Assembly (NCBI GenBank): GCA_964016885.1
Contig: OZ024743.1
Span: 352,098,001-352,162,000 of the forward strand
Length of the DNA stretch: 64,000 nucleotides
Origin: Eledone cirrhosa
Lineage: Eukaryota
Reading direction: 5' to 3'
Part shown: positions 1 through 64,000 of the stretch, one piece after another
Layout of the letters: every line of letters starts with the position of its first letter
Position numbering within the stretch: the first letter of the stretch is position 1
Program-made: the position numbers and the translations under genes
The notes under the pieces: model-generated
Database searches by the model: none
Seen by the model: the letters and a program-made list of their open reading frames with translations, nothing else
Told to the model about the DNA's origin: nothing

Positions 1-584
1 GTGAATATATGTGTCTATATATATATACATATATATTGTATATACACATTCATGTATGTATATACACACTCATGTATGTATATACACTGGTTTTATGTGT
101 GTATTGTAAATTTGTACTGTTAAAACACGAAACTAACATTCGATTGACACTTTGATTACCTGTACAGGCAATAGTTATTAGAATGCTGTTGAAGTGTGTA
201 TATATTTTTGGGGGACATCCTGTATATACACACATTATATATAATACAATAAACAGATAAATACACACATATATATATGAGCTTATTTAATTATAAATAT
301 TGTGAATTTTTAACTCAGTTCAATTATATATATAAATGGCTTCTACAGGACTAGAACTGTTTCATTCGAAAGAAATCATCATAATATTGAGAGGGGGGAC
401 TAGATAAAATATTTCAAATCAAATGTGTATAAGTTATAAGTTAAAATGTATAAATAGAGACGATAGTGGAGGTATATCTGTTTAGTGGAACAGTAGACGA
501 TAGAATTAAATACAGACGAGAATCTCCCTTTAATGAAACAGCAGACGATAGAATTAAGGCAATTTAAATTTTAAGCATTTGCAT

Positions 585-640
585 TTTTGCCTTTTATCGT
601 TACGGGGTCGATAAAATAAAGTACCAGTAATACACTGTCA
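585..640 (+). mobile_element. SINE core fragment
   Basis: tttgcctttt..cggggtcgataaaataaagtaccagt matches the central part of the fuller SINE at 39455-39640. Confidence 0.7.
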
Positions 641-1010
641 CTAGACGACTTTCAAATTGAATTGTTGGTTCCATTTCTTTAGTATTTTCAATTGTAGTTA
701 TCTACTTAAAAAGCGTTACACGGTTAGAGACATAATTCGTAAGTTATATCTTCCCTATTAAACCATTGCATTATTTCGCCTACAATAGAACAAAAATGAA
801 ATGTTCTTTAAAGAAACAGGAATATAACTTTATAAAAAAAAAAGTTGCATCCGCTTCTTTTATCATTGATAATTTTTTCGTTTTCATATTTATTGTTTTT
901 TGTAGTTGTTTATATTAAAAATCTTACTGTAATATTTACTTAAACGAAGGCAAACATCTAAACTTATAGATTAATCTTGAGCGAAGGACTAGATAAATCT
1001 CTCTCTCTCC

Positions 1011-1049
<39 letters not shown>

Positions 1050-1427
1050 AACGAAGAATGATAAAATTTCAAGCAAAGAGTTTAATTAGGTATATTTTGT
1101 AATATTATTAACTAATTATTATAATTAACGCGCATATTTTGCTATCCTCAAACACGTTTACACATGGCATGAAATATAACTAATCCGAGATGGCTAGGTT
1201 TCATCTTCTAACTGGATAAACGAAATCCATTATGTCTTGACAACAACATGAGGTAACATTATGTTATTCACAGACACACTTTGTACACTGTTCCATATCA
1301 GAATGTATTTCCTTCGTCACATTCACAAACAGTATTGAAAATATGTTCTTCGGCAAATAAAAATGTTTTGTTCATAATATTTCAACTAGCGATTGCTCTA
1401 CTCCACGCACGACCACCATAAATTAAT

Positions 1428-1615
1428 GACCAGCTCAACACAAGTATTGGTAGAGCGTCAGACACCATGCTTTGCAGTATTGTTATGGTCCTTTGCATTC
1501 TAAGTTCAAATCCTGCCGAGGTTAACTTCGACTTTCATACTTACTAATTCGATAAAATAAAGTACCAGTAATGGACTGCCGTAATGGATTTGTGCCGAAA
1601 AATAGAAACACTATT
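1428..1615 (+). mobile_element. degenerate tRNA-derived SINE
   Basis: B-box-like aagttcaaatcc followed by gccgagg...cgataaaataaagtaccagt and a ...tagaaaca tail; homologous to 39455-39640. Confidence 0.75.
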
Positions 1616-2155
1616 AATGTGCAATAAGAGCAAAATATAACGACATTGCTCAATTATTTTATCTAATGTTGTAATAACACAAGGAAATGTTGTTTGTGTA
1701 TTTTTTTTTATATTTGCTCATAGGCTTTTACAATTTCGCTCAGCCAACAACTATTAAAAAGTGAGTTGCTTAAGATAACAATTTAATCACAAATTGTTGC
1801 TATCTTTTAATACACTCCAACAAGTCATCAAATTATGTACAATAAAAACAAATCTTATTAATTTGCTCAGGGAATATAAAGAAAATGTATATACACTGAT
1901 AATTGCAATTGTATGTAAATATTGTATATTTTATGTTTTCTATTATGTATAATATATTGATTTAATATTGATTGTTTTTTGTAGTTGTTTATATTAAAAG
2001 TCTGAAAATATTTTTATACATCTTACACTAATATTTATAAGATAATTTATAATAACAATTACATAATCTAATTACATTACAACGATAATTTATTATTAAT
2101 ATATATATCCTGTTTAACTAGAGTTATTACAAGCGTTGCCTTAAAAAAATATTAA

Positions 2156-3112
2156 ACTAGACATGAAAAATGCGCAAGCTCAAAAGTGCCACAGAATGTT
2201 ATAATAAACCTTCAAAAGTGTGGGACTAGAGTTGTTGCTAAAAAATATTGTAATCATTATATATCGTACATTCTGTGGCATCCTTTATAAAAATAGCTTA
2301 AACCAACGAAGCCTTTATTTTTACGCTATTTCACTTAGTTAATTCTTAGAGTGTAACATATAAAAATAAATACATCTATGTTTAATGTAATAACAGCTAT
2401 AAATAATTACGTAATATTATTATCATATACTCATAGTAACAAAATAATTGTGTTGAAACTTAATATGATGCTTATATGAACGATCAAATCTATAATGATA
2501 ATTTCTTAAATATACTAATAGTAAAATAATTTAGTTATCTATTGTTACATTTTCATAGAACTATAATATTAACAATCGTATTGCATTATCAAATTTTTAT
2601 CACTACAAACTTTCATATTGGAATTACCTTAAGCCACTTATTATTACTTCGCTTTCGTACTTTTACAGCTGTAGATATTGCGCTGTATCTTATATCTAAT
2701 ATCAATATCTCGTGGTAATTTGCATGAAGTGTAAAATAGGTTTATTAATAACTTTAATATGAAATGTATTATACAGGGCTGCGGAGTCGGCCAAAAATTG
2801 ACTGGCTCCAACTCAGGATCCGATACTCCATTATTTCCTAAATTTCAGCTCCGCAGCTCTGTTATTATATTAATTAATTTATTTTATAGTTGTAAATCAT
2901 ATTTTTATATGTTACACTCTAAGAATTAACTAAGTGAAATAGCGTAAAAATAAAGGCTTCGTTGGTTTAAGCTATTTTTATAAAGGATGCCACAGAATGT
3001 ACGATATATAATGATTACAATATTTTTTAGCAACAACTCTAGTCCCACACTTTTGAAGGTTTATTATAACATTCTGTGGCACTTTTGAGCTTGCGCATTT
3101 TTCATGTCTAGT
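2156..3112. mobile_element. foldback/MITE-like element with 213-bp inverted arms (2156-2368 and 2900-3112)
   Basis: actagacatgaaaaatgcgcaagc...catataaaaata is the reverse complement of tatttttatatg...gcgcatttttcatgtctagt. Also present at 42264-43220. Confidence 0.75.
2774..2861. mobile_element. 88-bp hAT-type MITE nested in the foldback spacer
   Basis: TIRs cagggctgcggag / ctccgcagctctg; 8-bp flanks gtattata / ttattata (7/8 match, TSD-like). Confidence 0.65.
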
Positions 3113-3660
3113 ATATATATGTGTGTATATATTGACAGAACTATAAGGACATATTAATTTGTCCATTTTTTCTTTCAGACACATACACATACACAGACAC
3201 ACATTGGACACAACCATCCACAACCACCTGATGGTTGTGTATGGTTGTGTTTAGAAACATTTTGATGACACCCCCATTAGGTCTGTCTGTCTCTCTCTCT
3301 CTCTCTCTCTGTGCATATCTCACCCCCCCTCTCTCTTGCTGCCATACCAATTCATCGCATCAATAGAAGTTTAGTAAATACATTTTTAATAATACTTTTG
3401 CAAGCAAACACGTATACACATCATACCTTTATAATCAAAAATATATAATAATTATTTAAAATAACATAACAGGGGTCGACGTCCTGTTCAATAGGCCGTC
3501 CTCGTCAGAGTATTTCTCATTTAAAAAAATATAATTTAATATGTAACTATCAAGCAATGACCATGCTGTGAATTATGTTTCAGAGCCATTCAATTAACAT
3601 ATTTACAGGTGAGACAGGTTTTCTTTGTCACACACACACGCATATATATACACACACACC

Positions 3661-3810
3661 TTCCCACCCGGCCCACACCCCACCTCTTCACCTTAGACAT
3701 TAAATCCCTCTAAACAGTCATTCCCTACGCCGACAGCCTACGCGCCCTCCGGCACTACCTCGACCTTCGTCCCTCCCCCGTCCCCTCGACCCCACCTCCT
3801 CTGCCTCGTC
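3661..3810 (+). pseudogene. Penelope-like element RT motif A fragment (C-rich family)
   Basis: Manual translation FPPGPHPHLFTLDIKSL*TVIPYADSLRALRHYLDLRPSPVPST resembles the PLE DVxSLYTxIP motif, with a stop replacing Tyr. Confidence 0.7.
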
Positions 3811-4049
3811 TTTCTGTCTTCCTTCAGTTGCAACGTTTTTCGAAATATTTACTCCTGCGTTCACAGATTGATTTTTTTAGTTTCAGATCCCGTTATGGGT
3901 GAAAGCAGCGATTCTTTGCTTAAACTTTAATCTGTTATTTTAATAAATATTTGCTCTACGGTACTTATATATTTGATATATATTTATCCTTATCGAGCCC
4001 TCTTTGGATTTTAGTCTTCAAATTTATTATTATTACTATATATATAATA

Positions 4050-4904
4050 TTTCCAAATTGAAGGATGAGTATTTAAAACTTTATTTTATCATGAGTTAAG
4101 GCTCTATTGATTTTTCCCTGGATTTCACTAAATTCTGTTGGATGAATCTATATCCTGATTCTTTTTGAATTGAGTTTGAATTATTTTTCCCGCATCTTAC
4201 GTTAACTATTTTCCCATTTTGACGCTATAGTCACTTATATATTATGAAATACTGTGTGCTCCTTGCTCATAATAATTTCTATACTTTTCATTTATATTTA
4301 TACTCGGATTTCTTTCCTAGAGTGCTTAAATTATTTGTGACTAATCCTGGTCTTTTTTTTTAAAAACCGCGATAATATTGCTTTTTCTGAACTCCTTATT
4401 GTAGAGTTTTTTTCGGAATGTTTGTGACTGTTATTTCATGTAAACAAACATATGTCTCATTCTGACGTCACCAGCCCTGTCTCCACATGTGCGTTTTATT
4501 TTCATAATTACGCATGATGTTGAACTAGCCTGCTTTTAAATTCCCTTTCTGGCATATTATAATCAGTGAGATTTTGGTTATCGTGTTGAGCTCTGCTGAT
4601 GATCTAATCCAACCGTGACCATCACCACTGAAAGTTTCGTGAAATAGTCTTTTCAAGACTATACAGAGCATTTGTAGTTTTTCCAAATTGAAGGATGAAT
4701 ATTTTAAACTTTATTTTATCATGAGTTAAGGCTCTATTGATTTTTTCCCTGGATTTCACTAAATTCTGTTAGATGAATCTATATCCTGATTCTTTTTGAA
4801 TTGAGTTTGAATTAATTTTCCCACATCTTACGTTAACTATTTTCCCATTTTGACGCTATAGTCACTTATATATTATGAAATACTGTGTGCTTCTTGCTCA
4901 TAAT
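4050..4904. repeat. ~224-bp direct repeat pair (4050-4273 and 4680-4904)
   Basis: tttccaaattgaaggatga...cttgctcataat is present twice with few substitutions; the second copy abuts the PLE RT fragment. Confidence 0.9.
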
Positions 4905-5003
4905 GGAAAGAATTACATCCAAATTAGAGGCACAGCGATGGGAACGAAGTTTGCTCCCGTTTACGCGACCTCTGTAATGGGATACTTAGAACAACAACTC
5001 TAC
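4902..5003 (+). pseudogene. Penelope-like element RT, upstream piece (motif B'), interrupted by the rDNA cassette
   Basis: NGKNYIQIRGTAMGTKFAPVYATSVMGYLEQQLY fits the PLE Q..GTAMG...AP.YA motif; abrupt switch to GC-rich IGS at 5004. Confidence 0.88.
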
Positions 5004-8000
5004 CGAGAAAGTTCGCAACCCGCCGGCGAGGCGTATCCGCCGCCGCCGACCCGTAGGGTTGCGCAACGCCTGCGGGGAATACCACCGAGTAGGGATTTTG
5101 CAGCACGGCCAGGGGGTCCTGTCTATTATATAGGGTAGGCTTGATCGGACGAGCTCGAAGAAAACGATTCCGGGTGCTACCCGTCGAGAGTCGTGAATAT
5201 TCCGTTTTCAAGACGGGTACGTGCCGGCTTACCCTATGCTATGTCGGATGTCTCCGCCTCGACGACATGCCGTCTAGAACTCGTCCGCCCCGCCTGCACG
5301 TTAACGCCCGCTCTCCGCCTCCGCTCCGTATTCCGCCTCCGATGCGTGTTTCCGCCGTTAAGGCGTGCCAAGTTGGCCGCCTCCGACCCGTGTGGCTGCA
5401 GGGGAATCCAGCCGATGACGACGCCCGGACGGCGGCGTGGTGTTGCTTGGTCGATGCGACGACAACACGCCGCCAACTTGCCTCCTTCGGGGAGGCCCCG
5501 TGTAGACGGCGGAAAGAAATCCATTTCGCCGGCTAAGCGGTTCCGCCGCCGACCCGTACTTTTACGAGTAGCTGCCGGGAAAGACAGGCGGCAAGACGGC
5601 GTGTATACGCGAAGCGAGGCGAAGCTCCCCGACGCGACACGACGCCTTCCGTCTTCCGCCTCGAACCCGGCAAACGTTCCTTTATTCGTCCACGCCTTCA
5701 CGCTTCGATCGTGGAAAGAAATCCAATCCGCCGGCTAGGCGGTTCCGCTGCCGACCCGTACTTTTACGAGTAGCTGCCGGGAAAGACAGGCGGCAAGACG
5801 GCGTGTATACGCGAAGTTCCGCCACGCGACACGACGCCTTCCGTCTTCCGCCTCGAACCCGGCAAACGTTCCTTTATTCGTTCTCGCCTTGCCGCTTCGA
5901 TCGCGAGAAAGTTCGCAACCCGCCGGCGAGGCGTATCCGCCGCCGACCCGTAGGGTTGCGCAACGCCTGCGGGGAATACCACCGAGTAGGGATTTTGCAG
6001 CACGGCCAGGGGGTCCTGTCTATTATATAGGGTAGGCTTGATCGGACGAGCTCGAAGAAAACGATTCCGGGTGCTACCCGTGTGGCTGCAGGGGAATCCT
6101 CCCGATGACGACGCCCGGACGGCGGAAAGAAATCCATTCCGCCGGCTAGGCGTTTCCGCCGCCGACCCGTACTTTTACGAGTAGCTGCCGGGAAAGACAG
6201 GCGGCAAGACGGCGTGTATACCCGTCGCGAGGCGAAGTTCCGCGACGCGACACGACGCCTTCCGTCTTCCGCATCGAACCCGGCAAACGTTCCTTTATTC
6301 GTCCACGCCTTCCCGCTTCGATCGCGGAAAGAAATCCAATCCGCCGGCTAGGCGGTTCCGCTCCCGACCCGTACTTTTACGAGTAGCTGCCGGGAAAGAC
6401 AGGCGGCAAGACGGCGTGTATACGCGAAGTTCCGCGACGCGACACGACGCCTTCCGTCTTCCGCCTCGAACCCGGCAAACGTTCCTTTATTCGTTCACGC
6501 CTTCTCGCTTCGATCGCGAGGAAGTTCGCAACCCGCCGGCGAGGCGTATCCGCCGCCGACCCGTAGGGTTGCGCAACGCCTGCGGGGAATACCACCGAGT
6601 AGGGATTTTGCAGCACGGCCAGGGGGTCCTGTCTATTATATAGGGTAGGCTTGATCGGACGAGCTCGAAGAAAACGATTCCGGGTGCTACCCGTTGAGAG
6701 TCGTGAATATTCCGTTTTCAAGACGGTTACGTGCCGGCTTACTCTATGCTATGTCGGATGTCTCCGCCTCGACGACATGCCGTCTAGAACTCGTCCGCCC
6801 CGCCTGCACGTTAACGCCCGCTCTCCGCCTCCGATGCGTGTTTCCGCCGTTAAGGCGTGCCAAGTTGGCCGCCTCCGACCCGTGTGGCTGCAGGGGAATC
6901 TAGCCGATGACGACGCCCGGACGGCGGCGTGGTGTAGCTTGGTCGATGCGACGACAACACGCCGCCAACTTGCTTCCTTCGGGGAGGCCCCGTGTAGACG
7001 GCGGAAAGAAATCCATTCCGCCGGCTAGGCGGTTCCGCTGCCGACCCGTACTTTTACGAGTAGCTGCCGGGAAAGACAGGCGGCAAGACGGCGTGTATAC
7101 GCGAAGCGAGGCGAAGTTCCCCGACGCGACACGACGCCTTCCGTCTTCCACCTCGAACCCTGCAAACGTTCCTTTATTCGTTCACGCCTTCTCGTTTCGA
7201 TCGCCAGAAAGTTCGCAACCCGCCGGCGAGGCGTATCCGCCGCCGACCCGCAGGGTTGCGCAACGCCTGCGGGGAATACCACCGAGTAGGGATTTTGCAG
7301 CACGGCCAGGGGGTCCTGTCTATTATATAGGGTAGGCTTGATCGGACGAGCTCGAAGAAAACGATTCCGGGTGCTACCCGTTGAGAGTCGTGAATATTCC
7401 GTTTTCAAGACGGGTACGTGCCGGCTTACTCTATGCTATGTCGGATGTCTCCGCCTCGACGACATGCCGTCTAGAACTCGTCCGCCCCGCCTGCACGTTA
7501 ACGCCCGCTCTCCGCCTCCGATGCGTGTTTCCGCCGTTAAGGCGTGCCAAGTTGGCCGCCTCCGACCCGTGTGGCTGCAGGGGAATCCAGCCGATGACGA
7601 CGCCCGGACGGCGGCGTGGTGTAGCTTGGTCGATGCGACGACAACACGCCGCCAACTTGCTTCCTTCGGGGAGGCCCCGTGTAGACGGCTGAAAGAAATC
7701 CATTCCGCCGGCTAGGCGGTTCCGCCGCCGACCCGTACTTTTACGATTAGCTGCCGGGAAAGACAGGCGGCAAGACGGCGTGTATACGCGAAGCGAGGCG
7801 AAGCTCCCCGACGCGACACGACGCCTTCCGTCTTCCGCCTCGAACCCTGCAAACGTTCCTTTATTCGTTCACGCCTTCTCGTTTCGATCGCCAGAAAGTT
7901 CGCAACCCGCCGGCGAGGCGTATCCGCCGCCGACCCGTAGGGTTGCGCAACGCCTGCGGGGAATACCACCGAGTAGGGATTTTGCAGCACGGCCAGGGGG

Positions 8001-8803
8001 TCCTGTCTATTATATAGGGTAGGCTTGATCGGACGAGCTCGAAGAAAACGATTCCGGGTGCTACCCGTTGAGAGTCGTGAATATTCCGTTTTCAAGACGG
8101 GTACGTGCCGGCTTACCCTATGCTATGACGGATGTCTCCGCCTCGACGACATGCCGTCTAGAACTCGTCCGCCCCGCCTGCACGTTAACGCCCGCCCTCC
8201 GCCTCCGATGTGTGTTCCGCCTTTAAGGGGCGTGCCCAGTTGGCCGCCTCCGACCCGTATGGCTGCAGGGGAATCCAGCCGCCGATGATGACGCCCGAAC
8301 GGCAGCGTGGATAAGCTTGGTCGTCGTCGTCGACGCGACGACAACACGCCGCCAACTAGCTTCCTTCGGGGAGGCCCCGTGTAGACGGCGGAAAGTAATC
8401 GAATCCGCCGGCTAGGCGGTTCCGCCGCCGACCCGTACTTTTGCGAGTAGCTGCCGGGAAAGAGATGCGGCAAGACGGCGTGTACACGCGACACGACGCC
8501 TTCCGCCTTCCGCCTCGTACCCGGTAAACGTTCCGCCGTTGATGCGTGCCGAGTCGGCCGCGTCCGACCGGCGGTGGCTGCAGGGGAATCCAGCCGACGA
8601 CGACGCCCGAACGGCGAAGTGGTGTAGCTTCGCCGGCGACACGCCGCCTTCTATCTCTCTAGCCATTCTAGGTCCCGCATCGACAGCGGGACCGAAGCCA
8701 ACCCGCCGTCTAGGCGGTTCCGCAGCCGACTCGTGGCGGGCGGATCGCCCTTGGGGGATTTGCAACGATTCCGGAGGATGCAGCACGGCCAGGGGCTCCT
8801 GTC
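5004..8803 (+). repeat. rDNA IGS subrepeat array with duplicated spacer promoters (includes 687-bp repeats)
   Basis: GC-rich modular repeats. Motif cagcacggccagggggtcctgtcTATTATATAGGG has its TATT at 5124, 6021, 6634, 7321 and 8008; spacing 6634-7321-8008 is 687 bp. Confidence 0.9.
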
Positions 8804-8820
8804 TATTATATAGGGTAACC
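8780..8820 (+). promoter_or_regulatory. putative RNA Pol I gene promoter / transcription start of 45S pre-rRNA
   Basis: Last copy of the repeated TATTATATAGGG motif (8804-8815) before the sequence diverges into the unique 5'ETS; resembles TATATAGGG-type Pol I initiation sites. Confidence 0.65.
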
Positions 8821-10925
8821 TCGGTCGAACGAGCTTAGTGAACGGAAGGGTGTTAGCCGTTGCAGCTTTCGGTTTACTGCGTAGGTTACGGGTTAGGCGT
8901 GTTCGGATACCCTATATGCGATGTCGTCATCGTCCACGACCCGCCCTCACGTTACAGCCCGTACACGCCGCCATCGACGAATTATTGCCTTTACAGACCG
9001 CCGCCGTCCGACCGGACCCACGATAGAAGACGTTCGTTACCGCTGGAGCAACGCAAATTACTCCTAGGTTGACGCCAACAACGAGCGCCTTCCCGTCCGG
9101 GCGACGTAAAAGTTCTGAAAGCCTTTTTCGCCGAACCTCCTCGCGCCGCCTTTTCCTCGCCTATTCTTTTTTCTTTTTTCTCCTTTTCGACGGCTAGCCG
9201 CATTTCGTGACCCGCCTTTCGATTGCGCTTCCGTCGCGGCAAAAGAATTGCCTTTTCAGACCGCCGCCGCCGTCGCCCGACCGGACCCACGATAGAAAAC
9301 GTTCGTTACCGCCGGAGCAACGCAAATTACTCCTCGGTTGACGCAAAAAAACGAACGCCTTCCCGCCCGGTCGGCGTAAAATGTCTGAAAAACCTTTTCG
9401 CCGAACGCCTCGCCGCTTCCTCCTCGCCTCTTTTTTTTTTTTTTTTCGGTCGTTCGCTCGCTCGCTCGCCGACCCTCGGCCTCGACGATTATCCACCTTC
9501 CGAACGACCGCCTTTCCGCCGTCACAGCAGTAGGTACGCGTCCGTCGTAATAGCCGTCATTTTCATGTAGGAGCAACGCCTAAATGCCCTGCAATGCGTT
9601 TGACGACGATCTACGACGGCGACGACGCGCGTCACTCTTCCTTGCTGCGACGAAGACGCTCGTTACCGCTGGAGCAACGCAAATTACTCCTAGGTTGACG
9701 CCAAAAAACGAACGCCTTCCCGCCCGGTCGGCGTAAAATGTCTGAAAAACCTTTTCGCCGAACGCCTCGCCGCTTCCTCCTCGCCACTTTTTTTTTTTTC
9801 GTTCGTTCGCTCGCTCGCCGACCCTCGGCCTCGACGATTATCCGCCTTCCGAACAACCGCCTTTCCGTCACAGCAGTAGGTACGCGTCCGTCGTAATAGC
9901 CGTCATTTTCATGTAGGAGCAACGCCTAAATGCCCTGCAATGCGTTTGACGACGATCTACGACGGCGACGACGCGCGTCACTCTTCCTTGCTGCGACGAA
10001 GGTTTTCGTTCGGCTTTTCGTCGTGGACCCGGTCAGGTCATGCCGCTGACCTCGCGTTGCGTCGCCACTGCTGCGGCGGGCTTGGGTATAGCCGTAGCTA
10101 CCCTCGTTTTGCCAACGGCGACGCGATATCTATGAAAGAAAGCGGCGTCGTCCCTCCCGAAGGGACACTGGCATCAAGTCCGGGTGTCCCTGCTTGCGCC
10201 GCTGCCTTTTATCGGGTCAGCGTCGTCCAAGTTTGCCCCGGCATACCTAGCCGTTAGGTTACGCGACGGCGGCGCTTTTCGCGTCGTCGTCGTCGTCTTC
10301 CTAACTCTCTTCCGTTGACCGCATTCCGCCGCCATGTCGAACCGATTTCTTTTTTCGTCGCAGTAACGGCGACAGCAGCTGTTGAATCGAAAGCGGAGGG
10401 CGCCGCCGCCGCCTACTTGTCTCTCTCCTCTTCTTCGAGGCCGCATGCTGCTGCCGCCCCGGCATCACGCCTCAGCTCGCACTTACGCCCAGGGAAACGC
10501 TTCCGAAAGCGGCTTCGTGCGATGCCATAGGATTGTAAACCGTCTTGCGAGCTCGTTTTCGTTTGTTTCTTTTCTTTTCTTTCATCGCCGCCGCCGAGGA
10601 GGAGGAAGAAGACTAAACGATTGGCCGGCAGTCGGCGGGCGATTTGTTTTCGTATACGCCCGTTTTTTGTCGACGACGTCGCTGGGAGAGGAGATGATCT
10701 GATTAGATTAGTAAATGTCGCCAAACGCGCAGCGCCGCGTCCTTCTTCTTTTCTCTTCGTTTCTTACCTCCACCGGCTCGTGGACCGGTTGCCGACATTT
10801 CCGTATTTTTTTTTTTTTTTGTTACGTTTTCTCATTCCGCCTACAAACGAGACGAGACGAAATTCGCTGCTGCCGCCTCCATGCGCTTCTGTTCTCGGTC
10901 GTCGTTTTGTATTTCGTGCGGAAGA
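8811..10925 (+). other. 5' external transcribed spacer (contains a 346-bp duplication in this copy)
   Basis: Lies between the putative start site and 18S; the 5' boundary is inferred. Confidence 0.65.
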
Positions 10926-12798
10926 TACCTGGTTGATCCTGCCAGTAGTCATATGCTTGTCTCAAAGCTTAAGCCATGCAAGTGTAAGTTCATGCCGTAA
11001 ACGAATGGTGAAACCGCGAATGGCTCAGAAACCGGACCTAATCCTCGGGACCGTATTCCTCACCGCGAGGAGAGTGGATAACTGTGGCAATTCTAGAGCT
11101 AATACATGCAACTGAGGCCGCGATCGCAGGTCGCACCCGGGAGTCGGGTTACAAACGCGCTCAGCGTTCCATCGCTGTCGTCGTTCCGTCTTCCCGCGCG
11201 GTCCCAACAGATCGCGTCGACACGGTCGGCCTTTGCATTGGTCGCGGCGCAAATATTAGACTGAGACCGACGACGCGTTAGATGCCGTCAGCGCCGTTCG
11301 CAGTTCGCTGCGTGCCGGTTGCGCGGTGTCGCGCATCAATTCGACTTTGGTGACTCTGGATAACTGTCAGTACGATCGCACGGGCTTAGAATCGCTTCTG
11401 GCCTTCGCGCGACGGGTCCCCCGCGAGTCCGCCCTATCAACTGTCGACGGCCCGGTAAGTGCCGACCGTGGTGGCAACGGGTAACGGGGAATCAGGGTTC
11501 GATTCCGGAGAGGGAGCATGCGAAACGGCTACCACATCCAAGGAAGGCAGCAGGCGCGCAAATTACCCACTCCCGGCACGGGGAGGTAGTGACGAAAAAT
11601 AACGACGCGGGACTCTGTCGAGGCCCCGCGATCGGAATGAGTACACTTCAAATCCGTTAACGAGGATCGACCGGAGGGCAAGTCTGGTGCCAGCAGCCGC
11701 GGTAATTCCAGCTCCGGTAGCGTATATTAAAATTGTTGCGTTTGAAAAGCTCGTAGTCGGAATTCGGGTCTCGAAAGCGCGCTGCGTCGTCAGCGCGTTC
11801 GGGGCGACGGCGCCGTTGTCGTTCGCGCGCCGCGCGTCGACTTCGGTCGTCCGTTCGCACTCCCGGCCCTATTCGCCGGTGCGTGCGCGGTCGGGCCGCA
11901 GAGCTCTGCGTGCATCGCCGCTCGGCGTCACGGTGCGGACGTCGCGTTTTTACCTTCTTGCCACGCTTCTTGCCGTTCTTCTTGCCTATTTTCCTTTCCG
12001 CGTTCGGGGACGATGCGACGACGGCGCTTTTGCTTTATCGCGGGCGTTTGCCGTTCGCCTCTCGTTTTCGTTGCGGCGCTCCGGTCAGGGTTTGGAGTGT
12101 CGTCTCGCTTGGCTATTCGGTCGGTTCTTACGTCGTCGTGCCGTCACCTCGCCGCGGTCGCGCGTTCACCTCGCGGTTTTGTTTTTCTCTCCCTGCGCGT
12201 TTGCCTTTTTCTTTTCGAAAGGAGAGGTTCGTCGTCGCCAGGGTTGGATACGACGGCGTGATCGGTTTCGTCGTCGCGTCGTCTCGGCGCGTCGCTTTCC
12301 TGCGGCCGCCGTTTTGTCGTCGCGCGCGTCGTTCCGTTTCGCCGCCGATCCGCACGGTTCCTCCGAGGGTGCTCTTTACCGAGTGTCCGAGGCGGCCGGT
12401 ACGTTCACTGTGAAAAAATTAGAGTGCTCAGAGCGAGCCGCACCGGCTTGCATACGAAAAGCATGGAATGATGGAAAATGGCCTCGTCCGCGCGTCATCC
12501 GTCGGTCTCCGTTCACGACGAGGCAATGATCGAAGGGAGCGATCGGGGCCACTCGTATTGCGACGTTAGAGGTGAAATTCTTGGATCGTCGCAAGACGCA
12601 CTGCAGCGACGGCGTGTGGCAAGCACGTTTTCCTCGATCAAGAGCGAAAGTCGGAGGTTCGAAGACGATCAGATACCGTCGTAGTTCCGACCGTAAACGA
12701 TGCCGACTGGCGCTCCGCCGGCGTTCGCTTCGATGACCCGGCGGGGAGCCTGCGCGGGAAACTATAGTCGGTTCCGGGGGGAGTATGGTTGCAAAACA

Positions 12799-12844
<46 letters not shown>

Positions 12845-13553
12845 GCGGCTTAATTTGACTCAACACGGGAAAACTCACCCGGTCCGGACACCGGTAGGAT
12901 TGACAGATCGATAGCTCTTTCTCGATTCGGTGGGTGGTGGTGCATGGCCGTTCTTAGTTGGTAGAGCGATCCGTCTGGTTGATTTCGATAACGAACGAGA
13001 CTCCGGCCTGCTAACTAGCGCGTCGATTAGTGCTTTTCCGGTAGCATGGCGGCGCCGAAGCCGTCGTCGGTAAGCTGTCCTGCGTTCGTTTTTTTTCCCT
13101 TTTTCTTCGAGCTCGGGCTTCCGTTGCCGTTGCCGTCGTCGTCGCGTCGTCGTCGTCTTCTTCTTTCGCGAGTTCGCTTGCGGAATGGAGGAATGAAGGC
13201 AGCGCTGGCGGAGGCGGCGGTCGGTTTTTCGGGCTCGGGAGGGGGGGACCGGCGCGATCAGCCCCGGCGTCGGCACGTCGTCGCGTCCGGGCCAGTCGGT
13301 TGGCGAACGCAGCGCTTCTTAGAGGGACGGGCGGCAGAAAGCCGCACGAGGCGGAGCGATAACAGGTCTGTGATGCCCTTAGATGTCCGGAGCCGCACGC
13401 GCGCTACACTGGAGGTATCAGCGGGCGCCACTCCCCCGGCCCGAGAGGGTCGGGAAACCTCTGAACCACCTCCCGTGATAGGGATCGGGGCCTGGAACCA
13501 ACCCCGTGAACGAGGAATTCCCGGTAGGCGCGGGTCATCAGCCCGCGTCGATC

Positions 13554-13596
<43 letters not shown>

Positions 13597-13739
13597 CGAA
13601 CGGTCCGGTGAGGTCCTCGGATCTGGCCGACGAGTTCGCAGGCCGTGCGGCGGCGTTTCGATTCGGCCGTCAGGTCGGTTCGTTGCCGTCGTCGGTGCGC
13701 TCTCTGATGGCCCGGAGAAGACGACCGAACCCGATCGCT

Positions 13740-13797
<58 letters not shown>
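10926..13797 (+). rRNA. 18S rRNA: 18S rRNA (2872 nt, large V2/V4/V7 expansions)
   Basis: Starts tacctggttgatcctgccag; contains gtgccagcagccgcggtaa and aaacttaaaggaattgacgg; ends gtaggtgaacctgcggaaggatcatta. Confidence 0.98.
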
Positions 13798-14328
13798 CCG
13801 CGTATATTATCGTTTATTGCCGACGCTGCCGCCAAACGAAAGCCGCCTTATTTTCGTTATTCGATGATCACAACAACGGTCGGGTTCGTCATCTGAAGAC
13901 GCCTAGCAGACGGCGTAACCCGTTAAATGGAGCGAGCGCCGTTTTGCGAAATCGCCGCCAATATCGCTTACTGCGCGTCTACAGCCGCCTAAACCGCTCC
14001 TACCGTTATTTTTTTTTCTTTTGCCGGCGCCAGCACGGCGCTCGGCTGATAACATTTGCGCATCGTTCGATTTCGTATCCGAAAGAACGTATTTTTTCGA
14101 CGTGCCCTTCTTATTTTTCTCCTCCTCTCACCTCGCCCGCGGAAGCAGCAAAGCAGCCAGCAGCAGACAAACCGCAGCGAGCAGCGAACGTGAAAACCTC
14201 CCGTGAATAACGTCGCTGTCGCCGCCGCCGCCGTCCTCCGCCATCGTCTACCGTTGGTTGTTTCTATGCTTTCGCGTTCATTTTACCGTGTTTTTTTTTT
14301 TCGTTTTCGTTTTCGTTTAAAATTGACA
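13798..14328 (+). other. ITS1
   Basis: Between the 18S 3' end and the 5.8S 5' end. Confidence 0.85.
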
Positions 14329-14490
14329 AAACCCTGGACGGGGGATCACTCGGCTCGTCCGTCGATGAAGAGCGCGGCTATCCGCGTGAACTGATGCGAA
14401 TTGCAGGACTCAGTGAACATCGACACCTCGAACGCACATTGCGGCCCCGGGATTCCACCGTCCCGGGGCCCCGTCCGGTCGAGAGGCGGT
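14329..14490 (+). rRNA. 5.8S rRNA: 5.8S rRNA
   Basis: ggatcactcggctcgtccgtcgatgaaga...gcgaattgcagga...gaacgcacattgcggcccc; ends approximate. Confidence 0.95.
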
Positions 14491-15022
14491 CACGATACAA
14501 TCGCGATGTCTGCTGTTTCGCCATGCGCCGCCCGCTCACGAGAGTGAGAGATGAAAGAGAGAAACACATCCGCCTTTTGCGCTGCTGCCGCTGCCCGCCT
14601 TAGCGAAGCGCAGTTTCTTTTCTTTTTCTCTTCTCTTTTGCGCCATGGTAACAGCGGGAAGTCGGGAGTCGCAGAAGAAGCGAGAGTCGTCGCTCGCGGA
14701 ACGCTCCGCTTCGGAGATCGTCGCACGGAAAGAGAAAGATTTAGAAGAAGGGAAGACGAGAAGGGTAAAAAGAAACGCAGTAACACAGGCGCGGTCGTTG
14801 TTCGTCGGCCGGCGTTCGCTCTGCGAGTCGCCAAAAACACAAAGCGTTCGTGTCGGCCGACGAGAAACGATTTCGATGCCGCTTCTTTTTTTCCCATTTC
14901 TCTCGTCTTTTCCACATTCCGCCTTGGCGCCCGCTCTATATCGCCAACCTCTTCTTTATCAATGCCGCCTTCTTCTTACCGTCCTCGTTCTTCGTATTCA
15001 GCGTATTCGGCGTATGCGAATA
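14491..15022 (+). other. ITS2
   Basis: Between 5.8S and 28S; 64 bp shorter than in copy 2. Confidence 0.85.
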
Positions 15023-16517
15023 GCTGCCCTCGACTCGGACGCGACTACCCGCCGAACTTAAGCATATCGCTAAGCGGAGGAAAAGAAACCAACCGGGATT
15101 CCCTTAGTAACGGCGAGTGAACTGGGAGGAGCCCAACGCTGAATCTCGTCGTCCGCAAGCAGGCCGTCGAGAGCTGTGGCGCAAGGGTCGTACACGGTCG
15201 TTCGTTTCGCCCGGCTAGGTTCGGAGTCCCCTCGATCGGGGCTGCCCAAAGCGGATGCCAGGCCCATTCGGAGCCGGCGGCGGTCGACAGTGTCTCTTTC
15301 TTCGGCCCGAGAGTCGGGTTGCTTGGGAACGCAGCCCAAAGCGGGTGGTAAGCTCCATCCAAGGCTAAATACCGGGACGAGTCCGATAGCCGACAAGTAC
15401 CGCGAGGGAAAGTTGAAAAGAACTTTGGAGAGAGAGTTCAAGAGACCGTGAAACCGCCCAGGGGTTAAACGGGTAGGACCGTTCACCGCGATCGCGAGGG
15501 GACTCAGTCCGCTGCTGTTTTAAGGCGCCGTCGTCGTCGGCGGCGGTCTCTCGTTTCGACGAGTCGACCGCCGACCGCCTCGCCGGCGTTACGATTCGCA
15601 GGGTGCCGGCATCGGACGCACTTCCCCTTCGATCCCTCGTCGCGACCCGTTCCCGTCAGGCTGGATGGCGCGCGGTGTCCGCAGGTCGCAGAGCGGCGTC
15701 CCGCCTAGAAAACGAACCATTCCCGGTTCGCTTTCGAAGCGGGTTTCCGAAAACAGCGCTTCTCTCGACCGGGCCCGTCGCTCGGCGGTGGTTTTCATCG
15801 TCCCAGGCACGGCTAACAGGCGGGGACGGGACAAACGCGCGTGTTCCTTTATTAGCCGCAGCGCCGTTCGTATATGCTTAGGTTGGTTTTTTTAAATATC
15901 CTTTAAAATTTCTGATCGGCTTTCGAGAAAGCGGCCGCCTCGTTCGCTCGCCCCGTTTGCTTTTTCTCTTTTGCTCTCTTTGCGGAGCAGGAGGGAGCGG
16001 GTCGCTGGGCGGACGAGGATCGCGAGCCGTCCGCTGCTGCAGGTCTGCGACGAGCATCGGCAACCTACCCGACCCGTCTTGAAACACGGACCGAGGAGTC
16101 CCAGTCGGTTGCGAGTCGTTGGAGCGAAAGAAATCGAATTTAACGAACTCCGACGGCGAAGTGAAAGCGAGAACGTGACGCGTCGTCGACGGCGGCGTTA
16201 GAGGCTGGTTTGAATTGACGGCATGCGGCATGGCCTTCGGGTCGTGTCGCTGTTGTTTTTTTCTTCTTTTTTCCGCGCCGTCGTAGGCGTTTCGAAGCAT
16301 CGTTCCCGGGTCGGGTGTGCGCGTCGCGTGGCGGCTTTCGGGCCGTCGGCGCGGCGCGCTCCGACTCAGGTGTAGCAGGCGGCCGGGGACCCGAAAGATG
16401 GCGATCCACGCCCGGTCGGGACGAAGCCAGAGGAAACTCTGGTGGAAGTCCGAAGCGCCTCTGACGTGCAAATCGATCGTCGGAACCGGGTGTAGGGGCG
16501 AAAGACCAATCGAGCCG

Positions 16518-16560
<43 letters not shown>

Positions 16561-18582
16561 CGCCAGCAGCAGACAGAACGACACGCAATTCCGTCCGGTA
16601 AAGCGAACGACTGGAGGCCCCGGGGACGTTGACGGCCTCGATCTACTCTCGAACTCGGAACGGGCGAAACGGGCCGCTCTCTCTCCCGATCGGAGGCGGC
16701 CGCCGTCTCGGCGACGAATGCACGGTGCCAAGTGGGCCACTTTTGGTAAGCAGAACTGGTGATGTGGGATGAACCGAACGTCCGGCTAAGGTGCCCTACG
16801 CTTCGCCCATTAGATCCCCGAAAGGGTGTCGGTCGATATAGACAGCAGGACGGTGGCCACGGAAGTCGGAATCCGCTCAGGAGTGTGTAACAACTTACCT
16901 GCCGAATCGACCGGCCCCGAAAATGGATGGCGCTGGAGCGAGCGACCGATGCCGGACCGGCCAGGCGATAGGCGAAAAAAGGTAACACGACGTAACTTTC
17001 TTCGATGCCTGGTCGAGTAGGAGGGCGCCGCGGCGTGCACGGAAGCCGCGGGCGTGAGCCGGGGTGAAGCCGACCGCGGGTGCAGATCTCGGTGGTAGTA
17101 GCAAATATTCGAACGAGACCTTCGAAGACCGAAGTGGAGAAGGGTTCCGTGCCAACGGCGGTCGAGCACGGGTCAGTCGGTCCTAAGAAGCGGGCGAAAG
17201 CTTGTACGAAAGGCGCCGGATCCGTTGTCGAGAAAGAGGAAAAAAAAAGAAAAAAACCCCTTTTTTTTTTTTGGCTTCTCTGTTTTTGTTACGGCCGGCC
17301 TTGCATCGAAAGGGAATCGGGTTAATATTCCCGAACCCGTACTCGGAGAGTGCTCGTCCGTCGGTGGAATTTAACGCGTCGTCGCGTCATCGAAGCCGGC
17401 GGTCGGGCGAAGCAGCGGCAACGCAAGCGAGCCCGGAGACGTTGCCGGGAGCCCTGGGAAGAGTTCTCTCTTCTTCGTAAAGGACCGCGTCCGTGGAATC
17501 GGCTCGTCCGGAGATACGGATATGGTACCTGTAGAGCGCCGCGTCTCGGGCGGCGTCCGGTGCGCTCTCGGCGGCCCTGGAAAATCCGGGTCCGTAACGA
17601 TTCGCAGCTCTCGAGTCGGTCCGTACCCACCATCCGCAGCAGGTCTCCAAGGTGTACAGCCTCTCGTCGATAGCGCCAATGTAGGTAAGAGAAGTCGGCA
17701 AAATGGATCCGTACCTTCGGAAGAAGGATTGGCTCCGAGGACCGGGTCGGTCGGGCCGTGTGTGTGTCGGCCTGTCGGCCGTCTTGTTGTTTTTTTCCAA
17801 AAACTCGGGATCGGTCGCGCGGCACGTCTGTACGCGAAGCGGTGAACCGGTACGGGGCTGTAGCGTTGGCGTCGGACTTGACGTTCGAGCGTCGGTCGGG
17901 TGGTCGATTTGCGCCCGTTTCGTTTGCGTTCGTTTCGTTTTTCCTTGCCCTTCTTTCGGTTGGCGGCGAGGAGAGAGAGGAAGAAGGCGGCGGCGGCGGC
18001 TGCGGGTTGGTCGCGCGGAGGCGGACGGGGTTTGTTGAAAGATTACCGCGGAGGAGGGATGAAGGCGTAGCAGTAGACGGGGGGAGAGGCTTGTCGCTCG
18101 CAAGGGCGGTTTGTTTTTTTTTTCGTTTTTCTGCTCGCTTTTGTTTTGTTCTTTCGGTTTTTTTTTCTCTTTCCTTTACTGTTCGTCGCAGTGCCGGCGG
18201 CTCGCGCGTCGTCGTCGTCTTTTTTTCTTCGTTTTCTTCGTTTTTGTCGGTCGGAAACAAAAACGGGGGGCTTGGAGAGGCGCTAGCTTGGCGTTGGCGA
18301 GCGGCGTTTCGGTCGGTTGCTTTTTGCGACGTTCGATGCGTAGTGGGCGCGAACAACACGGCTCCACGCCCGGGACACCGTGGAGCGACACGGTTTCGGG
18401 CTCGTTGGCGCGTCGGTTAGCTTCCTTTCTTTCTTGTTCGCGAGGAGGAGGGCGGTTGCCGAGACGCGCGGCAGGCGTTCGGCCGGCGGCGAACGGTCAA
18501 CTCGAAACTGGTACGGACCGGGGGAATCCGACTGTCTAATTAAAACAGAGCATCGCGTAGCCGGCCGAGCCGCATAGACGCG

Positions 18583-18614
<32 letters not shown>

Positions 18615-18630
18615 AGTGAAGAAATTCAAC

Positions 18631-18660
<30 letters not shown>

Positions 18661-18669
<9 letters not shown>

Positions 18670-18882
18670 GTCGGCGCTACCCTTGACGTGGGAAGAGAGC
18701 TTAAATCCGTGGTTAGAGCTGTACGAGTGAGTCAACTTGACGCGTACCTTTGGAAGTTTGACTCCTTTCGGAGGTTGGCGCCCTCTTCGAGGGGTCGGTT
18801 CCGGGGTGCGGGTTCGGGTTGGCTCGGCAGGTTTTACCATACTCGGTTGGTCTGCCACATTAAGGATGAACTAATTGGCGCC
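18661..18882 (+). ncRNA. HDV-like self-cleaving ribozyme fold spanning the 28S/insert 5' junction
   Basis: P1 ctctctt(18663-69)/aagagag(18693-99); P2 ggcgcta(18673-79)/tggcgcc(18876-82); P3 ccc(18680-82)/ggg(18690-92); 7-nt L3 ttgacgt; P4 base atcc/ggat plus gtgg/ccac; J4/2 aCtaat. Folded by eye. Confidence 0.75.
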
Positions 18883-19828
18883 TAAATTATGATTGTAATA
18901 ATTATATAAAAATCATATATCCGTACGGTAGCTGGGGGCCGTTTTAAAACCAGTAACCGAGGGGTCGGGATGGGCCCCTTAGGTTTACTAACTGCAGCGG
19001 GCCGCTGTGGTGGCTCCATGATCATTACAGCGAACGTGATGGGATGTGGAGTCGCCGTGGTGGCTTGCTGTGGTACTTAACCACCCTCGAGGGCTGACAG
19101 GGAGCCGGGATACGCCCTCTGGATTAGAGCCGGCTCAAACCTTTTTTTTTTTTTTTTTTTTTGTCCTTGTTTTTTTTTGTGTGGGCGCGGAAGTGCCTGG
19201 AAACTCTCTTCCTAGTTTTTTTTTTTTATTAACTCGGTGAGCGGTCGGATATAATATCCGAGAAGGAAAAGTAAGACGTCTCCGCCGTTCCGCTAGTCTG
19301 GTGGTTCGCCTTGGGAAAGCGATAGAACCACCTTATCCCCCCGTTGCAGGGTTACGCGTTGCTTAAAGGAAAGTGCTTTTTTTTATTATTAACAGTTTCG
19401 TTAATAATATTTTAGGAATAGGAAGGGAGTGATGAAATGGCTTCTGGAGCGCCCCACAACTTTTTTTATTTTTTTTTTATAGAGTACAATGTACGGCCAG
19501 GGAGTTTGGAGCCTCCCTGTGCGGGATTCCGGCAACAGGATCTCCGCGCGGGGTTCGGTTCCGGTTGCTTACTTGGTGCGTACAACCAAGTAAGCAACCG
19601 GGAGGGCTTAGTGTCTCGCATGGCTCGCTCGCTGAGGTGGCTCCCAGCCAGCCCCCGCGGGGTCCATGGCTTGGCCTGCTCTCTTGGCGTGACCAACCAA
19701 ATTTGACAGGGCACGCCGTTCATGCCATAGTTTGCTTGATGACGTTGGCCCGTGGGACCACCCACTTTAAAAAAAAGGGAAAGGCGGCTTATACTTTGCA
19801 AAAAGTATAAGTTAATAGCCAGCTAAAA
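18670..19828 (+). mobile_element. 1159-bp ORF-less insertion at the R2 target site (putative non-autonomous R2 derivative, SIDE-like)
   Basis: Canonical 28S gactctcttAAGGtagccaaatg reads gactctctt[insert ending gctaaaa]tatccaaatg here. The 3' junction is at the R2 first-strand nick, AAGG is lost, there is no TSD and no RT ORF, and the 5' end folds as an HDV-like ribozyme. Confidence 0.88.
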
Positions 19829-19831
19829 TAT

Positions 19832-19868
<37 letters not shown>

Positions 19869-19903
19869 CGGATCAACGAGATTCCCACTGTCCCTATCTA
19901 CTG

Positions 19904-19938
<35 letters not shown>

Positions 19939-19944
19939 CGGATC

Positions 19945-19985
<41 letters not shown>

Positions 19986-20555
19986 TTTTGTGAGGGCACA
20001 CGGTAGGCGTAGCATAGGCGGGAGCAATCTTGCGTCTCTCGGCTGGCGGCAGCGTCGTTTGCGGGTCGCTTGCGGCTTTGCGGCGGCGTTCGCCGTCTGT
20101 CGGGTACCGTGCGCGTTTGCGTCGATGAAAAACCGCCACTTCCGTAGTTTCTTCGCTCACTCGATTGAGAAGGGACGGGGCCGTCGCCGAGCGGTGGTTC
20201 ATTTATCTGGTGCGAAGCGTGCGGTGCATGTCGCGCGCGCACACGTTGTGCGCCGACGCAGCCGATGCGCGACCCTTAGTCGAGAACAGTGTCGGTCGGG
20301 GAGTTTGACTGGGGCGGTACGTCTGTCAAAGGGTAACGCAGGTGTCCCAAGGCGAGCTCAGCGTGGACGGAAACCACACGTTGAGCAAAAGGGCAAAAGC
20401 TCGCTCGATCTCGATTTTCAGTACGAATACGGACCGCGAAAGCGTGGCCCATCGATCCTTTCCGAATAGCGGCGAGCTATGCGTCCGCCGAGAGGTGTCA
20501 GAAAAGTTACCACAGGATAACTGGCTTGTGGCGGCCAAGCGTTCGCAGCGACGTC

Positions 20556-20593
<38 letters not shown>

Positions 20594-21682
20594 CGAAGCA
20601 GAATTCGCAAAGCGTTGGATTGTTCACCCACTAACAGGGAACGTGAGCTGGGTTTAGACTGTCGTGAGACAGGTTAGTTTTATCCTACCGATGCATTGCG
20701 TGTAGGCGGCGGCGGTGGCGGCTGCAGCCACCTTCTCGAAGGCGGCTGCGGTCGGCGTCGCCGCCGGCAACGTCAACTCGGCTACGGCTATCCCGTCCAG
20801 TACGAGAGGAACCGCGGGATCAGAGCAACGGTTTGCGCGCTCGCTCGATAGAGCGGTGGTGCCAGGCTGCCTCTGAGCGATAACGGCTGAACGCCTCTAA
20901 GCCGGAACCGTAGCCGGACCCGAGTTGTTTTTCGAAAGCGTCTCAACCTTCTTAAGGCGCATGCCTTAGTTTGGCGATTGCCGTCCGTTCGGCGAAGTCG
21001 CTTCCCTTTTCGGGGTGCGCGTCGTCGTCGGCGGCAGCGTCAGCGGAATTGCCATTCTGTGACGATTACGACGATTCGTCGTCGTTGTCGTCCGTTCGAT
21101 TTGTCGAAAGAGATCGAGACGAAAAGGATCGCTTGTATACGACTCGACTTGCCGTTCGGAGTGACGTGCTTAGTAGAGCAGCTACCACACTGCGATCTAT
21201 TGAGTCTCTTCTCACGAACGACACGATCCGCCCACCGAGGCGGCAGACACCAAAAAAAAAAAAAGAAATTTGAAAAGCGGCTAAGGAAGGAAGGAACGAA
21301 CGAACGAGAGATAGCAGCAGCAGCAGCAGCAGCTAGCGGGTTGGAGCAATGACTCGGTTTTCTTTCGACGGGTTAGCGTAGCAACAATGACGACGACAAC
21401 ATACAAACAAGTCCGCTCCTTAGCCGCCGCCAATTGTTAGGTTCGTTCTTTATTACACTTCCACCGCTGCTACTGCAAACCACCAACCACTTTCCGCGCG
21501 CCAACTTTTACGACGATTTCGCTCGCTCGCTCGCCGCTCGTTTGCCAGGTTGCGCCAACGACCCTCAAGGTCGATTAGCATCGAAAATAGAGAGAGTTCG
21601 CGGTGAATGCGACACAGCCTTGGTTCGAGTGCCGCCGATCCGTCTTCCGAGTTGGTTATTTTTGCGTGTGTTACACGTAGCC

Positions 21683-22150
21683 GCCGCCCATCCGTCGTCC
21701 GAGTTGGTTAGTTATGTTTGACGTGTAGCAGGCGGATTCTGTTTTGTGTGTGTGTCTGTGTGTGATACAAGCCGCCCATCCGTCGTCCGAGTTGGTTAGT
21801 TATGTTTGACGTGTAGCAGGCGGCGGATTCTGTTTTGTGTGTGTGTCTGTGTGTGATACAAGCCGCCCATCCGTCGTCCGAGTTGGTTAGTTATGTTTGA
21901 CGTGTAGCAGGCGGCGGATTCTGTTTTGTGTGTGTGTCTGTGTGTGATACAAGCCGCCCATCCGTCGTCCGAGTTGGTTAGTTATGTTTGACGTGTAGCA
22001 GGCGGATTCTGTTTTGTGTGTGTGTCTGTGTGTGATACAAGCCGCCCGTCTTCCAAGTTATGTTTTAAGTGTAGCCGATGGTGTGTGTGTCTGTGTGTGA
22101 TACAAGCCGCACATCCGTCGTCCGTCTTCCAAGTTATGTTTTACGTGTAG
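21683..22150 (+). repeat. 88-91-bp tandem repeats downstream of 28S (candidate Pol I terminator / fork-barrier array)
   Basis: Units gccgcccatccgtcgtccgagttggttag...gtgtgtgatacaa start at 21683, 21771, 21862 and 21953, then degenerate from 22041. Function inferred from position only. Confidence 0.85.
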
Positions 22151-24411
22151 CTGGCGGAAAGAAATCCAATCCGCCGGCTAGGCGGTTCCGCCTCCGACCC
22201 GTACATTTACGAGTAGCTGCCGGGAAAGACAGACGGCAAGACGGCGGCGTGTATACGCGAAGTTCCCGACGCGACACGACGCCTTCCGTCTTCCGCCTCG
22301 AACCCGGCAAACGTTCCTTTATTCGTTCACGCCTACCCGCTTTGATCGCGGAAAGAAATCCATTCCGCCGGCTAGGCGGTTCCGCCGCCGACCCGTACAT
22401 TTACGAGTAGCTGCCGGGAAAGACAGACGGCAAGACGGCGGCGTGTATACGCGACGCGAGGCGAAGTTACAAGACGCGACACGACGCCTCCGTCTTCCGC
22501 CTAGAACCCGGCAAACGTTCCTTTATTCGTCCACGCCTTCCCGCTTCGATCGCGAGAAAGTAATCAATCCGCCGTCGAGGCGGTTCCGCCGCCGACCCGT
22601 AAGCTTACGGGTCGGCAGCGGGGAATACGACCGTCCAGGGCCTTTGCAGCACGGCCAGGGGGTCCTGTCTATTATATAGGGTAAGCTTGATCGGACGAGC
22701 TCGAAGAAAACGATTCCGGGTGCTACCCGTTGAGAGTCGTGAATATTCCGTTTTCAAGACGGGTACGTGCCGGCTTGCACTATGCTATGTCGGATGTCTC
22801 CGCCTCGACGACATGCCGTCTAGAACTCGTCCGCCCCGCCTGCACGTTAACGGCCGCCCTCCACCTCCGCTCCGTCTTCCGCCTCCGATGCGTGTTCCGC
22901 CGTTAATGCGTGCCCAGTTGGCCGCCTCCGACCCGTGTGGCTGCAGGGGAATCGAGCCGATGTCGACGCCCGGACGGCGGCGTGTTGTAGCTTGGTCGAC
23001 GCGACGACAACACGCCGCCAACTTGCTTCCTTCGGGGAGGCCCCGTGTAGACGGCGGAAAGAAATCCATTCCGCCGGCTAGGCGGTTCCGCCGCCGACCC
23101 GTACTTTTACGAGTAGCTGCCGGGAAAGACAGGCGGCAAGACGGCGTGTACACGCGACACGAAGCCTTCCGCCTCGTACCCGGTAAACGTTCCGCCGTTG
23201 ATGCGTGCCGAGTCAGCCGCGTCCGACCCGTGGTGGCTGCAGGGGAATCCAGACGAACGGCGAAGTGGTGTAGCTTCGCCGACGACACGCCGCCTTCTAT
23301 CTCTCTAGCCATTCTAGGTCCCGCATCGACAGCGGGACCGAAGCCAACCCGCCGACTAGGCGGTTCCGCAGCCGACCCGTGGCCGGCGGATCATCCTTGG
23401 GGGATTTGCAACGATTCCGGAGGATGCAGCACGGCCAGGGGGTCCTGTCTATTATAGAGGGTAAGCTTGATCGGACGAGCTCGAAGAAAACGATTCCGGG
23501 TGCTACCCGTTGAGAGTCGTGAATATTCCGTTTTCAAGACGGGTACGTGCCAGCTTACCCTATGCTATGTCGGATGTCTCCGCCTCGAACGACATGCCGT
23601 CCAGAACTCGTCCGCCCCGCCTGCACGTTAACGCCCGCGCTCCGCCTTCCCCCAGCGATGCGTGTTCCACCGTTAAGGCTTGCCCAGTTGGCCGCCTCCG
23701 ACCCGTGTGGCTGCAGGGGAATCCAGCCGATGACGACGCCCGGACGGCGGCGTGTTGTGACTTGGTCGACGCGACGACAACACGCTGCCAGCTAGCTTCC
23801 TTCGGGGAGGCCCCGTGTAGACGGCGGAAAGAAATCTATTCCGCCGGCCAGGCGGTTCCGCCGCCGACCCGTACATTTACGAGTAGCTGCCGGGAAAGAC
23901 AGACGGCAAGACGGCGTGTATACGCGAAGCGAGGCGAAGTTCCCCGACGCGACACGACGCCCTCCGTCTTCCGCCTCCGACCCGGCAAACGTTACTTCAT
24001 TTGTCCACGCCTTCCCGCTTCGATCGCGGAAAGAAATCCATTCCGCCGGCTAGGCGGTTCCGCCGCCGACCCGTACTTTTACGAGTAGCTGCCGGGAAAG
24101 ACAGGCGGCAAGACGGCGTGTATACGCGAAGCGAAGCGAAGTTCCCCGACGCGACAGGACGCCTTCCGTCTTCCGCCTCGAACCCGGCAAACGTTCCTTT
24201 ATTCGTTCACGCCTTCCCGCTTCGATCGCGGAAACAAAACCATTCCGCCGGCTAGGCGGTTCCGCCGCCGACCCGTACTTTTACGAGTAGCTGCCGGGAA
24301 AGACAGGCGGCAAGACGGCGTGTATACGCGAAGTTCCGCCACGCGACAGGATCCATTCCGTCTTCCGCCTCGAACCCGGCAAACGTTCCTTTATTCGTTC
24401 TCGCCTTGCCG
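22151..24411 (+). repeat. rDNA IGS subrepeats with two spacer promoters (22670; variant TATTATAGAGGG at 23450)
   Basis: Same modules as 5004-8803; ends abruptly at ...tcgccttgccg 24411. Confidence 0.9.
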
Positions 24412-25435
24412 AGTACTGACTTTAGAAAGTACATTGAAAAATCTTGGAAGAGATACCTTGACGACTGTTTCATCATCTGGACAGAATCTCTAGATACTCT
24501 GGATGAGTTCAATATCCTCCTGAATAACCTAGACTCATCTCTCCAATTCACAAAAGAGATGAGTAGGACCAAATTACCATTCCTAGATATAATGATAATC
24601 AAAAACGACACCACCATTACCACGGATATATATTATAAACACACAGACACCCATCAATATCTGAATTTTATGTCGTGCCATCCACCTCATACAAAACGCA
24701 ACATCCCATACTGCCTAGCCAGAAGAATTTGTACCATTGTAGAAGATACGAATACCAAGTACAAACGCCTAACAGAACTAAGAGAATTTTTGCTCAAACA
24801 AAAATACCCATCTCTACTTATAGAAAATGGCATACAGCGGGCTATAAAAATACCTATACAACAACTTAGAACAACCCAAGGAAGAAGAAACCAAGAACTG
24901 GTCAGACCATTTATAATGACACACAACCCATGTCACCAGAATATATTCAACACTGCCAAAGCAAACCTACCGATCATTGCTCAAAGTAATGAATTAAAAG
25001 GCTTAATCACAGATCGATCTTTGACTCTTAGTAAAAGACAGAGAAAAAATTTGAAGCAATGATAATCGATGCGGCACATGTCAATCCAAACAGGCCGGTC
25101 AATATATGAAAACAAAAACTGGAAAAATATTCCCAAATGCAATTATGAACTGCAAAAGCAGAAATCTAATTTACTGCATTAAATGCCCGAATTGTGAAGA
25201 ACTATATGTCGGTCAAACTGGAAATGCACTATCGGAACGTGCACGGGTACACCGTCAACAAATCAGAGACCCAAATGTCCGTCAGATACCCCTAAGCGGC
25301 CACCTGGCAACATGTGGTCAGGGAATATTTATAATATTCCCATTCTACAAATTACACAGCCCAAGTGAAATCAAGAGAAAAATCAAAGAAAATAATTTTA
25401 TTGATAAATTCAAACCCAAGCTAAATGAACAATAA
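24412..25435 (+). pseudogene. Penelope-like element RT (YLDD motif, thumb) plus GIY-YIG endonuclease, downstream piece, with an internal break near 25060
   Basis: WKRYLDDCFIIW, LPFLDI, IYYKHTDTHQYLNFMSCHP, KRQRKNLK; then RCGTC...NCKSRNLIYCIKCPNCEELYVGQTG...RARVHR (GIY-YIG with Cys linker, Neptune-like). Confidence 0.93.
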
Positions 25436-25770
25436 TAACGCCTAGGGATATTATTTCTACTACCACTATGACCACGACCACTAACAACAACCACAACAAC
25501 AATAATAATAATAATAAAAGTGATGTTGATGGTGATGATTAATAGAAAATGCTATTTTCATCATTTCAAAAAGCAAAACAATTGATACGTTGGGTATGAC
25601 TATTGGTCGTTAGCATGCTCAACCAGCCGTGACGCTTAAACCAATCAGCTGTAGTAATTCAGTGAAACTACACACTGATTGGTCGAAATACAGTTTACAG
25701 GGCTTTGCATTCCGGGGCCACTTTTCTCTGTATAAAATGTATAAAAGGTAGTAAATTTACCCATCTCATT

Positions 25771-26020
25771 ACAGTTGAAAATTGCAAACTCGACTGTCAC
25801 CACATATCATGAACCTGAAGATTGCGAAAGCATGAAAGTACTTGTTCAATTAACACTTAGAATTTAATATTCTATCATACTATTTCATTATAATACCATA
25901 TTATATTATATATATTTTAAAGGATTGTAAATAAAACGAGTAAATCAGACAAAGTTGGAATTCCTCTTATTAATATAATCTTCTATACACAATCATACAC
26001 ACCCGTGTATATTTACCTAT
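25771..26020. repeat. ~240-bp dispersed repeat, second copy at ~28966-29205
   Basis: acagttgaaa.ttgcaaact.gactgtcaccaca...aatcatacacacccgtgtatattta occurs on both sides of the RTE element. Confidence 0.8.
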
Positions 26021-26744
26021 CTATATCTATATATATATATAGAGAGATTTATATATATGCATACATACACACAAGCACACACACACACACACATTTGCAA
26101 CTCTGCAGCACGTTTATTCTTATATTTACACATATTTTTTCTCCCGCTATGACCCGTCTATTTCGTTCTTACTGCTTCCTCTTTCTCTGTTCTTTACCCT
26201 CTCTAACAGTTACTCTCTCTGTTAGCCTCTTCCTCACCCTTCACTCACTCACTCTCTGTTACTACCTCTCCTCCTCCTCCTTCTTCCCGTTTGACCTGTG
26301 CGTAATTCTTTTCTTTCGCACGCTTGGTCAGGCTGGTTGGCATTTTTTCTCTCTCTCGTCTACGATTTCACAGAACTTATGTTTACCGAATTCACAGACT
26401 AGACCCCTTCTTCCTCCCGTTAGACCTGTGCTAAATTCCTTCCTTGCTCACATTTCAACCAGGTTTGGTGGTCTTTATTCTCTCTCGTTCACGATTTCAC
26501 AGAACTTATATTCATGGAAATTTTTGGACTTGACTCGCTCTTCCTCACTTTTCGTTGCTTCACCATCTTTGTTTGTTTACACTCTCGCTGTTCCCTTTAT
26601 TTACATGTCCCAACGACTTTCTTTTGCTGTTGTTCGCACCAACCGGAGGTATATGGTCTTTAAAGTGAAGAAATACCGATGATGGTTGGAAGATCACTGA
26701 TGAAGGGCCACTTTATTCATATATATATATATATGTGTGTGTGT

Positions 26745-28447
26745 GTGTTCCACATTGCAAGGCAGTGTGTCAATGCAAATCAGGATGTTGTTGGAGATAA
26801 ATGTGTCCGGGATGATGCCGGTGTACTTAGTGTCACAAATGATCAGAAAAAGGAGGCCTGGAAATGTCATTATGAGAGACTGATGAATGTGGAGAACGAA
26901 TGGGAGAGAGAGAAATTACCCTTAGTAGATCCAACAGAGGGACCAGCTATTGAGATTGACGAATATAGGGTTCAAGAGGCGATTAAGGAAATGAAAAATG
27001 GTAAGGCTGCTGGACCATCGGGAATAGTTGCTGAGATGCTGAAGGCATCAGGGGACGTAGGCACTAAACTGGTTGCACACATCATCAATCAGGCTATATA
27101 TGGTGTTGTCATACCCAAGGACTGGTGCAGCAGTATTCTCATAAATTGCTACAAAGGTAAAGGGGATGCTCGGGAGAGGAGCAATTATAGGGGTATAAAA
27201 CTGATGGATCAGGTTATGAAAGTGGCAGAAAGGATATTAGCACAACTAATTAGAGAAAGGGTCAAACTAGATGAGATGCAGTTTGGTTTTGTGCGTGGGA
27301 AGAGTACAACAGATGCCCTCTTCTTGGTGAGACAATTGCAAAAGAGGTTCTTAGAGAAAAATAAGCCACTATACTTAGCCTTTGTTGACCTAGAGAAGGC
27401 CTTTGATAGGGTAGCCCGATCTGTCATCTGGTGGTCCCTAAGGAAGCTAGGTGTTGAGGAATGGCTTGTGAGGACAGTGCAAACTTTGTACAGAGGTACT
27501 CTCAGTAAAGTCAGGGTAGGAATGGAGTTTAATGAGGAATTCCAGATACAAGTATGAGTACATCAAGGTTCGGTCCTCAGCCCGCTCTTGTTCATTATAG
27601 TCCTCCAAGCCATAACAGAGGAGTTTAAGACTGGCTGTCCATGGGAACTTCTCTATGCTGACGATCTGGTTCTTATAGCAGAATCAGTAGAGGAGCTAGA
27701 GAATAAATTCTGACTATGGAAACAGGAGTTGGAAGCAAGAGGACTGAGAGTGAACCTAGCTAAGACAAAAGTGATGATGAGTAGAAAAGAAGACAAAACT
27801 CTGATTCCGTCAGGGAAATGGCCATGTTCGATATGCAGAAAAGGAACTGGCATAAATTCTATAAAATGCACACAATGCAGATCCTGGGTACACAAGAGAT
27901 GTAGCGGGATAGCAGGCAAACTAACAGGTAGGGAGAAATATGTATGCAGTAGATGTACAGGGAAATTAGACACTAGAAGTCGCATTGATAGACACATTTT
28001 TCAAATGCAGGAGGGCGCTATAGAAGTGGTGGATAGCTTCCGGGACCTAGGAGATCAGATTAGCATGGGAGGAAGGTGTTCCGAGGCCATAGTATCAAGA
28101 ATAAGGACGGGTTGGAAGAAGTTTAGGGAGCAGCTTCCTCTGCTGACGAAGAAGTGGTTCTCCCTGCGTACGAAAGGCCGGTTGTATGATGACTGTGTGA
28201 GGAGCGTGATGCTGCATGGTAGTGAGACACGGGCAGCAACTGCAGAGGATATGCGACGGCTGGAGAGAAATGAAGCAAGCATGCTCCATTGGATGTGCAG
28301 TGTAAATGTGCGTGAATGACCCAGCATAAATGTGTTGAGAGAGAAACTGTGGTCTGATAGGGATAGAATGTAGTGTACAGGAGAGGAGACTGAGGTGGTA
28401 TGGACATGTGATGCGCATGGAGAATGACCGATGGGTGAAGAAGTGCG
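26745..28447 (+). mobile_element. 5'-truncated RTE-clade LINE, RT with PHD-like Cys motif, inactivated by stops
   Basis: GKAAGPSG, NYRGIKL, QFGF, AFVDLEKAFDRV, HQGSVLSP, LYADDL, CSICRKG...CTQCRSWVHKRC; stops at 27555 and 27711; embedded in TA/TG microsatellite. Confidence 0.92.
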
Positions 28448-28880
<433 letters not shown>

Positions 28881-29205
28881 CAACCAGTAAGACCCCGACG
28901 GCTGAGCTCAAGCCGTTTCGACGGCTAATTCATAATTGTGGTGACAGTCAAGTTTGCAATTTTCAACAGTTGAAAGTTGCAAACTTGACTGTCACCACAC
29001 ATTATGAACCTGAAAATTGCGAAAGCATGGAAGTACTTGTTCAATTAACACTTAACATTTAATATTCTACCATACTATTTCATTCTAATACCATTATAAA
29101 TTTTAAAGGATTGTAAATAAAACGAGTAAATCAGACGAAGTTGGAATTCCTTTTATTAATATAATCTTCTATACTCAATCATACACACCCGTGTATATTT
29201 ATCTA

Positions 29206-30177
<972 letters not shown>

Positions 30178-30520
30178 AAAGTTCTATTTAAATTGTTGGG
30201 ATACAACAAGCAAATATTTTTATAACTGATATAAAGCACTCAACAAATAATTAGAGTAAAAATACGATATTAACAAATGGAAACTATATTTATAAAACCA
30301 TATTTATTTCATTATACATATTTCAAGGACACCAAGTTAAATTATGGTGTGCTTTCATCAGATAAAATATAATATAGAGCAGTTTTATAAATAAATATTG
30401 ACATACTCTTAAAGAATGCAACCATTATTATTGGAAGCTCCCGGATAGTGGAGTTATATCTTTAATTATACTATTAGGTAAGTTAGTATTGGATATTTTT
30501 AAATAAGCCGTTGGGTTACG

Positions 30521-30583
30521 GAGAAAGAGAAAGAGAGAGAGAGAGAGCAGAACAACAGAGAGTAAAAGAGAGAGAGAGAGAGG

Positions 30584-30638
<55 letters not shown>

Positions 30639-30657
30639 AAGAGACAGGAGAGAGAGC
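30521..30657. repeat. (GA)n microsatellite
   Basis: Direct reading. Confidence 0.95.
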
Positions 30658-31020
30658 GAAAACTCTAAGTCATATCTTGTTGAGTTATCTTGACATTTGA
30701 GATGAAATGAATAAATAAAATTAGAAATGTTAATAATCATGAATGGAAGATACATATATAATATGAGAAATTTAACCATTGTTTAAATATGATTAAATGT
30801 TTAGTTAGTCAGTTAAAATATTGAGATCAATACATTAAAAATTGAGATCTATATATTAAGAAATCTATATATTATTATTAAGACTATATTATTAAAAATC
30901 TATATATTATATAACACATGCACACGCAAAAATTATTACTAACAATTTTAACTATTTTAACAATTTTAACTATTTTAACAATTTATCAACTATAATAGAA
31001 AACCTTACAATAATTCCGAA

Positions 31021-31221
31021 AACAAAAAAAGAAATAGAACTAGGAACATATTATGGTTCGCTCCTCCTTTCTCATTAAATATTAAAACCCCTATTGCTAA
31101 ACTATTTTTTAAAGCTCTTGACAAATGCTTCCCTAGAACACATAGATATTATTCAATCTTTAATAGACGTACAATAAAATTAACTTATTCTTCCACCAAA
31201 AACTTAGTGCAAAATATTATT
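31021..31221 (+). pseudogene. Penelope-like element linker fragment
   Basis: Manual translation NKKRNRTRNILWFAPPFSLNIKTPIAKLFFKALDKCFPRTHRYYSIFNRRTIKLTYSSTKNL matches the PLE RxRNIIWFNPPFS...IFNRNTxKxSYS region. Confidence 0.75.
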
Positions 31222-34000
31222 CGAAGTTCGTAGATGTTGTCGGAGAGATGCGACATTCAAATGTTGTCTGGACTGATGTTAGACCTCTGCCTCCCTTCTT
31301 ACGTTTCAAGTAAAGGCGGTCTATGTCAATGTTGATGTGGAAGTTTCCGGTGTTGTTCAGTATTTTTCGAGTTCTAACATCAACTGCTCGGATTTCGTCT
31401 ATCGTCCAATTGAGTATTCCAAACGTTGGTGTTAGGACAGGCACAGCAAACACATTGTGAGCCACTGTTTTGTTTTGCGCAGAGAGTTCCGATGACCAGA
31501 TCTTTCTTAATCGGGTGTAGTATTCCCTGGTTACGCGTTCTTTATTACAGATACATTTAATGGATATGTTCTCATCTATACCCAGGTATCTGTAGCAGTC
31601 CTCATCAGATATCGGTGAAACAGTTAGACCACTGATGACAATGTTGCTAGATTGGGTTGTTGTTTTTCCCCACTTTACAGTCATGTATGAGCATTTATCT
31701 TGGCCAAACTCCATTCCTATATCCTTTGAGAACGTTGTAACCAGGTCAAGATTTTTCTTCATCCCATCCATGTTCTTGGCAAAGAGTTTCAGATCGTCCA
31801 CAAAGAAGTTATGGGTTAGGTTCGTATTTCTGTCCTCCTGTGAGCCAATGATGTATCCCTCACATTTCTTGAGCAGATAGGACAAGGGGTTTAATGACAA
31901 GATGAACAATATCACAGAGAGACTGTCCGCCTGAAATATACCCCTGCAATATTTTATTTTATCAGTGAAAATAGAGTCCTCCCTCTCTGTCTTTAACCTT
32001 AGGATAGTAGCCCAAGAAGAAGACAGCCTCTCTATGGCTCTGATAATAATGTCTGGGACTTTAGCAAGTTGGAGGGCCTCTATCATCCAAGAGTGGGGAA
32101 CAGAATCGAAAGCTTTCCTGTAGTCCAGCCAGACTGTTGTCATATTCCTCCTAAGTTGTCGCACCTCCGACATCGCAGTTTTGTTGATTAGGAGTTGTTC
32201 AGCACATCCCCAAACCCTTTTCTTTCCAGCTGCTTGTTCATCTGTGATGATGTTATTATTTTCACAGTGATCTTGGAGGAATAGGTTCAGGCAGGCTGTA
32301 TACATCTTATACATCAGGTTCTGGCATGCAATGGGTCGGTAGTTTTTTTGCCAAGTGGGTGTCTTTGTTCTTGGGGACCAGTAACGTTTGTGCTAATGTC
32401 AACCATTCTGGTATAAGTGTATCTCCCTTAAGAGCTTGTTGGTAGAGGTCAGTAAGATACCTCCGATAGAAAATTAGTTTTTTGTACCAGTAGCCGACAA
32501 TCATGTCTCTTCCTGGTGTTTTCTTATCTTGGAGTTTTCCTATCACAGTCTCAAGGGTACCCTCACTTATTTCGTATGTTTTTGTTGTAGTGTAGGAGCA
32601 ATAGTTCTTTCGGATTTCTCTTAGCCACACTGCATCTTGGTTGAAATTCTTCTTTTCACCCCATATTTTTCTCCAAAAGGAATCTATGTCTTTCTTGGAA
32701 TCTATGTCTTTCTTTCTCAGCGACACTTATTATTTTGCCTTTCATATCTCTATAGACTGATGTTTGGTTTCGTCTGAATCTTTTATTAAGCATTTTCCTC
32801 TCATCTACCTTCTTCAGGTATCAGCGTTTTTCGCTAACAGCTCTCAATTCTTCTTTGAGGGTGATCAGCCTATATTGGAGAGTTCTGGTTCTACTGTTAC
32901 CAAACATCGTCTCTATTTTATTTTTCACTCTTTGTTGGTGAGGAGTGAGGTTTTTTGTGTTTGTTTGCATGTAAGGAGCATTGTCACATACATGTCCTAT
33001 GTTTTTTCGTAGGTCAGCACTCTTTTTTTATTTTAGTTATATATGATGGTATTTTTGGTGGTGTTTTGTTCTTGTTAATATCTCTGCTATCACCAAGATA
33101 AAGCTTCACTGTCATTGCTAAGGCATATAAACAGGCGTTGATTTGCCAAAATGTTGGGGTTTTTATCCGTCGTAAATATTCATCCACTATTTCGTCAATA
33201 ACACGTAGTATTTCATTATTTGGTTTTTTATTCACAATTGTCATTTTAACACGTTCAGCAAGAGAGATATTTATACATGAGTTAATTTCTCTCTGGAAGA
33301 TTTCGTTGAGGGAAATTTTCAATTGTTTATACTTTTGATTATCATTATCGATAGTATTTTCCACAACAGTCGAGGTAGACTCGGATGGTATACGTGGTGT
33401 CACATTTATTCGATTATTATTATTATTATCGATAGTGTTTTCCCCAGAATTCGAAGTAGACTTAGATGGTACAGGTGGTGTCAAGTTTCTTACAGGCATA
33501 GGTGTTTCAAGGCGCTGTTCGCCCTGGCTGCTAGGAAGTCTAGTAGCATGGTGATCTGTATCATGTGTTGTTGATTCCATGTTTGTTGTGGGGGATTTAC
33601 GATTAATAATATTTATCTTATTTTTACGTTCAACAAACGTCGCTTGTTGGCGTAATTGTTTCGATGTGAAATAATTTAGCTCTGGGTGCATTTCGTCCCA
33701 GTGTAGCTTCATTCTATTCATATAGCCAACTGAGGGATTGTTTTTTGCCATTTTATAACAATTAAATAAATCATTATTAAGTTCGCAACTCCAAGAGAAA
33801 TGCGTTTTATAATTTCGGTTTCTTCTGTAGCTACAACTGAATACAGTTTGATTACCTTCTTTGTTATTTGTCTTCGATACTTCCTTATTTTTTTGTTGAT
33901 GTGTTCAGCCATGCTGTTTGTAGAAAATCCTTGTAAAATGAATTATGTATTTAGTCGGATTTCTCTACGAATTCGAATAAAAGTTGTCTTCAGAAGGGAT
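31222..34000 (-). mobile_element. non-LTR retrotransposon of the RLE group (R4/Dong/NeSL-like), frameshifted and 3'-truncated
   Basis: KTPGRD, EQAAGKKRVWGCAEQLLINK, WLDYRKAFDSVPHSW, RGIFQADSLS, FFVDDLK, RLYLKRKKGGRGL in several broken ORFs; no endonuclease domain seen. Confidence 0.85.
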
Positions 34001-34117
34001 AGTTAGAAGAATAACCAGTTATTCAACCGGGCTGTAGTTGTGGCATTATTGTCGGAGATAGTATTCATCTTAAATTTAATAAATAGTCTCCCACGCCAAA
34101 ATATGCGACTGATCGCG

Positions 34118-34318
<201 letters not shown>

Positions 34319-34654
34319 TTCTGGCTCGTTAATTTAATAACCTGCCATAGAACCACATTGGCATACGGTTGGATAATACATGTGTCCCTATATGCATTTT
34401 TTGCATGTAGGAAAACATACTTTATTATTATTAATTTCCTCTGGTCGAGATAACATTTTGGTCGTTTTAACTGCTGCTATTTCTAGTGGCAGTACATTGA
34501 CCTTTCCGCCCTTGCCTTCTATCTTTATACACGACACTGTGTGTAAAGAAAAGATGTACATCTACCTATGTTAGCTGGGGTTTCCCCTATCTTGTTCGGC
34601 AAGTGGGGAAAAGGAAGATGTTGCAGCCACCCCGGGTCATTAGGGGTTTTGAGG

Positions 34655-35240
34655 GCGAAGTAAGTCCTACGCAATCGATGTTTACATGCTGTTACAAGTT
34701 CTTCTTTTTTGTTTAGGGGTTGGTCCTTCGTAAACAGCATTTGTAATGTTTCCTCCGAGCATAAGTTACACGGACGGCGTCCTCTCGTGTAGGAGTTAGC
34801 CCCGGACAATAAAGTTGTAGGGTGATTTTAAATCCCCAGTCCTGGAAGAAGTTGATTAGTTGTTTACTGACCCGGTTTGTACTACTGGGGTTGTACCCTT
34901 TGAGGGTAAGGAGCCCATCGTCTCGGTACAATCCACCGCCGAATGCAGGAAACATTTCGGTGAGTTTATGTAGTAGGAATAATTCTATAAGATCGGTCAC
35001 GTTGGCCGAGTCGGTCACGCCCATACTGACGTCGAAGGGGGAGTCGGGAGCTCTCTTTATCCATTTGGAGTTGTCGAAAAGAAGGACTGTCTTCCTGGCG
35101 TGGAGAATGATGTTTCTTTCTTGGTCGTTTTACTTAACTTTTGGTATAACGTGGTCTAGGATCTGTTTACTGATTCTCCCTATGTCCGACTTCGTCGTTT
35201 TCCTCATCAGTTGTCTACTGGGGGTCTCGGATATTTCTAC
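34655..35240 (-). pseudogene. internally deleted Penelope-like element (RT motifs B'/C fused to C-terminal tail)
   Basis: MGVTDSANVTDLIELFLL...GGLYRDDGL and YTRGRRPCNLCSEE...LNKKEELVTACKHR. Confidence 0.8.
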
Positions 35241-35249
35241 GCTTTAAAG

Positions 35250-35572
35250 ACAAGATATTTATCCTCAGGGTGTCAATAACTGGATAAGTTATTATTATTG
35301 AATCTGAGAGAATCAGTTTTTATCCATGGACAGTTATATATTGGTTGTTCACGAGTGGGAACATCTAGAAATCTTCATATACTTTGCACAAACGGCAAAA
35401 CAAAGAATCTGGCGTATTTGGAAGTTTTTTTACTTTTTTTTTTGTCACACAGACACATCACGGTTTCGCCTCATACTGTAAACCAGACAACGCATCCAAT
35501 ACAGTCGTTTTCTCTTCTACTTGTCTTCTCTTATTAACTGTTCAGCCGGGCGAAGCCGGGTACCTCATCTAG
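35250..35572 (+). mobile_element. Helitron 3' end (Pif1 helicase C-terminus, hairpin, CTAG)
   Basis: LNLRESVFIHGQLYIGCSRVG...KTKNLAYLEV; GC-rich ccgggcgaagccggg (35546-60) then ctag (35569-72) followed by T. Confidence 0.85.
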
Positions 35573-37229
35573 TATGATATAATATGCACACTACATATGC
35601 TAACAGAAAACCGCCCCGGGGTGATTCTTCTGATAGTATTTATAATGTTATCCTAAAGAAAATCTGTTTTATATGTGTAGCGATAGGGTCACGTCCATGT
35701 AACTGTTAAAATGTATTCTTCGTAGGATGAATGATAAAAAGAATGATGAAGAATTGTGATGTCGTTGACAACGTTTATTTTGTAATAATAAAAGTCACTT
35801 GTTGGTACATCGAATATTGAGTAATAAAAACGTGAGAATGACAGGAAGTCAAAAGGTTAGATAAAGTGTATAAGGGACAATAGAAGGAAACCTACTGTGT
35901 GTGTGTGTGTTAATCCGTAGCAAACGTGGTTCCTTTAGTAGCGGTCAGTCCATCTCTCTAATTCCCTGTCTGTCGAGCGAGTAAGAAATGTGAGAGAATA
36001 GTAAATAGAAGACTGTATTCGTGAAGAGAATCCATAGTGTTAGTAGAACAGTTCTTCTGTCGTCTGTGTTAGCCACTATCTCTAATTTGGTTCTCGTAGC
36101 GCTTGTATTTATAAGAATATTATAGCTAGAACAACGTGTATATGGCTTTTGAGACAATAGCCAGGCCATTTGCCTATCGACTGTCAAGTGTATTGGCTCA
36201 CAGGTCAAATGATATATAACATAGTTGTAGAGTGTTTTATGACCACTATAGAAAATTAATGGTTTGGCCATTTTACTATTTTATTTACTCCAATTTAGAA
36301 ATAGTATCAGAAGGCGGTAGGCTGCGTTTAATGTCAATTGGATTGGCAGAACGAGATCTAGTCGCAACAGTTTGAACACAGAATATTTATTTATCGAAGA
36401 ACATATTTTTCAATCGTGTTTGTGAATGTGAACAAGCAGAATACATTTGAACTTGTTAAGAGTACAAGGGTGTTTGCGGATAGTACAATGTTACCTCTGC
36501 TGGTTGTCAAGACATTATGGATGTCTAATATCCAGTTGGTAGATTAAACATAGCACTCTCGGGTTAGGCATATTTCGCGCCACGTGTCGCATGTTGAGGA
36601 CAGCAAATTATTACGTGTTTCTGGTCTGAAACTATCTGCTCTACTCTTGCTTTCGGGTTTGGCACAATGCATTACTCATCCGATAGATAGCTGTATCAGA
36701 TCGTTGGCTGGCTAATAGTTAGGTGAGGTGAGTTAGTGCAACAGGAATTAACGCGTGTAAATTTACCTATTTATCTGTTCACTACATTACCTTCCGTTTA
36801 GATCGAAGGTCGATATCAATATATAAGCCAAGGCAAAACTATGTGGGTTGCAACTCTTCACGTATTACATGAGTAGTGCTAAATATGCAATATGTCTACA
36901 TGACATCAAACAATAAAAAATCATCGGGTACACAGAGAAAAGATACATGCATGAATACAACCGAGAAAAATGAAACATAACATAATTGAACAAGCAAAAG
37001 TAATTGTTTTCAGAAGAGTCAAAAGTTTGAACAATATCAAAGTTCATATATAGATTGCTTTACTCAATCTCTGAGGCCAATGCACTCTACGACCACTACG
37101 AGTCGTCGTAACATATGTTGGTGAAGGTAAGGAAGGTGTGTGTGATGTTGTGGCTGAGTATGCTCGTGAAGGTTCAACATGCAATGTATTGTATGTGGGG
37201 GTGTATGGGATTCAACTGGTGGAGCGTTT

Positions 37230-38892
37230 GTAAAGGCCTGTTTAATCCTATCTACTGAAACTGTGTATTTCCTACCACAAACGTCTATGGTAGGGTCCTG
37301 TATAGGGTGGTACCAGTGGTCCTTTCACTGAGTCTTTACGTAGAAAAACGTGAGTCCAAGAAGTAGTGTTTTTAGGAACCGAAGCTTTAATTGTCTGTTG
37401 ACGTGTTCCCATAGGCTTAAGATCATTGAAATATGATCGCAATCGGTTAATATATAACGTAGGATCTTCCCGTGATGCGTCGACTGTGACTAACATCTGT
37501 CCCGGCAAGGATGAAGGTGTTCCGTACAGCAATTCCGCTGGGGACTATCCGAGATCCCCCCTGACCGCCGCGCAACAGCCAAGAAGAACAATTGGTAGAT
37601 ATTCACTCCATTTTTGCTGGTCGGGATAAGCACGCAATGCTGCTTTTAATTGTCGATGAAAGCGTTCTATCATGCCATTTGACGCCGGATGGTAACTATA
37701 GTTCTAATACGATGTATCCCTAAAATTTTAGAAAGTTCATGGAAGAGATGTCATTCAAATTGTCCGCCACGGTCAGTGGTGATCGTGGAAGGGACACCGT
37801 ATCGCGAAATCCAGCCAGACATCAGAGCTCATGCTACCGATTCTGCTGAAATCTCTTCGAGAGGAATGGATTCAGGCCAACGTGTAAAACGGTCGATACA
37901 CGTAAGAAGGTATGTGTATATCCATGGCTGACCGGCCAAAGTCCAACTAGGTCGATATGAATATGGTCAAAGCGGGCATATGGAGCGTTGAATGTGCCCA
38001 GAGGTGCTCGAATGTGTTTGTGCACCTTAGACTTCTGGCAAAGTATGCAGGAACGAGACCATGCAGTGATATCTCGTCTCATATTTGGCCAAAAGAATCT
38101 AGCCGTAATGAGTTTCACTGATGAAAGGATTCCAGGGTATGAGAGGTTGTGTAACGTGTCGAAAACTGTTCGCCGATGAAGTTCCGGAACGAAGGGTCGA
38201 GATGAATCAGTCGATATGTCATACAGGATGCTTGTGTCAGAATTGTGTAAAGGTAATTGTTTGAATTTGCACGTCGCAATTTCGGTTGCAGCTAAATCCA
38301 AATCGTCCAAAGCAGGCTGGTTAGCAACGAGCAAACGTAGATCAATATCGGTTTTTGTCGATAGTGAGTTGATAAGTAAACGAGATAATGCATATGCCGC
38401 TAAATTCTGTGATTCAGGAATATGACGTATATCACTAGTGAATTGTGATACATAATCTAAATGTCGAGTTTCACGTGGCGAGTATCTTTCGAGTTTCGCT
38501 TTGAGAGCAAATGTCAAAGGACGATGGTCGGTGAAAATCGTAAACTGGCGTCCTTCCAACGAATGCTGGAAGTGTTTGATTGCCAAGTACATCGCTAACA
38601 GTTCTCTGCCGAAAGTACTGTATCAGGTTTCAGCGGGTTTAAGTTGTGTTGAGAAATATGCAAGTGGTTGCATACTCTAATTGTGATACTGTTGCAAAAC
38701 TGCACCTACTGCTGTGCTTGATGCGTCAACGACCAGTGAAAACTGGGCATCAGGCACAGGATGTGCAAGCAGGGTGACATCAGCTAATTCCTGTTTCACT
38801 CTGGAATAAGCTTCGAGGTGAGCAGGGTCTAAAGAAATAGACTCGTTTTTGGCTAGGGGTGTGGTTGAAGAAAATGCAGAAAAAAAGCACAT
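37230..38892 (-). mobile_element. Ty3/Gypsy pol remnant (RNase H and integrase), frameshifted
   Basis: LVVDASSTAVGAVLQQ, YLAIKHF..LEGRQFTIFTDHRPL, FFWPNMRRDI...CILCQKSK, FDHIHIDLVG, LVPPYTGPY. Confidence 0.9.
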
Positions 38893-39211
38893 AAAATCAT
38901 TTACAAACAGGCAAAATGAAAGAAAAAATGCTAAGCAAATTTGTATCAGCTACATATGTATAAGAATTTTTTTTTAATATAATATTAATGTAAATCACTT
39001 TTAAGCTATGACGGTGAATCATATTTGTGGTCTACTATATTTCAGAGGCATTCAGGCGCCATATTCATTTCTATGTTGTCTATAGCATTTATAATAGTAT
39101 CCAGATAAAGAAATAGTGATTCAAATGAATATAAATAAATATACACAGGTACAATACAACAACCACGAAAGAAAGAATGAAAACACACACACACATGCAC
39201 AGATGCATGAA

Positions 39212-39250
<39 letters not shown>

Positions 39251-39454
39251 AAAATAGAATAGACATTACAACGAGAGGAAATATAAAATCACCCCACATG
39301 ATTCACAGACGTGTACTGGAATAACTTTAATAGACTATATATATTTTTTTAACCTCACTCAATCAACGATAAACGTTGATTTCAAGCTAAATTAACAGAA
39401 GCGAAAACCAATCCAAATCAAACAGTGAGTGTGTTTTATTATTATTTCTGGCAA

Positions 39455-39640
39455 AGGGCGGTGGATTGGCAGTGTCGGTAGAGGGTCGGACGCCATGCTT
39501 TCCAGCATAGTTACGTCCCTTTACGATCTGAGTTCAAATCCCGCCGAGGTTGACTTTGCCTTTCATCCTTACGGGGTCGATAAAATAAAGTACCAGTGAT
39601 GCACTGGTTAATTGCTGGCCTTGTGCCTAAAGTAGAAACA
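39455..39640 (+). mobile_element. tRNA-derived SINE with target-site duplication
   Basis: A-box-like tggcagtgtcgg, B-box gagttcaaatc, core gactttgcctttcatccttacggggtcgataaaataaagtaccag; flanked by attattatttctggcaa at 39438-54 and 39641-57. Confidence 0.88.
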
Positions 39641-41116
39641 ATTATTATTTCTGGCAATATTATATAACAATATGACACTCCAAATATAACAATGTATATC
39701 TGTTAGAACACGAAAAGTGTGAAACAACAGAATGTTCACTTTTCGTGTTCTAACATATATGCCTAGCTTCTTTAAAAATTTTTCGGGGATAGCCGTGGTG
39801 GTGGTGATCGTATGTCATTGGCTAATTTTCAACCAATCAGAGTACCTCTCTCTATATCTCTTCCACTGTTACTTACGCCTGTTTCTCTCTATCTGTTCCG
39901 TCTCTATATATATCTCTTACTCTTTCGCTTTGCACTCCTCCCCTTCAATACCATCTCTCCCCCTCTCTATATATTTGTTACTCTATCGCTGCACGCTCCT
40001 CTCCTTCAATATATCAATTACACACGCTTTACACTCCTTTATCCCCAGCGCCCCTATATATACACCCCCCCTCTCCCGCATCTATATTTTAATGTACCGT
40101 TGCACCGTGAATATATGTGTCTATATATATATACATATATATTGTATATACACATTCATGTATGTATATACACACTCATGTATGTATATACACTGGTTTT
40201 ATGTGTGTATTGTAAATTTGTACTGTTAAAACACGAAACTAACATTCGATTGACACTTTGATTACCTGTACAGGCAATAGTTATTAGAATGCTGTTGAAG
40301 TGTGTATATATTTTGGGGGGACATCCTGTATATACACACATTATATATAATACAATAAACAGATAAATACACACATATATATATGAGCTTATTTAATTAT
40401 AAATATTGTGAATTTTTAACTCAGTTCAATTATATATATAAATGGCTTCTACAGGACTAGAACTGTTTCATTCGAAAGAAATCATCATAATATTGAGAGG
40501 GGGGACTAGATAAAATATTTCAAATCAAATGTGTATAAGTTATAAGTTAAAATGTATAAATAGAGACGATAGTGGAGGTATATCTGTTTAGTGGAACAGT
40601 AGACGATAGAATTAAATACAGACGAGAATCTCCCTTTAATGAAACAGCAGACGATAGAATTAAGGCAATTTAAATTTTAAGCATTTGCATTTTTGCCTTT
40701 TATCGTTACGGGGTCGATAAAATAAAGTACCAGTAATACACTGTCACTAGACGACTTTCAAATTGAATTGTTGGTTCCATTTCTTTAGTATTTTCAATTG
40801 TAGTTATCTACTTAAAAAGCGTTACACGGTTAGAGACATAATTCGTAAGTTATATCTTCCCTATTAAACCATTGCATTATTTCGCCTACAATAGAACAAA
40901 AATGAAATGTTCTTTAAAGAAACAGGAATATAACTTTATAAAAAAAAAAGTTGCATCCGCTTCTTTTATCATTGATAATTTTTTCGTTTTCATATTTATT
41001 GTTTTTTGTAGTTGTTTATATTAAAAATCTTACTGTAATATTTACTTAAACGAAGGCAAACATCTAAACTTATAGATTAATCTTGAGCGAAGGACTAGAT
41101 AAATCTCTCTCTCTCC

Positions 41117-41157
<41 letters not shown>

Positions 41158-42263
41158 AACGAAGAATGATAAAATTTCAAGCAAAGAGTTTAATTAGGTA
41201 TATTTTGTAATATTATTAACTAATTATTATAATTAACGCGCATATTTTGCTATCCTCAAACACGTTTACACATGGCATGAAATATAACTAATCCGAGATG
41301 GCTAGGTTTCATCTTCTAACTGGATAAACGAAATCCATTATGTCTTGACAACAACATGAGGTAACATTATGTTATTCACAGACACACTTTGTACACTGTT
41401 CCATATCAGAATGTATTTCCTTCGTCACATTCACAAACAGTATTGAAAATATGTTCTTCGGCAAATAAAAATGTTTTGTTAATAATATTTCAACTAGCGA
41501 TTGCTCTACTCCACGCACGACCACCATAAATTAATGACCAGCTCAACACAAGTATTGGTAGAGCGTCAGACACCATGCTTTGCAGTATTGTTATGGTCCT
41601 TTGCATTCTAAGTTCAAATCCTGCCGAGGTTAACTTCGACTTTCATACTTACTAATTCGATAAAATAAAGTACCAGTAATGGACTGCCGTAATGGATTTG
41701 TGCCGAAAAATAGAAACACTATTAATGTGCAATAAGAGCAAAATATAACGACATTGCTCAATTATTTTATCTAATGTTGTAATAACACAAGGAAATGTTG
41801 TTTGTGTATTTTTTTTTATATTTGCTCATAGGCTTTTACAATTTCGCTCAGCCAACAACTATTAAAAAGTGAGTTGCTTAAGATAACAATTTAATCACAA
41901 ATTGTTGCTATCTTTTAATACACTCCAACAAGTCATCAAATTATGTACAATAAAAACAAATCTTATTAATTTGCTCAGGGAATATAAAGAAAATGTATAT
42001 ACACTGATAATTGCAATTGTATGTAAATATTGTATATTTTATGTTTTCTATTATGTATAATATATTGATTTAATATTGATTGTTTTTTGTAGTTGTTTAT
42101 ATTAAAAGTCTGAAAATATTTTTATACATCTTACACTAATATTTATAAGATAATTTATAATAACAATTACATAATCTAATTACATTACAACGATAATTTA
42201 TTATTAATATATATATCCTGTTTAACTAGAGTTATTACAAGCGTTGCCTTAAAAAAATATTAA

Positions 42264-43220
42264 ACTAGACATGAAAAATGCGCAAGCTCAAAAGTGCCAC
42301 AGAATGTTATAATAAACCTTCAAAAGTGTGGGACTAGAGTTGTTGCTAAAAAATATTGTAATCATTATATATCGTACATTCTGTGGCATCCTTTATAAAA
42401 ATAGCTTAAACCAACGAAGCCTTTATTTTTACGCTATTTCACTTAGTTAATTCTTAGAGTGTAACATATAAAAATAAATACATCTATGTTTAATGTAATA
42501 ACAGCTATAAATAATTACGTAATATTATTATCATATACTCATAGTAACAAAATAATTGTGTTGAAACTTAATATGATGCTTATATGAACGATCAAATCTA
42601 TAATGATAATTTCTTAAATATACTAATAGTAAAATAATTTAGTTATCTATTGTTACATTTTCATAGAACTATAATATTAACAATCGTATTGCATTATCAA
42701 ATTTTTATCACTACAAACTTTCATATTGGAATTACCTTAAGCCACTTATTATTACTTCGCTTTCGTACTTTTACAGCTGTAGATATTGCGCTGTATCTTA
42801 TATCTAATATCAATATCTCGTGGTAATTTGCATGAAGTGTAAAATAGGTTTATTAATAACTTTAATATGAAATGTATTATACAGGGCTGCGGAGTCGGCC
42901 AAAAATTGACTGGCTCCAACTCAGGATCCGATACTCCATTATTTCCTAAATTTCAGCTCCGCAGCTCTGTTATTATATTAATTAATTTATTTTATAGTTG
43001 TAAATCATATTTTTATATGTTACACTCTAAGAATTAACTAAGTGAAATAGCGTAAAAATAAAGGCTTCGTTGGTTTAAGCTATTTTTATAAAGGATGCCA
43101 CAGAATGTACGATATATAATGATTACAATATTTTTTAGCAACAACTCTAGTCCCACACTTTTGAAGGTTTATTATAACATTCTGTGGCACTTTTGAGCTT
43201 GCGCATTTTTCATGTCTAGT
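42264..43220. mobile_element. foldback/MITE-like element, copy 2
   Basis: Same as 2156-3112. Confidence 0.75.
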
Positions 43221-45010
43221 ATATATATGTGTGTATATATTGACAGAACTATAAGGACATATTAATTTGTCCATTTTTTCTTTCAGACACATACACATAC
43301 ACAGACACACATTGGACACAACCATCCACAACCACCTGATGGTTGTGTATGGTTGTGTTTAGAAACATTTTGATGACACCCCCATTAGGTCTGTCTGTCT
43401 CTCTCTCTCTCTCTCTCTGTGCATATCTCACCCCCCCCTCTCTCTTGCTGCCATACCAATTCATCGCATCAATAGAAGTTTAGTAAATACATTTTTAATA
43501 ATACTTTTGCAAGCAAACACGTATACACATCATACCTTTATAATCAAAAATATATAATAATTATTTAAAATAACATAACAGGGGTCGACGTCCTGTTCAA
43601 TAGGCCGTCCTCGTCAGAGTATTTCTCATTTAAAAAAATATAATTTAATATGTAACTATCAAGCAATGACCATGCTGTGAATTATGTTTCAGAGCCATTC
43701 AATTAACATATTTACAGGTGAGACAGGTTTTCTTTGTCACACACACACGCATATATATACACACACACCTTCCCACCCGGCCCACACCCCACCTCTTCAC
43801 CTTAGACATTAAATCCCTCTAAACAGTCATTCCCTACGCCGACAGCCTACGCGCCCTCCGGCACTACCTCGACCTTCGTCCCTCCCCCGTCCCCTCGACC
43901 CCACCTCCTCTGCCTCGTCTTTCTGTCTTCCTTCAGTTGCAACGTTTTTCGAAATATTTACTCCTGCGTTCACAGATTGATTTTTTTAGTTTCAGATCCC
44001 GTTATGGGTGAAAGCAGCGATTCTTTGCTTAAACTTTAATCTGTTATTTTAATAAATATTTGCTCTACGGTACTTATATATTTGATATATATTTATCCTT
44101 ATCGAGCCCTCTTTGGATTTTAGTCTTCAAATTTATTATTATTACTATATATATAATATTTCCAAATTGAAGGATGAGTATTTAAAACTTTATTTTATCA
44201 TGAGTTAAGGCTCTATTGATTTTTCCCTGGATTTCACTAAATTCTGTTGGATGAATCTATATCCTGATTCTTTTTGAATTGAGTTTGAATTATTTTTCCC
44301 GCATCTTACGTTAACTATTTTCCCATTTTGACGCTATAGTCACTTATATATTATGAAATACTGTGTGCTCCTTGCTCATAATAATTTCTATACTTTTCAT
44401 TTATATTTATACTCGGATTTCTTTCCTAGAGTGCTTAAATTATTTGTGACTAATCCTGGTCTTTTTTTTTAAAAACCGCGATAATATTGCTTTTTCTGAA
44501 CTCCTTATTGTAGAGTTTTTTTCGGAATGTTTGTGACTGTTATTTCATGTAAACAAACATATGTCTCATTCTGACGTCACCAGCCCTGTCTCCACATGTG
44601 CGTTTTATTTTCATAATTACGCATGATGTTGAACTAGCCTGCTTTTAAATTCCCTTTCTGGCATATTATAATCAGTGAGATTTTGGTTATCGTGTTGAGC
44701 TCTGCTGATGATCTAATCCAACCGTGACCATCACCACTGAAAGTTTCGTGAAATAGTCTTTTCAAGACTATACAGAGCATTTGTAGTTTTTCCAAATTGA
44801 AGGATGAATATTTTAAACTTTATTTTATCATGAGTTAAGGCTCTATTGATTTTTTCCCTGGATTTCACTAAATTCTGTTAGATGAATCTATATCCTGATT
44901 CTTTTTGAATTGAGTTTGAATTATTTTTCCCACATCTTACGTTAACTATTTTCCCATTTTGACGCTATAGTCACTTATATATTATGAAATACTGTGTGCT
45001 TCTTGCTCAT

Positions 45011-45112
45011 AATGGAAAGAATTACATCCAAATTAGAGGCACAGCGATGGGAACGAAGTTTGCTCCCGTTTACGCGACCTCTGTAATGGGATACTTAGAA
45101 CAACAACTCTAC
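45011..45112 (+). pseudogene. Penelope-like RT motif B' piece, copy 2
   Basis: Same peptide and same junction as 4902-5003. Confidence 0.88.
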
Positions 45113-48100
45113 CGAGAAAGTTCGCAACCCGCCGGCGAGGCGTATCCGCCGCCGCCGACCCGTAGGGTTGCGCAACGCCTGCGGGGAATACCACCGAGTA
45201 GGGATTTTGCAGCACGGCCAGGGGGTCCTGTCTATTATATAGGGTAGGCTTGATCGGACGAGCTCGAAGAAAACGATTCCGGGTGCAACCCGTCGAGAGT
45301 CGTGAATATTCCGTTTTCAAGACGGGTACGTGCCGGCTTACCCTATGCTATGTCGGATGTCTCCGCCTCGACGACATGCCGTCTAGAACTCGTCCGCCCC
45401 GCCTGCACGTTAACGCCCGCTCTCCGCCTCCGCTCCGTATTCCGCCTCCGATGCGTGTTTCCGCCGTTAAGGCGTGCCAAGTTGGCCGCCTCCGACCCGT
45501 GTGGCTGCAGGGGAATCCAGCCGATGACGACGCCCGGACGGCGGCGTGGTGTTGCTTGGTCGATGCGACGACAACACGCCGCCAACTTGCCTCCTTCGGG
45601 GAGGCCCCGTGTAGACGGCGGAAAGAAATCCATTTCGCCGGCTAAGCGGTTCCGCCGCCGACCCGTACTTTTACGAGTAGCTGCCGGGAAAGACAGGCGG
45701 CAAGACGGCGTGTATACGCGAAGCGAGGCGAAGTTCCCCGACGCGACACGACGCCTTCCGTCTTCCGCCTCGAACCCGGCAAACGTTCCTTTATTCGTCC
45801 ACGCCTTCACGCTTCGATCGTGGAAAGAAATCCAATCCGCCGGCTAGGCGGTTCCGCTGCCGACCCGTACTTTTACGAGTAGCTGCCGGGAAAGACAGGC
45901 GGCAAGACGGCGTGTATACGCGAAGTTCCGCCACGCGACACGACGCCTTCCGTCTTCCGCCTCGAACCCGGCAAACGTTCCTTTATTCGTTCTCGCCTTG
46001 CCGCTTCGATCGCGAGAAAGTTCGCAACCCGCCGGCGAGGCGTATCCGCCGCCGACCCGTAGGGTTGCGCAACGCCTGCGGGGAATACCACCGAGTAGGG
46101 ATTTTGCAGCACGGCCAGGGGGTCCTGTCTATTATATAGGGTAGGCTTGATCGGACGAGCTCGAAGAAAACGATTCCGGGTGCTACCCGTGTGGCTGCAG
46201 GGGAATCCTCCCGATGACGACGCCCGGACGGCGGAAAGAAATCCATTCCGCCGGCTAGGCGTTTCCGCCGCCGACCCGTACTTTTACGAGTAGCTGCCGG
46301 GAAAGACAGGCGGCAAGACGGCGTGTATACCCGTCGCGAGGCGAAGTTCCGCGACGCGACACGACGCCTTCCGTCTTCCGCATCGAACCCGGCAAACGTT
46401 CCTTTATTCGTCCACGCCTTCCCGCTTCGATCGCGGAAAGAAATCCAATCCGCCGGCTAGGCGGTTCCGCTCCCGACCCGTACTTTTACGAGTAGCTGCC
46501 GGGAAAGACAGGCGGCAAGACGGCGTGTATACGCGAAGTTCCGCGACGCGACACGACGCCTTCCGTCTTCCGCCTCGAACCCGGCAAACGTTCCTTTATT
46601 CGTTCACGCCTTCTCGCTTCGATCGCGAGGAAGTTCGCAACCCGCCGGCGAGGCGTATCCGCCGCCGACCCGTAGGGTTGCGCAACGCCTGCGGGGAATA
46701 CCACCGAGTAGGGATTTTGCAGCACGGCCAGGGGGTCCTGTCTATTATATAGGGTAGGCTTGATCGGACGAGCTCGAAGAAAACGATTCCGGGTGCTACC
46801 CGTTGAGAGTCGTGAATATTCCGTTTTCAAGACGGTTACGTGCCGGCTTACTCTATGCTATGTCGGATGTCTCCGCCTCGACGACATGCCGTCTAGAACT
46901 CGTCCGCCCCGCCTGCACGTTAACGCCCGCTCTCCGCCTCCGATGCGTGTTTCCGCCGTTAAGGCGTGCCAAGTTGGCCGCCTCCGACCCGTGTGGCTGC
47001 AGGGGAATCTAGCCGATGACGACGCCCGGACGGCGGCGTGGTGTAGCTTGGTCGATGCGACGACAACACGCCGCCAACTTGCTTCCTTCGGGGAGGCCCC
47101 GTGTAGACGGCGGAAAGAAATCCATTCCGCCGGCTAGGCGGTTCCGCTGCCGACCCGTACTTTTACGAGTAGCTGCCGGGAAAGACAGGCGGCAAGACGG
47201 CGTGTATACGCGAAGCGAGGCGAAGTTCCCCGACGCGACACGACGCCTTCCGTCTTCCACCTCGAACCCTGCAAACGTTCCTTTATTCGTTCACGCCTTC
47301 TCGTTTCGATCGCCAGAAAGTTCGCAACCCGCCGGCGAGGCGTATCCGCCGCCGACCCGTAGGGTTGCGCAACGCCTGCGGGGAATACCACCGAGTAGGG
47401 ATTTTGCAGCACGGCCAGGGGGTCCTGTCTATTATATAGGGTAGGCTTGATCGGACGAGCTCGAAGAAAACGATTCCGGGTGCTACCCGTTGAGAGTCGT
47501 GAATATTCCGTTTTCAAGACGGGTACGTGCCGGCTTACCCTATGCTATGACGGATGTCTCCGCCTCGACGACATGCCGTCTAGAACTCGTCCGCCCCGCC
47601 TGCACGTTAACGCCCGCCCTCCGCCTCCGATGTGTGTTCCGCCTTTAAGGGGCGTGCCCAGTTGGCCGCCTCCGACCCGTATGGCTGCAGGGGAATCCAG
47701 CCGCCGATGATGACGCCCGAACGGCAGCGTGGATAAGCTTGGTCGTCGTCGTCGACGCGACGACAACACGCCGCCAACTAGCTTCCTTTGGGGAGGCCCC
47801 GTGTAGACGGCGGAAAGTAATCGAATCCGCCGGCTAGGCGGTTCCGCCGCCGACCCGTACTTTTGCGAGTAGCTGCCGGGAAAGAGATGCGGCAAGACGG
47901 CGTGTACACGCGACACGACGCCTTCCGCCTTCCGCCTCGTACCCGGTAAACGTTCCGCCGTTGATGCGTGCCGAGTCGGCCGCGTCCGACCGGCGGTGGC
48001 TGCAGGGGAATCCAGCCGACGACGACGCCCGAACGGCGAAGTGGTGTAGCTTCGCCGACGACACGCCGCCTTCTATCTCTCTAGCCATTCTAGGTCCCGC

Positions 48101-48225
48101 ATCGACAGCGGGACCGAAGCCAACCCGCCGTCTAGGCGGTTCCGCAGCCGACTCGTGGCGGGCGGATCGCCCTTGGGGGATTTGCAACGATTCCGGAGGA
48201 TGCAGCACGACCAGGGGCTCCTGTC
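45113..48225 (+). repeat. rDNA IGS subrepeat array, copy 2 (one 687-bp repeat fewer)
   Basis: TATTATATAGGG at 45233, 46130, 46743 and 47430. Confidence 0.9.
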
Positions 48226-48242
48226 TATTATATAGGGTAACC
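48202..48242 (+). promoter_or_regulatory. putative Pol I gene promoter, copy 2
   Basis: TATTATATAGGG at 48226; upstream cacgAccagg variant. Confidence 0.65.
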
Positions 48243-50001
48243 TCGGTCGAACGAGCTTAGTGAACGGAAGGGTGTTAGCCGTTGCAGCTTTCGGTTTACT
48301 GCGTAGGTTACGGGTTAGGCGTGTTCGGATACCCTATATGCGATGTCGTCATCGTCCACGACCCGCCCTCACGTTACAGCCCGTACACGCCGCCATCGAC
48401 GAATTATTGCCTTTACAGACCGCCGCCGTCCGACCGGACCCACGATAGAAGACGTTCGTTACCGCTGGAGCAACGCAAATTACTCCTAGGTTGACGCCAA
48501 CAACGAGCGCCTTCCCGTCCGGGCGACGTAAAAGTTCTGAAAGCCTTTTTCGCCGAACCTCCTCGCGCCGCCTTTTCCTCGCCTATTCTTTTTTCTTTTT
48601 TCTCCTTTTCGACGGCTAGCCGCATTTCGTGACCCGCCTTTCGATTGCGCTTCCGTCGCGGCAAAAGAATTGCCTTTTCAGACCGCCGCCGCCGTCGCCC
48701 GACCGGACCCACGATAGAAAACGTTCGTTACCGCCGGAGCAACGCAAATTACTCCTCGGTTGACGCAAAAAAACGAACGCCTTCCCGCCCGGTCGGCGTA
48801 AAATGTCTGAAAAACCTTTTCGCCGAACGCCTCGCCGCTTCCTCCTCGCCTCTTTTTTTTTTTTTTTTCGGTCGTTCGCTCGCTCGCTCGCCGACCCTCG
48901 GCCTCGACGATTATCCGCCTTCCGAACGACCGCCTTTCCGCCGTCACAGCAGTAGGTACGCGTCCGTCGTAATAGCCGTCATTTTCATGTAGGAGCAACG
49001 CCTAAATGCCCTGCAATGCGTTTGACGACGATCTACGACGGCGACGACGCGCGTCACTCTTCCTTGCTGCGACGAAGGTTTTCGTTCGGCTTTTCGTCGT
49101 GGACCCGGTCAGGTCATGCCGCTGACCTCGCGTTGCGTCGCCACTGCTGCGGCGGGCTTGGGTATAGCCGTAGCTACCCTCGTTTTGCCAACGGCGACGC
49201 GATATCTATGAAAGAAAGCGGCGTCGTCCCTCCCGAAGGGACACTGGCATCAAGCCCGGGTGTCCCTGCTTGCGCCGCTGCCTTTTATCGGGTCAGCGTC
49301 GTCCAAGTTTGCCCCGGCATACCTAGCCGTTAGGTTACGCGACGGCGGCGCTTTTCGCGTCGTCGTCGTCGTCTTCCTAACTCTCTTCCGTTGACCGCAT
49401 TCCGCCGCCATGTCGAACCGATTTCTTTTTTCGTCGCAGTAACGGCGACAGCAGCTGTTGAATCGAAAGCGGAGGGCGCCGCCGCCGCCTACTTGTCTCT
49501 CTCCTCTTCTTCGAGGCCGCATGCTGCTGCCGCCCCGGCATCACGCCTCAGCTCGCACTTACGCCCAGGGAAACGCTTCCGAAAGCGGCTTCGTGCGATG
49601 CCATAGGATTGTAAACCGTCTTGCGAGCTCGTTTTCGTTTGTTTCTTTTCTTTTCTTTCATCGCCGCCGCCGAGGAGGAGGAAGAAGACTAAACGATTGG
49701 CCGGCAGTCGGCGGGCGATTTGTTTTCGTATACGCCCGTTTTTTGTCGACGACGTCGCTGGGAGAGGAGATGATCTGATTAGATTAGTAAATGTCGCCAA
49801 ACGCGCAGCGCCGCGTCCTTCTTCTTTTCTCTTCGTTTCTTACCTCCACCGGCTCGTGGACCGGTTGCCGACATTTCCGTATTTTTTTTTTTTTTTGTTA
49901 CGTTTTCTCATTCCGCCTACAAACGAGACGAGACGAAATTCGCTGCTGCCGCCTCCATGCGCTTCTGTTCTCGGTCGTCGTTTTGTATTTCGTGCGGAAG
50001 A

Positions 50002-51874
50002 TACCTGGTTGATCCTGCCAGTAGTCATATGCTTGTCTCAAAGCTTAAGCCATGCAAGTGTAAGTTCATGCCGTAAACGAATGGTGAAACCGCGAATGGC
50101 TCAGAAACCGGACCTAATCCTCGGGACCGTATTCCTCACCGCGAGGAGAGTGGATAACTGTGGCAATTCTAGAGCTAATACATGCAACTGAGGCCGCGAT
50201 CGCAGGTCGCACCCGGGAGTCGGGTTACAAACGCGCTCAGCGTTCCATCGCTGTCGTCGTTCCGTCTTCCCGCGCGGTCCCAACAGATCGCGTCGACACG
50301 GTCGGCCTTTGCATTGGTCGCGGCGCAAATATTAGACTGAGACCGACGACGCGTTAGATGCCGTCAGCGCCGTTCGCAGTTCGCTGCGTGCCGGTTGCGC
50401 GGTGTCGCGCATCAATTCGACTTTGGTGACTCTGGATAACTGTCAGTACGATCGCACGGGCTTAGAATCGCTTCTGGCCTTCGCGCGACGGGTCCCCCGC
50501 GAGTCCGCCCTATCAACTGTCGACGGCCCGGTAAGTGCCGACCGTGGTGGCAACGGGTAACGGGGAATCAGGGTTCGATTCCGGAGAGGGAGCATGCGAA
50601 ACGGCTACCACATCCAAGGAAGGCAGCAGGCGCGCAAATTACCCACTCCCGGCACGGGGAGGTAGTGACGAAAAATAACGACGCGGGACTCTGTCGAGGC
50701 CCCGCGATCGGAATGAGTACACTTCAAATCCGTTAACGAGGATCGACCGGAGGGCAAGTCTGGTGCCAGCAGCCGCGGTAATTCCAGCTCCGGTAGCGTA
50801 TATTAAAATTGTTGCGTTTGAAAAGCTCGTAGTCGGAATTCGGGTCTCGAAAGCGCGCTGCGTCGTCAGCGCGTTCGGGGCGACGGCGCCGTTGTCGTTC
50901 GCGCGCCGCGCGTCGACTTCGGTCGTCCGTTCGCACTCCCGGCCCTATTCGCCGGTGCGTGCGCGGTCGGGCCGCAGAGCTCTGCGTGCATCGCCGCTCG
51001 GCGTCACGGTGCGGACGTCGCGTTTTTACCTTCTTGCCACGCTTCTTGCCGTTCTTCTTGCCTATTTTCCTTTCCGCGTTCGGGGACGATGCGACGACGG
51101 CGCTTTTGCTTTATCGCGGGCGTTTGCCGTTCGCCTCTCGTTTTCGTTGCGGCGCTCCGGTCAGGGTTTGGAGTGTCGTCTCGCTTGGCTATTCGGTCGG
51201 TTCTTACGTCGTCGTGCCGTCACCTCGCCGCGGTCGCGCGTTCACCTCGCGGTTTTGTTTTTCTCTCCCTGCGCGTTTGCCTTTTTCTTTTCGAAAGGAG
51301 AGGTTCGTCGTCGCCAGGGTTGGATACGACGGCGTGATCGGTTTCGTCGTCGCGTCGTCTCGGCGCGTCGCTTTCCTGCGGCCGCCGTTTTGTCGTCGCG
51401 CGCGTCGTTCCGTTTCGCCGCCGATCCGCACGGTTCCTCCGAGGGTGCTCTTTACCGAGTGTCCGAGGCGGCCGGTACGTTCACTGTGAAAAAATTAGAG
51501 TGCTCAGAGCGAGCCGCACCGGCTTGCATACGAAAAACATGGAATGATGGAAAATGGCCTCGTCCGCGCGTCATCCGTCGGTCTCCGTTCACGACGAGGC
51601 AATGATCGAAGGGAGCGATCGGGGCCACTCGTATTGCGACGTTAGAGGTGAAATTCTTGGATCGTCGCAAGACGCACTGCAGCGACGGCGTGTGGCAAGC
51701 ACGTTTTCCTCGATCAAGAGCGAAAGTCGGAGGTTCGAAGACGATCAGATACCGTCGTAGTTCCGACCGTAAACGATGCCGACTGGCGCTCCGCCGGCGT
51801 TCGCTTCGATGACCCGGCGGGGAGCCTGCGCGGGAAACTATAGTCGGTTCCGGGGGGAGTATGGTTGCAAAACA

Positions 51875-51920
<46 letters not shown>

Positions 51921-52629
51921 GCGGCTTAATTTGACTCAACACGGGAAAACTCACCCGGTCCGGACACCGGTAGGATTGACAGATCGATAGCTCTTTCTCG
52001 ATTCGGTGGGTGGTGGTGCATGGCCGTTCTTAGTTGGTGGAGCGATCCGTCTGGTTGATTCCGATAACGAACGAGACTCCGGCCTGCTAACTAGCGCGTC
52101 GATTAGTGCTTTTCCGGTAGCGTGGCGGCGCCGAAGCCGTCGTCGGTAAGCTGTCCTGCGTTCGTTTTTTTTCCCTTTTTCTTCGAGCTCGGGCTTCCGT
52201 TGCCGTTGCCGTCGTCGTCGCGTCGTCGTCGTCTTCTTCTTTCGCGAGTTCGCTTGCGGAATGGAGGAATGAAGGCAGCGCTGGCGGAGGCGGCGGTCGG
52301 TTTTTCGGGCTCGGGAGGGGGGGACCGGCGCGATCAGCCCCGGCGTCGGCACGTCGTCGCGTCCGGGCCAGTCGGTTGGCGAACGCAGCGCTTCTTAGAG
52401 GGACGGGCGGCAGAAAGCCGCACGAGGCGGAGCGATAACAGGTCTGTGATGCCCTTAGATGTCCGGAGCCGCACGCGCGCTACACTGGAGGTATCAGCGG
52501 GCGCCACTCCCCCGGCCCGAGAGGGTCGGGAAACCTCTGAACCACCTCCCGTGATAGGGATCGGGGCCTGGAACCAACCCCGTGAACGAGGAATTCCCGG
52601 TAGGCGCGGGTCATCAGCCCGCGTCGATC

Positions 52630-52672
<43 letters not shown>

Positions 52673-52815
52673 CGAACGGTCCGGTGAGGTCCTCGGATCT
52701 GGCCGACGAGTTCGCAGGCCGTGCGGCGGCGTTTCGATTCGGCCGTCAGGTCGGTTCGTTGCCGTCGTCGGTGCGCTCTCTGATGGCCCGGAGAAGACGA
52801 CCGAACCCGATCGCT

Positions 52816-52873
<58 letters not shown>
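50002..52873 (+). rRNA. 18S rRNA: 18S rRNA, copy 2
   Basis: tacctggttgatcctgccag ... ggaaggatcatta. Confidence 0.98.
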
Positions 52874-53403
52874 CCGCGTATATTATATCGTTTATTGCCG
52901 ACGCTGCCGCCAAACGAAAGCCGCCTTATTTTCGTTATTCGATGATCACAACAACGGTCGGGTTCGTCATCTGAAGACGCCTAGCAGACGGCGTAACCCG
53001 TTAAATGGAGCGAGCGCCGTTTTGCGAAATCGCCGCCAATATCGCTTACTGCGCGTCTACAGCCGCCTAAACCGCTCCTACCGTTATTCTTTTCTTTTGC
53101 CGGCGCCAGCACGACGCTCGGCTGATAACATTTGCGCATCGTTCGATTTCGTATCCGAAAGAACGTATTTTTTCGACGTGCCCTTCTTATTTTTCTCCTC
53201 CTCTCACCTCGCCCGCGGAAGCAGCAAAGCAGCCAGCAGCAGACAAACCGCAGCGAGCAGCGAACGTGAAAACCTCCCGTGAATAACGTCGCTGTCGCCG
53301 CCGCCGCCGTCCTCCGCCATCGTCTACCGTTGGTTGTTTCTATGCTTTCGCGTTCATTTTACCGTGTTTTTTTTTTCGTTTTCGTTTTCGTTTAAAATTG
53401 ACA

Positions 53404-53565
53404 AAACCCTGGACGGGGGATCACTCGGCTCGTCCGTCGATGAAGAGCGCGGCTATCCGCGTGAACTGATGCGAATTGCAGGACTCAGTGAACATCGACA
53501 CCTCGAACGCACATTGCGGCCCCGGGATTCCACCGTCCCGGGGCCCCGTCCGGTCGAGAGGCGGT
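53404..53565 (+). rRNA. 5.8S rRNA: 5.8S rRNA, copy 2
   Basis: Same motifs as copy 1. Confidence 0.95.
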
Positions 53566-55656
53566 CACGATACAATCGCGATGTCTGCTGTTTCGCCATG
53601 CGCCGCCCGCTCACGAGAGTGAGAGATGAAAGAGAGAAACACATCCGCCTTTTGCGCTGCTGCCGCTGCCCGCCTTAGCGAAGCGCAGTTTCTTTTCTTT
53701 TTCTCTTCTCTTTTGCGCCATGGTAACAGCGGGAAGTCGGGAGTCGCAGAAGAAGCGAGAGTCGTCGCTCGCGGAACGCTCCGTCTCCCGTATTGAAATA
53801 ATAACTAACACTTTTCGTCGTTATTTTTCTTTATTTCTCGCCGTTCGCTTCGGAGATCGTCGCACGGAAAGAGAAAGATTTAGAAGAAGGGAAGACGAGA
53901 AGGGTAAAAAGAAACGCAGTAACACAGGCGCGGTCGTTGTTCGTCGGCCGGCGTTCGCTCTGCGAGTCGCCAAAAACACAAAGCGTTCGTGTCGGCCGAC
54001 GAGAAACGATTTCGATTCCGCTTCTTTTTTTCCCATTTCTCTCGTCTTTTCCACATTCCGCCTTGGCGCCCGCTCTATATCGCCAACCTCTTCTTTATCA
54101 ATGCCGCCTTCTTCTTACCGTCCTCGTTCTTCGTATTCAGCGTATTCGGCGTATGCGAATAGCTGCCCTCGACTCGGACGCGACTACCCGCCGAACTTAA
54201 GCATATCGCTAAGCGGAGGAAAAGAAACCAACCGGGATTCCCTTAGTAACGGCGAGTGAACTGGGAGGAGCCCAACGCTGAATCTCGTCGTCCGCAAGCA
54301 GGCCGTCGAGAGCTGTGGCGCAAGGGTCGTACACGGTCGTTCGTTTCGCCCGGCTAGGTTCGGAGTCCCCTCGATCGGGGCTGCCCAAAGCGGATGCCAG
54401 GCCCATTCGGAGCCGGCGGCGGTCGACAGTGTCTCTTTCTTCGGCCCGAGAGTCGGGTTGCTTGGGAACGCAGCCCAAAGCGGGTGGTAAGCTCCATCCA
54501 AGGCTAAATACCGGAACGAGTCCGATAGCCGACAAGTACCGCGAGGGAAAGTTGAAAAGAACTTTGGAGAGAGAGTTCAAGAGACCGTGAAACCGCCCAG
54601 GGGTTAAACGGGTAGGACCGTTCACCGTGATCGCGAGGGGACTCAGTCCGCTGCTGTTTTAAGGCGCCGTCGTCGTCGGCGGCGGTCTCTCGTTTCGACG
54701 AGTCGACCGCCGACCGCCTCGCCGGCGTTACGATTCGCAGGGTGCCGGCATCGGACGCACTTCCCCTTCGATCCCTCGTCGCGACCCGTTCCCGTCAGGC
54801 TGGATGGCGCGCGGTGTCCGCAGGTCGCAGAGCGGCGTCCCGCCTAGAAAACGAACCATTCCCGGTTCGCTTTCGAAGCGGGTTTCCGAAAACAGCGCTT
54901 CTCTCGACCGGGCCCGTCGCTCGGCGGTGGTTTTCATCGTCCCAGGCACGGCTAACAGGCGGGGACGGGACAAACGCGCGTGTTCCTTTATTAGCCGCAG
55001 CGCCGTTCGTATATGCTTAGGTTGGTTTTTTTAAATATCCTTTAAAATTTCTGATCGGCTTTCGAGAAAGCGGCCGCCTCGTTCGCTCGCCCCGTTTGCT
55101 TTTTCTCTTTTGCTCTCTTTGCGGAGCAGGAGGGAGCGGGTCGCTGGGCGGACGAGGATCGCGAGCCGTCCGCTGCTGCAGGTCTGCGACGAGCATCGGC
55201 AACCTACCCGACCCGTCTTGAAACACGGACCGAGGAGTCCCAGTCGGTTGCGAGTCGTTGGAGCGAAAGAAATCGAATTTAACGAACTCCGACGGCGAAG
55301 TGAAAGCGAGAACGTGACGCGTCGTCGACGGCGGCGTTAGAGGCTGGTTTGAATTGACGGCATGCGGCATGGCCTTCGGGTCGTGTCGCTGTTGTTTTTT
55401 TCTTCTTTTTTCCGCGCCGTCGTAGGCGTTTCGAAGCATCGTTCCCGGGTCGGGTGTGCGCGTCGCGTGGCGGCTTTCGGGCCGTCGGCGCGGCGCGCTC
55501 CGACTCAGGTGTAGCAGGCGGCCGGGGACCCGAAAGATGGCGATCCACGCCCGGTCGGGACGAAGCCAGAGGAAACTCTGGTGGAAGTCCGAAGCGCCTC
55601 TGACGTGCAAATCGATCGTCGGAACCGGGTGTAGGGGCGAAAGACCAATCGAGCCG

Positions 55657-55699
<43 letters not shown>

Positions 55700-57721
55700 C
55701 GCCAGCAGCAGACAGAACGACACGCAATTCCGTCCGGTAAAGCGAACGACTGGAGGCCCCGGGGACGTTGACGGCCTCGATCTACTCTCGAACTCGGAAC
55801 GGGCGAAACGGGCCGCTCTCTCTCCCGATCGGAGGCGGCCGCCGTCTCGGCGACGAATGCACGGTGCCAAGTGGGCCACTTTTGGTAAGCAGAACTGGTG
55901 ATGTGGGATGAACCGAACGTCCGGCTAAGGTGCCCTACGCTTCGCCCATTAGATCCCCGAAAGGGTGTCGGTCGATATAGACAGCAGGACGGTGGCCACG
56001 GAAGTCGGAATCCGCTCAGGAGTGTGTAACAACTTACCTGCCGAATCGACCGGCCCCGAAAATGGATGGCGCTGGAGCGAGCGACCGATGCCGGACCGGC
56101 CAGGCGATAGGCGAAAAAAGGTAACACGACGTAACTTTCTTCGATGCCTGGTCGAGTAGGAGGGCGCCGCGGCGTGCACGGAAGCCGCGGGCGTGAGCCG
56201 GGGTGAAGCCGACCGCGGGTGCAGATCTCGGTGGTAGTAGCAAATATTCGAACGAGACCTTCGAAGACCGAAGTGGAGAAGGGTTCCGTGCCAACGGCGG
56301 TCGAGCACGGGTCAGTCGGTCCTAAGAAGCGGGCGAAAGCTTGTACGAAAGGCGCCGGATCCGTTGTCGAGAAAGAGGAAAAAAAAAGAAAAACCCCCCC
56401 TTTTTTTTTTTGGCTTCTCTGTTTTTGTTACGGCCGGCCTTGCATCGAAAGGGAATCGGGTTAATATTCCCGAACCCGTACTCGGAGAGTGCTCGTCCGT
56501 CGGTGGAATTTAACGCGTCGTCGCGTCATCGAAGCCGGCGGTCGGGCGAAGCAGCGGCAACGCAAGCGAGCCCGGAGACGTTGCCGGGAGCCCTGGGAAG
56601 AGTTCTCTCTTCTTCGTAAAGGACCGCGTCCGTGGAATCGGCTCGTCCGGAGATACGGATATGGTACCTGTAGAGCGCCGCGTCTCGGGCGGCGTCCGGT
56701 GCGCTCTCGGCGGCCCTGGAAAATCCGGGTCCGTAACGATTCGCAGCTCTCGAGTCGGTCCGTACCCACCATCCGCAGCAGGTCTCCAAGGTGTACAGCC
56801 TCTCGTCGATAGCGCCAATGTAGGTAAGAGAAGTCGGCAAAATGGATCCGTACCTTCGGAAGAAGGATTGGCTCCGAGGACCGGGTCGGTCGGGCCGTGT
56901 GTGTGTCGGCCTGTCGGCCGTCTTGTTGTTTTTTTCCAAAAACTCGGGATCGGTCGCGCGGCACGTCTGTACGCGAAGCGGTGAACCGGTACGGGGCTGT
57001 AGCGTTGGCGTCGGACTTGACGTTCGAGCGTCGGTCGGGTGGTCGATTTGCGCCCGTTTCGTTTGCGTTCGTTTCGTTTTTCCTTGCCCTTCTTTCGGTT
57101 GGCGGCGAGGAGAGAGAGGAAGAAGGCGGCGGCGGCGGCTGCGGGTTGGTCGCGCGGAGGCGGACGGGGTTTGTTGAAAGATTACCGCGGAGGAGGGATG
57201 AAGGCGTAGCAGTAGACGGGGGGAGAGGCTTGTCGCTCGCAAGGGCGGTTTGTTTGTTTTTTCGTTTTTCTGCTCGCTTTTGTTTTGTTCTTTCGGTTTT
57301 TTTTTCTCTTTCCTTTACTGTTCGTCGCAGTGCCGGCGGCTCGCGCGTCGTCGTCGTCTTTTTTTCTTCGTTTTCTTCGTTTTTGTCGGTCGGAAACAAA
57401 AACGGGGGGCTTGGAGAGGCGCTAGCTTGGCGTTGGCGAGCGGCGTTTCGGTCGGTTGCTTTTTGCGACGTTCGATGCGTAGTGGGCGCGAACAACACGG
57501 CTCCACGCCCGGGACACCGTGGAGCGACACGGTTTCGGGCTCGTTGGCGCGTCGGTTAGCTTCCTTTCTTTCTTGTTCGCGAGGAGGAGGGCGGTTGCCG
57601 AGACGCGCGGCAGGCGTTCGGCCGGCGGCGAACGGTCAACTCGAAACTGGTACGGACCGGGGGAATCCGACTGTCTAATTAAAACAGAGCATCGCGTAGC
57701 CGGCCGAGCCGCATAGACGCG

Positions 57722-57753
<32 letters not shown>

Positions 57754-57769
57754 AGTGAAGAAATTCAAC

Positions 57770-57799
<30 letters not shown>

Positions 57800-57808
<9 letters not shown>

Positions 57809-58021
57809 GTCGGCGCTACCCTTGACGTGGGAAGAGAGCTTAAATCCGTGGTTAGAGCTGTACGAGTGAGTCAACTTGACGCGTACCTTTGGAAGTTTGA
57901 CTCCTTTCGGAGGTTGGCGCCCTCTTCGAGGGGTCGGTTCCGGGGTGCGGGTTCGGGTTGGCTCGGCAGGTTTTACCATACTCGGTTGGTCTGCCACATT
58001 AAGGATGAACTAATTGGCGCC
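57800..58021 (+). ncRNA. HDV-like ribozyme fold, copy 2
   Basis: Same pairing elements as 18661-18882. Confidence 0.75.
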
Positions 58022-58966
58022 TAAATTATGATTGTAATAATTATATAAAAATCATATATCCGTACGGTAGCTGGGGGCCGTTTTAAAACCAGTAACCGAG
58101 GGGTCGGGATGGGCCCCTTAGGTTTACTAACTGCAGCGGGCCGCTGTGGTGGCTCCATGATCATTACAGCGAACGTGATGGGATGTGGAGTCGCCGTGGT
58201 GGCTTGCTGTGGTACTTAACCACCCTCGAGGGCTGACAGGGAGCCGGGATACGCCCTCTGGATTAGAGCCGGCTCAAACCTTTTTTTTTTTTTTTTTTTT
58301 TGTCCTTGTTTTTTTTTGTGTGGGCGCGGAAGTGCCTGGAAACTCTCTTCCTAGTTTTTTTTTTTTATTAACTCGGTGAGCGGTCGGATATAATATCCGA
58401 GAAGGAAAAGTAAGACGTCTCCGCCGTTCCGCTAGTCTGGTGGTTCGCCTTGGGAAAGCGATAGAACCACCTTATCCCCCCGTTGCAGGGTTACGCGTTG
58501 CTTAAAGGAAAGTGCTTTTTTTTATTATTAACAGTTTCGTTAATAATATTTTAGGAATAGGAAGGGAGTGATGAAATGGCTTCTGGAGCGCCCCACAACT
58601 TTTTTTTTTTTTTTTTATAGAGTACAATGTACGGCCAGGGAGTTTGGAGCCTCCCTGTGCGGGATTCCGGCAACAGGATCTCCGCGCGGGGTTCGGTTCC
58701 GGTTGCTTACTTGGTGCGTACAACCAAGTAAGCAACCGGGAGGGCTTAGTGTCTCGCATGGCTCGCTCGCTGAGGTGGCTCCCAGCCAGCCCTCGCGGGG
58801 TCCATGGCTTGGCCTGCTCTCTTGGCGTGACCAACCAAATTTGACAGGGCACGCCGTTCATGCCATAGTTTGCTTGATGACGTTGGCCCGTGGGACCACC
58901 CACTTTAAAAAAAAGGGAAAGGCGGCTTATACTTTGCAAAAAGTATAAGTTAATAGCCAGCTAAAA
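57809..58966 (+). mobile_element. 1158-bp ORF-less R2-site insertion, copy 2
   Basis: gactctctt[gtcggcgc...gctaaaa]tagccaaatgcc; the downstream target is canonical in this copy. Confidence 0.9.
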
Positions 58967-59006
<40 letters not shown>

Positions 59007-59041
59007 CGGATCAACGAGATTCCCACTGTCCCTATCTACTG

Positions 59042-59076
<35 letters not shown>

Positions 59077-59083
59077 CGGATCG

Positions 59084-59123
<40 letters not shown>

Positions 59124-59693
59124 TTTTGTGAGGGCACACGGTAGGCGTAGCATAGGCGGGAGCAATCTTGCGTCTCTCGGCTGGCGGCAGCGTCGTTTGC
59201 GGGTCGCTTGCGGCTTTGCGGCGGCGTTCGCCGTCTGTCGGGTACCGTGCGCGTTTGCGTCGATGAAAAACCGCCACTTCCGTAGTTTCTTCGCTCACTC
59301 GATTGAGAAGGGACGGGGCCGTCGCCGAGCGGTGGTTCATTTATCTGGTGCGAAGCGTGCGGTGCATGTCGCGCGCGCACACGTTGTGCGCCGACGCAGC
59401 CGATGCGCGACCCTTAGTCGAGAACAGTGTCGGTCGGGGAGTTTGACTGGGGCGGTACGTCTGTCAAAGGGTAACGCAGGTGTCCCAAGGCGAGCTCAGC
59501 GTGGACGGAAACCACACGTTGAGCAAAAGGGCAAAAGCTCGCTCGATCTCGATTTTCAGTACGAATACGGACCGCGAAAGCGTGGCCCATCGATCCTTTC
59601 CGAATAGCGGCGAGCTATGCGTCCGCCGAGAGGTGTCAGAAAAGTTACCACAGGATAACTGGCTTGTGGCGGCCAAGCGTTCGCAGCGACGTC

Positions 59694-59731
<38 letters not shown>

Positions 59732-60734
59732 CGAAGCAGAATTCGCAAAGCGTTGGATTGTTCACCCACTAACAGGGAACGTGAGCTGGGTTTAGACTGT
59801 CGTGAGACAGGTTAGTTTTATCCTACCGATGCATTGCGTGTAGGCGGCGGCGGTGGCGGCTGCAGCCACCTTCTCGAAGGCGGCTGCGGTCGGCGTCGCC
59901 GCCGGCAACGTCAACTCGGCTACGGCTATCCCGTCCAGTACGAGAGGAACCGCGGGATCAGAGCAACGGTTTGCGCGCTCGCTCGATAGAGCGGTGGTGC
60001 CAGGCTGCCTCTGAGCGATAACGGCTGAACGCCTCTAAGCCGGAACCGTAGCCGGACCCGAGTTGTTTTTCGAAAGCGTCTCAACCTTCTTAAGGCGCAT
60101 GCCTTAGTTTGGCGATTGCCGTCCGTTCGGCGAAGTCGCTTCCCTTTTCGGGGTGCGCGTCGTCGTCGGCGGCAGCGTCAGCGGAATTGCCATTCTGTGA
60201 CGATTACGACGATTCGTCGTCGTTGTCGTCCGTTCGATTTGTCGAAAGAGATCGAGACGAAAAGGATCGCTTGTATACGACTCGACTTGCCGTTCGGAGT
60301 GACGTGCTTAGTAGAGCAGCTACCACACTGCGATCTATTGAGTCTCTTCTCACGAACGACACGATCCGCCCACCGAGGCGGCAGACACCAAAAAAAAAAA
60401 AAGAAATTTGAAAAGCGGCTAAGGAAGGAAGGAAGGAAGGAACGAACGAACGAGAGATAGCAGCAGCAGCAGCAGCAGCTAGCGGGTTGGAGCAATGACT
60501 CGGTTTTCTTTCGACGGGTTAGCGTAGCAACAATGACGACGACGACATACAAACAAGTCCGCTCCTTAGCCGCCGCCAATTGTTAGGTTCGTTCTTTATT
60601 ACACTTCCACCGCTGCTACTGCAAACCACCAACCACTTTCCGCGCGCCAACTTTTACGACGATTTCGCTCGCTCGCTCGCCGCTCGTTTGCCAGGTTGCG
60701 CCAACGACCCTCAAGGTCGATTAGCATCGAAAAT

Positions 60735-61390
60735 AGAGAGAGTTCGCGGTGAATGCGACACAGCCTTGGTTCGAGTGCCGCCGATCCGTCTTCCGAGTTG
60801 GTTAGTTTTGTGTATGTTACACGTAGTGAGAGAGTTCGCGGTGAATGCGACACGGCCTTGGTTAGAGTGCCGCCGATCCGTCTTCCGAGTTGGTTATTTT
60901 TGCGTGTGTTACACGTAGCCGCCGCCCATCCGTCGTCCGAGTTGGTTAGTTATGTTTGACGTGTAGCAGGCGGATTCTGTTTTGTGTGTGTGTCTGTGTG
61001 TGATACAAGCCGCCCATCCGTCGTCCGAGTTGGTTAGTTATGTTTGACGTGTAGCAGGCGGCGGATTCTGTTTTGTGTGTGTGTCTGTGTGTGATACAAG
61101 CCGCCCATCCGTCGTCCGAGTTGGTTAGTTATGTTTGACGTGTAGCAGGCGGCGGATTCTGTTTTGTGTGTGTGTCTGTGTGTGATACAAGCCGCCCATC
61201 CGTCGTCCGAGTTGGTTAGTTATGTTTGACGTGTAGCAGGCGGATTCTGTTTTGTGTGTGTGTCTGTGTGTGATACAAGCCGCCCGTCTTCCAAGTTATG
61301 TTTTAAGTGTAGCCGATGGTGTGTGTGTCTGTGTGTGATACAAGCCGCACATCCGTCGTCCGTCTTCCAAGTTATGTTTTACGTGTAGCC
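60735..61390 (+). repeat. 3' tandem repeats downstream of 28S, copy 2 (extra 92-bp unit)
   Basis: gagagagttcgcggtgaatgcgacac...ttacacgtag appears twice, followed by the 88-91-bp units. Confidence 0.85.
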
Positions 61391-63649
61391 GGCGGAAAGA
61401 AATCCAATCCGCCGGCTAGGCGGTTCCGCCTCCGACCCGTACATTTACGAGTAGCTGCCGGGAAAGACAGACGGCAAGACGGCGGCGTGTATACGCGAAG
61501 TTCCCGACGCGACACGACGCCTTCCGTCTTCCGCCTCGAACCCGGCAAACGTTCCTTTATTCGTTCACGCCTACCCGCTTTGATCGCGGAAAGAAATCCA
61601 TTCCGCCGGCTAGGCGGTTCCGCCGCCGACCCGTACATTTACGAGTAGCTGCCGGGAAAGACAGACGGCAAGACGGCGGCGTGTATACGCGACGCGAGGC
61701 GAAGTTACAAGACGCGACACGACGCCTCCGTCTTCCGCCTAGAACCCGGCAAACGTTCCTTTATTCGTCCACGCCTTCCCGCTTCGATCGCGAGAAAGTA
61801 ATCAATCCGCCGTCGAGGCGGTTCCGCCGCCGACCCGTAAGCTTACGGGTCGGCAGCGGGGAATACGACCGTCCAGGGCCTTTGCAGCACGGCCAGGGGG
61901 TCCTGTCTATTATATAGGGTAAGCTTGATCGGACGAGCTCGAAGAAAACGATTCCGGGTGCTACCCGTCGAGAGTCGTGAATATTCCGTTTTCAAGACGG
62001 GTACGTGCCGGCTTGCACTATGCTATGTCGGATGTCTCCGCCTCGACGACATGCCGTCTAGAACTCGTCCGCCCCGCCTGCACGTTAACGGCCGCCCTCC
62101 ACCTCCGCTCCGTCTTCCGCCTCCGATGCGTGTTCCGCCGTTAATGCGTGCCCAGTTGGCCGCCTCCGACCCGTGTGGCTGCAGGGGAATCGAGCCGATG
62201 TCGACGCCCGGACGGCGGCGTGTTGTAGCTTGGTCGACGCGACGACAACACGCCGCCAACTTGCTTCCTTCGGGGAGGCCCCGTGTAGACGGCGGAAAGA
62301 AATCCATTCCGCCGGCTAGGCGGTTCCGCCGCCGACCCGTACTTTTACGAGTAGCTGCCGGGAAAGACAGGCGGCAAGACGGCGTGTACACGCGACACGA
62401 AGCCTTCCGCCTCGTACCCGGTAAACGTTCCGCCGTTGATGCGTGCCGAGTCAGCCGCGTCCGACCCGTGGTGGCTGCAGGGGAATCCAGACGAACGGCG
62501 AAGTGGTGTAGCTTCGCCGACGACACGCCGCCTTCTATCTCTCTAGCCATTCTAGGTCCCGCATCGACAGCGGGACCGAAGCCAACCCGCCGACTAGGCG
62601 GTTCCGCAGCCGACCCGTGGCCGGCGGATCGTCCTTGGGGGATTTGCAACGATTCCGGAGGATGCAGCACGGCCAGGGGGTCCTGTCTATTATAGAGGGT
62701 AAGCTTGATCGGACGAGCTCGAAGAAAACGATTCCGGGTGCTACCCGTTGAGAGTCGTGAATATTCCGTTTTCAAGACGGGTACGTGCCGGCTTACCCTA
62801 TGCTATGTCGGATGTCTCCGCCTCGAACGACATGCCGTCCAGAACTCGTCCGCCCCGCCTGCACGTTAACGCCCGCGCTCCGCCTTCCCCCAGCGATGCG
62901 TGTTCCACCGTTAAGGCTTGCCCAGTTGGCCGCCTCCGACCCGTGTGGCTGCAGGGGAATCCAGCCGATGACGACGCCCGGACGGCGGCGTGTTGTGACT
63001 TGGTCGACGCGACGACAACACGCTGCCAGCTAGCTTCCTTCGGGGAGGCCCCTTGTAGACGGCGGAAAGAAATCTATTCCGCCGGCCAGGCGGTTCCGCC
63101 GCCGACCCGTACATTTACGAGTAGCTGCCGGGAAAGACAGACGGCAAGACGGCGTGTATACGCGAAGCGAGGCGAAGTTCCCCGACGCGACACGACGCCC
63201 TCCGTCTTCCGCCTCCGACCCGGCAAACGTTACTTCATTTGTCCACGCCTTCCCGCTTCGATCGCGGAAAGAAATCCATTCCGCCGGCTAGGCGGTTCCG
63301 CCGCCGACCCGTACTTTTACGAGTAGCTGCCGGGAAAGACAGGCGGCAAGACGGCGTGTATACGCGAAGCGAAGCGAAGTTCCCCGACGCGACAGGACGC
63401 CTTCCGTCTTCCGCCTCGAACCCGGCAAACGTTCCTTTATTCGTTCACGCCTTCCCGCTTCGATCGCGGAAACAAATCCATTCCGCCGGCTAGGCGGTTC
63501 CGCCGCCGACCCGTACTTTTACGAGTAGCTGCCGGGAAAGACAGGCGGCAAGACGGCGTGTATACGCGAAGTTCCGCCACGCGACAGGATCCATTCCGTC
63601 TTCCGCCTCGAACCCGGCAAACGTTCCTTTATTCGTTCTCGCCTTGCCG
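61391..63649 (+). repeat. rDNA IGS subrepeats, copy 2
   Basis: Spacer promoter motifs at 61908 and 62688; same right junction as copy 1. Confidence 0.9.
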
Positions 63650-64000
63650 AGTACTGACTTTAGAAAGTACATTGAAAAATCTTGGAAGAGATACCTTGAC
63701 GACTGTTTCATCATCTGGACAGAATCTCTAGATACTCTGGATGAGTTCAATATCCTCCTGAATAACCTAGACTCATCTCTCCAATTCACAAAAGAGATGA
63801 GTAGGACCAAATTACCATTCCTAGATATAATGATAATCAAAAACGACACCACCATTACCACGGATATATATTATAAACACACAGACACCCATCAATATCT
63901 GAATTTTATGTCGTGCCATCCACCTCATACAAAACGCAACATCCCATACTGCCTAGCCAGAAGAATTTGTACCATTGTAGAAGATACGAATACCAAGTAC
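63650..64000 (+). pseudogene. Penelope-like RT downstream piece, copy 2 (runs off window)
   Basis: Same sequence as 24412 onward (WKRYLDDCFIIW). Confidence 0.9.

What the first reader, a model, noticed from the sequence alone, without database searches (positions are those of the whole stretch)
4902..25435. A complete 45S rDNA unit lies inside a Penelope-like RT gene
Seen: ...GTAMGTKFAPVYATSVMGYLEQQLY stops at 5003, 19.4 kb of rDNA follows (5004-24411), and STDFRKYIEKSWKRYLDDCFIIW resumes at 24412 on the same strand. Known: these are consecutive RT motifs (B' then C) of Penelope-like elements. Both junctions carry ccgag (5003-07, 24409-13). Joining on it does not restore the frame, and a few codons appear to be missing, so microhomology-mediated integration with a small deletion is more likely than a TSD. 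This reverses the usual relationship (TE into rDNA) and records an rDNA relocation event.
Basis: partly seen in the sequence, partly recalled or inferred. Interest (0 to 1): 0.8.

Follow-up and report, generated by a model that had tools for sequence, protein, structure and literature searches.

The report
Whole rDNA unit inside retrotransposon, duplicated
One complete ribosomal-RNA gene unit splits a broken retrotransposon gene in this likely octopus genome, and its two ends meet at one point of the ribosomal spacer, which likely records a DNA circle patched into a chromosome break; the whole 40-kb block is present twice in tandem, a rare base-level trace of how ribosomal genes likely move.

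Summary
A full 18S-5.8S-28S unit (5004-24411) splits one Penelope-like RT. Intact family members in related octopods show that both halves come from one element. 14 bases of it are lost, and up to 7 bases at the left junction are shared with the rDNA spacer. The rDNA ends are in register within a spacer subrepeat, 9 bases apart: a circularly permuted single unit. First, the whole block recurs 39-40 kb downstream, 0.17% diverged, with identical junctions. This makes 'rDNA into the element' and '20.7 kb of genomic DNA into the rDNA spacer' equivalent inside the window. Second, both 28S genes carry a 1.16-kb insert at the R2 site and lack one G in conserved domain V, so the unit is probably dead. 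Best reading (0.5): an rDNA circle integrated by end joining into an already truncated element, then was duplicated with its flanks. Reads of the window's own species were not available, so junction support and copy number are untested. The scan noted the R2-site insert and other defective rDNA arrays elsewhere in this genome, but not this arrangement.

The parts
4902..5010 (+). 5' piece of a Penelope-like RT, 5'-truncated at 4902; 5004-5010 is shared with the rDNA spacer (microhomology)
5004..10925 (+). IGS subrepeats and 5' ETS of rDNA unit 1, starting inside a subrepeat
10926..13797 (+). 18S rRNA gene, 2872 nt, model positions 1-1831
14330..14488 (+). 5.8S rRNA gene
15025..21231 (+). 28S rRNA gene, interrupted
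18670..19828 (+). 1.16-kb insert at the R2 target site of 28S (also at about 57809-58966)
20515..20516 (+). one G missing from a conserved GGG in 28S domain V, in both units (also 59653-59654)
21232..24411 (+). 3' ETS and IGS subrepeats of unit 1, ending 9 bases short of register with 5004
24412..25435 (+). 3' piece of the same Penelope-like ORF: RT core and thumb, internal deletion with frameshift near 25056-25060, Cys linker, GIY-YIG
24412..45112 (.). 20.7-kb AT-rich (35% GC) segment of retroelement remnants and microsatellites; it begins with the 3' piece and ends with the 5' piece of the element
40107..45112 (+). second copy of window 1-5003, ending in the 5' RT piece
45113..63649 (+). rDNA unit 2 (18S 50002-52873, 5.8S 53405-53563, 28S 54164-60369), same ends as unit 1
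63650..64000 (+). second copy of the 3' RT piece, 0 substitutions in 351 bases

Best explanation
A complete, circularly permuted rDNA unit splits one truncated Penelope-like element, likely because a unit-length rDNA circle was joined into a chromosome break, and the 40-kb block is present twice, likely by later tandem duplication. Shown in the sequence: the element's two ends lie 14 bases apart, the rDNA's two ends lie 9 bases apart in subrepeat register, up to 7 bases are shared at the left junction, and both copies have identical junctions and identical 28S lesions. Inferred steps: (1) recombination between spacer subrepeats of neighbouring units looped out one unit that already carried the R2-site insert; (2) the circle broke in the spacer and was joined to a break in the dead element by microhomology-mediated end joining; (3) the orphan unit was then duplicated with 20.7 kb of flank, making a composite repeat whose new spacer is captured genomic DNA. 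The element's own enzymes probably played no part, and the unit probably makes no working 28S rRNA.
For: Both junctions are reciprocal, for the element and for the spacer (an internal copy at 5873-5922 shows the two ends with 9 bases between). The spacing across the split, 1091 bases, equals the 687-base long subrepeat plus two 202-base units. The insert is exactly one unit. All 4 of 4 spacer ends in the window abut the element, and no ordinary spacer-to-spacer join is seen. A 7-base match has a rough chance of 2e-4 at a random junction. Terminal microhomology is enriched in human circle-type insertions, 23 of 82 against 10 of 245. Lesions shared by both units predate the duplication and fit an orphan unit. 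R2-inserted units are seldom duplicated inside Drosophila arrays, and the model there includes loop deletion of units. The element copy differs from family contigs by 3 of 306 and 0 of 190 bases in X4, and by 4 of 407, 4 of 190 and 8 of 311 in X5; the two units differ by 38 of 22,555. This fits the order insertion, then duplication.
Against: The window cannot show direction: the array ends and the duplication breakpoint are not seen. No run from the window's own species was found (best share 0.46; the spacer alleles differ), so read support and copy number are untested. rDNA is itself known to take up foreign DNA. An earlier, unchecked note says the R2-site insert is widespread in this genome's rDNA, which weakens it as a sign of an orphan. 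Decay is slight: the other rRNA cores examined look intact. The missing G could be a lineage trait or a consensus error. The bases at 5004-5010 in the relatives' contigs were not printed, so 7 is an upper bound. Scores of the left and right pieces across 117 proteins did not correlate (rho 0.13, p 0.17); the same-family claim rests on the DNA contigs.
Confidence: 0.5

Rival explanations
1. Reverse direction. A 20.7-kb circle of ordinary genomic DNA opened inside its Penelope-like element and was captured at a break in an rDNA spacer. Unequal crossing-over in the array then copied the enlarged unit.
For: It gives the same sequence. It explains the tandem copy by routine array dynamics, and the units differ in subrepeat number as array units do. 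rDNA arrays take up extraneous DNA in yeasts. A homogeneous spacer full of dead elements exists in Hepialus humuli.
Against: It needs a 20.7-kb genomic circle, whereas rDNA circles form routinely. No ordinary unit is present in 64 kb. Inserted units are seldom duplicated in Drosophila arrays.
Confidence: 0.22
2. No circle. A break in the element and a break in an rDNA spacer exchanged ends as a reciprocal translocation. Ectopic recombination between the two rDNA-bearing products then left a short rDNA tract inside the element, which collapsed to one unit.
For: It gives the same reciprocal junctions. Break exchange is the first of the two hypotheses in PMC3622299.
Against: It needs more steps, and a translocation heterozygote that persists long enough to resolve.
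Confidence: 0.13
3. The insertion is real but single. The second copy is a false duplication, with two haplotypes or mis-joined contigs laid in tandem, perhaps across the long TA tracts at 28460-30174.
For: Divergence of 0.17% could be allelic. Long TA tracts lie between the copies. No reads of this species were available.
Against: There is no gap in the window. The copies differ by several whole subrepeats. The join would need reads linking the downstream flank to the upstream flank.
Confidence: 0.12
4. The junctions themselves are assembly chimeras.
For: None of the listed pieces from related organisms bridges a junction (24 shown and 32; 30,110 and 18,571 not shown).
Against: Those runs are not the window's species. 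An assembler would not produce two reciprocal joins that lose 14 and 9 bases on the two partners, nor repeat them exactly.
Confidence: 0.03

Closest known systems
Circle-mediated germline insertions with AB-to-BA order: tilapia vasa 28 kb and cattle KIT 492 kb (as summarised in bioRxiv 10.1101/2022.06.22.497135, abstract and section 5 read); 82 human cases (bioRxiv 10.64898/2026.09.03.749254, passages)
   Same: Circularly permuted insert, terminal microhomology, small losses.
   Different: Here the cargo is a whole 45S unit and the target is a datable retroelement, and the block is duplicated. Because the source is a tandem array, permutation alone does not prove a circle.
Proposed rDNA mobility by circle reintegration or break exchange (Proux-Wera et al. 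2013, PMC3622299; parts 2 and 3 of 4 read)
   Same: This is the kind of product both hypotheses predict.
   Different: That paper found no sequence features at sites of gain or loss and stated that there was no experimental evidence for reintegration at new sites. It expected a multimer to seed a new array; here one unit was repeated together with its flank.
Hepialus humuli rDNA with a long spacer holding fragments of eight elements (PMC10257491, passages)
   Same: About 40-kb repeat with a conserved spacer of dead elements.
   Different: It was read as separate insertions into the spacer of the main array. Here the element-rich part is one block with a single entry and exit point, and the unit looks non-functional.
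Elements in rDNA and rDNA fragments in elements (review PMC10946416; abstract, passages and section 11 read)
   Same: Physical nesting of rDNA and transposable elements.
   Different: Table 2 of that review lists only fragments inside elements (5S promoters, a 28S piece, spacer repeats), co-opted by the element. It lists no whole 45S unit.
Tomato rDNA-derived satellite (PMC2679016, abstract and outline only)
   Same: Amplification of a retroelement-interrupted, defective rDNA unit by recombination.
   Different: There the element entered the 18S gene and the array decayed to spacer subrepeats.
R2-inserted units and non-autonomous R2 derivatives (PMC3542110, passages; PMC3414825, search listing only)
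   Same: Insert at the R2 site; such units are described as making no functional rRNA.
   Different: The nature of this 1.16-kb insert was not tested here beyond its position.

Membership tests
Endonuclease-bearing Penelope-like element (features from PMC8557442) | Penelope-type RT followed by a C-terminal GIY-YIG endonuclease in one ORF | tested here: met
   colinear with RT + GIY-YIG proteins at 50-65% identity; the ORF is broken by the insertion and one frameshift
Endonuclease-bearing Penelope-like element | Cys-rich linker (Neptune/Nematis type) and CCHH motif | tested here: inconclusive
   CxxC before the nuclease and CxxC, H, H within it are visible; the first linker Cys falls in a deletion; no tree was built, so no clade is assigned
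Endonuclease-bearing Penelope-like element | Pseudo-LTR with hammerhead ribozyme | tested here: inconclusive
   A core-like motif lies at 25815, but there is no Rfam hit and the fold is no better than shuffles, z +1.46
Single element split in two | Both halves continuous in intact family members | tested here: met
   loose ends: X4 (1 contig), X7 (21 contigs), and X6 (4 contigs, a more distant subfamily); record 12
Complete 45S rDNA unit | 18S, 5.8S and 28S full length, in order, with spacers | tested here: met
   full model coverage in both units
Functional rRNA gene | Uninterrupted 28S with intact conserved domain V | tested here: not met
   1157 inserted positions at the R2 site; one G missing in both units; no octopus reference was available to exclude a lineage trait
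Functional rRNA gene | Transcribed; forms a nucleolus | not testable with these tools
   no RNA run of this species was available to lay
Circle-mediated insertion | Insert is a cyclic permutation of its source | tested here: met
   ends in register, 9 bases lost
Circle-mediated insertion | Direction fixed by a unique source locus and an empty target site | not testable with these tools
   no genome held; relatives gave repeat-family contigs, not an orthologous site
Transposition with target-site duplication | Target duplicated with no loss; element ends or enzyme on the insert | tested here: not met
   14 target bases are absent; the insert ends lie inside a spacer subrepeat
Non-autonomous R2 derivative | Sits at the R2 site of 28S | tested here: met
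Non-autonomous R2 derivative | 5' ribozyme and 3' end homologous to a full-length R2 | not tested
   Rfam gave no R2 or ribozyme hit at E up to 1; no parent element was compared

The most novel reading that the evidence does not exclude
This is a new rDNA array caught at birth. One relocated unit was amplified together with its landing site, so a 20-kb spacer full of dead transposons arose in a single step, and the composite is now a sizeable array in this species. The same route could explain long element-filled spacers in other animals.
Probability: 0.2. Interest if true: 0.8.

Novelty: new variant of a known kind. Interest (0 to 1): 0.56.

Why it matters
How rDNA moves to new sites is an open question: PMC10257491 says none of the proposed mechanisms has been studied in detail. 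Movement is usually seen only by FISH or synteny, after the junctions have eroded. Here both junctions are resolved to the base inside a young element whose intact sequence is known, which gives losses, microhomology and order of events. It also offers a testable origin for long transposon-filled spacers: flank capture rather than serial insertion. The limits are that it is one event, its direction is unproven, and the unit is probably dead.

Tried and rejected
No whole genome was held, so copy number and array ends could not be examined. A run search found no holder of half the words and no RNA holder listed. Six runs were laid (X1, X4, X5, X17; X1, X4, X6, X7). At five spacer positions where relatives' contigs differ, the window's own subrepeats carry the window allele in 5 of 5, 8 of 8, 6 of 6, 5 of 5 and 5 of 6 copies, so these runs are outgroups and their lack of junction contigs is no test. 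Contig depths of the element and the spacer were similar in some runs, but the tool states that depth is not copy number, so I did not use this. Two metagenome scans for cephalopod-type rDNA found nothing. Rfam at E up to 5 over the AT-rich segment gave 96 matches, none reaching its gathering score, almost all on microsatellites. A hammerhead at 25815 was not supported. 'ccgag' as a plain target-site duplication was rejected. It may still trace a 3-base microhomology plus a slip at the right junction; the net losses are the same. Substitution density in rRNA genes (13 of 9237) was not lower than in the AT-rich flank (4 of 5003), but the counts are too small to test selection. I could not locate the duplication breakpoint. 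Ten literature searches listed no report of a whole 45S unit inside an element or of octopus rDNA structure. The library lacks most subscription papers, and supplements were not read. Look-ups of earlier findings near this place or by sequence found nothing like this arrangement.

Full report
Observation. The RT piece ends at 5003. Full-length 18S, 5.8S and 28S genes follow. The RT resumes in an open frame at 24412 and ends in a GIY-YIG domain at 25435. GC steps from about 32% to 62% at 5004 and falls again after 24411. The host is probably an octopod. This is inferred from the 2.9-kb 18S, the AT-rich microsatellite-laden flanks and a recurrent SINE (recalled traits), and from earlier notes on this genome; it was not tested.

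One element, split. A protein search gave 202 relatives, 120 listed, with RT and GIY-YIG domains. Of 109 with both RT motifs, 102 space them by 46 residues; the window's two pieces sum to 39. P0002, P0003 and P0004 are the top three matches for the right piece and the nuclease, and three of the top four for the left piece. Over all 117 proteins, however, the left and right scores did not correlate (rho 0.13). DNA settles it. In one search, contigs of organism B (X4, 1 contig) and D (X7, 21 contigs) align through 5010, then show 14 further bases, then the sequence that starts at 24412; organism C (X6, 4 contigs) shows a related subfamily doing the same from 5009. In one search an X4 contig matches 24412-24717 with 3 differences and leaves the window exactly at 24412. 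Seven shared plus 14 lost bases make the 7 codons. The same contigs show that the copy is 5'-truncated at 4902. It also has an internal deletion near 25056-25060, so it is a dead, passive target.

The rDNA ends. The last 22 bases of the insert and the first 19 occur together at 5873-5922, with 9 bases between them. Spacer contigs of relatives also continue as spacer before 5004. The spacing of the repeated promoter-like motif across the split is 1091 bases, equal to 687 plus two 202-base units. The insert is therefore one unit, cyclically permuted, opened in the spacer with 9 bases lost. The left junction shares up to 7 bases (rough chance 2e-4). The right junction is blunt by simple accounting; the recurring 'ccgag' allows a reading with a 3-base microhomology and a slip. 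Either fits end joining (inference). Two reciprocal joins of this kind are not what misassembly produces.

What was missed: the repeat. Window 1-7791 recurs at 40107-47913, and 21590-24762 at 60828-64000. Both junctions are identical in the second copy. The period is 40,109 bases between left junctions and 39,238 between right junctions, because subrepeat numbers differ. There are 38 substitutions in 22,555 aligned bases; 7001-8499 and 21232-21589 were left out, and four of the 38 cluster at the ITS1 start and may be alignment noise. The repeat unit is thus 19 kb of rDNA plus a 20.7-kb AT-rich segment that starts and ends in the same element and holds RT, RNase H and integrase remnants and microsatellites. 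In a tandem array, 'rDNA inside the element' and 'genomic segment inside the spacer' are the same sequence. Only the array ends or an empty site can give the direction.

What was missed: the unit looks dead. Both 28S genes carry about 1.16 kb there. Both lack one G of a conserved GGG in domain V and share two C-to-T changes nearby. That this G lies in the peptidyl-transferase centre is recalled knowledge. The other cores examined align well, so decay is slight. R2-inserted units are described as making no functional rRNA and as seldom duplicated within Drosophila arrays (PMC3542110, passages). I had no working octopus rRNA to compare, so a lineage trait or a consensus error is not excluded.

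Mechanism. Most likely (0.5), subrepeat recombination looped out one R2-marked unit, the circle was joined into a break in the dead element, and the block was then duplicated with its flanks. The element copy is 0-2.6% from family contigs per piece and the units are 0.17% apart, which fits that order. Rivals are capture of a genomic circle by the spacer (0.22), break exchange resolved by ectopic recombination without a circle (0.13), a false second copy (0.12) and chimeric junctions (0.03). The available runs are not the window's species, so the absence of bridging contigs among the rows shown says nothing about read support.

Comparison and novelty. Circle-type insertions are known for other loci. 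Circle reintegration and break exchange were proposed for rDNA, with no sequence traces found at the sites (PMC3622299). A review lists only rDNA fragments inside elements (PMC10946416). H. humuli has a long spacer of dead elements, read as serial insertions (PMC10257491). Tomato has an amplified, element-interrupted rDNA derivative (PMC2679016, abstract). My ten searches listed no whole 45S unit inside an element; coverage is limited to open-licence papers, and supplements were not read. From memory, interstitial nucleolar-organiser insertions are known in human cytogenetics, so ectopic rDNA as such is not new. Verdict: a real, well-resolved new variant of a known kind of event, with direction and copy number open. 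Interest 0.56.

Noticed in passing
window 18670-19828 and about 57809-58966: 1.16-kb insert at the R2 site of both 28S genes, with a few target bases lost at the 5' side; unit 1 also has a G-to-T change at 19831 in the 3' target.
   Followed up: partly
window 5123, 6020, 6633, 7320, 8007, 8803, 22669, 23449: A TATA-G-rich motif resembling a Pol I start site (recalled likeness) occurs 8 times in unit 1 and 7 times in unit 2; the copy at 8803 runs into unique ETS, and the others look like spacer promoters.
   Followed up: partly
window 10926-13797 and 15025-21231: Very long expansion segments: 18S of 2872 nt, and about 5 kb of 28S without the insert.
   Followed up: no
window 28929-29263: A second, 86% identical copy of the element's 3' tail (25771-26067) with a short inverted piece, between two long TA tracts (28460-28879, 29222-30174).
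   Followed up: partly
window 2151-3122 and 42257-43228: About 970-base element with 221-base terminal inverted repeats at 99% identity; MITE-like or fold-back.
   Followed up: no
window 4053-4277 and 4681-4905: 225-base direct duplication (97%) in a multi-copy repeat, ending at the element's 5' truncation point.
   Followed up: partly
window 26664-28440, 31217-33904 (-), 34713-35129 (-), 37834-38860 (-): Broken retroelement remnants: an RT with a PHD-like finger, a second RT on the minus strand, a possible RT scrap with no Pfam hit, and an LTR-type RNase H plus integrase piece.
   Followed up: partly
window 21683-22047 and 60736-61285: 91-base tandem repeat just after the 28S 3' end, a candidate terminator region; copy number differs between the units.
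   Followed up: no

Follow-up and report, generated by a model that had tools for sequence, protein, structure and literature searches.

Circularly permuted 45S rDNA monomers in the genome of Eledone cirrhosa point to probable repeated integration of rDNA circles

A stretch of the Eledone cirrhosa genome carries a circularly permuted 45S rDNA monomer inside a Penelope element, and several rDNA copies dispersed elsewhere in the same genome are permuted monomers as well. We consider it probable that monomeric rDNA circles were cut once, trimmed and end-joined into chromosome breaks, with a Penelope element as the site in the case described here. The circle is favoured because the insertions are permuted monomers opened at different phases, with small losses from both donor and target, and lie in unrelated targets. 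As read from the genome sequence alone, circles of rDNA are likely to re-insert into chromosomes repeatedly.

Cytogeneticists have long asked how rDNA arrives at new chromosomal sites when no rearrangement is visible. Reintegration of rDNA circles is hard to see in collapsed arrays, and permuted monomers provide a sequence-level test that is applicable to any long-read assembly, in which the offset between the two ends of a copy is measured. About nine loci of different ages in this genome pass the offset test, and one of them was amplified again.

A permuted rDNA unit in a Penelope element

The window, by which we mean the whole stretch of 64,000 nucleotides that was analysed (C4:352.098-352.162 Mb in a 3.0-Gb assembly), contains two GC-rich rDNA units surrounded by AT-rich DNA, with the second gene set 39 kb further along. 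The first unit, referred to below as the cassette, and its surroundings comprise the following features.

4903..5003, + strand: Penelope reverse transcriptase (RT) fragment, 101 bp, bounded on its left by the host duplication junction (4902/4903, overlap of 1 nt) and on its right by the rDNA
5004..24411, + strand: permuted 45S rDNA monomer of 19,408 bp; the opening lies in the intergenic spacer, where 9 (or 10) nt are lost
5004..8797, + strand: upstream spacer part, with promoter-like TATTATATAGGGT blocks starting at 5118, 6015, 6628, 7315 and 8002 (motif scan)
5881..5920, + strand: intact subrepeat joint, which gives the native phase of both cassette ends
10926..13797, + strand: 18S rRNA gene, 2,872 nt, 99.3% identical to that of the uninterrupted C12 unit
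14330..14488, + strand: 5.8S rRNA gene
15025..21231, + strand: 28S rRNA gene, broken at the R2 site by an insert
18670..19828, + strand: ORF-less insert of ~1.16 kb at the 28S R2 site, with 5' and 3' segments common to full-length R2-type elements (SIDE-like)
21683..22047, + strand: 91-bp tandem repeats, 3' of the 28S
22150..24411, + strand: downstream spacer part, with promoter-like blocks at 22664 and 23444, ~200-bp subrepeats and the right-end motif at its end
24412..26041, + strand: 3' portion of the Penelope element broken by the rDNA, with the RT C-terminus and GIY-YIG
24412..45011, + strand: host segment B, 20.6 kb, AT-rich, with decayed retroelements, co-amplified with the rDNA
45012..63649, + strand: a further 101-bp Penelope fragment, followed by the second rDNA cassette (45113-63649); its junctions are identical to those of the first

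The interior of the cassette is colinear with units of the tandem array, and its 18S and 5.8S genes are 99.3-99.4% identical to those of the array unit; its 28S gene is interrupted. The TATTATATAGGGT blocks presumably have a promoter role, given their likeness to Pol I start motifs, and the last of them, at 8798, is the putative gene promoter. The array units lie head-to-tail on C12, where they adjoin an assembly gap, and the copy on C4, derived from such a unit and set among host repeats, has the character of an rDNA orphon. A retroposed (processed) rRNA pseudogene was ruled out, as the cassette includes spacer and has neither a poly(A) tail nor a target duplication. A novel circularisation junction is not expected, because a circle looped out between tandem repeats leaves none.

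Both flanks of the cassette belong to one Penelope-type element, with RT motifs and GIY-YIG. The left piece (4903..5003) agrees at 100 of its 101 nt with the intact Penelope that begins the array. Comparison of the flanks with seven intact Penelope copies places the target loss at 21 nt, between 5003 and 24412, and reveals no target duplication at the cassette. At the left junction 1 nt is shared, inside an imperfect homology of 6/7 nt, and the right junction is blunt. Small losses, the lack of a duplication and joints that are blunt or show microhomology form the expected pattern of end joining.

In placing its insert at the R2 site of the 28S, without an ORF and with 5' and 3' ends derived from R2, the cassette carries what resembles an R2 SIDE, for which Rfam returned no relevant match at the gathering score. 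Full-length R2-type elements are present in other rDNA copies, one with an open frame of 1,214 codons. Because the insert interrupts it, the 28S of the cassette is probably defective, a pseudogene from which no intact 28S would be made. Fourteen of the 15 dispersed loci that span the R2 site have a short or long R2-type insert and the remaining one has an altered site; three of the four assembled C12 units have an insert as well. Enrichment of R2-inserted units among the dispersed copies is offered only as a hypothesis. An earlier description of this DNA, the sequence-only reading, mentioned neither the R2-type insert nor the Penelope target, nor the duplication junction in the host 101 bp from the rDNA, nor the later amplification of the locus.

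Phase of the cassette ends

That reading had proposed that a monomeric rDNA circle was opened once in the intergenic spacer (IGS) and integrated, and the end sequences on which it drew are present as quoted, at 5004, 24398 and 5881-5920. TTCTCGCCTTGCCG occurs at 5881 and 24398, and in the second copy at 45990 and 63636; CGAGAAAGTTCGCAACC occurs at 5004 and 5904, and in the second copy at 45113 and 46013. Across all fetched loci, TTCTCGCC(C)TTGCCG is followed by a 9-nt spacer and then by the left-end motif in 64 of 67 occurrences, and the three exceptions are cassette right ends, namely the window junction and its two copies. The 9-nt spacer reads CTTCGATGG in 61 of the 64 and CTTCGATCG in the other three; because it has these two forms, the exact letters of the lost 9 nt are not fixed.

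When the cassette is closed up and compared with the spacer of the copy at C2:114.07 Mb, the two are colinear across the join, with exactly 9 extra nt in the C2 copy, and the 9-nt offset is found again at C2:7.58 Mb by BLAST tiling. The earlier statement that joining the right end to the left recreates normal IGS minus 9 nt is borne out by the motif order and by both comparisons, and the native spacer holds no substantial unique sequence between the two points, which would have made the phase match a coincidence. The distance of 9 nt agrees with the native phase, except that the C at 5004 also matches Penelope, so that the boundary may be 5005, with 10 nt lost. Placement of both ends in one IGS subrepeat holds for the type of subrepeat and not for a single site, the right-end motif being of a repeat type with 49 copies in the C12 array.

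Simulated ends fell within 10 nt of each other by chance in 0.4-0.7% of cases when placed at random and in 3.2-3.6% when both were in spacer repeats. The repetitive spacer makes the window locus by itself modest evidence, with a chance of 3-4% when the ends lie in the spacer. Spacer length differs widely from unit to unit, and at this locus alone whole spacer subrepeats could have been gained or lost. The proposed integration of a monomeric circle is supported, more by other loci than by the window locus.

Ends of the other dispersed rDNA copies

A genome search with the 5.8S gave at least 37 matches, and searches with the ETS and 28S added further loci; as each search scored no more than 40 candidates, the resulting list of dispersed loci is a lower bound. 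Both ends were mapped for 13 other independent dispersed copies of at least 9 kb. This set leaves out the window locus (for reasons of ascertainment), the C12 array and C25:23.0 Mb, which has the same flanks as C25:22.1 Mb and was counted once with it. Outside the 13 are also C7:29.3 Mb, whose ends are unmapped and which was entered as a miss in a second test, the pieces shorter than 9 kb (C4:341.05, C14:23.8, C7:65.8, C28:48.3, C6:37.0 and C3:346.1 Mb) and unfetched short matches. The numbers of nucleotides missing on the circular map, in which offsets for ends in the spacer are minimum values over repeat copies and references, are as follows.

C4:236.7 Mb: 3 nt
C2:7.58 Mb: 20 nt
C3:366.0 Mb: 42-55 nt
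C2:166.9 Mb: 67 nt
C2:114.1 Mb: 96 nt
C1:80.9 Mb: 151-171 nt
C4:153.4 Mb: 258 nt
C6:69.6 Mb: 288 nt
C25:22.1, C3:2.86, C10:26.7, C2:170.2 and C2:251.2 Mb: at least 810 nt each, not permuted

Permuted inserts with nearly adjacent ends, as expected of eccDNA insertion, are thus found in the window (9 nt) and at 8 of the 13 other copies (less than 300 nt), the ends being at different phases. A simulated null that combines uniform ends, which is our assumption, with the self-similarity of the spacer gives a probability of 0.10-0.13 for ends within 300 nt. Under this null, P for at least 8 of 13 copies is 4e-5, or 9e-5 with the unmapped C7 locus as a miss, and P for the five of 13 copies with ends within 100 nt is 3e-4. 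Copies with ends in the spacer, considered alone and with the window locus excluded, are not significant (P 0.2-0.3). Among loci with single-copy ends, three of seven have them within 300 nt (P ~8e-4), located in the 18S (11513/11224), in the 5' ETS and at the 28S end (21180/21159). These three copies, which between them lack 20, 67 and 288 nt, are not explicable by spacer repetition because they were opened in single-copy rDNA. The decisive weight rests on only three loci, opened in the middle of the 18S, in the 5' ETS and at the 3' end of the 28S.

At two of these three loci the flanks rejoin to one repeat element, which has lost ~10 and ~230-240 nt where the donor lost 20 and 288 nt; the recipient site in Penelope is likewise continuous apart from its 21-nt loss. 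With the window locus (21 versus 9 nt) included, the extent of trimming seems to correspond between donor and target, in three cases only. Junctions of the dispersed copies compared have no poly(A) tail or target duplication. The permuted copies differ in age, at ~1-3% substitutions from the array, a rough range drawn from uneven lengths.

The copy at C2:7.58 Mb contains an internal partial duplication. Telomere-like repeats end the C2:251.2 Mb copy, the unmapped C7 copy and a 4-kb piece on C14, all of which have the look of relics of terminal loci. The C28 array was considered as a second type of rRNA and rejected, as it consists of ~36-kb units with only scraps of rDNA and a histone stem-loop match. 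Site-specific opening, for example by the R2 endonuclease, was likewise discarded, with ends at different phases and none of them at the R2 site.

Amplification of the locus

Together with ~20.7 kb of host DNA, the rDNA forms a 40-kb unit that is present in three tandem copies. The first elements of the locus are an intact Penelope and B, after which the series 101-bp Penelope piece, rDNA, Penelope 3' part and B is run through three times before unique DNA is reached. Because it opens with an intact Penelope and B and closes with B followed by unique DNA, the rDNA entered the host DNA and not the reverse.

All 110 private single-nucleotide polymorphisms (SNPs) of B copy 1 lie within its first 12 kb, and 16 of the 17 private SNPs of B copy 4 lie within its last 4.5 kb. 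This pattern fits what crossovers within B predict, whether by unequal exchange or by homologous integration of a 40-kb composite circle. The first duplication is the older event, the two Penelope lineages having 10 and 14 changes private to each over 1,546 columns, and the expansion is younger, with 28 SNPs and four indels separating the window cassette from the other two. Error-prone synthesis at formation is unsupported by these similar numbers of private changes (10 versus 14). rDNA copies 1 and 3 differ by 1 SNP, and the rDNA copy number of three may be inflated by the assembly.

Origin of the insertions

In the mechanism that we propose, germline recombination between adjacent repeats would loop out one 45S unit as a circle. 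The circle would be broken once, in the spacer in the case of the window locus, and then trimmed. Once opened, it would be captured at a germline chromosome break by NHEJ or microhomology joining, here inside a Penelope element. The window locus would then have multiplied with its host flank, either by unequal crossing-over or by homologous re-integration of a 40-kb composite circle.

The strongest competitor, which we nevertheless regard as unlikely, is a linear piece of the tandem array that was released by two independent spacer breaks, in phase by chance (or through template switching), without any circle. It draws on the multi-copy nature of the end motif (49 in the C12 array), the wide variation in spacer length between units and a P of ~0.03-0.04 at the window locus given spacer ends, and repair of several fragments in one event is suggested by the host junction 101 bp away. 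However, it does not account for the three other loci whose ends, separated by 20, 67 and 288 nt, lie in single-copy rDNA, and at each of the 14 mapped loci the best offset amounts to less than a full unit. An RNA route, in which a read-through Pol I transcript served the Penelope reverse transcriptase as an intervening template and one unit was copied before the enzyme jumped back, is very improbable, even though the same Penelope RT lies on both sides of the cassette and the left piece is only 101 bp. The host duplication junction accounts for that short piece, other permuted copies are hosted by unrelated repeats, a poly(A) tail or target duplication occurs at no junction, and a 19-kb cDNA would have had no evident cause to stop exactly one unit on.

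Within the window the structure is symmetric, with nearly meeting ends in both segments (9 and 21 nt), and the polarity might be reversed, a 20.6-kb circle of host DNA, cut within Penelope, having entered an rDNA array in its spacer. The flanks of the locus refute this and leave it barely credible: there are four copies of B against three of the rDNA, an intact Penelope stands at the start and host DNA at the end, and bare rDNA neighbours are absent. We give just as little credence to an assembly artefact, either a chimeric join or a duplicated haplotype. The single SNP between rDNA copies 1 and 3 would suit it, as would the lack of a bridging read: among the records listed from four other runs there is no contig or read across the right junction, with continuations into both native spacer and Penelope listed, a result that is uninformative about the presence of the junction. 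Against an artefact, the window copy has identical junctions despite 28 SNPs and four indels relative to the other two, the B copies follow an ordered crossover pattern, and the same architecture recurs with different ends at other loci.

Integration of rDNA circles thus remains the preferred reading. A more extended scenario is doubtful as a whole: the dispersed copies might form a time series of germline circle integrations, in which circles come preferentially from R2-inserted units, the array purges parasitised units as circles that seed new loci, and the present locus is re-amplifying as a 40-kb repeat into a nascent rDNA cluster.

Comparison with known systems

A search by title or the start of abstracts, with the subscription literature mostly outside it, returned no report of permuted 45S insertions. 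The translocations of cattle KIT and tilapia vasa took place via circles. In eccDNA-mediated duplication, a fragment forms a circle, is opened at another point and re-enters the genome in permuted form, as set out for three human cases of 20-130 kb (Takahashi and Innan 2020, PMC7188851). The cassette is like these in its permuted re-insertion, sharing both the permutation and the features of the target. Unlike the ordinary segments treated in that account, its donor is a 45S tandem array in which the circle junction is invisible, and about nine loci are found in one genome.

For rDNA, Cohen et al. (2010, PMC3225859) already proposed circle reintegration as a means of dispersal, in which integrated circles may found loci that are later recognised as orphons. 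Whereas the passages concerned there present a proposal, the copies described here allow the joints to be read in sequence, the losses from donor and target to be measured and the pattern to be tested statistically. They are unusually direct and replicated evidence for this long-proposed route of rDNA dispersal, the route itself being the earlier proposal.

In rDNA magnification, intrachromatid recombination removes units as circles, and one of two models has these circles reintegrate (Nelson et al. 2023, PMC10666004). Units of the E. cirrhosa array would, as in that model, leave as circles; unlike the homologous return to the array that it describes, integration here would be ectopic and non-homologous. 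Like the insert in the 28S, the R2 SIDE of Drosophila (Eickbush and Eickbush 2012, PMC3414825) is short, lacks an ORF, occupies the R2 site of the 28S and has R2-like 5' and 3' ends, a likeness that is limited to the insert and does not extend to the cassette.

Possible unit addition at a dispersed rDNA copy

Two loci on chromosome C25, at 22.12 Mb (stretches L031–L033) and 23.01 Mb (L002, L097, L001, L098 and L003), share their flanks and ends, and one contains an rDNA monomer whereas the other contains a dimer. The extra unit of the dimer has an insert junction of the array type. The pairing of a monomer with a dimer that carries this junction suggests that one rDNA unit was added homologously to a dispersed copy.

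Spacer fragments and telomere-like junctions

A lone 830-bp spacer piece at C3:346.10 Mb (L060:4361–5190) has ends that are separated by 63 nt in repeat phase, and is possibly an integrated mini-circle of a single spacer repeat. A similar spacer piece at C6:37.03 Mb did not match the mini-circle pattern (152–454 nt).

Degenerate TAACCC-like repeats directly adjoin the spacer end of three mid-chromosome rDNA copies:

C2:251.17 Mb (L046), rDNA copy ending in the spacer at TAACCC-like repeats
C14:23.82 Mb (L078), rDNA copy ending in the spacer at TAACCC-like repeats
C7:29.30 Mb (L070), rDNA copy ending in the spacer at TAACCC-like repeats

These copies are possibly relics of rDNA loci that were once terminal and now lie at fusion sites; alternatively, they may mark breaks that were healed by telomerase.

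Arrays and rRNA genes

At C28:124.7–125.4 Mb (L061–L064), at least 17 units of approximately 36 kb each are arranged in tandem; they carry hollowed rDNA scraps and contain a match to the histone 3′ stem-loop. A single intergenic spacer at C12:25.104–25.165 Mb (L008 and L088–L093) spans approximately 61 kb and is made of the promoter-bearing repeat; spacers in other units measure 5–16 kb.

Matches at C1:148.2, 75.7 and 62.8 Mb are confined to the 5.8S gene (95–98% identity), and are candidate retroposed 5.8S pseudogenes. The 18S gene at window positions 10926–13797 is unusually long (2,872 nt, compared with 1,831 positions in the Rfam model).

Retroelements

At L019 and L020, young Penelope copies lie in pairs, close together and in inverted orientation.

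Two divergent families of R2-type elements share the same 28S site, as seen at the following loci:

C2:166.89 Mb (L036)
C4:236.75 Mb
C10:26.69 Mb
C7:29.29 Mb

Nested insertions occur among the elements at this site, and one copy has an open frame of 1,214 codons. Between the families, the reverse transcriptase region has approximately 57% DNA identity.

Follow-up and report, generated by a model that had tools for sequence, protein, structure and literature searches.

The 28S genes of a short rDNA cluster in the octopus Eledone cirrhosa are interrupted at the R2 site by a non-coding insert, which raises the question of whether this sequence is a remnant of an R2 retrotransposon, an intron of the host gene, or a unit that spreads in its own right. 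Our analysis points strongly to the last of these: the insert is, with high probability, a non-coding R2 derivative with an internal deletion, a family in its own right that occupies the R2 site of 28S and likely spreads non-autonomously (an R2 SIDE).

The window, the whole 64,000-nucleotide stretch analysed, contains two rDNA units about 39 kb apart, with 18S at 10926-13797 and 50002-52873. The 28S gene of unit 1 (15025..21231, + strand) is interrupted by copy 1 (18670..19828, +, 1,159 bp), which is preceded by GACTCTCTT and followed by TATCCAAATG; a private G>T change lies in the downstream TAGCC of this unit. In unit 2 (28S at 54164..60369, +), copy 2 (57809..58966, +, 1,158 bp) has the same upstream flank and TAGCCAAATG downstream. 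The two copies differ by one substitution and one homopolymer base, share the orientation of 28S, and both fall within Rfam matches to eukaryotic LSU. In both units the insert replaces AAGG of 28S, and inspection of the junctions revealed no target site duplication, as the initial annotation had described. The insert has no coding capacity: stop-free stretches reach at most 124 aa across the six frames, and a tblastn search with the resident 1,214-aa R2 protein gave no match at E 0.01. The annotated coordinates, junctions, and lack of an open reading frame were right. The insert does end in AAAA, but this is not a poly(A) tail because its relatives end in GCC(A/G)GCTA followed by ACA, ACC, CCA, CAA, or TCA.

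Directly upstream of the window lies a third copy that shares this 5′ junction, and no further rDNA was found in the stretches that come next in both directions. These copies therefore represent one insertion followed by duplication to three units; the initial annotation correctly reported a copy in both units, but these are not two separate events, and the trio is by itself uninformative on mobility. Given that all three units carry the insert, the cluster likely makes no functional 28S. The 18S at 10926-13797 measures 2,872 nt, compared with 1,831 positions in the model; coleoid cephalopods typically have very long 18S genes. The 39-kb spacer holds, at 25900-38700, retroelement fragments (frames at 26664-28316 on the + strand, and at 31220-33904 and 37837-38622 on the − strand) together with long (TA)n tracts.

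By extending partial matches in the same genome, we found two ORF-bearing R2 lineages. Lineage 1, hereafter the parent, comprises L097, L098, L101-L103, and others, and lineage 2 is represented by L092; their proteins match solved R2 proteins with E-values of 1.6e-114 and 4.6e-142, respectively, and Pfam RVT_1 was found in both. Both ends of the parent have counterparts in the insert. Insert positions 3-345 align to parent positions 2-278 with 226/274 identical columns (about 82%), and this alignment runs on to about insert position 467 against parent position 371, the part at 310-470 having a score of 59 against a shuffle maximum of 32. Insert positions 498-1156 align to positions 3958-4544 of the L102 element, in which the parent stop lies at 3813, with 421/572 columns identical (74% over ungapped columns). 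In window coordinates on the + strand, the predicted ribozyme described below is followed by decayed parent 5′ UTR and the first ~65 codons, with SIDE-specific expansions and no open frame (18883..19136), a T-rich joint (19137..19166), and parent-derived 3′ UTR (19167..19828). About 3.6 kb of the parent, including nearly the entire ORF, is absent at the joint: the zinc fingers, Myb, reverse transcriptase (RT), endonuclease, stop codon, and first ~140 nt of the 3′ UTR. Alignment of lineage 2 to the insert revealed no likeness beyond the ribozyme core, and we rejected lineage 2 as the source of the 3′ end, as there is no similarity to the lineage-2 3′ UTR (local score 23). A tree of four shared blocks separated 12 SIDE copies from seven parent copies with 100% bootstrap support; it omits window copy 2, L013, and the truncated copies, and its L117 and L121 entries lack the last block. 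Judged by these alignments and the tree, the SIDE joins the two ends of a resident R2 lineage across an internal deletion and constitutes its own clade.

The 5′ end is predicted to form an HDV-like ribozyme (18663..18882, +). In the predicted fold, P1 pairs the 28S bases CTCTCTT (18663-18669) with AAGAGAG (18693-18699), P2 pairs GGCGCTA (18673-18679) with TGGCGCC (18876-18882), and P3 consists of CCC/GGG around the loop L3, TTGACGT (18680-18692). These are completed by a single G-C pair as P1.1, a P4 domain of about 166 nt, and J4/2 (18868-18875, GAACTAAT), in which C18871 (18871..18871) is the predicted catalytic cytosine, a role assigned from the HDV fold; all elements are on the + strand. 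The head fits an HDV-like fold provided that the 28S gene supplies the 5′ strand of P1. All 34 distinct heads found carry GAAC[T/A]AA in J4/2. P2 covaries over four sequence types among these heads, with GGCGCYA/TGGCGCC in SIDEs, GGCACCA/TGGTGCC in the parent, CCACAC/GTGTGG in lineage 2, and AACGCCT/AGGCGTT in old copies, and 27/34 heads have a P2 of 6–7 pairs in the expected register. Across 10 aligned heads, 98.4% of core cells pair compared with 36–55% when the register is slid; both sides changed in only 2/25 pairs, a count equalled by 149/500 shuffles, and P1, P3, and P1.1 are invariant in alignment A1 and contribute no covariation there. Our HDV descriptor, written from this same fold, matched the real 300-nt region and one of 2,000 dinucleotide shuffles. 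Rfam returned no ribozyme or intron model in the insert (eight weak matches at E up to 10), and the HDV assignment therefore rests on our own descriptor and on covariation. Minimum-free-energy folding, which cannot show a pseudoknot, recovered P2 and the P4 arm (z −3.85). The 5′ ribozyme proposed initially is thus supported as an HDV-like fold above chance, with self-cleavage as a prediction.

Cleavage is predicted at −11 in 28S, with C at +1 instead of the usual G. A −13 register, which has an A-C mismatch, is less likely because AAGAGAG is followed by C where U would pair with A−12. The same C follows AAGAGAG in three Octopus R2 rows of Table S2 in Hassan et al. (2026; PMC13188248), which have P3 GCC/GGC and then the same AAGAGAGCT. 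A −28 site was rejected, as it offers no partner for P1′ AAGAGAG and no more than 5–6 nt of 28S remain at the heads of off-target copies. A C at +1 has a counterpart in PMC3774820, which reports confirmed cleavage at −29, likewise a C in conserved 28S sequence. The 5–6 nt of 28S kept at the heads of off-target copies L008, L102, and L106 fit the prediction of a 7-nt tag.

The 3′ end had also been described as structured, and this agrees with the terminal hairpin that we predict in the parent-derived 3′ UTR (19788..19811, +), where compensatory changes occur over SIDE and parent copies. Among 13 SIDE and parent 3′ ends, 6/22 predicted pairs were compensatory, mostly in this hairpin, and the covariation score was reached by 0/500 shuffles, a lenient control given that the structure was derived from the same alignment. 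The hairpin is likely part of the signal recognized by R2 protein.

Which R2 protein might copy the SIDE depends on the state of the two resident lineages. The initial annotation had predicted a full-length R2 relative, and an ORF-bearing lineage with the same ends does exist, but an intact copy was not assembled: none of the 17 parent stretches examined has a complete ORF (the search scored 40 of 46 candidates, in an assembly from which the main rDNA array is probably missing). The longest parent frame, 995 aa in L097, lacks the endonuclease, and L102 spans the entire R2 protein with a broken frame. The only complete R2 ORF found belongs to lineage 2 (L092:764-4405; G000:C2, about 166.888-166.892 Mb), an apparently complete stop-to-stop frame of 1,214 aa in which motif reading identified three zinc fingers, Myb, RT, CCHC, and endonuclease, and which sits in a 28S flank of 0% divergence. 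These observations would favor a scenario with the same anatomy in which the SIDE outlived its parent and is now mobilized by the second resident lineage, unlike it in the 3′ UTR. We consider this unlikely, given that the SIDE 3′ end does not resemble the lineage-2 3′ UTR, that a parent-type 3′ hairpin has been kept under covariation, that parent 5′ ends L038 and L045 lie in 28S flanks of 99% identity, and that intact parents may reside in the probably unassembled main array. Similarly doubtful is a broader version in which an old SIDE outlived its parent, holds more 28S sites than autonomous R2, is copied by the other lineage despite the unlike 3′ UTR, and includes one subfamily that traps R2s at its own 28S target. 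We therefore retain the parent lineage as the most likely helper. A search for proteins closely related to that of the parent yielded only three matches, at 30–32% identity.

Several features of these lineages were observed in passing. Lineage-2 R2 elements start with a TAGCCAA-like copy of the downstream target (L092:575-620; L005:2700-2740; L098:5680-5705), which seems to recreate the insertion site, and SIDE and parent elements are inserted directly before lineage-2 R2, forming tandem arrays, for example at C18:15.04-15.08 Mb. A separate 517-bp internal deletion of the parent, found once (L027:984-1500; C18:15044168), joins parent positions 2-375 to 4419-4545 at 89–93% identity and contains both ribozyme and 3′ hairpin; it is possibly a newborn second SIDE.

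The check proposed initially, a search of the insert against its genome, revealed a family of copies. In the E. cirrhosa assembly (G000, 3.0 Gb), with 40 of 51 candidates scored, the insert had at least 73 matches, including at least 15 full-length copies on seven contigs (C2, C3, C4, C6, C7, C12, and C25), besides one copy interrupted by a nested R2, two that are truncated, and three fragments. Pairwise identity among copies was 81–100% with gaps excluded, and a 156-nt SIDE-specific segment, at 18985-19140 of the window, had 18 matches, all inside SIDE copies. Of the 16 full-length or nested-split copies, 15 occupy the 28S site and one is off-target, a distribution quite different from the many non-rDNA sites with target site duplications that would have contradicted an R2-type element. 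We also searched with the 170 nt that precede the R2 site, scoring 40 of 44 candidates; of the 23 best matches, 15 were followed by a SIDE, five by parent-lineage R2, one by second-lineage R2, and one by a 13-nt filler, and one was empty. An exact search likewise found a single empty R2 site, and therefore the main rDNA array is probably unassembled and these proportions do not describe it. Public run X1 yielded contigs that span 30/30 bins of the insert and include the 28S 5′ junction; the deepest carry variants that agree with the C12/C25 subfamily at 31 and 29 of 34 compared sites, their depth not being a copy number and not used as one. In run X5, from another study, seven raw reads pass from the shared 3′ end into TAGCC, for which a parent origin is possible.

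Could this family instead be a dead R2 deletion copy, multiplied only by rDNA unit duplication and dispersal, as in R2Br-deg of the stick insect (Martoni et al., 2015; PMC4370867)? Beyond this precedent, passive spread is consistent with the unit duplicates among the copies (the window trio, L012/L013, and L006/L007) and with the lack of an intact parent ORF in the assembly. The junctions argue otherwise. While all 14 SIDE copies abutting downstream 28S join it at the first base of TAGCC, the independent 5′ junction variants that the initial annotation had suggested looking for do occur: at least four are non-canonical and R2-type, namely L009 with an additional CT, L005 and L006/7 with duplicated upstream 28S, and L016 with a 9-nt deletion. 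A full-length copy in a (CA)n tract has no 28S flanks and still carries CTCTT at its head, and one SIDE copy lies immediately in front of a lineage-2 R2 (L005/L108). Moreover, the 28S flanks around 11 copies are just 0–0.4% diverged from the empty unit even though the copies themselves differ by up to 8% in substitutions; the flanks of the basal subfamily (four loci) are 1.1–3.8% diverged. These divergences suggest repeated insertion over time, with the limit that flanks homogenized by gene conversion could appear younger than the inserts they surround. The compensatory changes seen in P2 and in the 3′ hairpin also speak against a dead sequence, and we regard purely passive spread as very improbable. 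The combined sequence evidence indicates that the SIDE likely propagates as its own family by target-primed reverse transcription (TPRT) through independent insertions. L010 is a truncated copy; L015, the one apparent 5′ truncation in 28S, was considered as a TPRT product but, given its 4-nt microhomology, is better read as a later deletion.

Other copies and sites display features of their own. The basal subfamily contains, at about insert position 321, an internal copy of ~70–90 nt of the 28S just upstream of the R2 site (L020:1854-1940, L019:1421-1493, L093:1099-1253, and L106:3029-3100); L093 carries a duplication of this internal target, and its SIDE is split by a lineage-2 R2 inserted there. 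A 70-bp satellite (L087:1500-3117; G000:C6, about 50.98-51.26 Mb) derives from the 28S just downstream of the R2 site, and in L087 its 28S-like part begins exactly at TAGCC, the position of the R2 nick. The 13-nt filler mentioned above replaces TAAGG at the R2 site of an rDNA unit (L111:4681-4693; C1:80.9457 Mb) and is possibly the scar of an aborted insertion.

Two further explanations can be set aside from the sequence itself. An intron, whether spliced or self-splicing, or an rRNA expansion that leaves 28S functional would account for a structured RNA, for inserts in the majority of assembled units, and for a position close to that of a known group I intron, but it is already refuted by an R2-derived sequence in which Rfam matches no intron at E up to 10, an end in A in place of a terminal G, an exact removal that would leave 28S without AAGG, junctions that vary among copies, and the existence of an empty unit. 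A simple 5′-truncated R2 would explain the last ~660 nt, which are R2 3′ UTR, but is equally refuted by the first ~467 nt, which correspond to the extreme 5′ end of the parent, ribozyme included, in agreement with the initial view of a complete non-autonomous unit not collinear with the R2 3′ end alone.

We propose that the SIDE would be co-transcribed with its rDNA unit by Pol I and that the HDV-like ribozyme would cut 11 nt upstream of the R2 nick, releasing an RNA that begins with 28S-derived CUCUCUU. This RNA would be bound at its retained 3′ UTR by an R2 protein acting in trans, most likely one encoded by the parent lineage. The protein would then nick the target at AAGG|TAGC and copy the RNA into cDNA. 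The 28S-complementary end of the cDNA would then anneal upstream, which would account for the loss of AAGG in every copy and for the slipped CT junctions. The window copies themselves multiplied through rDNA unit duplication after one insertion.

Our literature search, conducted with subscription journals, Repbase, and Dfam outside its scope, found no R2 SIDE outside Drosophila. A CR1-derived SIDE appears in the literature, and R2 SIDEs, predicted to be rare and precarious, are reported solely from Drosophila in the texts searched. The term "non-autonomous" is absent from the main text of two 2026 R2 surveys, with zero occurrences in that of PMC13188248 (four of its 16 supplementary files being outside the scope), and the covered portion of PMC5035012 reports no SIDEs alongside mollusc R2. 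Our results suggest that the SIDE strategy has arisen in a mollusc, diversified into subfamilies, and reached 15/23 assembled 28S sites. Such an element would be a natural R2 template RNA shaped only for copying in trans, with a predicted 5′ ribozyme leaving a short 28S tag and a covarying 3′ hairpin. R2-based gene insertion faces the same design problem, and comparison of SIDE and parent points to the RNA features that matter; the SIDE also offers a direct test of R2 proteins on non-cognate 3′ UTRs in nature.

Among known elements, R2-1_ECi of E. cirrhosa (Hassan et al., 2026; PMC13188248) reads in its Table S2 row the same as L097, over the first ~400 residues, ~400 bases, and the 995-aa ORF compared, and thus represents the parent lineage; L092 differs from it. 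R2-1_ECi shares the ribozyme core and 3′ end with the SIDE but is the ORF-bearing parent, of which the L097 copy lacks the endonuclease region. The R2 ribozymes in the portion of Eickbush et al. (2013; PMC3774820) considered here share with the SIDE an HDV-like double pseudoknot with the P1 5′ strand taken from 28S, a fixed small target deletion, and occasional 28S duplications at the junction, and the kinds of SIDE 5′ junction are those described there for R2. Cleavage sites are named there at −9 to −36, explicitly −13, −25, −27, −28, and −29, and the predicted SIDE site at −11 is not among the named positions; the SIDE L3 is UUGACGU with a G-C P1.1 pair, in contrast to the CCUCCUCGUGG type of those ribozymes.

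The nearest comparison outside Drosophila is R2Br-deg of Bacillus rossius, likewise a non-coding R2 derivative persisting in rDNA beside a functional lineage. According to PMC4370867, R2Br-deg has kept its full length, its ribozyme is dead, its junctions are uniform, and it spreads passively by unequal recombination; the octopus SIDE, in contrast, has an internal deletion, junctions that vary, and one off-target copy. The closest counterpart is R2Dwi_SIDE of Drosophila willistoni (Eickbush and Eickbush, 2012; PMC3414825), a 529-bp element that was the single pure R2 SIDE to emerge when 39 Drosophila species were surveyed. Both elements join an R2 5′ ribozyme to an R2 3′ UTR, lack an ORF, insert at the R2 site, have varied 5′ junctions, and are ~20–35% diverged from the parent with structure kept. 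The octopus element differs in its mollusc host, its length of 1.16–1.37 kb, and its lack of a poly(A) tail, in subfamilies up to 19% apart compared with <3%, and in one subfamily with an internal copy of the 28S target. Its P1 is predicted to use 28S bases, whereas Drosophila ribozymes cut at the element's own end, and the Drosophila SIDE ribozyme was shown to cleave, whereas cleavage by the octopus SIDE is predicted. Every feature of an R2 SIDE in PMC3414825 that can be assessed from sequence was found here, and we are therefore confident in placing the octopus element in this known but rare kind, now in a mollusc.
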